From Amphiscolops sp. MND2022 (lineage: Eukaryota), in the NCBI GenBank assembly GCA_964187785.1, contig OZ076409.1, positions 24,430,001 through 24,494,000 of the forward strand: a stretch of DNA of 64,000 nucleotides, in the 5' to 3' direction. Position numbers and translations under genes: made by a program. The notes under the pieces were generated by a model, which made no database searches, had not been told where the DNA came from, and saw only the letters and a program-made list of their open reading frames with translations. Positions 1 through 64,000 of this stretch are shown piece after piece; position 1 is the stretch's first letter, and each line of letters starts with the position of its first letter.

Positions 1-1722
1 TCGTGTTCTTTGCGGATTGTGATACACAGAGTATTCAGATATCATGTATCATTGAGCGTAATTAGAGAAAAGTGGAAACCAGTAAAGAATTTGAGTACAC
101 ACCGTGAGTGAAAAAACTCCAAATGATGCTTCCATTCGTGTGTGAAGTGGAAACCAGTCAAAGTACGTAAATGTAGAGAATGTAAAGTAGTCATTTACTA
201 TATTTTGATCACTACGCGTAACGCCAAATAACACAGTGTAACGAGCAAAACTCGTAACGCGTACCAGACTGTAATAAATGAATTGGACCTCTGATTGTAA
301 AAAATGATTGGGACTCGATTGAAGGAGACCAAAATCTTCTGAACGAAAAAGTAATTTGGAAAACCGTAAAACTAGAAGTTTAATAAAATTTAAAGTTGAT
401 TACAAACATTTTACAAAGTTGATTAATTTAAAGTTGATTACAAAGATCAATATGCAAAAACTTAGAAACTATGCATTTCACTACCGATTTCGATTCTAAC
501 TCGTTTTAGTTCAAACTTCTAAAGCCTTGAGTGTTGGAAAAAATTAGTTTTTAATCTTTCAGACGCTTTTTCAACAAAAGTATCCACTAAAATGTTTTTT
601 ATAGCAAAACTTTGAAAAGAAACCTCCTTGAACAGGACATTTCAGAGAAAGAAACTTGAATGCAATGTATTAAGATAGGGCATAAAATTATTTTTGAAAG
701 AAGCCTTATATAATTACAGTTTTCTCAAGTTTTCCGTAAACAAAACATATCGTCAGTAGTGGATGGATTAATCTCTATCAACATTCCAAAGTCAAGTGCG
801 TCTCTGTCAAGTGCGTCTATGAGACGTCTAATTTAGCAAAAATTTGCTCCTAGATCAAAATTTAGTAGTGAATACAAGTTGTTGAAAGTGATATTACAAA
901 GCTCGAAAACTGTTTGCAAAACTGATTCTGAGGTGTTTTCACAAATTTAATAATATTTGATAAGGCGTTTTTTGATCACCTTGAAAATCACTCGGGTTTC
1001 GAGCTAATTTATTTTCAGTCCAAATTATTTTTTAAAACCAGGGGTCCAATTCATTAATTACAGTATGGTATTTGAAATAAGAACGTTTTTACAGCGTTTT
1101 TATTGGCTGTTAATCGAGCTAGCAAGATCTTGCTAGTTCGTTGCGGCATATGTATCGTAATGCGTGAAAGGTCACTACGATCACTAAAATTCAACTTAAG
1201 CATTTTTACTTCTTAGATAGAATTGCTCATCGGACTAAAACCAATTTGTTTCAATTTCATAACATACATGCAAACAAGTACACCAACTTGAATTTCAGAA
1301 AAAAAGCCCCAGTCGGCAACACTCATAAAATGTGAACATGTCGCAAAAATTGGCAATATTTCACGTTTTTGAGTGTTTCGGTTAGACTCGGTTAACTGTT
1401 GAAACTATCAAAAAAACCGATTTTACAACAGACTTAATAGAGTGTTTCCGAATCCATGTCCAAACTGTTCAACCGATCATAACAGCATTTTAATGGCAAA
1501 ACTTCAATGGACTCTGGATATGAGAAAATCAGTTTCAACAAATAGGAAAAACGAAAAAAATAGCGGTATATCGTTTGAGCCTACAAGTAACACAGTCTAT
1601 ATGCGGTAATTTTTTCTAAAAAAAATCGATTCGTAAATAACCGTATCTATGAAATATGAAAGTCTTCTGTATCCAACTCTCTTTTGACATGAAAACATTT
1701 CAACAAAGCTGAATTATTAGAC

Positions 1723-4700
1723 CTTAACACACAGCAGAGGAAGAGGAATTGGGGCGGCAGTTTGCGCATGCAGTCCAGGTCAGAGTTCATGCAGGAGAGG
1801 AATGCACGCAGTCGGGTAGAGTCAGCCTCTGCAGCCGTCATTGTCCACAGGTCGTGCAGAGAGGGCACCAGCCATGGCAGCCCCGCAGGAGACACTTTTA
1901 CCGGAACTTCGGGGTCCACGTTTTTGCCAGACACCCACTCAGTCACGCTTATATCTGCATACAAAAAACAATTTGCGTAAAAATCTCATTCTGAGAACAT
2001 CCAACACAGCAACAGAATTTTGAAGAAATAATTGGATATTGTATATTATACTAGAATGGAGTAAGTTTTTCTCTCGAGACTTACCAAGAGCTATCCACAA
2101 CTAGCCAAGATAGTGCGAACTTTTAACAATTAATTAGTCATAAGCAGTTAGTGCACGAGACTCGCTCGCTGGTCACTTCGACATTTCGCACTTTTGTTCG
2201 TTTAAAAACCTTAAAGAGGCCATGTTCAATGAACTTTGCAGTTTATTGTTTGAAGATTGTTGAGAAAAACAAGAACCTTACTGAAAATCTTTATACAAAA
2301 AACGAACTGAACAGAACGGCTTTATGTTTGTCATGAGTCAACATCACGATCAATCACCAAAAAAATGAAAAATAACCTGACGAGTTGGAGTCGCGTACTT
2401 CCAGCAGTACAGCGTAGATTTTTTGCCGTAGACTTTGGAAGAGAACTGTGCCCGAGGGCAGTTCAGTGTTCCTCTGATTGTCAATTCCGATGGCAGTGAG
2501 CCACATAGAGCGGTACTTCAGAATGGACATAATCTGAGGGGACATCAATCCTCGACAGTATCTCTCAGTCACTATTTTCCACACCTCACTTGACACGTCA
2601 TCAGGGCAAGAAGCGTTTTTCAAAAGCAATCTAATCCTTCTCGCTTCCTCTTCTTTGGATGGGTTCTGGGCTACCTGCAAACAACTAAACATTCCTTTCA
2701 TGCATAAAAGTAACGACAGGCCATCTGGCACTTCGCTAATTTTTCCATTTTCCAAAACGAAAAAACTGCTTTCTAGTCTTCACTCTTTCTAGTCAAATTT
2801 GAGAACTCTAAAAGTTATGCTTTCAGAGAACTTCGTTGCATAGATTTGAATAAAAAGAAAAAAAATCAATTCGGTTGATGAACACAATTACCCATTTTAG
2901 GGGATTTTTCATTTGGTTTTCAAATGAGAAAACCCCTGAAAAAGGTAAATGTGTTCAACCAAATTCATTATTTTTTTCTTTTTATTATTAATAATAAAAT
3001 AAGAACCGCGCGCTACGAAACCAGGTTTTGTTACAATAAGTATGTTATAATAAGATGTTTGACTATTATTTAACGAGAGGGTCAGTCTAGAAATGAGAAG
3101 GTTGGTAGTGGTGCCGTCACCCTGCAGAGCCCACCGATTTCATTATTAGAAAAAGTATTTGAGGCAGGTGATTCCAATAAAAGCAAACATGTCTATGTAT
3201 AGACTTTGTCTTACTAAACTAACCGGCTTCAGAAGTCAGCTGGGGAAAATGACGTCCAATTACAACCTTATTTTTTCGTACAACTCTGGAGGGAAATCTG
3301 ATTCCTAGTAGTATAAAATTAGAGTGAAATAACTTAGGACAAAAAAAACAGAGGCCACACGACTGAGGGACCTGTTTTCTTCGAAATTGATAGCATGTCA
3401 AAATGTTGTTGGATGAACGGTTGGATAAAAAAGATTTTAAAACTGGTTTTTCTTGACCATTTTTTTGAACGAGTTTCCGGTAATTCAATAAATGACTAAT
3501 GTTAATTTGAAATGATATAAATGGAGAATATTGGAGAAAATAATCAATTCTAGAGACTCAAATCAAGTTTTTGCAAAAAAAACAGGGGCAGAAAATAAAA
3601 TGTTTGTTTCACTTTCAAACATGTTTTAACTAGCCAATTATTTAGTTAGCAAAACATGAAATACATGGCAATAATATTTTCTCTGAAAACATACTTCAGA
3701 ATCCACGGTTTCCGTTTTTAGTTCCTGATCGGGATTGTTTGTAGAAGCACCAACGAGAGATTGATAATGTTTCACACAAGCGATGAACTCAGTGCGAACA
3801 TTGGGCTCCGATTCACAACCAAGAACGGCATTTGCCAGAAGCTCCGAGTCGTTGAGATCAAATTCAGCGCCATCTATAAAATTGACAATAGCAGGAATCA
3901 GCTTTCTCAGCCTCGCCCTTCCACTGAGCTTATTCTACAACAGAACAGAAACCATGTTACTTATTTGTAAAGAATCTTCCCTGAACCTTTTCATTGCAAT
4001 TCAAAAATTTCAAGGCAGACAGATTAAAGGCACGTTCCAACAAAATGTGACAAGTAGAATCAATTTTGATTTTTGGGGAGTTAGAAAACGAAAATCCAAT
4101 TGATATAAATTAGGAGTTGTAGAAAATCATTAAGAATATCATCATTATCCACCAACAGCGGTAAATTCTTCATTCTCTTTTTATTAATTTAACATTCGTG
4201 ACTGCAATTTAAAATTAATTTGAGCCCTAAAATTCAGTATCGTAAAATTTGAGCCCTCATTTTCGTAAATGAAAAAGATCAGAAAAGTCTGAATGATGAA
4301 ATCATGGTAGAATACACGTGAAAACTGGTGAAACCTTTGATTTATCTCTCAGAAGCTCGTCATGGAACTGGGCAAGTTTGTCTCCTAGAAACTTATGGGT
4401 TCCCAACAACGAGGCGAAAAGATGCAGGTGTTGTTTTTGCAATTTCAGTTCAGACAGAAGAAGCTCATAGTTGATCTGCTTAGCACTGAATGATGATAAA
4501 TTCCTGGTCAGCAAAAGGCTACTCGAATCGAACAAATTCGGGGGTTGCATTATCAGCAATTCGGAATTTCTGCTCAGAACCGCGTCGTATTTAAAGCTGA
4601 AGTAAACAATGCCAGAAATAGAAATGAACACTTCCGCAAATTTCAGAATTGACAATTTCCGCTTTGAGTTTCAACAGTAAAAAACTTCCACATAGAGTTC

Positions 4701-5778
4701 AAGACAAGCAAAAAAATTCAAGTTGACGTGAGCGTCTAACTGAAAATAGTATCCTTTGGGGTTCAGTAATACTTCTGCTTGATTACAATCATCATTAACT
4801 TCAAATTTCAATAATAAAAACATCTAATATCCATGATAATTCATTATATAGCACACAATTAATCACTGATAGTTTACGCAGCTTTTGATTCTTTTTATAT
4901 TTTATCCGTCCTATAGTTTCCGCCGCCTTTGATTGCAAACATTAACACTATAACGAGCAATCAGTTTTCCTTTTTCTCAATCCAAAAAATATTTGAACAC
5001 AACTATAAACAGATAAATTGGACAAATCTTTCAATAAGTTTTGTTACTTGAACAAAAGCAATACAACTATTGAGCGTACATGACTTTTCGCATTCGTATT
5101 CATCACAATAAAAGCGCTTCCTCACTGCTACGCAAATTGAACTAGGCATGGATTCTAGTGGCGACCATATTGGAACGATAGAATTCTGAAAAAAACTAGC
5201 ACTTATGGTTTCTATAATATTTCACCTTACGACGAAATTTTTCTCCAAAACTATAGTACTAACTTTTGGATGCAGCTCACGACATCACTGGTTGCATCGA
5301 CTGTCAAAACACGACATGCAGCAGACGATTCGCCAATTTTCCTTAACATCAACAGCAAACATGAATGATAACCAGAAGGAGCAACCCAATTAGCATTATT
5401 CGGGAAAGCGCAGTCATCTTCCATCGATTTAATGATGCATTCTGAATCGAACTGCCTTTGTAATTCCAAATGCGTCCATTCCACTTTCCTTTCATTGTAT
5501 ATCCCACCGATGAAAAGAAACGTCAATACTACGTCATTTTTCTCACAGGCTTTCACCAAGTTATTCAGAAATGTGTACGCGGTATTCCATTGCCCTCCAC
5601 ACATCCAATCATTATGGAAACCTCCATATAGCCGCGCAGCACAATCACTGGTATCAATCAAGACTTCAAATGACGATTTCTGATCAGATTTCACTTGTCG
5701 ACTTAAAGCAAAAATATCTTTGAGTGTATAAATGGGTGAACTTTTGCCGAAAATCTCGAACAGCTCGCTCAGTCCCAT
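1723..5778 (-). CDS. FAM120: FAM120-family protein (constitutive coactivator of PPAR-gamma-like, N-terminal PIN-like domain); multi-exon, 3' end outside the window
   Basis: Exons with GT/AG borders: 5778-5264, 4596-4335, 3934-3695, 2674-2377, 1954-1723 (small exons near 3080-3305 possible). Motifs LIDTSDCAARLYGGFHNDWMCGGQW, FASLLGTH, RGLMSPQI...LPSGTVLFQSLRQKIYAVL and LPWLVPSLHDLW...RLRAFLSCM...FLCCVLR match FAM120A/C segments as I recall them. Splice phases join in frame. Confidence 0.9.
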
Positions 5779-6883
5779 CAAAAGCCAGAATGTATCTGGA
5801 AAAATTTCACTTAGATAAATGAAATATTTTAATCAGACGGAAATGATAAATTTACCCTAAACCTTCCACTGAATCATTGTCACATGTTTCAACCCTCGAT
5901 AACCTAGCGATGTTTTGTAGCATCATACCTTTTCACTTTCTGAATCGCTGTGTCGGTAGCCCATATTCTTTAGAAGTGTTTCTTTCACCTTGTTTGGTCT
6001 GAACGGCGCAAGGGTAAGAAGAAGTGAATTCTAGCAAATGAAGATTTTTCAAAACTACCTTTTTATCAAATACCAATTCTCTCAAAACTCCTCGACACAT
6101 GAAAAGCGGCAGTCATTGACCTTCACACAAGGCTTTGTGCAACACAACCACACAAAATACAGGAAAACATAAAATCCCAAGAGATGGAGAGCTGGGGACA
6201 GGAGCCCAACAATTCAAAATGAAAGCTTGGGATACACCTCTTAAACATGTATTGTTCATTTTTGATGTGCGTAGTTGGGAGACATTAACAAATGAACATT
6301 TAAAGCATTTTTTGAATGCCTAGGTCAATTGGAGTCATAGTTCAAAAGCATGCCATGATGAAACTGAAGATATGGTTCTAATGGTTGTGGTTTCACACTC
6401 ATGTGAAAAGATCGTCACTAAATTGGTGTGACAACAAGCTTTCTTGGTCTGATTGGACCTGATTAAGAAGGACTTGTTGAATACCTTAACACATATGATT
6501 TGAGACAAGGTTTATTCGTACAGCCGATTTGGGGAAATAGGTCTCGAACAGAATTTAGTTTACTACCAGGGATATTAATTCCTAGCAAAGAATTGGAATT
6601 GAAAGGCTTCTAAGGAATTGGAATTGGGTACGGTCTTCGATTAGGACTTGGAATTGGAATTGACTCTTCTCAAAGGAATTGACTAGGAATTGAAAGAAAA
6701 ACAAAACACTTGTAAAGGTATTAAATCATCAAAATTTAATCATTACAAGAATTTCGACTTTTAAAACAGGTTGGGTAGGAATGAAGAACTGAATTGAGAT
6801 TCTTTGGTTATGATCAGACTTGGTTTATGTATTTACAATTGGAATTGATGGTAGAAGTGGTTCAGCATCGGGTGTATATAGCA

Positions 6884-7397
6884 CCGCGACAGGTGAATTC
6901 CGGACGTTTCGGCAAAAACATGGCGGCGGACGTTTCGGCAAAAAAATATGCCGAAACGTCTCAGGCTAAAAATATTTGCCGAAACGTTTCGTATGATATG
7001 TGGTGCATATCCGGTGTATGCACGCTCGCCCTCACCGTCGCAAAGACCAGCTCCCACTACGATCGCTTCGCGATCTCCGTTCCCGCTATGTCTTTGCTCC
7101 TGTTCGACCTCGCTTAGCAAGAAGGGAATATAAGCGGCCTCAAGGGGCCGCGGGGCACTAAAGGAATGGGGACATATCCGAGGCACGTTTTATGCTTTGC
7201 ATCATTCCTACATTAATGGTCTTATCGTTTTTCTTTCAATTTTTTCTTCAATTCTAGAATTCTACAAACTGGACATAACCAGTTTGTAGAAAACCATAAC
7301 AAAACCAAGATGATACGAGACGTTTCGGCATAAAAAATTTGCCGAAACGTCTCGAAGTTTTTTTTTTTTGCCGAAACGTCCTGTTCCCGCGACAGGT
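6884..7397. mobile_element. Non-autonomous DNA transposon (MITE) with GGACGTTTCGGC/GCCGAAACGTCC subterminal repeats
   Basis: Clusters of GACGTTTCGGC and its reverse complement at both ends. CCGCGACAGGT is directly repeated at both flanks (candidate ~9-bp TSD, Mutator-like). Confidence 0.6.
7012..7178 (+). repeat. ~170-bp interspersed repeat, copy 1
   Basis: Near-identical inverted copy at ~8421-8592 and a partial direct copy at ~7474-7537. Contains the CGATCGCTTCGCGATC hairpin. Confidence 0.75.
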
Positions 7398-7658
7398 ACC
7401 TGTCAGTCAAGAAAAAATGTGTGGTATCAAGAGTTGTCTGTAGTATCGCACAAACAGGTACATGAAAGTATCATCGCTTAGCAAGATGGGAACATGAGCG
7501 GCCACAAGGGGCCGCGGGGCACTAGAGGAAATGGGACGGGTGGGCGGAAATAGGTCGAAGGAACGGAATCGAAAATCAGAGTTAGTCCTCAGGTCGACGC
7601 ACCACATTTTTGAATGGGGTCGAAACAACTCGGATCGAAATTTTTATAACGTAGTCAG

Positions 7659-8246
7659 ATATGTTCACAAACCCCTAGTGCCCTGAATGCAGGAGCGAAG
7701 CGAAGCGGAGCGACGTGCCATATGGCCATGCCTCAATGTTGCTACTTGGCGAAGGGAGCGAAGCGACCGAGCCATACAACAAACATGAACCTCTTCAAAT
7801 AAATCAAGTTCCATGCATATTCGCTGTAACAGCACTCATTTTGTTCCGTTTCGAAAATCGGCAGTTTCGTGTAGTTTTGAAAATCGGCTGTTTTGTCTCG
7901 TTTCAAAAATCGGCTGTTTTGTCCCGTTTTGCAAATCGGCTGTTTGGTCTCGCTTTGAAAATCGACTGTTTTGCCCCGCTCTAGTTTTTGATACTGATAC
8001 TCGAGAGAGAATATTTGAGGCCCGAAGCTAGTGTAAATCGAGGCCTGACAATTAGGTGACTACTAGTGTCAGATATTATATCAGCCGATATGTATTTACC
8101 TTATTTGAAGAGGTTAGCATATCGGGTGTATGGTTCCGTCGCTTCGCTCCCTTCGCCAAGTAGCAACATTGAGGAATGGCCATATGGCACGTCGCTCCGC
8201 TTCGTTTCGCTCCTGCATTTAGGGTACTAGGGGTATGTGAACATAT
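7659..8246. mobile_element. MITE/foldback element with ~117-bp terminal inverted repeats and an internal 26-bp tandem repeat
   Basis: ATATGTTCACAAACCCCTAGTGCCCTG...GCCATAC (7659-7776) is inverted at 8128-8246. ATAT (or TA) at both ends. About 5 copies of TTTGAAAATCGGCTGTTTTGTCYCG at ~7848-7978. Confidence 0.8.
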
Positions 8247-8420
8247 TTGGCCATTTAGTCTACAGGACATTTGGGCGACATTATTGTTGCCGAAATGGGC
8301 AGAAATTTTTGTCGCCCAAATGGCTGGTGACGAAACGTCCCTGCCCCTCGACGGACTTATGTCGAAGTAATTGCGTCGATGTCAATGCAAATGTAAAATG
8401 ATCAAACAATGTTTGGCCGT

Positions 8421-8592
8421 CGGAAATGCCCCATTTCCTCTAGTGCCCCATGGCCCCCTGGGGCCGCTTATGTTCCCATCTTGCTAAGCGAGGTCGAACA
8501 GGATCAAAGACCTAGCGGGAACGGAGATCGCGAAGCGATCGTAGTGGGAGCTGAGCTTTGCGATGGTGAGGGTGAGCGTGCATACACAGCAT
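8421..8592 (-). repeat. ~170-bp interspersed repeat, inverted copy
   Basis: Reverse complement of 7012-7178 with scattered substitutions. Confidence 0.75.
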
Positions 8593-9219
8593 ATGACCCC
8601 ATATTAGATGGCGGAAAACACCAAAAACATTATTGAACCTAAAATTTTAATTCGACCAAATTCGACAAGAGTTCGACTCAAAACTCTGGGCCCTAAGCTT
8701 GGATTTTGATGTTCATGGTGTCACTGCCTGATCCCGGTCTGGGATGTTGCTGCAAACGCAACGGAATTGGAATAGGACACAGCAACAGCCTGCGATTCCC
8801 CAAATGGTGTTTTAGTGCCTAATTGCAAACATTAGTACTCGCATTTCAACTAAATTGTGACTGAAAATATAAAATATACGTCTATGTTGCGCAAATCTTG
8901 AACAAAAATGAAAACAGGAAAATAAAGGGACGAAAATGACTTCACCCATTTCCGGCATGACGTTTTTGCCACATCGGAATAAAAACAATCACCACCTGAA
9001 AACTAAATTAAGATGCGCCTTGGAACAAAAGATCATAGAATAATCTGGATGGAAACATGTCCAAAATTCCCTATAAGAAAGAACTTCAATCAGATCTAAA
9101 ACAGAAAATACATTGAGATGACACACTGAGAATATTACGCCTCTTCTAAGAAAGACAGGTCAATTGCACTTTGAACAGCGAATAATGTGAATAAGGACGG
9201 TGGCTCGTCGCTAAATTAA

Positions 9220-9705
9220 AACAAAACGGGAACGTCTCAAGTCGGCGCTATATCTAAGGCTCAAAAAGCGCAAATTATTTTTTTGGAGAAAAACTTGAAT
9301 TTTTCGAAAAAAAATTCTTTCGGAAAATGTCGCTCAGTGCCGAAAATTGTAAAAGGGGGACCCTTTTTGATTTATAAACACGCATTCTGTAGCATAATAA
9401 CAAAAAACTCAAAGGGGGGACACTTTGGGGACAATTAAAAAGTTTCGAAAAAAAATCGCACAGTGCCGAAAAAAAAATCGAAAGGGGGGACCCTTCAGTC
9501 CCGTCCGGGCTTGTAGGTAACGTTTAAAAAGTAAAAAACCAAAGAGGGGATCCTTTGGAATAATTTACATGCGTTTCCCTGGTACTTAGCTTCCTTTAGT
9601 TGAACGTTAACGTTCGTCGCTTCGAGTCTGTCCTAAATAAAAAAAAAGAAAGAAACGAGTGACTGTAATAGTCGGGCTCTTTTCTTAAGATAAGCGCCGA
9701 CTAAA
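9220..9705 (+). mobile_element. Helentron-associated / DINE-1-like non-autonomous element inserted in the 5' LTR
   Basis: Absent from the 3' LTR. Starts AACAAAACGGGAACGTCTCAAGTCGGCGC and ends ATAGTCGGGC...GCGCCGACTAAAAA (subterminal IR plus terminal stem-loop). Inserted in an A-run without a TSD. Related copies at 18290, 51867 and ~53390 (minus). Confidence 0.75.
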
Positions 9706-11096
9706 AATAGGACTGTACATGCAAATATTACCATACTTGTGACGTCAGCAACGCATCACTAACTAGTCAGCTAACTAGGGGTATTCCAAATTCCTCATCG
9801 GCGTGACGTCACGAACTTGGCAGCTAGTCAGAATATCATTCCAAAATATGAGTCAGCAACTCGTCAAACTTGGCAGTTTGCCTAGATAGTTGAGAAAACT
9901 TGTCAACGCTACGTCGCAAATCCATCAAAATAACTGTTTTAGTCCATCAAAATCAATGAAACGAGTACTACCATGATGAATTTGATATAAAGAAAACGTT
10001 TAGAAAACGTCTCATGTAAAAAGAAAAATAGCAAAAAAAAATGTAGATTTACCTCAACATTTCGTCAAGCGAATTACAGTAAATCCGAATGTAAAACTAA
10101 CAGCGTATTAAAGTTCAGATTATATGGATTTTCTACACATTTCATGAATAGAAATGACAGCTTATAACTATAATTGAAACAAATTGAAAATATTTATTTT
10201 GTACTGAAAGCATACTTTTGGACAGTTTGTACCTTTGTACTCAGTTTTCAAAATATAAGACTAATAAGGTCATTTATGCTCAAATTGAAGCTAGAACGTC
10301 GTCGCCTAATTTGAAGCCAATCAGTCTGCAGGATGTAATCGCTGTTTTAAACCAAATTCGCAGAAAGGGGCTTATCAAATGCATAAAGCTAAAGCGTTTT
10401 CACACTCTCATTATTAATGTATACATCTCTTAAGGCTGAGGTTACGTGTTAAAAGTTTTATGGTTTCTGTTTCATTGACCAGTTGCAAAATCTTGACGTT
10501 GTGTTGACAAATAATACTCCTGCTTGAAAAGTATTGCTACTCAAATCATCTGTTGTCATCTTGCTGCTATTTAAAGTATTATTGCGTCTGAATATTAATT
10601 GGTGTTAATTTGTTATCAATTAATGTTCATTTTGGAATGTTATCATCCAGAAATGGGAATCTAAACTGATATAATTTAAATTTTCAGCTCATAAGCCAAT
10701 CCTTTTATGTCTCCTAGCATCTCTAAATATCCGTAGCGAAGGCAAGTTGTAACAATTTCTCAAGTTGAAATTCAAAATCAGGTATAAGTTGTTCACGCCA
10801 GCGTTAGATCCGCGTCAAATTTCCAACGAACCAATGCAGTAAAACGGGGAAATACTTCCGGTTTGACAGACTGAAGTAAAATCTACTTCCCTCGGAGGAA
10901 TCAAAAGGACGCCGGAATGAATGATATGATCATGGTTGATGACTAATGCTAGATTAAGTTTGTTGTGTGTTGAAGTTTGACAAATTGTCTACGCAAATTC
11001 GGGATCATATTGATTTTTTCATCAAAAAAAACAGGAAATGACTAATTGTTCGAGGAAAATTGGGGATATACTCGTGATCAAATGATGCTAGGAGGG

Positions 11097-11135
11097 TATA
11101 AATAGGAAAAGCTTTGATTCTAGAGAGACTTCAGT
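11097..11135 (+). promoter_or_regulatory. Putative LTR core promoter (TATA box and Inr-like TCAGT)
   Basis: TATAAATA at 11097 and TCAGT at 11131; conserved in the 3' LTR (TATAAAAA at 25525). Confidence 0.55.
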
Positions 11136-11258
11136 CTTCCTTCATTGCTAAAAATAGTTGCGCAATTTTCATCTTTGAAAAACGTTGTCTTCAACTTTGT
11201 TGAAACGAATATCTCAAAAGTAAATTCAAATTTTGAAATTGAGCCTTTTCATCCAAAA

Positions 11259-13557
11259 CTGTCTACAAAAAGAAGCCAAAAGAGAAAGAGCAATCAACAA
11301 GAGAGCACCGAGAGCGTAAGTGAAGGTTTAGTTTCACCAATAATAGTAAAAAATACTTGTCATCTGGACCAGGATGTAAGCGTTGCGGGGCCTTCTAGAT
11401 CAAAATCCCCCAGAATTGAAAATAGCCTTCTGGAGAGTTTGAGAACTTCTTTGAAGATGGAAATTACTTCCGAAATCAAGAGTCTTCTCGTGGAATCTCA
11501 AAACGAGATGTTGAAACTATTGAAACCTAAAATAGGAGAAAATGCCAGCGAGAACATTGAAGGGGAAACACAAAACGAAATGAGAAGTTTTTACACTCCT
11601 ACAAAATCTCTCAGGATAAATTCAACCCAAAGCGACCCGAACGAGAGTCGTAATATGGTGACAGGAATTTTAACCGACTCCACCAATCAACCTAAAAGAC
11701 CAAGAATAAGGAACCAAAGTCAACCAGCGTCCAAAGAACGTCCCATAGTAGCTACGACACTCTTTTTACCAGACAAAAACGACAACACTAGGCTGCCTAT
11801 GCCAAAAGCTCTAACAGCATCACTCCCAACCTTTGATGTGAAGTCTGACAACTTCGAGCTCTTCGAAGACCTTTTCCGCTATTGTATCAAGATGTATCCA
11901 CATTTCACGGAAATCCGAAAAAATTAAGGATTTCCACTCTCTACTCTGAGGAGACGCATTACAAGCGTCCTGTAATTTGAAAGACTCGAAAAAAGATTAG
12001 TTGAAACGAAATAATGACGATTTTTAAGCACCGCTTCGGAGACTATCTCTCAATGGCAAAAACCAGATGTGAATGGGATGCGCTCAAAATTGATCCCTCG
12101 ACTCAAAAGCTCCATGGATTTTTGGACGTCCTTCAGAAAACGGCAGAAGAAGCCTTTGGATCAGAAGCCCAACAATTTATAGAAAAGGCAATATACGCAA
12201 AATGTCTGACCAAGTTAAGACAATCCTCAACAGGGCATACCTTGAGGACAAACCATTTAACGACATCGTACTCCATTTGGAAAGAGAAATGAGGCTTAAC
12301 GGCCTCGGAGCGCCAGACGAGGTGACCCTCGTCCCTCTAAATAAAAAAGAACCGGCCCAACCCAAAACTGAAAAAATATCAGCAGAAAATGGTACACAGA
12401 ACACCAAAAAGGGATTTTGCTTCTATTGCAATAAATTCAGCTACTTCAAGGCTGAAACACTCCTACAAAATCTCTCAGGATAAATTCAACCCAAAGCGAC
12501 CCGAACGAGAGTCGTAACATGGTGACAGGAATTTTAACCGACTTCACCAATCAACCTAAAAGACCAAGAATAAGGAACCAAAGTCAACCAGCGTCCAAAG
12601 AACGTCCCATAGTAGCTAGGACAATCTTTGCACCAGACAAAAACGACAACACTAGGTTGTCTATGCCAAAAGCTCTAACAGCATCACTCCCAACCTTTGA
12701 TGTGAAGTCTGACAAATTCGAGCTCTTCGAAGACCTTTTCCGCTATATTATCAAGATGTATCCACATTTCACGGAAATCCGAAAAAATTGAGGATTTCCA
12801 CTCTCTACTCTGAGGAGACGCATTACAAGCGTCCTGTAATTTGAAAGACTCGAAAAAAGATTAGTTGAAACGAAAAAATGACGATTTTTAAGCACCGCTT
12901 CGGAGACTATCTCTCAATGGCAAAAGCCAGATGTGAATGGGATGCGCTCAAAATTGATCCCTTGACGCAAAAGCTCCATGGATTTTTGGACGTCCTTCAG
13001 AAAACGGCAGAAGAAGCCTTTGGATCAGAAACCCAACAATTTATAGAAACGGCAATATACGCAAAATGCCTGACCACGTTAAGAAAATCCTCAACAGGGC
13101 ATACCTTTAGGACAAACCATTTAACGACATCGTACTCCATTTGGAAAGAGAAATGAGGCTTAACGGCCTCGGAGCGCCAGACGAGGTGACCCTCGTCCCT
13201 CTAAATAAAAAAGAACCGGCCAAACCCAAAACTGAAAAAATACCAGCAGAAAATGGTTCACAGAACACCAAAAAGGGATTTTGCTTCTATTGCAATAAAT
13301 TCAGCTACTTCAAGGCTGAATGTCGCGAAATGAAGGGAGACAAGTGGCAACAGACCCGCAAAAGTAGCAGTCAACAACGACGCAGGCAATACGCTCAAAT
13401 GCGACACTTGCGGCGAACCACACAAAACGAAGATTGTCGGAATGGAGCCAACTCTGCCAACGATCCACGACCAAAGCGTCACAACCAACTGGAACGAAAG
13501 AGTCATAACCCCGTCCAACATACGACAACTAAAACCACCGACGAATCAAAAAACTAA
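11259..13557 (+). pseudogene. gag: Gypsy gag (frameshifted, internally duplicated); begins inside the 5' LTR
   Basis: LPTFDVKSDKFELFEDLF capsid-like segment, HLEREMRLNG, degenerate zinc knuckle CFYCNKFSYFKAEC, stop at 13555-13557. Homologous to the gag at 62158-63016. Confidence 0.85.
11656..11666 (+). promoter_or_regulatory. Primer-binding site TGGTGACAGGA
   Basis: Starts TGG directly after the LTR end. The same 11-mer recurs in the duplicated copy (12520) and in the second element (61954). It is one mismatch from a tRNA-Leu(CAG)-type PBS (inference). Confidence 0.75.
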
Positions 13558-16500
13558 TTACGCCGCGCCTGCGCTTCTAGGAAACAGTAGACGCGAGGGC
13601 GTATTCAAGAGAGGATACCCCACCATAGACAACGATAAAACGACAACGGAATGCAACGGAACACCAACAGAGGTCTGGCTAAGACGACAAGGAATCGCCA
13701 CTATAAAAAGACATAAAATCAAAAATATCCAACAAAAAGCATAACCAGAATGGATCAAAGATTCTGATGACAAATATAAGACGATCAAAAGACCACTCCC
13801 ACTGTCAAACCAAGAAATGGTCTACGTGTTCGACAAATACTACCGATGTGCTCCTTGGGACAGGCCAAACCTCTACAACCAAGCCTCTGTCACCTTTGAA
13901 GAACAGACCTCGGCACCACCAGTCGATAACGCAGACGCCCACAACGAACAACCACCGTCACAATAGACCAAGGAAGATACCACAAGCTCCACCACGACAT
14001 CTATCTTCCCAGACGACTTCCCCGTCTCACTCAATTCCATCAAAGAATACATGACAGAAAAAGATGGCGATACATACATTCCCCTACACTCAACCGTAGT
14101 CCTCAAAAAACGACAACGAATGCTATACTTCCCACTTGAATTCGGTGAAATGACTATGAATGGACGTGTCAACTCGGGAGCGTTCATCAACGCAATGTCC
14201 TGGTCCGATTACAATGCAATCAAAATGAACAGCAATAATTGCATCATTATGGAGTACCCTCAACCTCTTTTCAAAATTGAAAAAGCGAAAGCCTAGATGG
14301 AACAACCAATAGCCACAGCTGATATATAATTCAACATCGGAACGTATACTTTCACGGATACCTTTGTCATCCTCTCAAAGACGTCTTTTCCCATAATAGG
14401 GCTGAATTTCTTGCTAAATCATCAGGCGGTGCTGGACACAGCGAACGGAACCATCAATTTCCTACACGTAGAGATAACGTTGGCTATGACAGATGAAATG
14501 ACAAACTGCAGTCCTAAACCTCTCCAAATAATGACAGAAGGGAATCAAACATTGTTGCCCCAACAAACAACAACGGTGAATGCAGTAGTAGTCACCACCA
14601 ACGCAAACGAAGTCACAGGAGCGGTACAACCACTAACACAATTTGGTGAAAAGCCACCATCATTGTCGCTCCAGCGCTAGCAACAGCTCACAACAAGGGA
14701 ATAAACATCAGATTAGCCAACCTGACGGATTTCTCCCACTAAATAAAAAACCACACAAAACTGGCGGAACTCCCAAATTCTCAAACCAGAGGATACAAAA
14801 CAAATACGACCCATCGACTCTGCTGCACTAAAACTGTTGCAAGATCTTGATGACACACACATGTGCGGAAATGAACTCATGAAGTCCAACAAAAACGATC
14901 AAAACGACGAGAATTTCTGGCTCCCCACACCTGAAAACCTGAAATGAAGAAGAACAAACACCAATCCAACGACGGATAAAAAAAGAATTCCGTGATTTCA
15001 TCAAAAAAGAGCAAACAACCCAACAAAAGACCAAGATTCACGAAAAGAATTCCTGGATATGTTCCACTAGGAAGCATCCCAAATGGAAGGCAATGACAGC
15101 TAGGACAAACTATTGTTGAATACAATGACATATTTGCGCGTCACAGACTCGACATGGGTATGAATGACAGCTTCAAAGTGAAACGAACGCCGAAGGACGA
15201 GCGTCCAATCTACACGCAAAGCCTACAGGTATCAATCAACTTGAAAGAAGACCTAACAGTCGAATTAGCGCTAATGCACAGGTACGGCATCATAACAACG
15301 CTGCCATTCTCAAAGTATGCACGTCCAATTTTCGCACAACACAAACCAAATGGAAAATTGCGAATACTTGTCGAGTTGCAAAAATCAACGCGCTAACCTC
15401 GGACGATTACATCAACAACAATCATCCAGTCAGCACCCTGTCAGGCGCAGCGCAACACCTAGCTGGGAAGAAACTAATTTGCAAACTAGACTGCTCACAG
15501 GCATATCACTGCTTGCAAACGGCAGACCAAAGGTCAATCGAAATGCTAGCTTTCAACTTCGCAAGCAGGACGTTCGCCTACAAACGACTGTCACAAGGAC
15601 TGAGCAGAGTATTATCGGTATTCTCAAGTTTCATGAGGGAGCATTCAGACAAAATGATCACAGCCGACCAATGTGCGCAAATGTGGATGATATTGGAATA
15701 GCCGCCAACTCAGTCGCGCAATTGATACGCAACATACGCGCAGTCTTTGAATGCATCAGTCAAGCGGGACTTAAACTAACAACTGAGAAATGCCATTTCG
15801 GAGTGACTGAAGTCGAATTTCTTGGGAGCAATATTACACTAGAAGGCAATTTTGCATCACCCCCCAGAACTACAAAATTCAAAAATTTTTAACAAACGTA
15901 AGATTCCCGAAATCGAAGAAGCAAGTACAAAGATATATAGGCTTTGTCAACTATTACCCAAATACATCCCGCGGCTGTCAGAAAAATTCCTCGTTTTTTA
16001 CGAACTCCTTAAAGCAGATAAACAAATCAAGGTAACAGAAGAGTTACTAGACAACTAGAAAGCGATCAACGCAGCACTAACGGAAGCATGCGGATTGGCT
16101 CTCAAACAACCAATCACAGGACGCCAATACGTCCTAATGACTCATGCCAGCATCCGCGCCTCAGGATATGCACTAATGATCGAAGAAGACAACGATAAAA
16201 AACTCAATTCCAAAAAGAAAACTTTCGACCCTGTGGCCTTTGGATCAAACGTGTTTTCCCCAGCCCAACTGAAAATGTCAATTTATTGCAAAGAACTCTT
16301 GGCGATATACCACGCATTCCTACAATACAGCCATATACTGTGGGAAACAACTCTACTTACACTGGTGAAAGAGTCGAACTAAAAATCCGAAACTACATCA
16401 TGATCCGACCAAGACAAGTCAATCTACAATCAACAGATGTCGCAGACGAAGAACAATTTTTCTTCCTTCCGGAAGAAACTATCGAAACCGAGGAAGAAAT

Positions 16501-18870
16501 CCTGCAAAAAAGGAACAAGCAAGACAAAATGCGCGCGACGAAGAGATGACAAGAATAAAACTGTCTATCAAAGAAACGACCCCAATTCCAATAAACATAG
16601 CATCATACACCTATGGGGCAATAAAAGAAGACGCACGTTTCAGAGTTGAACAAGACACAGATATGGTCTTCGAAGCAATCAAAAAGAAACTGATATGTGG
16701 AGATTATGACAAACACCTTCTACAGACGGACCCGAATGTAAAGCGCCTACTAGTCCACGAAAATAGACTGATAGTCAAGGACGGCTTACTGATGAGGAAG
16801 TACTATGGGGATTGTGGACAAGTCACTCATCATCAGATATTAATCCCCGAACACCTAATTACGGAACTCCTAGGAGCAATCCACGGTCAAATGGGAAAAC
16901 ACCCAGGAATCACCAAAATGATCCAAGAATGCAGATCAAAATACTACCATCGCAGACTAGCCAAAAGAATCAAACAATGGGTACTGAAATGTGAGGTCTG
17001 CTTTAAATACACAGAAAACAGCAGCAGTCAAATCAGGACAAAAATGATCAACAATACGGAACACGTCTTGGGACCGGAAGATATCCTAGAGATTGACATA
17101 TTACCGAATCTACCACAAATTCTGCTGGATACCAAAACATTGTAACAATGATTGACGTAATTTCACGCTATCTATGCGCATATCCAACGCAGGATGCAAC
17201 AGCAAAACCAATTGGACGATGCATTGTTGACGTCATGACAAGACATGCAAATTTACCAACATTAATCCTATCAGATAAAGGCTCACAGTTCCGATCAGAA
17301 GTTGTCGCAGGAATAAGACAGACACTAGAAATTCAAATCAGCCACGCGTCTACGAAACACGCACAAACGATCAGAATTTTGGAAAGAACACACGCTTCTA
17401 TCAAGACTGCTCTAAAAATATCGACAGGAGAAAGACGTTCAATGTGGCATAAATACGTCCAAATTGCAGTCATGAACTACAATACAACGTATCATGAGAC
17501 GCTAGGTTGCGAACCATCCACAGTATTCCATGGACGATCACACTACAACGTCATTGACCTAAATTGGGCATCAAACCAAAATGGAAAACTACGCCCAACC
17601 TAGATATAGCAGAACAACTACAAAAACAAATTGACGAGGTACGCGCGACAGCAAAAGGCAAAATCATGCTGTCTTACCTCAAATACAAAAAATACTACCA
17701 CCGCAAGGGGTCTGCAGCCCCGCTTAAAATAAATGACTATTGCGAAATTCTCAATCCTAAAGCCAACAAACAATCGACAAACTTCGCATTCCAAGACCGC
17801 ATCTAGATGGGACCGTATAAAGTGATAAAGGTTCTATCAAACAATATTTACACAAAACGGAAAATTGGCACGAGATATACACAAACACTACACAGAATAC
17901 GTATAGACCCGTACGTGCCAGAACAACGCTTACCCGACGTCACAGTACGAGCCATTGAATATGTTCCAGGCCCGCACAACGAATGGTACGCAGCTTCTTG
18001 GGAAAAAGATTTCGGAAAACAGATGGACGAACACGAAACATCAGAAATTGCAAACAACAACCAAGAATCTGTAACACAAAAAATATTGGACACGAATGAC
18101 AAAAAAACGGTGCAAAAAGAAACAGAGAATCAAAGCGAAGATACGAATGACGTGACACCGTCGTCACCAGATTTCTCAAATCTTACCACGGACGTGGTGG
18201 ACAACTCATATATACGACGTCCCCACCCACTGAAAGTCCACCTATTCCCCCAAAATCTCCGCCCACAGTTGTCGGATATAATAAAAAAAAACAAGACGAG
18301 AACGTCTAAAGTCGGCGCTATAACTAAGGCTCAAAAAGCGCAAAACATTTTTTTCGAAAAAACGTGAAATTTTCGAAAAAAACTTGAAATTTTCGAGAAA
18401 AAAAAATTTTGAGGAAAATATCACACTGTGCAGAAAAAATCAAAAGGGGGACCCTTTAGCCTCGGACGGTTTTGTAGATTACGTTAAGAAAGTACGAAAT
18501 GAAAGCGGGGACCCTTTGGAGACAAAAAATTTTCGAAACAAAGTCGCACAGTGCCAAAAAAATCAAAAAAATCGAAAGGGGGGACTCCGTAGTCCCGTCC
18601 GGTTTTGTAGGTTACCTTGAAAAAGATTTACACTAAATTTGTTTTGGCCTCTTTGCCGGACTGGGCGCCTTGGGTGGTTTCAGGATTGTTTCTAAAAAGT
18701 GGACCGATCAGTGTGAGTCTGAAGAAAAAAAAAACAGTCACTGCCAAAGTCGGGTATTTTTCCCGAAAGGAAAAGCGCGGACTAAAAACAGTAAATTATA
18801 CCTTGTGACCTAATTCCAAACCTAATGCTGATCCTGACTTCAGGCGACTTGACGCCATGACTACGACTCA
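13548..18870 (+). pseudogene. pol: Gypsy pol remnant: protease, reverse transcriptase, RNase H, integrase
   Basis: Protease (GRVNSGA, degenerate DSGA) ~14150. RT PIFAQHKPNGKLRIL, LSQGLS and (Y)VDDIGI ~15680. RNase H VLMTHAS...CKELLAIY, with the C-terminal half apparently deleted near 16370. Integrase HGQMGKHPG...CEVC, SDKGSQF, LERTHASIK and GPY. Many stops and frameshifts. Confidence 0.92.
18290..18787 (+). mobile_element. Helentron-associated / DINE-1-like element inserted in the integrase C-terminus
   Basis: AACAAGACGAGAACGTCTAAAGTCGGCGC ... AAAGTCGGG...GCGCGGACTAAAAA; same family as 9220-9705. Confidence 0.72.
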
Positions 18871-19099
18871 CTAAAGAAAAGATAATCATCAGGAGTCCAA
18901 ATCGAACCGATTTAACAACTTCAATTACAGACATACTGCGGATTTTTGGATTTGTTTTTTCTCTTTTCTAACTCCGGGAAATTACAAATCTTTTTTAATG
19001 GAGTTTTTCTTAACATTTTCTCAAACGATTTATCGAAACTCAAGAACAAAGTAACTACAATAACAAACCGACAATAGTTTGAAACAACAAAACAGAAAA

Positions 19100-22000
19100 T
19101 GTTACTGAACTGATTCTTTTTTGAACTGCCTCCAGCCTTCTTACTGCCTCCGGCTCCACGGTTAAATGTTTTCTGTTTACTACTTGACGGTTCCACGTCC
19201 TCCTCATGCTTCTTCCGTCCCAACAGCGACGCATGTTTTCTCTTTTCGACATGATCGACATTGCTCTCAACATTGGCAGATGTATCACCAAAGACACTCG
19301 AAGAAGCACTCTCAGCACACGTCGCTGTCGACAACTCAGCATCACTTGTGGAACGTGATTTAGCATCACGAAGTTGTTGATACGAGCTTTTGTTCTTCCG
19401 AGCAAGATGAGCGGTAAACATCTCCATATAACGATTCTCAAACGCACTTTGCTCGGCACTGCAAATATTGACCCAAGGATCAAATGAAGTTTTGCTCATT
19501 AAAATCTGTGAATTAGCTATGGCATCACGGACGCACTCATTAGTGTGTTTTGTAGAAAAAGCACTCTGCTTATAATTTGACGCAGCGATACAACTGTGGA
19601 TACCTCGAACACACGACGTCACAACCAGTTCAGGGACTACACAATCAGACAAGTGCCTGGGTTCATGGCTCCAAACAACACAACTTGAGAACTCGGCACA
19701 AAGTCTTGCGCGAGAGGAAATTATAATCCGCCAGCAGAAATTCCACAACATTTTTGATCCCCTCAACACTACGTCCACTACTGACATGACGAGCTCGCAC
19801 GTCAACGACGTACGTTACAAACTCTTCAACAGCTGCCTTGAACTCCAAATCAGACAGAGCTCCGCTTCTTTCCAAAACACGAACAAGCTTGTTGAACAAA
19901 CTAAAGACGCAGTCATCATCTCCTTCCAGCAACAACTCAGGACAGAAGCTGTACAGGCCTTGTAACAAGCTAGCTGATACAAGTTGACAAGACAAGATTG
20001 ACACAACGAGACGATCCACAAATTCTGGACACTGACTGAGAAACTCTCGCGCTTCCCCTCCCTTGCTCGCTTTCAACACTTCTCCGAACTCGCAACTTTG
20101 CAAGAAAAAAGTCACATTGATTTTCTCAAAGGCAGCAAGCTTGGACAGGTCCATGTACTCCTCCCATGCATTCAACTCCAGCAGGGATGACACGCTACGA
20201 CTCCGTGACAACAGACAGTAAACTAGGCTGCACAATTCTATATCAAAGTGGAAATGGTAGTCACTACGCCCAGATTGCTGCTTCTTGACGCTTACTGCAT
20301 CTAAAACATCGCAACGACATCATACGTGAGGACAACGACAACCTAAAGAGCAAACTCACTCATAGCTACATATGATGACGAAACAACAACGAATAATACT
20401 TAGAAAGATCTAGAATGTGGAGCAGCAGACCCAAACGCAGTTCATTAGTGCCATCCGAGTACACGAGCCAATCTGTCCTGCTCATCTACAAAACAAACCG
20501 AGTCAACAAAATTTATGGAGAGATGACAAATGACGTACACAAACTCGATATACAAAAATCAGAGAAGTCAAAAAATTATTACCCTATCAGCATCACACTT
20601 CACATGACGTGGGCAACTGAAACGGACGAATTCACGCACTGAGTTTCAGATGGGAAGCAGCTCTGACACAACTCCGCGAAGATCATGGAACGTCACATGA
20701 CCGGCAACAACACAACGACGAAGAATGGGGCAATCCACCATACTCGTCACTTCGAGGCCACCAAAGACAGCTTCGTGGGCTTCCTGAAAACGCTGCAGGA
20801 TTATCTTCTCAGGAAATGTTCGGCATACAATAAATTGGCACCCATCAACTCGATTGTCGTTCAACACTCGCACAAGAGTGGGGCTCCCGTTTTGACATGG
20901 CAACGGCAACTGACAAGTACTATTGCAAACTGCCCACATTCCGCGAGAGACCAGCCAATTTTGCACGAGGGACACGGTGTCCAGCCACTTCCACTCGGAT
21001 ACACACATTAAGCAGTGAATCCTTGTCCCAAGTCTGAACAAAACAGCCTATGAAATCTGCCTCCTCATCGAAGAACACACTGTAAACACGATAGGCGGAG
21101 ATGCGGGCACCAGAAGTCGTAATGCTCGTGGGAAAAGAGCGCGGCAGATCAAAGCGTGAAACACAAAATGATGCTCAACACTCAAACCGCAAAAACATGA
21201 AAGAAAATAAACAACAGCGATCTTTTCACACCCAAAACAAGCTCACCAATGATTCGGTCCGACTCCAGTTGAGGCTGAACAAAGGATTCTCAGGGCCCAA
21301 TGTAGCACGGAAGCACCCCCATAACTTGCGCAATAGAATATAGCTGCCCCCAAAACGAAGCAACTCCAGTATACAATTCACCATCGTCAACAAGGTGATC
21401 GTCGAAACTACGCGGGTACATGCAGGCAACAAATCTTCTGGGAAATTGAACCCTCAGAGAGACCCTTACACGGACGAGATCGGAAATCAGCGATCTGTTC
21501 AGCAGACAGTTCCATCGGGTCCATTGGTCTGTTGAAGAGGGGCAGCCTTTCACGATGACGGTATGTAACATCTGCGTACCAGTGTCGCTCACCAAAGTAG
21601 TGCCGGCTGAGCTCTTCTGCTCCTCGAGTGCGCATTGAAACGTCGCGGTAACAAATGCGACAAACGAACTTCTCGTTAGAGACAGTACTTGAACCACTCA
21701 CAAACAGAGAGTACACGGGATGATCACCAACCATCTCACGACGAGGACGATTACGGGCGCTGTATATCTGGTTGGGCTGACGACTTGCAAGAGACACCCC
21801 TTCCAAACTCTGCTCCATACGCTATACAAGCTTTTGAAAGTCTACATCAGAAACAATATCATAAAAAACAGCACAACAGCGGATATGCTACCGTTCAGCG
21901 AAGCCACAACGACACAAATACTCACTGGCAACGAAGGGCTCTATCGTCTGATTGTCAACTTCTAAAGTCATAGGCTCTCTCACTCTCAGAGCATGGCGGT

Positions 22001-22974
22001 AACTGCTGGCCTGAGCCACATTGCGAACCTCGTCAGAATCAGTGCTTACAAAATACAGCAACCAATAAATAGAAAACCAGCATGGGGAAGGAAAGTAGCA
22101 AAACTAAAAAGTTGTACGTACTGTCAAGTTCGAAGTGAAGAGCCTGAGGACGTAACCCAGGGCGATTTTTTGTGAGGCGTTTTGTTGACGTCGGACCAGA
22201 CACACTCTTTCCAGGCTGCAAAGACCATGCTACAAAACACCAATCCTCAAACCATCTATCTTTAATCTCCCTCCACAAATAAAATACAAACAACCTACTG
22301 CCTTTCACGTTGGGGGAGGCGACACGACTACTAAGTCCAAAATCATGCAGGAAGGAGGAAAACGTTGACGAACTCACCGCCCCACTATGCCCACCAGCCT
22401 GCGCAACAACTCCTGATGCCTTTGCATTTCCTCCAGGACCGGGGGAAAGATCCTCGCATCCGCAAGTAAAAAGCGCTGCAAGAATGGAAGGATCAGGAAT
22501 TCCAGATAGATCGGGAATGGCAAACAAGTCAGACAAAGAATATCGAGCTCATCTGCCTGAGAAGCGATAGTGTCTGGCGCAGGCGAAACCCTCCCAGTAG
22601 GGGCCGCAGCTGAAGAACCCACGTCAGGGGAAGGAAAGACAGCACCAACAGGAGGGGCAGAGGAAGTAATGTCGGCGGTTGCGGCAACTGGCACAGAAGA
22701 AGAACTTGGAGCAAGCACTAAAACAAACCCCAACTTCGACGCGTCAAGAAAATCTAAGCTGTGGAAATACTGCTACAGGAAAGGCCTAATCGTTGAGAGT
22801 TTATTTCACAAAAGCTTAATGGAAAGCGGGGATAAAATGCCTACAAAGGCTGGCAGGTTGATGAGTTTCAGCGTCACTATCACGCACATCTCCCACCGAA
22901 AAGAGAAACTGCGTCTCGTGACCACTTTAAATGCCAGGATCAACAACTGGGAGGGCGTCAGGACGTGTGTTCAT
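19100..22974 (-). pseudogene. Antisense, multi-exon accessory gene of the Gypsy element; zinc finger plus hAT-transposase-like protein (now disrupted)
   Basis: Minus-strand exons at about 22974-22847, 22718-22299, 22229-22122, 22044-21926, 21841-21247, 21155-20583, 20485-20400 and 20300-19100, separated by 69-130 nt GT..AG introns (two acceptors appear mutated). Motifs CRIC-x14-RHYFGERH, LNWSRTESL|ALIC, YSVFFDEEADFIGCFVQTWD, LYSFCPELL and AAVEEFVTY...LCRVLKLCCL. Confidence 0.7.
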
Positions 22975-23028
22975 CAGAAAGAGCAAAGAATCTGAAAACA
23001 AACAATATAGAAGGAAAACGCCCGAAAA

Positions 23029-23279
23029 TGACGTCATCAAACCGGTGACAAGCTAAAGTTGATTAACCATGAACAAAAATGACGTCGGCAAAATGTCGAC
23101 AAAAATGTTATTAGGATTAAAAATTAATTTTATAATCTACAATGATGTCATCAAAACGGTGACAGACTAAAAAATTGGCTAAACTAACGAAATTGAAGTC
23201 AGCAAAACGTTGACAAATTGGTTAGGCGAATTATTTAAGTTGCAGCCAATAAAAATGCGACGTTGGCAAAACGCCAACA
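23029..23279 (+). repeat. Array of five 22-bp motifs, each a 6-bp hairpin with an AAA(A/C)(C/T) loop
   Basis: Copies at 23029, 23080, 23143, 23194 and 23258 (spacing 51/63/51/64), with compensatory stem changes. Confidence 0.75.
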
Positions 23280-23365
23280 CCTGGGATCATAAAAGGAATA
23301 AAAATGATTGATTACTAAATCAAAATGGAGTGGTTTATCCCAACGTTTTCCTTAATCCTAACTAA

Positions 23366-23851
23366 TACGAAATTCATTGTGAAACATTCAACAGTGCAAA
23401 CCAACAACTCGACAATTTACAGTCGGACGGAAGCCTAAGCTCAGAGATATTCATAGTAGAATATGCCGCCCACGAAGAATCAACGACTAGCACTAGAGTC
23501 CTAGAACATCTAGAGCAAGTTCAACAAGAGGACTCCAATTCGTATTTTGTTACCCCTCCTGGTACACCAAGAAGAAGAAGCATCCAACCAATAAGCCCCC
23601 TGAACGACCTGGAGGATAGGAGAGATAAAGCAGTATCTGCATCCACCAGTGAATCTGTGCCTCAGCTGTCGCTACAGCCCAGACAACCCGGCAAAGGCGT
23701 TCTCCCAGAAAAGTGGCGCTGTCACAGCCCGCTCCCGGTCTGGGACATTGCTGCAAACGCATCGGAATCGGGGGAGGACACGGCTTCAGCCTGCGATTCC
23801 CCAAACGGTATTTTTAAAATATTAACTTCAAACATTAGTACTCGCATTTAA
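23366..23851 (+). CDS. Putative extra sense ORF crossing the PPT into the 3' LTR (unknown function)
   Basis: Stop-free frame of 161 codons (YEIHCETF...VTPPGTPRRRS...EKWRCHSPLPVWDIAANA...STRI). No in-frame ATG; a CAAAATGG start at 23325 is in another frame. Confidence 0.35.
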   Translation, partial: YEIHCETFNSANQQLDNLQSDGSLSSEIFIVEYAAHEESTTSTRVLEHLEQVQQEDSNSYFVTPPGTPRRRSIQPISPLNDLEDRRDKAVSASTSESVPQLSLQPRQPGKGVLPEKWRCHSPLPVWDIAANASESGEDTASACDSPNGIFKILTSNISTRI

Positions 23852-26083
23852 AATGAACTGTGACTGAAAATAGAAAATATACGTCTATGTTGTGCAGATC
23901 TCAAACGAAAATGAAAACAGGAAATTGAAGGGACCAAAATGATTTCATCCATTTCCGGCATGACGTTTTTGCCACGTAGTAATAAAAACATTCACCGCCT
24001 GAAAACTAAATTAAGATGCGTCTTGGAATAAAAGATTATATAGTATTCTAGATGGAAACATATCCAAAATTCCCTATAAGGAAGAACATCAATCAGATCT
24101 AAAACAGAAAATACATTGAGATGACACACTGAGGATATTACGACTCTTCTAAAAAGACAGCTTAATTGCACTTTGAACAGCGATTAATAAGAAACAGGAC
24201 GGTGGCTTGTCGCAAAAAAATAAATTAGACAGTACATGCAAATATTACCATACTTGTGACGTCACCAACGCGTCACTGACTAATCAGCTAACTGGGAGTA
24301 TTCCAAATTACTCGTAGGCGTGACGTCAACAACTTGGCAGCTAGTCAGAATTTCATTCCAAAATATGAGTCAGCAACTCGTCAAACTTGGCAGACTGCCT
24401 AGCTAGTTGAGAAAACTTGTCAACGCTACTTCGCAAATCCATCAAACTAGCTGTTTTAGTCCACCAAAATCAATGAAATGAGTACTACTGTGATGAATTA
24501 AATATAAAGAAAACGTTTAGAATACGTCTCATGTAAAAAGAAAAATAGCAAAAAAAAATTGTTGATTTACGTCAACATTTCGTCAAGCAAATTACAATAA
24601 ATCTGAATGACAAACTAACAGCGTATTAAAGGTCAGAATTTACGGATTTTCTACACATTTCTTGAATAGAAGCCACAGCCTATAACTATAATTGAATGAA
24701 ATTGAATGTATTTTGTACTGAAAGCATATTTTTGGACAGTTTGTACCTTTGTACCCAGTCAGTCTGTAGGATGTAATTGCTATTTTAAACCAAATTCGCA
24801 GAAAGGGGCTAATCAAATGCATTTAGCTAAAGCGTTTTCACGCTCTCGTTATTAATGTATACATCTCCTAATGCTGAGGTTACGTGTTAAAAGTTTTATG
24901 GTTTCTGTTTCATTGACCAGTTGCAAAATATTGACGTTGTGTTGACAAATAATACTCCTGCTTGAAAAGTATTGCTACTCAAATCATTTGTTGTCATCTT
25001 GCTGCTATTTAAAGTATTATTGCATCCAAATAATAATTGGTGTTAATTTGTTATCAATTAATGTTCATTTTGGAATGTTATCAGCCAGAAATGGGAATCT
25101 AAACTGAAATAATTTCAATTTTCAGCTCATAAGCCAATCCTTTTTTTGTCTCTTATCATCTCTAAATATCCGTAGCGAAGGCAATTTGTAACAATTTCTC
25201 AAGTTGAAATTCAAAATCAGGTATTAGTTGTTCATGCCAGCGTTAGATCCGCGTCAAATTTCCAACGACCCGATGCAGTAAAACGGGAAAATACTTCCGG
25301 TTTGACTGACTGAAGTAAAATCTACTTCCCTCGGAGGCATCAAAAGGACGCCGGATTGAATGATATGATCATGGTTGATGACTAATGCTAAATTAAGTTT
25401 GTTGTGTGTTAAAATTTGACAAATTGTCTACGCAAATTCGAGATCATATTGATTTTTTCATCAAAAAAACAGGAAATGACTAATTGGTCGGGAATATACT
25501 CGTGATCCAATGATGCTAGGAGGGTATAAAAAGGAAAAGCTTTGATTTTAGACAGACTTCAGTCTTTCTTCGTTGCTAAAACTAGTTGCGCAATTTTCAT
25601 CTTTGAAAAACTTTGTCTTCAACTTTGTTGAAACGAATATCTCAAAAGTAAATTCAAACTTTGAAATTGAGCCTTTTCATCCAAAACTGTCTACAACAAG
25701 AAGCCAAAAGAGAAAGAGCAATCAACAAGAGAGCACCGAGAGCGTAAGTGAAGGTTTAGTTTCACCAATAATAGTAGAAAATACTTGTCATCTGGACCAG
25801 GATGTAAGCGTTGCGGGGCCTTCTAGATCAAAATCCCCCAGAATTGAAAATAGCCTTTTGGAGAGTTTGAGAACTTCTTTGAAGATGGAAATCACTTCCG
25901 AAATCAAGAGTCTTCTCGTGGAATCTCAAAAAGAAATGTTGAAACTATATAAACCTAAAATAGGTGAAAATGTCAGAGAGAACATTGAAGAGGAAACACA
26001 GAACGAAGTGAGGAGTCTTTACACTCCTACAAAATCTCTCAGCATAAATTCAACCCAAAACGACCCGAACGAGAGTCGTAACA
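23720..26083 (+). repeat. 3' LTR (2364 bp), carrying an open copy of the gag N-terminus (25687-26083)
   Basis: TGTCAC...CGTAACA; direct repeat of 8719-11655. ORF 25573..26088 mirrors 11145..11655. Confidence 0.92.
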
Positions 26084-27229
26084 CATAAGGTTTTTGGCAG
26101 AGGGTAACTTCATGGGGTAACTCCATCGCCCTTACTCGATAAAAGCTACTTTTAACGGACTAAAAAGAAGGTGCTGGTAAGTTTCGAAAATCTTCGAGAA
26201 CTTGCTGATAAGTAGTTTTCATTGTTTGTGTTGGATTTTTTTGGAAATTTTCTTTTTCATAACATCTTTCAAAACAAATAATCTGCTTTTTCTTCTTCAA
26301 CTTCGTGATCTTTTGTGAAGTCGAGGAAATTTCAAAATATTTGTCAAATTTCGGTTCATAAACCAGTTTCGCACCGCATTTGTGCACAATATTTAAGTAA
26401 ACAATGTTTTTGTGTTTTTTTTGTTGATTTTGTAACAATGCGTATTTAACCCAAACCCCCCCCCCCGGGGAATGAATAAATTCGAAATTGGTTTTTTCGA
26501 AATCACTATCCATTATTTACAAACTGGTGTTTGTTTTAAAATTAGCAAAAGTGACCTTTTTTATGTTGTTCATGCTTTCTTGTCAATTTTGGCGCCGGAA
26601 ATCAAAATCAACCAATTGACACTGGAAATCAACCAATAGGAACGCGTTCAAAATACTCAAATTTTATTGGCTGGCTGAAATTTAAATTTCGGCACGATGA
26701 ATAGCTTGGAAACTTTCGACGCTTTGACTATTCGACGCTTTGGGAATCCGCCAGATTGATTGTTGGACATTTGTAAAAGTTTCTCCTTTTTGATCAACGT
26801 TTGTCTTTAAGCATTTTAGATGCATTTTCCAATTGTATATTTTTCTTGTTTAGAACGATTATCTTTAATTGAATTCTCGTTTCATCTCGATTTTTTACTC
26901 AATTCCGATACTGCATGATCACAAAGTAGTTCAAGTTATCAAATCAAAATCTCTACTTTCATCATCTACTTTCAAACATTCAAAGTTCGAAGTTTCGGTC
27001 ACTTTTCTATTTTTATTTGATGTTTATACAGCCAATGCATTTCTGCACATTCACGTTTTTCAATTTGTGCTGCTCACGTTTGTTTCTTTACCATCGTTAT
27101 TACAAATTTATACTCAATACACTTTAGTTACTACGTCTTAGCGAGCGAGTCATTTTACTTCAATTTATTTTTAATGTTTTTTTTGAGCTCATCCGTTTCA
27201 CCATCAATAATTAAACTAATCTGAAAAAA

Positions 27230-30200
27230 ATGCTACTTACTTGGTACAGGTTAGTACAAAATCAAACCAATGTTCTTCCAAATTATTCACACAAGGGTTT
27301 CATTGGCATTTCTCGGGGAGACACAAACGAAATATGAAAGTTAGATGTGCATGACAAGCTCTAGAGCCCGAAACCCCTAATTCAAGTTTGTAGAATAATG
27401 GCTTCTGATATTGAGATTAGACATCTCTCGCGTCATTCCGTCTACTAATTCTACTTCTGGATACAGTGAACATATATACAACTCTACAAACGTAGCGGGG
27501 ATACAGACTCCTTCTTACAAAACCCCTTCTTGCAAACTCCTTCTAACAAAATAATGTTGTCTGTTCAACAACGTCTGTTGTTTTTCAGTAAATGGAAGCT
27601 ACTCGTTGCATTTTAGTTTTAAAAAAAACACTAAATTCTCTTCAAATAATAGATTTAGAAACACAATATGCTCAATTTAAAAGGCAGTGTAGATAAAATA
27701 GAAGATAAACTCTTTTCAAAATTGACAGTTTTTCCCGATTAAAATCAGCTGTTGGTTTGCCCAGCAACCAATCATTTCTTTGGGGTAATTTGCCCGTCCA
27801 ATTGCATTCGTTGCAAACAGTCCAGTGCTGTGAAAAAAGAAATGGAACAAAATCCACTTAGAATAGCTGTTCTTTTGTTAAAAATAAAAATTTCTCAGGA
27901 TTTCATGTGGTTTTGAAAAAAATTTCTGTGATGTTTCGCTGAGCAATAATGACGAAGTTTCAAAATGGCACTCTCAAAATGGTATGGTTGGTTTCAAAAT
28001 GGTATGTATCAGAATGGAGAGATGTCTTTCAGGTCACAATTTTTGGTGTTTTAGTAGCTTGATAACAAAATTTTTGTTCATTTTCTTCTTATTTTTAGAT
28101 GATTAAAGTCTTTTCTTTGCTAAGTAAAAGTTTCAGCTTTCCAATCTTGTCAATCATCATGAAAATTTATTTTTTTCGAAGAATCGATTCTTTCTCCATG
28201 CACTCCATGTACTGAAACGAGGTATAGAAAGTTTCCGAGATAGGTGATTTAGAGATAAATGAAACTTTCTGAGGGTGATCAATGGATGACAAGCATCCTT
28301 TATGTATAATGAAATTAAGCATTGTATCAAGTCTAAGCACTTACTTCCTCAAAAGTTGACATTTGAAACCAAGCTGCAATATTAGGACTCGTAAAGAAAA
28401 CAAAATTCGAAAGAAAACAAAATTCGAAAATTGCGTTGTTGGTGATAAAAAATACAAACAAACAACATTGTGCGCAAAGTTTCGAGAAACTATTGACTTG
28501 CTCATTTTTACCGACTTCCAGTGCTTTTCTAAGATTCATGATTTTCAATCCAATTGGTTTTGCTGTATGTTCCATTTGGTTTTCACAGAACTGCATTCCT
28601 AATCCTCCTAGTATAGTGTCGCATTCGTGTATTGGTCAACAGATAGTTCATATATATCTTAGTTCCTGTCGTTTGCTTCGAAAAGCCCTGTGAACTTCAG
28701 ATTTCATGATTTGTCTTCAGCAAATTTTTCGCTGTTTTCAATGACTTTACTGAGACATCTTTTTTTCAATTGATTATAACATTAAACGTGTCAAGTTTTT
28801 CTGAGCTTCATAATTGTTATTTGTTTTTCTCCAAGTTTTGAGCCTTTGATGCGAATTCTGGTCAACTTTTCTATGTGAAATCTGACTTGTCCCTACTGAA
28901 TTCTAGAAAAGAGCCCGAAGTAAAAAGAAATTTAAAAAAAAAACATTTCAGTAACTCCTTGTTTCAACTTTCTAAAACTGTTTGAGTTGAATAAGGTTTG
29001 TTGTTGTAATTCATAGCAAAAATAACCCACAACTCAGCTGCCGTATGATTTTTAACACAGTAATAGTTGCCAACAATGAAGCAAAAAATCAGCCAATCAC
29101 CTCGTTTAAAAACGCCAATCACCTCGTTTCTTAGGAGTTACTGAAATACCTAAAGATTTGAATCTTAGAACAAAAAATTGTTTTTGTCGTTTCGCGAGTT
29201 TTACCTGAAAAGTCATTAACAACTAACTTCATAGCACACTTAAGTAGAATATAGTTTTCTTTTCACCTTATCTTCAATTTTCCTTATCAGACCCGAGGCT
29301 GAACATTTTTCATCCTCATTTCATTGGATTATTATAAATTACACCAGAAAATTTTGTAATTATGTAAATATCCAATCTGATGTGAACACAAAAGGAGCGT
29401 ATCTAAGGCGAGAAAAATTATTCAATTTTCTCACTACACAATCGATGTGCTCACGGGAAAGGAGCTTTTTATCCAAGTGAGTTCCAAAATGAACTTTAAC
29501 TTTCTCAGACACTTTAACTGTTTCAACTTCCTTCATCCTGACAAATTGCTTTTGATCACTCAAAACACTTCCCGAAATCTTGTACAATTCGCATCTGAAA
29601 CATATTTTGTCGATTGGTTCAATGAACTTTCGTCATTAAATGTATCGAAAACCTTTTTGAGGTCAGTGAAACATACTTGAGAGGTTGTTTTCTGTCAATT
29701 TGAACGTGTAGATTTTCGTTACCTTGACGACACTTGACATTTTTGCTTGAAACCCAAGTTGCGCTGAAGTGAGAATTTTATGATTTCAGGAAAAGACATC
29801 ATTCGTTCCGATCAACTTTTCTCGAAAAACTAACAGCAAAACTAATCGAACTGATTGCGCTGTAGTTTTCACTGGCACTTGGGTAACGTTTTTAATGCAT
29901 GCTACCTTTTGGATCAGCTTTTGGTCGAAACACAAAAAGTGCTGGAATGACAACTTAATGTCCTAGGACAAAAAAACACATCATCCGTTTCAAAAATTTT
30001 TTCCTAAAAATTGAGTAAGAAAATATTCAAACTGATCGGACAGTAGTTTTTGTAAGACTTGGTCATCTTTTTCTATACATGGGAGTAACTTCAGGAATTA
30101 TCTGCCAACAAGTAAAAGTCGAGGATTCTATCATCTCAATAAACATTTTTGCAAGAAGGGATCTATGACTGGTGAACAACACTTGAATGTTTCAATAGAG

Positions 30201-33200
30201 ATTCTATTATGACCGCTACTTTTTTGTTTTTTGAACGCTTTAGAAATGTAGAACCTTCTTGTGTTTCAGCGGGGGTTATGACCATTGTTTCTTTGACTCT
30301 TTCTGTGCTAGTATTGCCATCAGAAAAATGATGCGCTCAGCGAGAACATATCCTATAGTGGCGAGGTATTAATTGAATGTATCTACCTCCCGTGCAAAAA
30401 GTCTCAACCCATTTCGCAGCGTTGCAGATTTAATGGTTGCTTACATTTTCTTCGGAGTGCGTCAAAACTAGCTTGCCTTTTTAGCGCTAAACAGTTTGAT
30501 AAGTTTCTACGTTTAATTTCTTAAGTAATATGGTTTTCATGAGTTGGACGAAGTATCCACGTTTGGAACAAAGCGTTTCGTTCTGTGATGAGACCTTTTT
30601 CATTTTGTTTGTTATCCTTGAGTGTTTTGAGGTGAATTGATTCACCTCTCTCTGGGGTGAATGTTTGTCAACACATCGCATGGTTGTTCAAAATTCTACT
30701 TTGTCATCCCTTGGCGCAGACGTATTCATTTTACCCAGTTAATAATTCAGGGAAAAATATTTTCATTTTCAATTTTCAGAATGCTGCAATTTCGAATTTT
30801 GTATTAAAAGCGTTCTTTCTAGAAATTTTGTTTAAAAACTTAGATCAGCTGTAATTGTGAAAAGATGACCCATTGTAGTTTTAATGGTGTCGGTCTGATC
30901 AGTTTTCCGAGTAAATAAAAGATAAAGGGCCTTTTGGTGTTGATTGTTATTCTTGTAGGTAAATTAGTTTTAATTCAAATCTAATTGCCATCGGAAGATT
31001 TCAACAATTTCTTCTGTCATAGTCAGTTGACTGTTTCTAACCTAATTGAGGACTAATTATCACCTGAATGAGGTGAAAAAATGAAGTAGTTTCTCAGAAT
31101 TATGTAAACAGTTGTTCATTCGAAGCGTTTTTGATTGGTTGATATTGGTATCATTGAGCCTAAAGTCGTTAATAAAACACTCGAATTCTGTGTTCAAGTC
31201 GATGGATCTGAAATTGAAACCTTCTTTCACGTGAAATGCAATAACACGTGATCCTCGCTAACAGTCCATACTGGGAGTAGTTTAAATTGGTTGATAGCCC
31301 AATATGTCGTATTCACCAATGGGCTCCTTTCAGCGGTTCATGTCCTGTCAGTGCTAAACCGACAAGTTTCTGCTCAAAATTCTCTGTTATGTATTCAATT
31401 TGTCATTATTGAGTCCCGTGGACCTAATGGTCAAGCCTAATAGGTTTTAATTACTCTGATTGTGCCATTGATTGATGAACAACAACAAATTAAGTGTTTC
31501 TGACATGCATTATCGCTGTCCAGTGCTTCCAGTATTGGGGAATAGTTTCCGTTGACCTTTTCCCATTAGGAGTAGCCTATTTTGTACCGCCATAAACTTT
31601 GCGTTTATCGTTTTCTTTCGGCTGCCTACTGACTTTGTTTTTTGTTCTGGTTGTCAATGATTAGAAAATGACACAGTAATGATGAGCGCCTTTTGTTATT
31701 CTTCAATTTTTGCTTGATAAAGCCCATTCTTGTACACTTTTAATGGCTCCTTTTTGATCTTTATACATTTTCCTTCCAAGTCATGGTTCAGTTAAATTTC
31801 CACAAATCCGTAGTGTAAAAAAGGAGAACCTTTTTTGAAACTGTATAAAAACTGAATAACTAATCAAATCAAACATGCTCTAAAAACAATTCATAACAAT
31901 CAGAACATAACAGATGAAGGTATAATTGGGCGTAAGAGAACAATTGCAGAAAATGAACCTTTTGAAACTCATCTGACCCCTATGCACTTTTCAGCTGCGT
32001 CATTTTGAGCATTGGTGCAATAACTGCTGATGGGGCGGCTCCTAACATCGTGATTCTATTGGTTGATGATCTAGGGTTCAACGACGTGGGATTCCATGGA
32101 TCTCCACAAATTCTCACCCCAACAATTGATGATCTCGTCACAAATGCAACTGTGCTCTCTAGATATTACACTCTACACCTGTGCACGTTTGTCGTCTTCA
32201 TATATAATTTTTTTTAAAAAATCACGTCATTGCAAAGGTACTTGATGGATTTTCGAAACATCACAGAGGACAACATAATTAGCTGTCATTGAACTTAATG
32301 TCTGCTTTTCTGATAGGACCTGTTTGCGTGTTCTTTTATTGATTACGCTATAAACAATATCATACAAGTTACGACATACAGTGTAGATTAAGCATGTTTA
32401 GTATCAGAAAGCTTTATTTGTGGCAGCATTCAATCAAGTGATAAATGCTTTTCAAAATGAACTGACTCAATTCAGCAACAAAAATCAATACCCCTTTTTT
32501 GAGAAATACGTCATCTTTTTTTGAAAAAAAAAACATTCATTTCCAACTTGAATATTTTTTGTCAGAGTGTTGACTCAACAGATGTTGTCGATCAATTACT
32601 TCATTAAGATTTCTTTGTCGAGCATAGATTTCTTTAACAATGAAAACTTCAAATTTGATCTTCCACGTCTTTGAAGAAAATAAATCATACAACGTGTCCT
32701 ACTTTTGAGTAGAAGCAATTCATGTAATAAAAGTGGTTTCTCGATGGGTTAAGCCTTCATGAGACAATTGATTGTTATTTTTTCAAGCATTGCTAATGAA
32801 TTGCATGAAACCTAAACAGTCAGTAATCAGTCGTCTTGCAGATATAATTCAACTATTCCTTAATCACTTCTCCGAAGATTGGCCTTCAAAAAAGTGAATG
32901 ACTTGAACTAGAGTCTTTTCAGGCCTTCTCGGACATCATTGATGACAGGCCGCTATCCTGCCAACATTGGCATGCAATCAGTGGTTTTGAACCCTAGTAC
33001 AGCGTCTTATTTGCCTCTGAACATGCGTTTGATGCCAGAGTATTTTAAAAACATGGGATATTCAACCCACGCCCTTGGAAAGTGGCATTTAGGTGAGTTT
33101 TCTAATGAATTGCAGGCATACTAACATAACGCTCCTTCAAAAACGAGTGTTTGACAAAATGTTTTGAAGAGATTTTTAACTCGATCACTTGAAAACAACT

Positions 33201-36200
33201 CTCGGGGTTCCTGTGCAGATGACTGGCGAATTTAAGAACTGCCGAGGATTCCTAAGAACTTGTCAAGTTCTGAAACAGTGCTTACAAGTGCCACTTTTGT
33301 CATTACAAGTCCTGGACCAGTCCTGGAAAGCTAATGTAGTTTAGTGAATGAAAAGTCGAAATTTTCGCCAATACCGGGAGCTGATCGCAGACTTGTTGTT
33401 GAGAAACTGGAGCTGGGAGCCTCGCGTCCTCCCCATTAGATTATTTTTAGATATCAATTGATCAACTTTCTCAGGGCCTGGCAAGGATTGCAGCAGAACT
33501 GGTAAGGGCTTGACTAAGGCTTGAGACTCGACTGTTCGAAAACTTGAATTCTCTTTAGCAGTCCTTAAGTTCGCTGGAGTTTCAGTACGAGGTGATTCAT
33601 CTTACGAAAAAATTCACTAAAAAGAGTATTTCAAAGCATTGCTGTTTATTAACCGTAAAAAATAAAATCAATTTTCAGTCACCATTTTTTGCAGGTTACA
33701 GTGCGAAAGAGCATACCCCAACTTATCGGGGCTTCGACACGTTTCTGGGTTCATACACTTCGGGAGTTGACCACTTCACTCACGAGAGGTCCTATGAAGA
33801 AATGACAGGCGTGGATTTCCACGATAACGTCGGAACGAATTTGAGATGTACTTCACAGTTCTATGGCCAACATAGCACTGATGTTTTATCCAACCGAGCC
33901 GTTAACATTATCACAAGTCACAACTTTCAAGAAGCACCTCTTTTCGTCTATTTGTCTTTTCAGGTTTAAGATCAAAAGCTATCAGTTAATTCTGAGGCGA
34001 CTGAGCCGGAAAAAAACGCCACCAATTGATATAACCCAATCAAATTGAGTAACACCTGCAGGAATAAAAAGCGCGATACACTCATAATAGGTTAACGTAT
34101 AAGCGGAAGTATATACCGTTACTCGCTACCGCTACTGGTTCTGGTTTATAAATTCTCTGGTTTCAAAACCGTGATACAACCCTTCTGAATTATGAAAAGC
34201 CACTTTATCAAACACTAATACACACTGAGTGTTTCTAGTTGTTTAGGCTGTTCATAAACCTTCTCAAGCGAAAGTGGAAGACTTTGCGTTGTTCCCTGAT
34301 GTTCACGATACGAATCGTCGCCATTACGTGGCTTCTATCAAAAATGTGGATGATGCAATCAGGCAGATCGTGGAAAGTCTTAAAACCAGAGGAGTTTTGA
34401 ATGATACCATCATCGTCTTCTGCTCTGATGGCGGAGGATCCACTGGGCCAGGTAAGTTTAATTGATAATTAGTTTTGATCTATTGAGAAATAACTGCATT
34501 GAGTTCATGAAAACGAGGAACAAATCTTAACAAAGTGCATTAGAGTGTATAGGCAAACTAAATTTGCTCAAAGCACAATTTTGTGCTTTCAATACCTCGG
34601 ATTCCACGACCATGCATTTAACCGTGCAAAGTTGGCAAATTACGTCACAGTCCCGGATTCCACGGATTCCAGTAAAAAATGCTTAGCTGTACGCACTGTC
34701 TCAATTTTCGTGTCCCAGATTCCACGACAAGCAGCAAAACAGCTTGCCAATGCACTTTAATGTGTCTAAAAATTCTTCTCAAAGTCACCAAAGGTGATTA
34801 ATGTAGTGGAAGCATTTCGTTATTTCATTCGAGTTCACATTGGGTGCAGTTCAGAACTAGAAAGGTAAAAGTGTCCCTCATGAAATTGACCTACTGGGAT
34901 GCCAGTTTCGAATGTAACAGTAAGAGAGGTCAGAAAACGTTCACTTTTTATGGTTATAAACTGACCAATACTATACTTTTGATCCTCAAGTTCAACATAA
35001 CGCCTGTTCAAGTTCAACATGGAAATTTTCTGTCGATTTAGTATCATTCAAATTCAACATGCAATTTTGTTCGCTCTTCCGGTTGTTCATGATCAACATC
35101 GGATATTCAACTTCAACAATTCATTCAATTTTCAAACATTATACCCAGAAATTCCTATCGGAAAATTTTTCAGAAAGTCAAGTAAAGATTGCGAGAAAAG
35201 TACAATCGATGTGAAGACTTCGTACATTTAGCCAAGCTTCTGAGCATAAACAAAACAACAGCATATTCCATCGTTTTTGAGGGACGAAGATGCGCCATTC
35301 CATGGCGGAAAACGATATCAGATGTTTGGCGATGACATGCGAGATTACTTAGTGGAATGTCTCGAGTGTAACCCTCTGTTGCGTTTTCGTGCAAGAAAGA
35401 TGACCTCAAGCAAGACTTGCTGAGAACATGCAAAGGTTTCTCAATCCGGAACAGAACGGACACAATGGCATGACACTCGAAGAATTCTGCTTTAATAAAT
35501 TGAAAAGAGAAATTGAGCTGAGTAGCAGAAATGTTACAGCAGTGAAATGCCAAGAATGGGAGTGGAAAGCAGAATAAGATCTAAACCAATCAGAAGTCTC
35601 AAATTGACATGGATGGTGTGTTCTCCACCAATCACAAAGCGTTAGATCTTATTGCATTAGATCTTATTCCTGTCTCCTATTGGGAGAATCACGCGATGAG
35701 TTATGTGCCTCGCTGTTATGTCGAAGAAGATATATTTTAGTCTGGAAATGTCGATGTTGAAATTGAATTCTTCAGTTGAACTTGAACTTCCTTCTGTTCG
35801 TTGGTCTTGTACATTCGATACTATAATTTTGCCCAACTTGAACTTCCATTGACGAACTTGAATAGGAAACAGTTGAACTTGAAGTACAAAAGGTGTAATA
35901 GTATCCGAATAATTTTTCGCACCGAATTAGAAAACCGCTTATAGGGTGTCCACCCCGCGGAAATAGGGAAATGAATTTTTTTCTCCCTTCTACTGTTCTG
36001 AAATATAGCGTAAATAACTACGACGTACGCTATAACAGACTTATCGACCTTTTATCCGACATATATGCCACGAAGAAGGTGGTGGTTTTCATCTAACCAG
36101 TGTTTATTATTTGAATCGTTTCTACTTGAATAATATTTTTCACTGTTTTCTGTTACAACGTTTACAACGATAAAAAATATCGACGTTATATATACTAGAT

Positions 36201-39200
36201 CTGGCCAGGAAAAAAACAGGAGTCCACGTCTTATGCACTGTAGAATTGTTGTGTTTTTTAGTCAAATCATTTCTATTATAAGTCTACTCAGTAAAAGTTG
36301 GTAATAATATTTTTTGAGAGCCATTTGGGAACCTTTCATCCAAACAATTTTCAAATCTGTAGAGGCATTCTTTGGTTTAAAATATTCCGCTTCTTCTTTC
36401 TCAAACAATTGAGGCTGGAAGGTGACCGCAGTTTCATGAAAGAGACTTGTCGTAGTATTGGAAAAAATCTCAGTACCGACTGCACTTGTTGTTATGCAGT
36501 TTTGTTGCTACAAAAATGCTTGGTGCTTGCGCACAAAAACAAAATTCCAATTCGGTCCAGCTTAAAGTCTACCTTCTGAAAGTTTTTTTCGTAGCGGATC
36601 TTGATGGTTTTAGGGCATCTTATTCAAAATTTATGCACTGGATTATCACAAGGGTAAAACTGTTTCAGGTTCGAATTATCCTCTGCGGGCGGGCAAGGGG
36701 TATGTGCTGTTTCCTTTGGTCATTAGTGCTGTCATGTATTTATCGATATTGACATATAGTTGTTTCCGATGTTACAAAGTTGAGGATATTTCCAAACATT
36801 CACAGAAAACATTTGCGCTGAATTCTACAACGACATGCAAAAAGTCCCATGTTACGGATGACACATTCGAGAACCCATTTCATTTTCCAGAACATTGAAA
36901 TCACTGATTTAAAATAGCCGCAAGCAAGGCGTAAACACATGTTTGCTTTCCCTAGCTGGCTCTTTGAAGGCGGTGTGAGGGTACCCGCCTTTGTAATGGG
37001 CCCGGGGATCCCTTCCCAGCGACAGTTTGACTCTTACTTTCACACCTCAGACTGGCTGCCCACTCTGTACGCAGCTGCAGGCGGTGACGTCACCCATCTA
37101 GGGTCCCTGGATGGAATCAACCAATGGCGAGCTCTCACTGGCGACTTGGAGATTGGTTCTCGTTCTGAGATTTTGTTGAACGTAAAATCTGATGAATACG
37201 GCCTGATTGACGGAGATTACAAACTTGTTGCTTGTTGGGGGTCTTGTTATGGTAACAAAAAATACCAAGATGGCTGGCACTATTATTTGGTAAGTGGTTA
37301 CACTCAAACTAATGTCTCCGGGAAAAAGATTGTAGCGCATTTTTATCCCAGGTTTCACATCCATACGATTATAGTCTCGACAATATATATGGTACCATTC
37401 AAATCGTACAAAACTTCCTGTAAGATATACAGTGCCTAACGAAATTGTAACAATAGACTTTTAAAAAAGTGAGATCTTCTTTTTCTCTCAGAAGGGTACA
37501 GCATTTAAACTAAGTAAGCTTTCAATATGTTTGTTAAACACGTTGCATTAATGTATATTGTTTTGGTTTATATTTTCGAGTTTTTTACATGTATTCACAA
37601 GCACTCTACTGAAAAATTGTATTGTTACAATTTCGTGTGTGGTTATGTTTTAGAAAATGAATTGAATAAACGTTTTTATACACTTAAAAAAAAACAGAAT
37701 ATAAGAACAGGAACAGTGTTTCAGTATTTAGTATAACCACCCCGAGCCTTCAAAACAGCGTTTATGCGCTTGGGCATACTATCGATAAGGTTTTGAACTG
37801 TCTCAACTGGTATTTTGTTCCACTCGTCTTGCACCCGTTCCCACAGCTCAGCAACGCTCTCAGGAGGTTTAGAATACATTCGCAATTGGTACTTCAGCGT
37901 GTGCCAAAGGTGTTCAATTGGATTTAAATCCGGTGATTGAGGAGGCCAGTCCATAACTGTTATTCCATTTTCCTCAAACCAGTCTTTCGCCAATTTTGAG
38001 GTGTGTTTAGGGTCGTTATCCTGTTGAAAAACGATGTCATCTCGTCCCCATCCATAGTGTCGTATTGTACCCATGAGATTATCTGATAAAATCTCGCAAT
38101 AAAGCTGGCTGTCCATGTTTCCCTCTATTTTACACGCCTGACCAATTCCCAAAGAAGTCATACATCCCCATAGCATCAGGCTTCCACCTCCGTGTTTAAA
38201 CGTACCCTGCACGTGGCAGTCCAATAATGGTGCTTTAGGCTTTTTCCACACCCACTGGAGCCCATCGGAACCAAATCTGTTTATTTTGGTTTCATCAGAC
38301 CATATGACACGCTTGAAATCTTCTGGTGTCCAGTTGGAATACTTCCGTGCGAATTCCAATCTTTGTTGTCTGTGTTTTCTACTCAAGAAAGGTTTCTTCT
38401 TTTTCTTGATTGCTTTCAAACCACTTTTCCTCAATACTCGCCGGATAGCTTCAGGGTGCAATTGTGTTTCCATTGTATTTGAGAGCTCTTTAGCCGCATC
38501 AACAGCTGTTTGTATCCTTCCTGACGACATGTCTCGGACGAGTTTTCTTTTGTCATATGGAGTTAATTTTGATGGACGACCTGCTTTTGGTTTTGCAAGG
38601 CCATTGAAATGCTCGCTCCTCAATCGGGTCACCGTCATATGACTAACAGATGGCACCTTCTTGGCAATTTGCCTTGTAGATAAACCCTCCGCTACATACT
38701 CGAAAATCTGCGTTTTGGTTGAGATGGGTATAACTTTCATAACAGAAACAAGTAATTAGAGACTGTGAGTGACAAAGAATGAAAATTGTAAACGGAAATT
38801 TAACAGTTGAAATAATGTAGGAAGTGGTTTTTGCTTTTTGTAATGGCGCACACGAAATTGTAACAATAAATGTTTTATGATTCAACGTGCAACCAGAAAA
38901 AAGCGTGAAGAAAAACAACTTCCGGTGATTGAAAACAACATGAGAAGAGTATGGTTGTTTTATTATATGGTTGTTTCTAACATAACATTTGTCTATGAAC
39001 TAAAATACCCTTTATTAGAAATATGCCTATCTATTGTTACACTTTCGTGAGGCACTGTAAGTATATTGATGTTCGAATCAAGCATGGTATAGAAAATAAT
39101 CAGCCTGCAGTTTTTTCGTTAAGAGTTATAGCCTGAAGAGTTATAGATATCCAAATCAACCTGAACTGTGATTGTGAGCAAGTTGTTTTTTTTCTGCCGG

Positions 39201-42200
39201 GAAACCGACCGACATTTTCAGTAGACCACTAGTGCAACTCTCTCTAGGGTTATTTAGAAAAAGTAAGAGCATACCAAACTATCAATCAATCACTTATTTA
39301 ATGTTCATTTTTATTTGCATACGTTTTTATTCAATCAAAAAAATACAGTAGACATTAAAATACGTTTCACTAAACGACTTTTTTCGTCGGAATAGAAAAC
39401 CCCAAAACGTTTTTTCCCATACTTCAATTTGGACAAACACTGAAAATCGATACTTTAGATGCGTCAGATGCGAGCACCGAACTGGTGCTAACTGCCGAAC
39501 ACGTTGAAAAGGGTTCGTGGAGTGCCGAAAAAAAACCCAAACGGGGATTCTCTGATTTTCGTAAATGAAATTTCAAGTCCATCGTGGGTTTCGCACCCAT
39601 AATCAATTAACTAGTCAACCAATGTCAGTCCACTCATCACACACAGGCACTCGCATTTACCAAGTGGATATGTGCAAAATGTTTCTTAGCAATCTAGTGG
39701 ATTCAGGCGGTAAATGTTGAAAAAAAATAACGAAAAATACTAAAGAAATATTCTTTGCACGATGTTTTAACTTTTTGATTAGATACACAACGACTAAACG
39801 ATAATGAATCCAAACAAAAAGCACGGGCTTCATCAATATTCTCGTACGGAATATGTATTCTGGTAGAAAAACAGTTCAGTTCGACTTCTATAGAGAAATA
39901 TCTATTACATGATAAAATAATATATGATGACGTACGAAAACACTTCAGTCATAAAATGATCAAACAAGATGACCAAACATTCGAATCATAGAGCGATGAG
40001 CAAAGTATGGACTAAATGGTTTCCATACATGACAAATTAGCATAACGTAGTCAATTTAAGCTCACGTTGATAAATTTGTTGGCTGCTCCTTAACCGTGAA
40101 CCATTTTCCATCAAAAATGTGTCAACATCATCGCAATCACCAGTTTTGACATCGATTTTTATCAAGTATTCCAGACAAAGGACGAGATTTTACGTAAGAA
40201 GGGTAACGCTGTAACGAAGGACTTAATGCTAAGATAAAAAGTAGCCGGACAGTAATAGTTGGACTTCTTCAAGATATTAGTGTTTAATAATGAAGGCCAA
40301 GATGATATGATCTCCGGTCCCACCTTTGTAGAGCTGAAAGTCCTTATTATTCGAAAAGTTTCAAAGAGATAAATTGAGATATACTATAAACCTTACGGAG
40401 AATAGGCAGGTCATACATGGAATATTTATAAAACTTTTTTGCAGCATCATAAAATGTTTCCTAGTTATAGCAACTAGTTTCAATATATGGAAATTTTATA
40501 CGACCTAAATGTTAGGCCAACCCTGAAGTCACAATGAGAGAACATACAGTCATAGGCTAAACTTCGTCTAATTGCGGATATTTCTTTTCTTAAATCTTTT
40601 ATCTTCTTACAGTAAACGGTTTGAGATTAGGTTTAATTTGAGAGACACCGTTGGTGGTTCCGTTCCATCCATGCTGATATTTCCAGCAAGCTCGTGACAT
40701 TATTTTTGGAGAAGTAAATATACATAAAGAAAAACTCAGAAGAGAAGTGATTACAGTCCCTGGGCTTAGTCTGAACCCTGGTGCAAACATCCCAGAGAAA
40801 CTGTCAAAGTTCTCGTAAGAAAATTCATTTTTCCATACAACAAAAAGTTCTAATGTGGCAAGCCGAAGTGAAAACTTCCATCTCACCCACAATTCAAACT
40901 ATCAACCCCACAGAGTGAAAGTGAACTGACGAAACAGATTACGTCACGAAATCAGATTAGAGATTCTTCACGTCACGCGAGAACTTTTGTCACAAAGGAA
41001 GGGACAAGACAGAAAACATAATTGGGAACTGGGGAAGCTCAACAAAAAGAAAACGAAACCATCCTCTGAGAAACGAAGAGCGAAGAAGTACAAACAAGAC
41101 AACCAGTTGCGCAAAATTCTAAAATCGTTTGATTTTGCAACTGTTTGATGGGGTCATTGATTCAGTTCGGTATGCCTGAGCCAAATAGATTGCAAATGAA
41201 GAAAAACTGTAAACCTTGCAAAAGCAAGATAAACCAAAATGAGAAACCTATCAATGCATTTGATGCGAGTGTTTCATGCATCTTGTACCTTGGTGCACTG
41301 GCCTCTCGAATGTAGCCAAATTTGAACTAAAAAATGGAACTCAGTTGCATGTTACTATGATACAATTGTATTGTATTCGAAATAACGAACGCAGTAACAT
41401 TAATAAAACTTGGACAATGCATGAAGCGGACTAACAAGTCGAGATCCTCAAAATTGAAGACAAAAAGGAATCGCTTGGGTTAATTTAATATCCCTGATTG
41501 ACAAAACGGTGGAAGAAGTCTTGAAACTCTTCGGTAAAGAAATCCCTACAGCTATCTAACCTAAAAAGCGGCAAAAAACGTTGAAACAGTTTATTCGAGG
41601 AGACCCCTGTCAGAACTAGACCAGGAACAAATCCTGAACTACAACATTTCATCAAATCTGGGAAGTCACGGGATCCCGATAGTAAGAAATACCAAAATCT
41701 TAGTTGAAACAGGTCGCAACCACCTAAAAGATTAACGAAATGTTTAGCAAAAGTGTCGTTGAGACCAAAGACAGAGCGTTGAGAAACCTTGGAAGGATCG
41801 ACAAAGACAGAAAAAGTCCTGGACTGTGCTTGTTACCTCTATCACGGAAAACGAAGCAGGCTCGGTCCGCAGAACGGAACTCAGTGAGGATAAAAATTTT
41901 CTCATGCCTATGTTGTCAAGAGAAGGTGCAAAGGAGAAAAATCTGTGTTAGAAGAAGCAGTGAGGAGCTGATCAACAACGATGTACCAACAGACAAACTA
42001 AAAATACAGAACTTTGAACTATTCAATGGATAAGAGAAAGTCCTACTGATTGATGAAAATAAGAAAAAACAGACTGGCTAATCTACATTATTTTGTTCTG
42101 ACTAAAAACTCGAAGCCCGTGAAAAGCAGAAAGAAAGATAACTTAGATACAATTCTTTCGAGCCAGTATAGTGTCGTTTGTTTGTGTGCAACGTAATTGG

Positions 42201-45200
42201 ATGAGAGTGTTCCTTACTCTGAACTACAACTGAAAAAGCACAAACATTAACGAGCAGTCAGATCGTCTACTAAAGACTACTCTAACTTTGAAGGTTCTTT
42301 ATTCGCTGTAAAAACACTCTAGTTTCCAAACAGCTAGAAATTGTATTACCTGAATGCAATGTAGCATGTTCAATACCTTGTTCACAAAACAAATATTGTC
42401 TTCTAGAGTCTGTATAGCCCACCGCATGACTGCAAATACCCATGTGAAATTGCATACCTTGAACAAATACTCGACTCTTTGTCAAAATCGACTCCACTAA
42501 TTGTCTTGGGGGACATTAACCTCCCTACAACTGACTGGAACACGTTATGCAGCTCCGGAGACTACGAACAAAGGGTCATTGAGATATTTGATTACCACAG
42601 GTTTGATCAAGTAGTTGCTTTTCCCACTTGTGCAAAGAACAACATCAACTTGGTCTTTAACAGATAATGCAGTACCAAGGCACTAAGTACAAAAATTTCA
42701 AGAAGTCTACTACATCACAAAGCATCAAGAAGTGATAATGAGACTTGAATGATCGCATCACCAACAGCAACCCAATTTTGAGAAGTATCAAAGTTACTGA
42801 AGAGCTGACTATCAAAAAAAGCATTGACTCTAGAAGTACACATCCCTTCAGTCATGTTTATCATACAAACCTTGACAATATGTACTCTGCTTGTCTCAAT
42901 ATATTAAAAATTTAATACAGGAATGAGTTCCGCCAGGAACAAGACATCAAAAAGAAATGCTTCCTTCAATAATTCCAAGTACATCAATTCTATTTAACAA
43001 ACTGGAAACCGAGAAAAATTTCTTTGAAAAGTCCTACTGCATACCAAAGAAATAACGTTTCTAAACTAGAAAACGTGCTATTAGGGAACTGTGAAATTAT
43101 TTGAAGTAGCAAGATGAACGTTCCAGCTCACGAGAATTCAAAAAACTGTCAAGCACTGGAACTATTTCAGCAAAACGAACGACATTCCAAAAGTGATGTA
43201 CAAAAGCGATGAGGCCAGTCATTCGGAAAACGAAACAGCCCACTACTTCAGCTGGTTCTTTCAATCGGCTTACTTTCCAAAAAAACCATACACACTACAA
43301 CACATTCGAAACAAAATGTCCGTTCCGACAAACATTGGCGTTTCAAATTCCAAAATTCGAAGTATTTTAACAGACCTAGACATCAGTAAGTCAAGAGGCC
43401 CTATCCAATTGCTCGCAATACCTTTAAAAAATTCCTGTGGAAATGAGTACTCTAAACTCTTTATTCACGAATATTAAGAGGCTACAGAAACTTCCCAGAT
43501 CTTGGAAAGAAGCTCTCATCGTGCCTGTCTACAAAAAGGAGACAATAGTAAGTAAAGAATTAAAGTCCAGTGTCGCTTTTGAATGTTATCAACAAAACTT
43601 TCGAAACATGCTAGTATGATCCTCCCGATTTGCATTTTTCCAATCTCTCTTGAAACCAGCTCGGATTCGTCCGTTGAAGATCAGTTCAAACAAACTTGCA
43701 GAAAATATTGAAAGACTTACTTGCAGCCTTTGATAAAATTTATAATATACAGTAAAAGCCTTTTACACCGACATCGCGAAAGCGTTTGACCGTCTAGCGC
43801 AATATGAGCTGCTAACATAAAAGAGTGCAATCGGGATGGAAGGATGCAATCTTGATGTTTTTTGTGACTATTTGAAACGGCGCACCGAGCACGTTAGAGT
43901 TGGACACACTTCATCTCTCATGGGTTCCTTGCTATTCTGCCTTTTCAAAAACCCCGTTGCGAAGTCACTAAAATTTAGTGATCCCTACATTTCTTCAGAT
44001 GACTTAAAAATATTTGCTATTGAGAATGCACAAAAGCAGCTACAATCCGACTTGAAATGATACAAACTCGAATTTAGATTAAAAATGTTCAAAATAAAGT
44101 CGTTAACATCAGTTTTGAAGACCCAGAAGATGTTTGAGACCTAGCAATCTAAAAACGATCTGAACTTGTCAACCCATGCTAGCGAAAGGTTGAAAAAAGC
44201 ATATTATGTTTTTCCTCCGTCAAGCGGAACGCTGCGTACAATTTTAAAACCAACATTAAGCTGGACCTCTATAAGATGCTAGTTCTTACTATTGTCATAT
44301 ATGGACTTCTATATGCCAAACAATCAAAAGCCACCATGAACGCTCTAGTGTGGCTCCAAACTCAACCTGTGAAATGGATATTTGGCAACAAATAGAAATA
44401 TTATACAAACACTTTGAGGCTACTGAACATTTTTCCGATGCAAAAGGTTTGGGCAGATGAACGACCTCCTACTTGTTTCATCGTTTACTAGAGGAAACCA
44501 CCTTTTTGAACTCATACCAAATTGACCTGCAGAGCACGCAGACTCATGAACTATTGAATGAAAAAAGAGGGACTGAGAGAAACCGTAGAGAACAATCCTA
44601 AAATTGTCAGATTGTGACCAGGTCAAAAATTGCATTGATATTGGCAACGGAATGGGTCTCAAAGACAGACGACTTTGCGATATGTGGAGACCCTTTTATA
44701 ACCAGTTCGACGAAAACAACTCTTGTACATGGATGGTTAAGGAGGTACAACTGTGGACAATGTAGGAAAATGGGACAAAGATGCTAAAGAAAATGGGAGG
44801 GATCCCATGAGCGAAAGCTGAGGATCCACGACATCAACAACAATTTTAAGATCTTGTTTGAATATCACTGCAGAGTTTATATTTGTCTGAAACAAGTGTC
44901 CGACATTTTCTGCCAAAATGTTTTTCTCTTGCATTTTGTTCGTCAAAATTTATATGCAAGATGTTACAAATCTTGCAAGATTGTTGAACAGACTTTTCAA
45001 GACCAGACGAATGCTAGTAAGATCTTCCAAGATCAGACAAAAATTATCAAGAACTTGCTAGCCACCAGGTAGAATAACGCTTTTTCTGTGTGATGTTTCA
45101 ATCGAAGCGAGCACCATTTGCAATTATTTTCCGCATTACAGTAAACCACGACGGAGCAGGCAACGCATGCTTTGGCAATATGTGAGCTCAAAGAGTTTGG

Positions 45201-48200
45201 AAGTCAATTGATGCATGGAATGATCATATATGTATGAAAGGATCATATCACAATGATAATCACGATGATATGGAATTATGAAAGTCATTATGCTACCAAA
45301 ACATGTAGTTTCCATATATGGAATTACTGTCAGTTACATTTTGGGTCATTTGGGGAACATATGAGTTTTGTTTGTTAACCAGGGACCCATGAATGAAAGT
45401 GATACTGATCGCTATGAGTCGAAAGATCAGTGGTCTCCCCCTCTTGTCCATTGCAATTTAACGGCTTGGGACAACAGAAGGGAATGTCTGATGGAGAAAC
45501 AAGAACAACCTTGTTTGTTCAACATTAAGACCGATCCCTGCGAATTTGACAACATCGCCGACAGGTTAGAACTGCTTTTTATACCACTCAATCGCGCTTT
45601 GCAAAATTTGTGGAAGTGTTGTAATGGAGTTGTTAATATGTCTTGAAGTCATAAACTGCTTCGAACCTTTTCATGAAAGACTCAGGATTAGTACCTTATT
45701 CACGGTATCCACTTTTCGCTCTAAAACATCATAATGTTGGGAGTCTCTTACCCTGATGTTTTTCGACTCTCATCGGATCAATCTTTTACTGCCAACAGAG
45801 ATGGGCATTTTGCTCTACACAATCATCTCAAACCTACTGTGATTTAAAAATCGTCCCCCTATGCGCTGAGCGTCGTTATCAACCAATTAGAATTGCTTAT
45901 TCGCACCCACTTTCAATTCTGATTGGCGCTTCAGGGAAATCTCCGGCGCAGAAAGAACACTACTGCTATTTTAACAGTTTTGGGGAGGTTTTTAAAATAT
46001 TTTTCTAAAAATTTTGAATTCATCGAATTCTACAGATCGTATAGAATTCAATGACAAATTTTTTGTTTTAAAAGCATTCTAAATGAAAATATAATTGCAG
46101 CTTTTCGCTGCGAAACGTTCATTTTTTATCTTAATACATGCAAATTGACAAAATTTTTGTGACGACTTCTGCTCGGGTCGTCGTTATGTGTTGAGTTTAT
46201 CCTAACAGATTTTGTAGGAGTGTAGAAACTCCTTGTTTCATTTTCTAGTTCTTCATCAGCAATTTTTCTTGCGTTTTCTCCTGTTTTAGGTTTCAACAGT
46301 CTGAACATTTCTTTCAGAGATTCTACGAGGTGATTCTTGATTTCGGAAGTTATCTCTTCCTTCAAGGAAGCTCTCAAATTCTCTAAGAAGTTGTTTTCAA
46401 TCCTGGGAGATTTTTCACTAGAAGGCACCGCAATGCTTGCGTCTTGGTCCGAGTGACAAACGTTTTCCAATATTATTGGTGAAACTAAACCTTCACTTAC
46501 ACTCTCGGTGCTCTCCTGCTGGTTGTTCCTTCTATTTTGACTTCTTGTTGTCGACATCTTTGGAGAAAAGGATTCAATTTTCGTTTTTTAAACTGAGTTT
46601 TGAGCTGTATTTTTCAACAAAGTTGAGAAGAGGGCTTTATGTCAGAGACAAATTGTACAACTGTTTTATAGCGGAATGAAATGACTGAGTCTCCCAGAAA
46701 TTGAAGCACCTCATTATTAGACCCTACTAGCATCATTTGATCACTTATAAATTCCTTATTCTCCTCGAAAAATTAGTCATTTCCTGTATTTTTGATGAAA
46801 AAATCATCTAGATCCCAAACTTGCGTCGACATTTTGTCAAAATTTAGGACACGACAATTTCAATCTAGTATTAGTCATCAACCATGATCATATCTTTTCA
46901 TTCCGGCGTCCTTTTGTTTCCTCTCAAGCAGGAAGTAGATATTACTTCAGTCCTTCAAACCGGAAATGTTTCCCTGTTTTACTGTTTTGGTTCGTAGAAA
47001 AATGACGTGAACAACTTATACCTGTTTTTGAAATTTTACATGAAGAACAGTTATGACTAATCTTTAAAATGACTAATTATAAAAAAGGAAAAGTAAAATG
47101 TATACGGTATAATAAGGGCTTAATTACTTTGATGTAATTATCATTTACAATTAGGAAATGCCTTTTCTTATATCAAACAAATTATGAGGCATCGAAATGA
47201 CAACGTCAATTTTTAAAGTAAACGCAACAGTAACTTCAGTTAGCAACATCAACCTTTTTGATCTGAAAGGCAACTTAGTTCTTTCAATAATAATATTAAC
47301 AGGTATCAAAATTTTGTACCAATCTTTAGAAAAACATCATTCGGGTCGTCATTCTGAGTTTTATAAAATACGACACAATTCACTTGACACGTCAGGTTGA
47401 CGTCAGTTTTCCATAAATGCTACAAACAAAACTGGTATAAGTTTATTACGCATTGCAAATATAAACTGTGACCTATATTCATTAAATATGTAGAAAAATC
47501 CGTGTAATCTGAACCTTGATACGTCCTTAGTTCTACATTCAATATAACAGTAATTTGTTTGACGAAAGGTTGACGTGTTTCTACAAGTTTCTTAATATTT
47601 TCCTAGTTGAGTTAAACGTATCTTATGCGTTTTCCGTGTATCGAAATTATCAGAACGGTATTCATTTCATTATTTTGGATGGACTAAAACAGCTATTTTG
47701 ATGGATTTGCGACGTAGCGTTGACAAGTTTTCTCAGCTAGCCAAGTTTGTCGAGTTGCTGACGAGTATTTTGGAAGGAAATTCTGAATAGCTACCAAGTT
47801 AGTGACGTCGTACCGTCGACCAATTTGGAATAAAATTCAATTAGCCGACTGCCTAATTGCGTAATGCTGACGTCACATGTACCGCCATCTTTGTTTATTT
47901 AACGACGTAGTATTGTCCTAATTCTACGTTAATGGCTGTTCAAAGCGCAATACAGCTGCCTTTTCTTAGAAGAGGCCCTAATCCTTCCGGCATGCCATCT
48001 GGATGTACTTTCTGTTTTGGATCTGATTGATCTTCTTTTCTATAAATGGTTTTGGATATGTTCTCATTTATATTAGTTTTTGGTCTTTATTTCTAGACGT
48101 ATCTTAATTTAGTTTTCAGGTGAATGTTTTTATCTTGCCGTGGCAGAAACGTCTTAACGGAGATGCGTGAAATCCTTTTGATTCATTTGATTTCCTGTTT

Positions 48201-50135
48201 TCATTTTCATTTGCGATTTGCGCAAAGTAGACGTACACTTTGTACTTTCAGTCACAGTTTATTTCGAAAATGAGTATTATTGTTCGAAATCAGTAATTGA
48301 AGTACCACCTGGGAAATCGCAGGCTGCAACCGTGTCCTCTCCCGATCCCAATGCGTTTGCAGCAGCATCCCAGACCGGGAGCGAGCTGCGACAACTTCAC
48401 CTCAGCATGATATTTCAAAAACGGTAGATAATTTTTGAAATCGAATAATATCCATAGATTCAGTAGCTTTGTGCGGGTAATTTGAGCATAAAATTTGCCG
48501 AAAAAACTGTGGAAAAAACGGTCAAAAACTTGAAGAACGGAAAAAAGCCCCAAATTTGCTCAAAATCAACTATTTGTAACTTTCTCAGTTTTTGTCCCAG
48601 AAGAATATTAAAATCACTAATGTAAACTAGATGAAAACCTAAAAACTTTTATCTATCAGGTTTTTAAAAATTCTCAACAGATTTTGAGAAAATAGAGCCT
48701 GAAATTGCCCCGGGAGACGTTCTCTTAATCACAGTACTGTAGCCTTCAACAACAGTACGAGAGGAATACGGAACAAATGGAGATGACAGTTACTACTTTC
48801 AGCGAGTTTCGCTTAAATGTAGCTCCATGAACAAGTATGAGAATAAGAATTTTTTAAAATACAAGAAGGGACAGACAAAATAACAAAAACAAGTACCAAA
48901 AGATGTCCACTTGTGGGTTTTTCTAACATTAGTCCACAGAATTCGGTTTTTCGACTGAAAAAACTGTTCCTTAAATTACGGGGCGTCAAAAGAGCAATCA
49001 AACAAGTTACCTGCCAGCTCTTCTCATCATTATCGGATATTTGTACATAAATAATTTCATTTATTGAAATGACTCACTTTTAATATTCAATGAAATTAAA
49101 CTTTCAACTATCAACTTTTTCACGTCATTTTTCACGATCAACAATATTATAAATGATAATGATATGCTGATGATGATGATCAATTTTTACACGCAAAGAA
49201 CAAAAATATTAAGTGTGAGTTTCTCTTTGAAATTAATATCACAATTGTTTTTTTTTTTCAAAAAATGAGTTGAAATACGCAATTTTGAAAAAAATACACA
49301 ATTTTGAAAAGCGCTTACTCAAAAGCTGAAATCCGAACGAGGAATTGCAAAATATTTTGCAAACTACCGTTTGATTTCGGTAGTAAGATGTGATAGTAGT
49401 TTCAAGTACTTGTAACTGCAGTTACAAGACGATTTTGACTAAAATTTTCACGCGTTTGTACAAGGATCTTGCCAGCCCTAGTCGAGACTGCTGAAGCTTC
49501 TAACACACTACAGGTCTGCATGAATTGTAAATTTTTAGATACATTAAAAAATCAGTAAGCTGTCGGTGGTAAATTTTGTAGAATAACATTACACTCTATT
49601 TAGTTTGCAGTTTATAACGTAAATGAAGTTATTTTGTATTAAAATGGCGGCAAACTGGATCAAATCGTAGTTGCATTTAAAAAGAACTGCTTCTTAATGA
49701 AGTTGTCGCCAAATTTAGGATGCTTCTTTCAAGCAGCTTGATAAAAGTCGAATACAACAGAAACATTTTCGAATCAAAGTTTTCGTGACTGTTTTAGAAA
49801 ATTGTAATGAAAGTTGGTGGCAACTTCGAAGAACATGCAAAAAGGTCAAGCAATTTCAACAAAGAAGGGTCTTATTCGGACTTATTACACAGGATCAAGC
49901 CTGATCGCTGTCGCAGTCAGTTTTGACAATCCTAATCGAGAACATTTTAAGTGGTTAGTTTGATTTTCGTCGTTTTGTTCACAGGGAACCCGGAATAGTC
50001 GAAAGAATGAGTATCAAACTAGAAGAGCATCGTGAACGCATCTTGGCACCGATTCGCAATGAAAATGACCAGAGATCGAACCCAGATTTCAACAATGGAT
50101 GTTGGCAACCCTGGCTTGTCACTGACGATTTTTAA
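27230..50135 (+). CDS. ARSB: Arylsulfatase B/I/J-like sulfatase, 9 coding exons, ~517 aa with signal peptide
   Basis: Exons 27230-27249, 31995-32186, 32923-33092, 33695-33963, 34247-34451, 36669-36699, 36956-37289, 45383-45564 and 49985-50135 total 1554 nt with consistent phases and GT/AG borders. Motifs MLLTWYSCVILSIGAITA (signal-like), PNIVILLVDDLG, CTPSRTSLMTGRY, GKWHLG, SDGG, GSNYPLRAGKGWLFEGGVRVP, LFNIKTDPCE and GCWQPW. Exon 1 is less certain; the symbol denotes the family, not proven orthology. Confidence 0.9.
28945..29147. mobile_element. Small MITE (~200 bp) in sulfatase intron 1
   Basis: Perfect 15-bp terminal inverted repeat ATTTCAGTAACTCCT / AGGAGTTACTGAAAT. Confidence 0.55.
37430..39057 (-). 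mobile_element. Tc1/mariner DNA transposon (1628 bp), apparently intact, in sulfatase intron 7
   Basis: TA on both sides. 28-bp TIRs CAGTGCCT(A/C)ACGAAA(T/G)TGTAACAATAGA with 2 mismatches. Encloses a full transposase ORF. Confidence 0.95.
37721..38740 (-). CDS. Tc1-family DD34E transposase, 339 aa
   Basis: Paired-like HTH with GRPSK linker, WSDETK, FQQDNDPKH and SPDLNPIEHLW (34 residues between D and E), C-terminal KARGGYTKY. Uninterrupted. Confidence 0.96.
   Translation of the reverse strand: MKVIPISTKTQIFEYVAEGLSTRQIAKKVPSVSHMTVTRLRSEHFNGLAKPKAGRPSKLTPYDKRKLVRDMSSGRIQTAVDAAKELSNTMETQLHPEAIRRVLRKSGLKAIKKKKKPFLSRKHRQQRLEFARKYSNWTPEDFKRVIWSDETKINRFGSDGLQWVWKKPKAPLLDCHVQGTFKHGGGSLMLWGCMTSLGIGQACKIEGNMDSQLYCEILSDNLMGTIRHYGWGRDDIVFQQDNDPKHTSKLAKDWFEENGITVMDWPPQSPDLNPIEHLWHTLKYQLRMYSKPPESVAELWERVQDEWNKIPVETVQNLIDSMPKRINAVLKARGGYTKY
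41450..44765 (+). mobile_element. Heavily decayed non-LTR retrotransposon (CR1/L2-like LINE): ORF1 remnant, AP endonuclease and RT
   Basis: Endonuclease IVLGDINLP...DW and FPTC..N.INLVF. RT DISKSRGP, WKEALIVPVYKK, FYTDIAKAFD, GSLLFCLF and SDDLKIF. Numerous stops; boundaries approximate. Confidence 0.82.
46158..48393 (-). mobile_element. Solo LTR (2236 bp) of a sister Gypsy subfamily, antisense in sulfatase intron 8
   Basis: The reverse complement aligns by eye with 23720-26083. TGTCGC...CGTCACA ends. Carries the gag N-terminus with a true ATG (46557; MSTTRSQNRR...). Flanks ATTTT/ACTTC (possible decayed 5-bp TSD). Confidence 0.88.
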
Positions 50136-50899
50136 AGATGAAAAAATTGTTTTATTTAGAGGATATTTTTTTCCGGTGACGTTTTCGTTTATGATTTTAG
50201 AATCTAGCGTGTAACTGAAAGTTTATCTATGATACAGTTTATTTTTTCACTTTTCTACTTATTGAAAAAGCAATGAGACCAGATGACAGCTAGTGTTGAA
50301 TCTATGTTTAATCTTGTTCATTTATCGATGTATGTTACTCGAGCTATACATCAAAAAACTTTTTTCCATTTTCTTTTCGAATGAAACGTCTGTCTTCATG
50401 TTACTACCTTGAAAGCTCCGATTGACGATAATAACACGTAGTACCTTTGAAGACGTCTTCAAAGATTGGCCGTCACGGAAAAAATTGACAAAAAATGCTC
50501 TGATATCTAGAACACTAGAGAAAGTGCCTGACAATAAAAAAGCCAGACAATAATTTTTTTCAATTTTTGTATTGTTTCTACGTACGATTGCCAAAAATCT
50601 CGTCGCCGGAAATTTCATCCTATAAAACGTCGCATCAATCTATCTATTCTCTTTATCATCTCAAAACGTTCATCTAATCTATCAGGAATCGTCTATTTTT
50701 ATTGAGTCAATTCATCCTAATAATTATCGTTTGATTACGTAATGAGAGCTCTATTTTGAATGATTGACAAAAAATGAAACAATATCAGCGCTTTGTTTAC
50801 AAATATTACGATTCTGAGAAACAAAATTATATGTATTCCGTTTAAACTTACCAATGCTTATCGTCAGCTCCCTAAAAATTTGCTCTTAAAAGATTTTGA

Positions 50900-51723
50900 T
50901 TACCATAAAACTCAACACAAGAAAACTCAACACACGAAAACTCAACACATTTTAAACATTTATTAATCGTGATATACACCGTTTCAACGTTGACTGAAGC
51001 ACATCAGATACTAAATGAACAACCAGTAGAAATTGATAAGCTTGATACAGCAAATCTCATTTAATATGAACGAAATCGTAGCTTGAATGAACGAACGCCG
51101 CATACGATTTTGTGTACATGTAGAATTCTTTGGTCAGCGTTTGTTAAATTTGAAAGCGTCGTTGGTGATTCTTATTTGCTAACTCACTTGGATGCTGATA
51201 TTGTTCACTTGATTTTTGATTGTAAAGCACTTTTAGTTTGGTTGCCGGTGATTGGCTGAAAATTTGGAACGAAAGACGAGACGATTCACTTAACATCTTA
51301 TATGCTTCACTCAACGCGGAAACGGTGAATATTATACATCTATATTCCTTTTTTCTAAAATATTTGTGTTTGCGTTTACACTTTTTCTATCGTTTTGTTT
51401 CATGGTTTGGGCCAATGTAAACAACGTTTCAACAAGAAAACAGTTTAATATTGGAAAAAGCCACAATCATGACTAGGTGTAAAGGAAATTATACGTCTTT
51501 ATATGTCTTTGAAATGAGTCGCAACTGTGACCAAGTGTAAACGGAAATAATCCGGATTTAACAAATAGTTAGATTTCGGAAAACAGACTCAATTGAGGTG
51601 TTAACTAAAATTAAATAAATGTGTTGAAATGTGTTTGAGTTTTTGTGTTGAGTTTTCTGTGTTGAGTTTTCTTGTGTTGAGTTTTCTTGTGTTGAGTTTT
51701 CATGTGTTGAGTTTTCCGTACCC
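50900..51723. mobile_element. MITE with tandem AAAACTCAACAC subterminal repeats in inverted orientation
   Basis: Three AAAACTCAACAC at ~50907-50948 and about 5 GTGTTGAGTTTT at ~51645-51715. Confidence 0.6.
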
Positions 51724-51866
51724 CAAGGTTTCAGTTCGAGAAATTATCTTACAGCAATGAGGGACGCGCATTTTTTAGAAGCACAGTGGAATGGTGGCAG
51801 TATTTTCCCAGCTACAGGAACGTTTTTAAACTTTCATTCAGTTTCGCTGAAGTAAATGTTTTATTG

Positions 51867-52405
51867 AACAAGACGGGATCGTCTCAAGTCGGTGCCATAT
51901 CTAAGGCTCAAAAATATTCAAAGAACAACTATTGGAAACATTTGGAAAAATTATTTTTTTCAAAAAAAAATTTTTGGAATTTTTTTTCGAGAAAAGTATT
52001 TTTTTAGAAAATCGCACAATGCCGAAAAACTCAAAAAGAGGCCATTCAGGCTCATTAAACGTTTTTACAAACCGAAAACTTCAAAAAAAATGCAAGGGGT
52101 TACCCTCTGATAGAATTCGAAAATTATCGAAAAAAAGTCGCATAGTGCCGAAAAAAAACACGAAAAAAATCAAGCGAAGGAAAATCTTTGGTCTCGCATC
52201 TACTTTTGGAAGCATAAAAAATTTGTGGTTCAGTGCGAGAATTGAACCCACGATCTCCAGTTTCTCAGTAAATTAGTTGAACAAATGAACAAAGATTGTA
52301 AGAAAAGTGGACCATTCAGAGTGAGATTGTAGGCTGAAAAAGAAAAAAAACTACCCACTGTAATAGTCGGGCTTTTTTCCTTAAGGGAAAAGGCGCCGAC
52401 TAAAA
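51867..52405 (+). mobile_element. Helentron-associated / DINE-1-like element
   Basis: AACAAGACGGGATCGTCTCAAGTCGGTGC ... ATAGTCGGGC...GGCGCCGACTAAAAA; same termini as the 9220 and 18290 copies. Confidence 0.72.
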
Positions 52406-52584
52406 ACAGCCTGTATGCGTTCATGCTCCATGTTAAAAGTACCTGTTGTTTCACAAAAGGAGGGCAGGTGGAAAATACATGAAATGTTTTTCCCCATTTT
52501 TTATCTAACAGGTAAAATGGCGCTCACTGACATAAAACGGTATATCCCATAGGTCCGCGGAGTGAACGCCGAAAAAAATTCTGC

Positions 52585-53392
52585 TTTTTTAGGCGGGGGC
52601 TCTTTTTCGGATACTATCTCTTAACTTTTTTCCAGTTACTTTTTTGCCGGTGGCTCGGAAAAGACCTATGTTGACACAACTAACAACTCATCCCAGATAC
52701 TCCAATAGAGTGTCAATAAGAACGACAAATTTTTGCTTTCCCATACTCTTTTTGCGTTCCCCTAATTTTTTATTGATACAGCCCCAGCACAGGCCGAATG
52801 CGCTGATTACTTCACCAGGCTTCCCTGACCCAGTCAAAAAGATGATGACACCTTGCAAGAAATATTTTGAAGCAATATGGTTATGGAAATTTAGTGAGTA
52901 CAATAAAACAAATTTTAATCGGCGCTTCATAAAATGAAAAGCGAATATACTAGTGACTCTTTTTTTCAATACCCACGAACTGACCAGAATACTTCTACAA
53001 AGTTCTACGAATTGTTAGGCTGTCAAATTGAAACACTTTGTCCAAGGAACTGAAATATAAAAGTTGCTCCTTTTTTCAGCGTAACATACAATTTCGATTG
53101 AGATTAAAGGGTCCCCCTTCCAGTTTTTTTGAAATTGTAAGACTTTTTTCAAACTTTTTTTCTCCAAAAAGTCCTCGTGCAATTTTTTGATATTTTGCAA
53201 CAGAATGGATGTTAAAAATCCGAAAATGTTCCCCTTTTAGCGCTGCAGGGCTCGCGCTAGCGCCCCATGGCGCGCCCATTCGGTCCATTTTTTGAGTTTT
53301 TCGGGTACTGTAGAAGAGAATACTTGACACTTTGAAGTCCCTGTACTATTTTTGAGCCTTGGGTATGGTGCCGACTTTTGCCGTTCGCGACA
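52585..53392 (-). mobile_element. Related Helentron-associated element, minus strand
   Basis: TTTTTGAGCCTTGGGTATGGTGCCGACTT at ~53350-53378 is the reverse complement of the family 5' end, with the same A-rich/GGGGGACCC core. Left boundary uncertain. Confidence 0.5.
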
Positions 53393-54439
53393 TATTGAAA
53401 AACGTGTTGCCTTGTGTCACAGGCTGCCGCCTGTGACGGAAACCAATATCAAGTAGCTTCCAACATTTTCAACAAATTGCCACTTCCTCCAGGAGTTTTG
53501 CCACTACATAATTCATGAAATTTACCTAAGGTAAATGTCGTTTAAACTTAAAATATCTGCTGTATTTAGAATTAGCGAAAGTACCGTTAAATGCTGAAAT
53601 CACCTTGTAAGGTAAAAGGAAACGTGTTCGAATAGAACACCACTCATATATTTGACCAATCATATGCTAGCGTGCATTTAGTCGATTGGACCGTAGGTCC
53701 ACTGCTTGAAATTAGGTAATACCTGTGAAATATGAATATAGAACAACACAGATGATGATTTTCTCCCCCATTGAAAAGGTGGGTCGGACAATAATAACCG
53801 TTACTGATACTTGATTCTACTGCTAAACTTGAAAGGCGTGCCGCCATTGCCCCATTCTAATTATTTATTCAATTTAATTAGCGTCATGAAACCGTTTTTA
53901 GCTTTAAACCTGGAAGATGTTATTGTGACGTCAGGTCTAAAAATCAATTTTAATACGATGATTTTACAAGGTCTCTAAAAATACAAGGTCCCTGAGGACG
54001 CGGCGACACAATTCAAAGGAATGTGACAGTAAATACTTTATACGAGCTGAAGTTTTGTACGATTTGATAACTCCATTCTGTTCTGTTTCTGTTTCATACC
54101 ATTGTCCATTAGTTGAATCAAGTTGCTAGTAATTACAACTCCAACAGTATAGTCTTCATTGAGTATTTATTTTCACAATGCCTCCAACGGGAAATTAGAA
54201 AGCCAAAAAGAAACGTTCTAGGCAGTCGGGCGTGATGTTTAATCTAGAGAAATTGGACATAATGTCAGGTGATTACTCAAAGAATGAATTAGATTGTAAT
54301 TTGGAAGTTAACTATATAGGAGTGAACCTTGACTCTGACAGACCTAGGGAGAACGTAGGTTGCCAAGGATACCATGTTATGCAAGATCGTGCCAAGCGTA
54401 CCATGTTTCACCATGACCTTGGTAACGATGCGTAGCGTT

Positions 54440-57400
54440 TGCGGAGCAAACCGTCGCGGGGCAAAAACCCTTGACAGCGAAAAGGCGGGCCGATCGAAGG
54501 TTCCGTAGGCGATCTTGACTGTGCAGATGCGGACAACTCCATCTCGCCCAAGGTGGGTGGCTGTGATCGTCCAAGAGGCCATATTCCACGACGTGTAAAA
54601 TTGCGCAGGATCAAAACAAGACCACCAACTCGTAGCTGAGGTTGGGCATTCGACCACATCGAGGATGAAGAGTAGGGAGGTATTCTTTCAGCAACCTCTT
54701 TCATATTTGGTTTGTCAATTTCTGAATTTCTTTCCATGTTTTAAACAAAAGTGGCTGTACAGAGCTGTCAAAAACTCCCGGAGGTAAATTGGCATAGGGT
54801 CGGTGTTGTAGGAAGTGGTTTGGCGTCAGTGGTTCTTCATTCTCCGGCTGATCGGCAACATGAGTGAGTAGGCGTGAATTTGGCATCAGCTCTGTTTCTG
54901 CTAAAACAGTGGTAAAGAAGTTAAAGTGAGCTTCTGCGATTCCAGTGTAATCAAAAGTGTTCACTTGCCTGTCTGGATTATCCTACCCCATGCTCCACCG
55001 AAATGAGGAACTCACGGTGGGGTGAGAACCTATGGTATAAAGGCAGCTGGCGGGAATCTTTCCATTCTTTGGAATAACTAATTCCTTCGTTCAAGCTGTC
55101 ATGGATGGAACGACAGGCACCAATAAAGTTGTTTCCATTGTCGGAGCGCAAAAGGCGAGGCTGTCCTTCCAGCGAGGAATCATCGAAGGGCGTTCAAGAA
55201 ACTGTCGCTAGTAAGGGAGGGACATGCTTCTGAATGGCCAGCTTGTGTTACTAGGCAATTCAAGATGATGCAATAATGTTTGTCGGATTTTCGGCCATTG
55301 ACGATGAAGAACGGGTCGAAAACATCAACTCCTGTTCCTGTTTTTTCGAACAGGAACGGATGATCGGCGGTGGGGAAACGATATGACGCATGTGGGGCCA
55401 TTTTGCTATCTACGTTTTGCGCGCGGAAACGACGACAAGTGAAGCATCTGTGACTCTGTGAGCGCAGCGCAGAACGGATTCCGAAAATCAAAGAACACTG
55501 CTCGAGAAACGTTTCAACGTATTCTGGCTAGTGTGATGACAGGTGACGTGATATTGCTGTACGAGGAGCTGTACGATGCGGTTGCAGGCGTCTAAAACGA
55601 TCGGAATGAGTAACGAGGATGGAAGAAGAGCGTACTGGAGGCGACCGGCGGAACGCAGGACGGCGTGTTCGTCCACAACTGGACTGTATAGTAGTTTCGT
55701 TTTTCGACGAAAGACTTTTCCTGTTATGCAATTGAGCTTCCGTCGAGGGAAAAGACTCAATTTTCAATTGTCGGAATAGCAGTTGCTGCGCATTGAAAGT
55801 CGTCAGTGGTTAGACTGCGGTCAGACGTGCGGTTTCGGAGGTGGCGGGAAAAAATTGCACACTTGAGTTGTTGTGCGAAGACGGAGAAGAATCCAAGAAT
55901 ACAGTCGACTGACATTTAGCAAAGTGATTGAAGTTTAGTTTTAGCGGCGGTGCAAAAACTTTCAGCGTGCGGTTGACGGCGGCGCTGCGGCCATTTATGC
56001 GGTGGTTGGGTCAAAAAAGAGGCGTTAAGTTCACTTTTGTTTGATAGCGTGAGTTTTAAACTTTTTGTGCCATAATCGGCTGGCTTTGAATCGATGGGTA
56101 CGTATTTCCAGTCAACAAAAGAAGTCAATTGTCTGATTTCGTTGACTCTGTTGGCGACAAAACTTTTCAATTTGTTGCGGAATTGGATCCAATCGAGGAC
56201 AACACAATTGTCGGTCCAAAGTGTAACTGATTGAAACTTTGTGGCGGAAGCTTTACGTTCGATTTGCAGCAAACGGACTCCTAGAACGGCGGCTTGAAGT
56301 TCCAGCTTGGGAACACTTTGTTGTTTGATGGGAACAACGCGGCTATTTGCTAGGACGAAACCGAGATTAGTAGTGTCGGAGGAGGCATTCAGTTGACGGG
56401 AAAATTTGACGACAGCGAAAGCGGTAATAGAGGCATCCGTAGAAACGTGCAGATCAACTGGTGTCGTTGATCAAAAAATGCGGCGTGGGATGGCGATGTG
56501 AGGAATTTGACGGTACTCCGCGACGAGTTTGTAAACGATCAGCTGGATGTCTTCTGGAATCTGATGACACCAACTCTGGCCACGTTTCCAGTGAATGATT
56601 GATAATTTTGAGTTTAATGACGAAAACGTGCGAGTAGACCAATCGTATCGAAAATTGAAGAAACGAGACTGAACAGCTGGGGTAACGTTGACGATGTCGA
56701 AGCGGGATTTGGCGGTGCGCTGTAAGTGTCGTCTTTCAGGGACAAGTTTGGACGAAGGACGCGTTTAGTCTCAACCGATGGTTGTTTTTTGGTTTCAAGT
56801 GATCGAGGGCTGCCGAATTGTTGGATGCAAACTTGGTTATGCAAAAGCCACCTCTAGATTAGACGGTTCGGGGGGCGGATGTCAGTTGGCGGGCGTCAGT
56901 AATTGATGGAAAGGACTTGATGAAGTGATCCATGTAAAGATCTTTCTGCACATTAGCATGTACGTGCGGAAAGTGGTCGCAATGGTCAAGGGAACGTTTC
57001 CGAAGGGCAAAAATGGCTCAAAATGGGGAAAATTTTCTACCAAACATCAATCAAGTATATTGATATTGGCGGATCAAGTCGGCTTCAGCAAAGGAAGCGC
57101 AAGGATTGATCGTCTGGGCGGATGGCGATTCGCATATCTGCTAAGACGCCAATGGCGTGTTCGCGGAATCGAAGAGTAAGCTCAAGGAGATCCATGAGCA
57201 GGTTTGGTCCGGTAAGAAGATTGTCATTTAGGGAAGCTCCTCTGAACACCGACGCTGCGCTTACTAACGGCAATTTTTGTTGTCTTGTTGGGGTTTTCGA
57301 CGGGATGATTTGGTAAGTACCAAATGTGTTCAGGTGGTGGATGAGTCATGATCTACTGGTACGATGTAGTTTTTCTGTAGATCGCTTTCGATTGTCGAGT

Positions 57401-59860
57401 GGCACTTCTGTAGTAACTCTGGTTTCCCTTTCAAGCACTTTTGTAGGCCGCGAAGCTGGCTCAAAGCAGCGAAGTATTTGTTTGGGAGAAATGAGTCAGG
57501 TTTCCACGACCAATTTCGTAAGCTTCGCCTGTATGACGAATCGTGTCTTGAAGCGTTCGAAGAGCTTGCTGCTCTTTCTAGTACAGTGTAAGATGATCTG
57601 GCGGTCCAATGGTTGTTTTTCTATGTTCCAGAAATGTTGGGGAAAATCGGCGTCCAGAGAGGTGTGAAGCGATTGTTCGGTACTAAGATTAGCGGTTGCG
57701 TAAAGAATGATAGAAATTATTTGTCGGCTTTTTTTTCTTCGGGGAACATAGAACTCACCAGCAAAGGTCTATCCAAGTTCATTTCGGATCACTGAAAGGT
57801 GGTTGGCAGAGCCTCGGATCCATTCAAGGGGGTAGGGAAAGGCTATACAGGCAGTTCCGAGAGAATCTCCGATGTGTCCGGTATTGATGTTCGGGAACCT
57901 AATGTGAGGTAAGTGAGGTGAGGATTAGCAAATTGTGTTACGTTCGTCAGTGTCGGCTGGAGGAGATTGACATAGTCGGTACAGAATGCATTCTCAACCG
58001 AAAATGTCTTTCCGTTGTCAGCGTATTGGGAAATTGTTTAGAGGTACTCAAGAAAAGAACGTTCAAGTTGAACGTTTTTTCAGTCTTCAGATCTATAGAT
58101 TCTGCAATGTTCCCAACGATGTATGTTCCCGTCCTGCCGGGATCAATAAAGGCGTAAGTGTTGACGATCCGTTTGCCATTCATGATTGAAACGAGCATGA
58201 ATTGCAAAATGACTAAAGATCGGCGGGTAGTTTGGTGTTATTGTTATTCAAAGCAATGGCGTTGAAATGGGGACTTTTCGCGCGGTTCGGCTGCTGAGAA
58301 CGGCGGCTATTCTGTAGGTCGTTTGATGGTTGAATTTTCTGAGTTGAGTGTGGGTGCTGGGTTGACTGGTGTCGCTATTGCGACCTGGGTTTGAGGATGG
58401 TTTACTTGTGTCGGCCCTGCGAACGGTTGACGAGAAGCGAGGTGCTGTTTCATCTACGGGATGAAGCGAAGTTTAGTGCAATGCGTTGCATCCAGGCTCA
58501 AAACAGTGATTGCGAGACAGGCAGTCACTTTTCTGGTGACTAAAACTGAGACAGTTGACGCAAAGTCGGTGTTTTTGGACGAGCGCAAGTTTATCGGAAG
58601 TAGATGCTTCGGAGTTTTGCGGGCAAGCAGCAACGAAGTGCAACTGGTTTCAAAGGTTAGTTTATGGTAGTTGGATGACTATACCAATTGTGGATGCATA
58701 TTGTCGAGTGGAGGTTGTAGATGCTGGCTGCTGTTGGAGGTCTGAGGCTGTTTCCAATGGTTGCTGAGGGTTTGTTGATGTAGAAGAGGTGGTAATTGTG
58801 GAAGTAGATGTATGGTTTGCATATTCGCTTGCTGTTGAAGTGCGATTAGGCTGCTTCCGATTGTGCTGGTGCAATGTTGTGGTTGAAGGCTGTTTCCAGG
58901 TGCTTGAGGGTTGTTGTTGCTAAAACACGTTGTTGTGGTGGTGACGGTACTTGAGTTTTTTGTTAGTTGTTTACTTCTGTTGTTGGGTTACTGGCGGACG
59001 GATGTCATTGGGAATGTTGTGTCTTCGACGTTGGCAAGATGATGGGAGAGCTCGTTGTCCGGTCATGTCTAAGATGTGAGTGGCTTCCTGATGAGTGGCA
59101 ACTGTAGAAGCGGGTTGTTGACTGTTGGATCTGCTACTGTCCATTCGCGTTGAGGTTGCAGATCGAGCTGCTTGTGTCGTAAACGCTAGCGAAGATTGGC
59201 TGTGACTGGCATGCGTGAGTTTTGTTGGTGGTAGGTTTTCAGTTTGGTTGGTAAATTGTAGAATTTGAAGCGACATGTCTTCTAAATCTAGAGAAACTGC
59301 TCCAATCCTGTAAGAGGCAAATGTGCAAACATCTTTTCTGCCTGTTCTTCAAATCTGCATGCAATAGTTTGCAACTGGGCATGATTTTGACGCAGACCAG
59401 CAGGATTTGACACGGTCCAATTTAGATGCCAGGTAACAGGATGCGTTATGAAACTTCCATTCATATAGTTTGAACGGGGTGGTGAGAGTTGCAATCTTCT
59501 GGTTGATCATCGTTGCTGTAGCTGTTGATCAAAAACAACCTAAGGGACTTACAGAGACCGAACGAACACGCTAGAAACAGCGAAGAACACAATGATCAAT
59601 GAAATGAAAAAGATACAATGCATATTGTTTACCTAATTCAAACGATCGGCAAGCAAGACAATGACGGCGATGAATGCGGAATGGACGAAGCGAGCGGCAC
59701 GCAAGAAGGTGTAACTGGGCTTCTGCTAGGCGACCCAAACTTATCGATCAAGACGAAGCTGCAAAGCTAGGACGGGACTGGACGACTCCATTAGAAGAGA
59801 CAACGCGCTCAGGCCAACCGTGCGTAAACGTGGTACGCTTGGTGTCGCGATTTTCTCAAT
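54440..59860 (-). mobile_element. Decayed BEL/Pao LTR retrotransposon (gag-PR-RT-RH-IN)
   Basis: Protease AFIDPGRTGTYI. RT SLNDNLLTGPNLL...RFREHAIGVLAD and FYMD. Pao RNase H VSTDAS, VPKLELQAAVLG, WTDNCVVLDWI and FVANRVNEI...PADYGTK. Integrase CFTC, GVDVFDPF, SDNG, PLTPNHFL and WPLGR...GRDGVVR. LTRs not confidently located. Confidence 0.88.
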
Positions 59861-60029
59861 AAATCTCTAATCAGAGTTTTAACTAATGTTTTTCGAAAGG
59901 CGCCTTTTTGTGCTCTTCTCTAATCAGAGAGAAAGAGTCAGAAAACTCAAAAAACCGGAAAAAATGGAAAACATTCCCTAACTTTCTGAAATGCAGCTAA
60001 GGTAAAAAGGAACTAGCAGTTTCGGAACG

Positions 60030-60415
60030 GACTCCAAGAAAAACGTCCAAAAAGAGCCCAGAAAAACGCCAAAAAAGCGCAGCAAAAAAAACGTCCAAAA
60101 AGAGCCCAGAAGAACACCAAAAAGGCACAGAAGAATGCCCAAAGGAGCCCGGGGGAACGCGCAAAAGGAGCCCAGAAAAACGCCCAAAAATGGCCAGAAA
60201 GACGCCCAATAAGAGCTCAGAAGTACGCCCAAAAAGGAGCCCAGAAATACGCCAAAAAGAGACCAGAAGGACGCCAGAAAGAGGCAAGAAGGACGCTCAG
60301 GAAAGAGCCCAGAAGAACACACAAAAAGGGCCCAGAAGAACGCCCAGAAAGAACCGGAGGGATTCCCAGTAAAAATTCTAGAAGGACTCTCAGGAAGGAG
60401 CCCAGAAGAACGTCA
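60030..60415 (+). repeat. Degenerate purine-rich minisatellite (~21-22 bp unit, AAAAGAGCCCAGAARAACGCC-like)
   Basis: Repeated GAGCCCAGAA and ACGCCCAAAAA blocks over ~390 bp. Confidence 0.75.
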
Positions 60416-61462
60416 AAGTTGAAGATCAAACGAATCCATATAAATAAAGAGATGGCCGTTCCAATTTCCCGGGATAACTTAAGCTGAGAAGGTGGAAAAA
60501 TCCACGAGGGCCAAACACTTACGAGAAAAGTCTCTCATTCTTATATATATGAGATTTTATATATAAATATATAAATTTATATAGATATTTATTTATAGTT
60601 TCTTTGGTTGAATTGTGGAAGCCAGATGCGAATTAAGACATGTTGACCAGGCTTTCCTAACTTTTCACCTAATTATTGCTTGAAATATTGAGTTGTTTAG
60701 TTGAATTTAGGCCATAATTTCTGAATGGAAGCAATGATCAATCTAAACGTGACCTTTTAAATCAATGAGTATGCGTCACAGTACGAAAATGTGAGAATGA
60801 ATACACTTCCTTATGCTGTTTGTGATTATTAATTATGCACCATTATGCGGAAAATTTCTGACGCATATACTGCAATATGCGGATTTTAACCACCGCTTAT
60901 GCGGCACCATGCGGAAAACAGTAATTTCCTTGATACGTTGTCACGGTGATATTTGCACGTCACTATGCGGAAAATCGCTGGCGCTTATGCGTCAATATGC
61001 GGTTTTCCGCGTTTCCCATCATACGGTGCTTTACTATTATTATATTGTCATTATTCGTTGATATGCGGAAATTTGAGACTGTATATACGTCATTGTGCAG
61101 TTGTCCAGGGTTTTTGTCGTAGCTGTACAATACTTGTTTCTGCTTGTCATGCAATGTATAATTAGAGTTATAAATAGAATTACGACACATGATGTAATTC
61201 TTTTTATAGAATATGAAGACCATGACACCCATAAAACCGGTGTAATCCCAACCATTTTTTCCTTGTGCTCAGGACCTTAGACCCCAATTATTCTTTGGAA
61301 TAACTCTCGTTGAAAACAGTTGATAAAACCCACACTCCAAACCACTGTAAAAGCAGTTTCTCATAACCAACAGTTGTCTCATTTTTAATTTGCTTTGTTG
61401 AAATTCTCAGCTGAATTCAAATTCTTCCCCAGCAAACCCAACACGTTTTTCACTTGAGAACA

Positions 61463-64000
61463 ATGGGAAATAAGAAAAACAGAAGATCTAGAAGACATAA
61501 AACACCTTCACCTGAGCGAGAATTGAGTGAAACACAAGTAGAAACGCCAATGCAAGGTAATGAAACTTTAACTAATGTTAGTACTGTTATTCAGGAACCT
61601 TTAGGTGAAAACGAAAACAGATCTAGTCTGATAGAACCTAGTCAGATCAGTAACGAAATCCAAGTTTGGACAGAAAACTTCGAACAAGTAAAACAGCATC
61701 AACAATAACAAAGACTAGTTCTGAACCAAATGAATCCACAATTTACAACCTTCGGGATCCAAAAGTATTAGGTCTAATAGAGTTGACGCATCAAATATAG
61801 AAAACTCAGATTTTGAAAACGAGGATGATCATCCCCTCAGAGCCTCTGATATGAGAGAATTAAGGAATCCTGCTAGACCACTTTGTCAAAATGAACCGAA
61901 CCTAGACGAAACAATAATATCAGAAGGAGATTCCGAGGAGGAGGATTACCACATGGTGACAGGAGCCAACAGACAACTCCATAGACCAAGCTCCCAAAAT
62001 CCTCAGTCTTTAAATGATACAGTTGGATCCCACGCAGATCAAACAACGTCAACATTGACAAACAAAACCCTTTGACCCAGTTAATCAAATTGCACAAGCA
62101 ATCGAGAAACCGGCCAATAAAAACCCCCAACAATCACTTTTTCACCCGAAAAACACATTGACATTCAATGGAAAAAACGAGAAATTCGAATACTTTGAAG
62201 ACCTGTTTCATACAACACTTCGCATGCAGCCGAATCTAACAGAGGAAATGAAAATTAACCACTTTTATGCACACCTCAGAGGTTTGGCATTAAAAACATT
62301 CAAAAACATACAAAGAACGCCATCTACCACACTGGAAGACATTCTAAAAGTCTTTCGCAGAAAATACGTGAAACCAGAATCCAGTGCCTCAGCAAAGCAC
62401 CGATTCAATAGACTTTTCTTTGACCCCGAAAACCAAAAACTACCGGATTTCCTTGAAGAACTCCAAGAAAGTGCTGAAAAAGCTTTCGGAGATAACGCAC
62501 ACCAGATGATAGAGAACCTACTCTATGCAAAGATGCCCCCTCACCTTAAAAAAATCCATCAACCAAGCATATCTCGAGAACGGCACATACGACCAGATCG
62601 TTAAACATCTCGAGAGGGAGATGGAGCTAAATGGTTTGGAAGCAGACGAAACCTCGGTCAAGACCCAAATGACCGTCACCAAAAAAGAACAAAATGCTGA
62701 AAAACCAACTAAAAAACAAAATGAGAAGTCTAAAGCTCAGACTCCAAAAACAGTACCTAACAAAACACTTAAAAATGACCAATGCCGGTACTGCAAGGAG
62801 ACGGGTCATATGATGGCTGACTGCCCCAATCTATTAAAACGGCGTAAACTTGAAGAGGACCCGGATGCAGAAAAATGCCAAAACTGCAATACACCAGGTC
62901 ATGAGGAAGACAACTGCTACTTCGGCGCCAACATGGATAACCGACCACCAAAGTGGAACCTCACAGAAGCCCAAAAGAAGGTTATCGAAGCGCACAAACA
63001 AGCTAGAAACCTATAAAACCAAAAATAGATTGACCTCAACAATCCTCTTCCAAGGATTTAAACTAAAAACGTCACGCCTTAGCAAACAAAACGCCCAAAT
63101 AACAACTACAAAACCACAAGGGTCAAGTGGATACAATAAACATACAACTTAAACAACTGAATACAGAACCAGACTACACACCTCAAACACACAATCAACC
63201 CGAAAACGATGAACCCCCACAAGAATCATACTATGAACTCATGAAAGATGCTCCCGACAAGTATTTTTCAGACAATACTCAAACCTCCCCTGTACCTACA
63301 GACAATTGACCAGAAATTCATCACCCGAGTACTTTCTCTTGCAATGAACAAAAACAACCCCTTTTAGATGAAGATATCACAAACCACGTCCAGCTTGACC
63401 AGGAACGCAACCTGTCAAACCTACCTATGTCAACCTCGCTAACATTGAAACGAAAACGTCACATGTACTACATGCCAATGGACTTCGAAAAACTCACACT
63501 TGACGGACTCATTGACACAGGAGCCCTGACTAGTGCAATCTCCGAACAAGACCTTAACAAAACCAAATTAATTGCAAATGAAGCAATAAAAGATACTGGC
63601 CTACCGCCAAATTTCCAAATTATGGTGGCCAATGGTCAACTAGAGGTACCAATCGGCACAGTACTACCCACTCATTGGTCTCTGCTTCCTTCGAAGAAAC
63701 AATGCAGTTTTTGATGTCACACAAGGCATCCTAACTTTTCCATACCTCTCAATGCAATTAAAACCAGACACACAAGTAACTATGCGTCAAGCAACACCAT
63801 TGTTTGCTAAAAATACATACACCCTCCAACCAGGCGAAACCCTCGCCATAGCAAGCAGAATGCCCCACCTGTTAGACCACGATGCAACAGGAATAGTCAC
63901 ACCTTCACCACAATTCGAAAGCCACGACAGCATTTTCATCACATCGTCACTTAGTACGGTCAACAATAATGCTATCGGGTACCAAGTAATCAACTCTTCA
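61463..64000 (+). mobile_element. Second Gypsy LTR retrotransposon, 5' part (gag and protease), decayed and running off the window
   Basis: MGNKKNRRSRR... N-terminus, then CA|TGGTGACAGGAG at 61952-61965. Capsid TFNGKNEKFEYFEDLF. Two CCHC knuckles (CRYCKETGHMMADC, CQNCNTPGHEEDNC). Protease LIDTGA. The 5' LTR start lies further upstream and is undetermined. Confidence 0.9.

What the first reader, a model, noticed from the sequence alone, without database searches (positions are those of the whole stretch)
23029..23279. Five regularly spaced RNA hairpins with compensatory base changes, strand-specific to the genomic RNA
Seen: GTCAT-C-AAACC-G-GTGAC, GTCGG-C-AAAAT-G-TCGAC, GTCAT-C-AAAAC-G-GTGAC, GTCAG-C-AAAAC-G-TTGAC and GTTGG-C-AAAAC-G-CCAAC, at spacings of 51/63/51/64 nt. 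The stem sequence varies but all six pairs are kept (A-T to G-C, C-G to T-A swaps). The imperfect positions are G-U wobbles that work only on the plus strand. The array sits between the start of the antisense gene and the extra sense ORF. Inference: a selected RNA structure array (packaging, export/localisation or translation element, or a protein-binding platform) rather than a neutral repeat.
Basis: partly seen in the sequence, partly recalled or inferred. Interest (0 to 1): 0.72.

Follow-up and report, generated by a model that had tools for sequence, protein, structure and literature searches.

The report
Docking-site array doubling as RNA hairpins
A jumping gene carries a conserved cluster of five short two-part DNA motifs that also recur across its own family and differ in a distant family, likely docking sites for the disarmed transposase it encodes backwards, and the same stretch is predicted to fold into a chain of hairpins in its RNA.

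Summary
The five hairpins are real and conserved in a Ty3/gypsy LTR family (1,160 exact 22-mer matches genome-wide, 0 in control). They alternate with five variable hairpins, fold better on the plus strand (10 G·U-majority, 0 A·C-majority of 87 pairs), and persist in a non-coding derivative family (at least 146 copies). But the conserved unpaired letters form a DNA dyad, RCGY-N7-RCG (11-bp period). It is also enriched, without hairpins, in the LTRs and gag-pol of this family and of sister families that lack the array. A distant family carries a different dyad (GCCG-N4-CGGC). The array lies where sister families have a promoter-like interval between the antisense gene and a sense ORF. A relative of the antisense protein folds like Hermes hAT transposase; the scan noted that cargo before on other DNA, and my look-ups showed no note on the dyad. 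Best reading: a cluster of cognate binding sites for the element's disarmed transposase (VANC/TnpA-like) at an internal bidirectional promoter, with an added RNA-structure role in this clade. Binding, transcription starts and RNA function are untested, and tree-aware covariation is not significant per pair.

The parts
23029..23049 (+). Unit A1: dyad (first half-site at 23031; second half-site altered in this copy) and 6-bp hairpin 23033-23049
23058..23074 (+). Hairpin B1 (degraded in this copy; 5-bp stem, 6-7-nt loop in the family)
23080..23100 (+). Unit A2: dyad (second CpG decayed here) and hairpin 23084-23100
23106..23137 (+). Hairpin B2 (14-bp stem with bulge in the family, 2-4-nt loop)
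23143..23163 (+). Unit A3: dyad (first CpG decayed here) and hairpin 23147-23163
23174..23188 (+). Hairpin B3 (loop 3-5 nt; U-A/U·G/C-G series at pair 2 in the family)
23194..23214 (+). Unit A4: dyad (first half-site altered here) and hairpin 23198-23214
23218..23250 (+). Hairpin B4; its 3' arm holds a CCAAT box (23246-23250) that resembles the CCAAT box of sister families
23259..23278 (+). Unit A5: intact dyad at 23260 and hairpin 23262-23278
23295..23360 (+). B5 multi-stem region; second CCAAT box in 36 of 45 copies (altered here); contains the non-conserved ATG at 23325
22972..23000 (-). Splice-acceptor-like pyrimidine tract + CAG (22992-22994; in 36 of 45 copies) and the probable first ATG of the antisense gene (22974-22972); inferred
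18924..22974 (-). Broken, intron-containing antisense gene; family related to hAT transposases (C2H2/BED-like finger, Hermes-like fold in a relative)
23366..23848 (+). Remnant of the conserved S/E-rich sense ORF; its start is deleted in this copy
23720..26083 (+). 3' LTR; dispersed dyads at 23963, 24259, 24513, 25240
8719..11655 (+). 5' LTR (with a ~490-nt insertion); dyads at 8878, 9996, 10801
11656..18280 (+). Broken gag-pol (RT, RNase H, integrase order of Ty3/gypsy) with 13 dispersed dyads

Best explanation
The array is a conserved cluster of five copies of a two-CpG DNA dyad that also recurs across the element's LTRs and gag-pol; it likely serves as docking sites for the element's own disarmed hAT-type transposase at a probable internal bidirectional promoter, and is predicted to fold as a hairpin chain in the genomic RNA. 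Shown: the dyad and its element-wide enrichment, a different dyad in a distant family, gain and loss of units, retention in non-coding derivatives, plus-strand folding bias, and a Hermes-like predicted fold for the antisense protein family. Inferred: (1) the antisense protein binds the dyad as a dimer, with two half-sites one helical turn apart; (2) binding at the cluster regulates the antisense gene and the sense ORF, and with the LTR sites activates or protects cognate copies, non-autonomous ones included; (3) because both accessory transcripts would start at the edges of the array, mainly the full-length RNA would carry the hairpins, which would suit a packaging or export mark added in this clade.
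For: Dyad at period 11: 24 vs 1.7 at other spacings in 6 array-family LTRs, 15 vs 1.6 in 5 sister LTRs, 14 vs 2.4 and 7 vs 1.2 in gag-pol; 1 vs 0.9 in the antisense gene body, 1 vs 1.0 in the distant family, 6 vs 4.0 in other window DNA. Only 2 of 39 LTR sites pair at 5-6 of 6 positions, so the dyad exists without the hairpin. An unbiased trimer-pair scan ranks it first in both clades and finds GCCG-N4-CGGC in the distant family, confirmed on 2 held-out loci. Cross-count in the gag-pol-side stretch: 10 clade-1 loci have 6-13 dyad-11 and 0 GCCG; 6 distant loci have 0-2 and 2-6. Sister families show TGACGTCA, CCAAT and CCGGAA motifs and the same flanking genes at this interval. Antisense family: window piece 57% to P0001, alignment A1 to P0194 probability 99.7, P0274 52% to P0194, model pLDDT 85, top 10 Foldseek hits all Hermes, Z 14.0, rmsd 5.3 over 391 residues, next unrelated row Z 5.5. 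RNA side: 10 G·U-majority and 0 A·C-majority of 87 pairs; 53 double changes vs 17.5 permuted (B stems 48 vs 16); A·C cells 114 vs 153 expected; loop lengths vary; plus strand folds better in 15 of 15 copies tested (mean z -5.9 vs -3.4), sister intervals z -0.3 to -1.7. A non-coding family (146 matches; internal domain 1.25-1.46 kb in 19 of 20 loci) keeps the array in 20 of 20 loci and adds separate dyad sites and separate AUAAC-loop hairpins of other stem sequence (245 WC, 47 G·U, 0 A·C of 295 cells).
Against: No binding, transcript or probing data. Only three lineages were compared, and pol diverges along with the antisense protein, so the binder could be a host factor, integrase or Gag. The third (intronless) lineage gives only a weak, non-CpG candidate dyad. 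Loci within a set are homologous, so z-values are inflated, and the dyad was first spotted by eye. The folded protein is a 22%-identical relative, not this family's own. Tree-aware tests of the best pairs are not significant (p 0.125 at best); only 2 predicted pairs rank in the top 40 of 64,980 column pairs. Rare variants show no G·U over A·C excess (96 vs 110 cells). A5 pair 3 is C·A in 13 of 45 copies. Covariation within A stems is weak (5 vs 1.5 double changes). Sister families have no array (0 of 11 loci), so it is not a universal packaging signal. CpG transitions between the window's LTRs are only 22/173 vs 71/742 elsewhere, little support for a methylation-defence role.
Confidence: 0.42

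Rival explanations
1. The dyad is bound by a host transcription factor (GMEB/DEAF1-type SAND protein or a bZIP), so the array is an enhancer/promoter cluster that does not depend on the element's own protein; the RNA hairpins may or may not be selected as well.
For: [quoted passage not shown] TGACGTCA is present in A1, A3, A4 (30, 38, 37 of 45), and CCAAT and ETS-like motifs flank the interval.
Against: GMEB/DEAF1 spacing is described as variable but here it is fixed. The dyad is not enriched in other window DNA, is spread through pol, and is replaced by another palindrome in a lineage with a 22%-identical antisense protein.
Confidence: 0.25
2. DNA only: a cluster of cognate protein-binding sites whose hairpins are by-products of near-palindromic half-sites, tandem duplication of a ~26-nt monomer and template-switch correction during reverse transcription.
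For: Each arm starts in an ACGT half-site, so R5·T2 wobble pairs arise for free. B1/B3 look like decayed monomers (L046). No per-pair significance on the tree and no strand bias in rare variants.
Against: B stems lack the dyad yet keep pairing with 48 vs 16 double changes. B3 pair 2 goes U-A 27, U·G 5, C-G 10, C·A 0 and B4 middle pair 3 has no C·A. Five of the ten G·U-majority pairs are in B stems. The derivative family adds dyad-free AUAAC hairpins.
Confidence: 0.15
3. RNA only: a packaging, export or translation element on the genomic RNA, read by Gag or the antisense protein; the conserved flank and loop letters are RNA contacts.
For: Plus-strand folding bias, covariation in B stems, retention and extension in non-coding derivatives, block conserved like pol (72-82% vs 61-71% for most of the antisense body).
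Against: The same flank and loop letters recur as an unpaired, strand-symmetric dyad in LTRs, pol and array-less sister families. The interval is promoter-like in sisters, and sisters have amplified without the array (61 matches, most at 95-100%).
Confidence: 0.14
4. Neutral tandem repeat carried along by an abundant retrotransposon.
For: Unit number varies from 3 to 9 among 87 arrays; 3' tandem repeats of unknown function are common in plant Retand elements (PMC11963269, passages).
Against: Unit positions are mostly 40-45 of 45 conserved in copies of 81% median identity, and the array is kept when about 90% of the internal domain is lost.
Confidence: 0.04

Closest known systems
VANC/VANDAL sequence-specific anti-silencing system of Arabidopsis (PMC5735166; abstract and section 9 read)
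   Same: A TE-encoded accessory protein with cognate short motifs that pile up in tandem repeats, gain and lose units quickly, and differ between related families.
   Different: VANDALs are plant Mutator-like DNA transposons with shown binding and demethylation. Here the host element is an LTR retrotransposon, the protein is hAT-derived, the motif is a spaced CpG dyad also spread through pol, and binding is untested.
Spm TnpA and transposase-derived regulators (bioRxiv 10.64898/2026.08.24.746577; abstract and section 8 read)
   Same: Transposases act as sequence-specific activators of cognate copies, and derived regulators recurrently lose catalytic residues.
   Different: The parts read cover DNA transposons and host-domesticated genes, not capture by a retrotransposon; they mention no RNA structure overlay.
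Plant Retand/Grande antisense ORFs with 3' tandem repeats (PMC11963269, PMC7264820; passages read)
   Same: Long pol-to-3'LTR region, antisense gene with a transposase-related, predicted DNA-binding domain, own internal promoter (Grande gene23), family-specific repeat arrays, non-autonomous members.
   Different: The passages read call the repeats' origin and function unknown and give no link to a protein-binding motif or to hairpins ('hairpin' and 'secondary structure' occur 0 times in the Retand paper).
Hermes hAT transposase BED domains on subterminal repeats (PMC10368747; passages read)
   Same: Short 4-bp sites, repeated, bound cooperatively in quasi-palindromic pairs by a zinc finger of a hAT fold.
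   Different: The Hermes site is AAG(T/C) at DNA-transposon ends and serves excision; here the finger is C2H2-like and did not reach the Pfam zf-BED cut-off (best E 0.013 in a relative).
Retroviral cis RNA elements: psi, CTE, RRE/RxRE (recalled, no call)
   Same: Plus-strand hairpins in a non-coding 3' internal region, kept by non-autonomous derivatives.
   Different: No Rfam match; ten small tandem hairpins overlaid on a DNA motif; absent from sister families; function untested.

Membership tests
Ty3/gypsy LTR retrotransposon (host element) | RT, RNase H, integrase in that order between direct LTRs with TG...CA ends and a PBS-like site | tested here: met
Ty3/gypsy LTR retrotransposon (host element) | Target-site duplication around this copy | tested here: inconclusive
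   No match seen at the ends I assigned; LTRs 87-94% identical
VANC/TnpA-type cognate-site system | Element-encoded accessory protein with a DNA-binding or transposase ancestry | tested here: met
   Hermes-like fold of relative P0274, Z 14.0; link to the window
VANC/TnpA-type cognate-site system | Short motif enriched in the element and amplified in tandem with gain and loss | tested here: met
VANC/TnpA-type cognate-site system | Motif changes between lineages with different regulators | tested here: inconclusive
   Two lineages have distinct dyads, the third only a weak candidate; pol co-diverges
VANC/TnpA-type cognate-site system | The protein binds the motif and activates or demethylates cognate copies | not testable with these tools
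   No binding or methylation data; CpG decay only about 1.3-fold
bZIP (CRE) site array | TGACGTCA conserved in every unit | tested here: not met
   A2 2 of 45, A5 0 of 45
GMEB/DEAF1 site | Two CpG half-sites with variable spacing | tested here: inconclusive
   Spacing lies within the GMEB range but is fixed here
Retroelement packaging/export RNA signal | Conserved plus-strand secondary structure | tested here: met
   (aggregate support; not significant per pair on the tree)
Retroelement packaging/export RNA signal | Kept in non-autonomous derivatives | tested here: met
   20 of 20 sampled loci of one derivative family
Retroelement packaging/export RNA signal | Shared by close relatives (integrase about 70% identical) | tested here: not met
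   0 of 11 sister loci and 0 of 10 distant loci carry the array
Retroelement packaging/export RNA signal | Required for packaging or export | not testable with these tools
   no functional data
IRES for the downstream ORF | Always coupled to a downstream ORF with a conserved start | tested here: not met
   Derivatives without the ORF keep the array; the adjacent ATG varies
Catalogued RNA family (Rfam) | Match at gathering score | tested here: not met
   3 chance-level hits, E 0.68-5.4

The most novel reading that the evidence does not exclude
An LTR retrotransposon lineage runs a lock-and-key self-recognition circuit: a captured, disarmed hAT transposase binds a lineage-specific palindrome written throughout the element, and in one clade the densest cluster of these sites doubles as a hairpin code that marks the genomic RNA for packaging or export and is exploited by non-coding parasites.
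Probability: 0.3. Interest if true: 0.9.

Novelty: new variant of a known kind. Interest (0 to 1): 0.72.

Why it matters
Antisense accessory genes and 3' repeat arrays of gypsy elements have been described for decades with function unknown. This gives a concrete, testable link: a candidate protein, a candidate site, and a second lineage with a different site as a built-in specificity control. It would extend VANC/TnpA-type self-regulation from plant DNA transposons to an LTR retrotransposon that borrowed a DNA transposase. It would also be a clean case of one sequence coding for a DNA-binding platform and an RNA structure.

Tried and rejected
RNA runs: no RNA holder listed. Rfam: nothing. The 22-mer in metagenome contigs: 0. 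Pfam on antisense pieces: no family at cut-off. ESM Atlas: leads under 0.9 only, several in hAT/ZBED families. NFI site (TTGGC-N5-GCCAA, recalled) fits A5 in this copy, but the G-C pair it needs is in only 4 of 45 copies: rejected. RFX X-box (recalled) does not fit the 3' arms: rejected. A splice donor inside B1 on the minus strand was considered; the letters vary among copies, left open. Long-range pairing 125-131/387-393 in the alignment fold was dropped as unsupported. MI ranking was dominated by subfamily structure. Dropped rows: of 87 distinct arrays, 58 fitted the five-unit layout and 45 remained after removing copies at 95% identity or more; 3 derivative copies were left out for B5; 2 of 8 sister loci had no anchor. 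Many loci were found through an exact A1/A3 pattern, which biases A1/A3 conservation upward. Literature searches listed no paper whose title or abstract start describes this array or dyad; the library lacks most subscription journals, and no supplements were opened. One search was not followed up.

Full report
OBSERVATION. The five 17-nt stem-loops are at 23033, 23084, 23147, 23198 and 23262, as described. The region folds far better than shuffles on the plus strand (z -4.77) and not on the minus strand (z -0.64). No Rfam family matches.

CONTEXT. The array lies in a broken Ty3/gypsy retrotransposon: LTRs at about 8719-11655 and 23720-26083, RT-RNase H-integrase order. To its left begins an intron-containing antisense gene; an acceptor-like site lies 19-42 nt from A1 in 36 of 45 copies. 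To its right lies an S/E-rich sense ORF whose conserved start is deleted in this copy. The family is large: 1,160 exact matches to one 22-mer versus 0 for the control. Of 120 loci held at that point, 87 distinct arrays had 3-9 units, 55 of them five. The block is about as conserved as pol (72-82% vs 71-81%) and more than most of the antisense coding body (mostly 61-71%).

RNA EVIDENCE. I compared 45 copies under 95% identity (median identity 81% among the 58 aligned), with stem arms located by sequence, not by pairing. Of 87 pairs, 77 are WC-majority, 10 G·U-majority and none A·C-majority. Double changes number 53 versus 17.5 under permutation (B 48 vs 16, A 5 vs 1.5), and A·C cells 114 versus 153; this control ignores relatedness. 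B loops vary in length. The plus strand folds better in 15 of 15 copies tested, whereas the matching interval of six sister loci is unstructured. Against: rare variants are not biased to G·U (96 vs 110), A5 has a C·A in 13 of 45 copies, only two pairs rank in the top 40 by mutual information, and independent-pair tests go the right way for the two best pairs (3.6 and 4.0 vs 0) without reaching significance.

NON-CODING DERIVATIVES. A family marked by a different right flank has 146 exact matches. Of 20 sampled loci, 19 gave an internal domain of 1,247-1,459 nt; the longest ORF per locus was 58-122 aa, and all 20 keep the array. Eighteen add repeats that hold, side by side, a dyad site and a hairpin of different stem sequence with the same AUAAC loop (245 WC, 47 G·U, 3 other, 0 A·C; these copies are near-identical, so not independent). 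The array is therefore likely needed in cis without the ORFs, which argues against an IRES or a mere promoter for the cargo genes.

DNA EVIDENCE. Sister families (antisense protein 36-50% identical, integrase about 70%) have no array in 0 of 11 loci. The same interval there holds TGACGTCA, CCAAT and CCGGAA motifs between the same two genes, which I read as a bidirectional promoter (motif names recalled; inference). TGACGTCA itself is not the conserved unit (A2 2 of 45, A5 0 of 45). The conserved unpaired letters of each A unit form two RCGY-type half-sites 11 bp apart. This dyad is intact in 174 of 225 units and the hairpin in 169 of 225; in the window copy four of five dyads have one altered half-site, which is why it is hard to see there. 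The dyad is enriched at period 11 in LTRs (24 vs 1.7; sisters 15 vs 1.6) and gag-pol (14 vs 2.4; 7 vs 1.2). It is not enriched in the antisense body, the distant family or other window DNA, and its LTR copies do not form hairpins. An unbiased scan recovers it as the top signal in both clades and finds another palindrome, GCCG-N4-CGGC, in the distant family. That second dyad is confirmed in two held-out loci, and the two dyads are near mutually exclusive across 16 loci. A third lineage gave only a weak candidate.

CANDIDATE BINDER. The window's antisense piece is 57% identical to P0001. The alignment of that family matches the full-length P0194 (probability 99.7), and P0274 (52% to P0194) gives a confident model (pLDDT 85). 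Its best matches are all Hermes hAT transposase (Foldseek E 2.5e-5; Z 14.0, rmsd 5.3, 391 aligned). I saw no acidic residue at the end of the first RNase H strand where hAT enzymes have the catalytic aspartate (motif recalled); earlier scan notes on other DNA report the same loss. Hermes BED fingers bind short repeated 4-bp sites cooperatively in palindromic pairs (PMC10368747, passages).

MECHANISM. Most likely (0.42) the antisense protein binds the dyad across the element and densely at this cluster, regulating cognate copies as VANC and TnpA do (PMC5735166, abstract and section 9; bioRxiv 10.64898/2026.08.24.746577, abstract and section 8). In this clade the cluster grew by tandem duplication of a roughly 26-nt monomer and likely gained a second role as a hairpin chain on the genomic RNA. 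Binding, promoter activity and RNA function are inferred. Rivals: host factor (0.25; GMEB spacing range fits, PMC4274154 passages), DNA only with incidental hairpins (0.15), RNA only (0.14), neutral (0.04). CpG decay between the window's LTRs is weak, so I do not claim defence against methylation.

KNOWN SYSTEMS AND NOVELTY. The architecture parallels plant Retand/Grande elements, whose antisense ORFs and repeat arrays are described as of unknown function (PMC11963269, PMC7264820; passages). It works like a VANC/TnpA cognate-site system, but membership is not shown. It meets two marks of a packaging/export signal and fails one. My paper searches and scan look-ups showed no description of this array or dyad; the disarmed transposase cargo was already noted by the scan. 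Verdict: a real, selected, probably dual-coded element; new variant of a known kind; interest 0.72.

Noticed in passing
L201-L204, L225, L226, L156, L158, L161: A distant LTR family with a 22%-identical antisense protein carries its own dispersed palindrome GCCG-N4-CGGC.
   Followed up: partly
L211-L220: A lineage with an intronless antisense gene (about 860 aa) shows a weak candidate dyad TGG-N7-CCA.
   Followed up: partly
L068:8600-9935 and L171-L190: Non-coding derivative family (146 pattern matches) keeps a ~135-nt piece of pol, the antisense exon-1 side and an extended array.
   Followed up: partly
window 23366-23848; L062:4596-5360: Conserved acidic S/E-rich sense ORF running into the 3' LTR; its start motif was found in 20 of 30 loci (my reading) and in sister families; no Pfam family.
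   Followed up: partly
window 25552-26085 and 11601-11924: Gag reading frame begins inside the LTR and crosses the PBS-like site.
   Followed up: no
window 11593-12756: An 864-nt tandem duplication of the LTR end, PBS and gag start in this copy.
   Followed up: no
window 9212-9700, 18282-18770, 51861-52380, 53070-53400: A ~490-nt repeat family inserted twice into this element and present elsewhere in the window.
   Followed up: no
window 46151-48400: Inverted, about 75% identical LTR of the same family, probably solo.
   Followed up: no
L205 and L206 (3' LTR), L068:7322: A perfect 6-bp A-like hairpin with an AUGAC loop inside some LTRs.
   Followed up: no
G000:C149 12946-56156: Four copies of the element in tandem at a 13.77-kb period.
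   Followed up: no
L080:1-5100: ORFs that look like a Polinton/Maverick (integrase- and capsid-like, judged by eye) upstream of an array-bearing fragment.
   Followed up: no
window 7006-8595, 50902-51715, 60035-60356: Long nested inverted repeats and short tandem arrays, probably other transposons.
   Followed up: no
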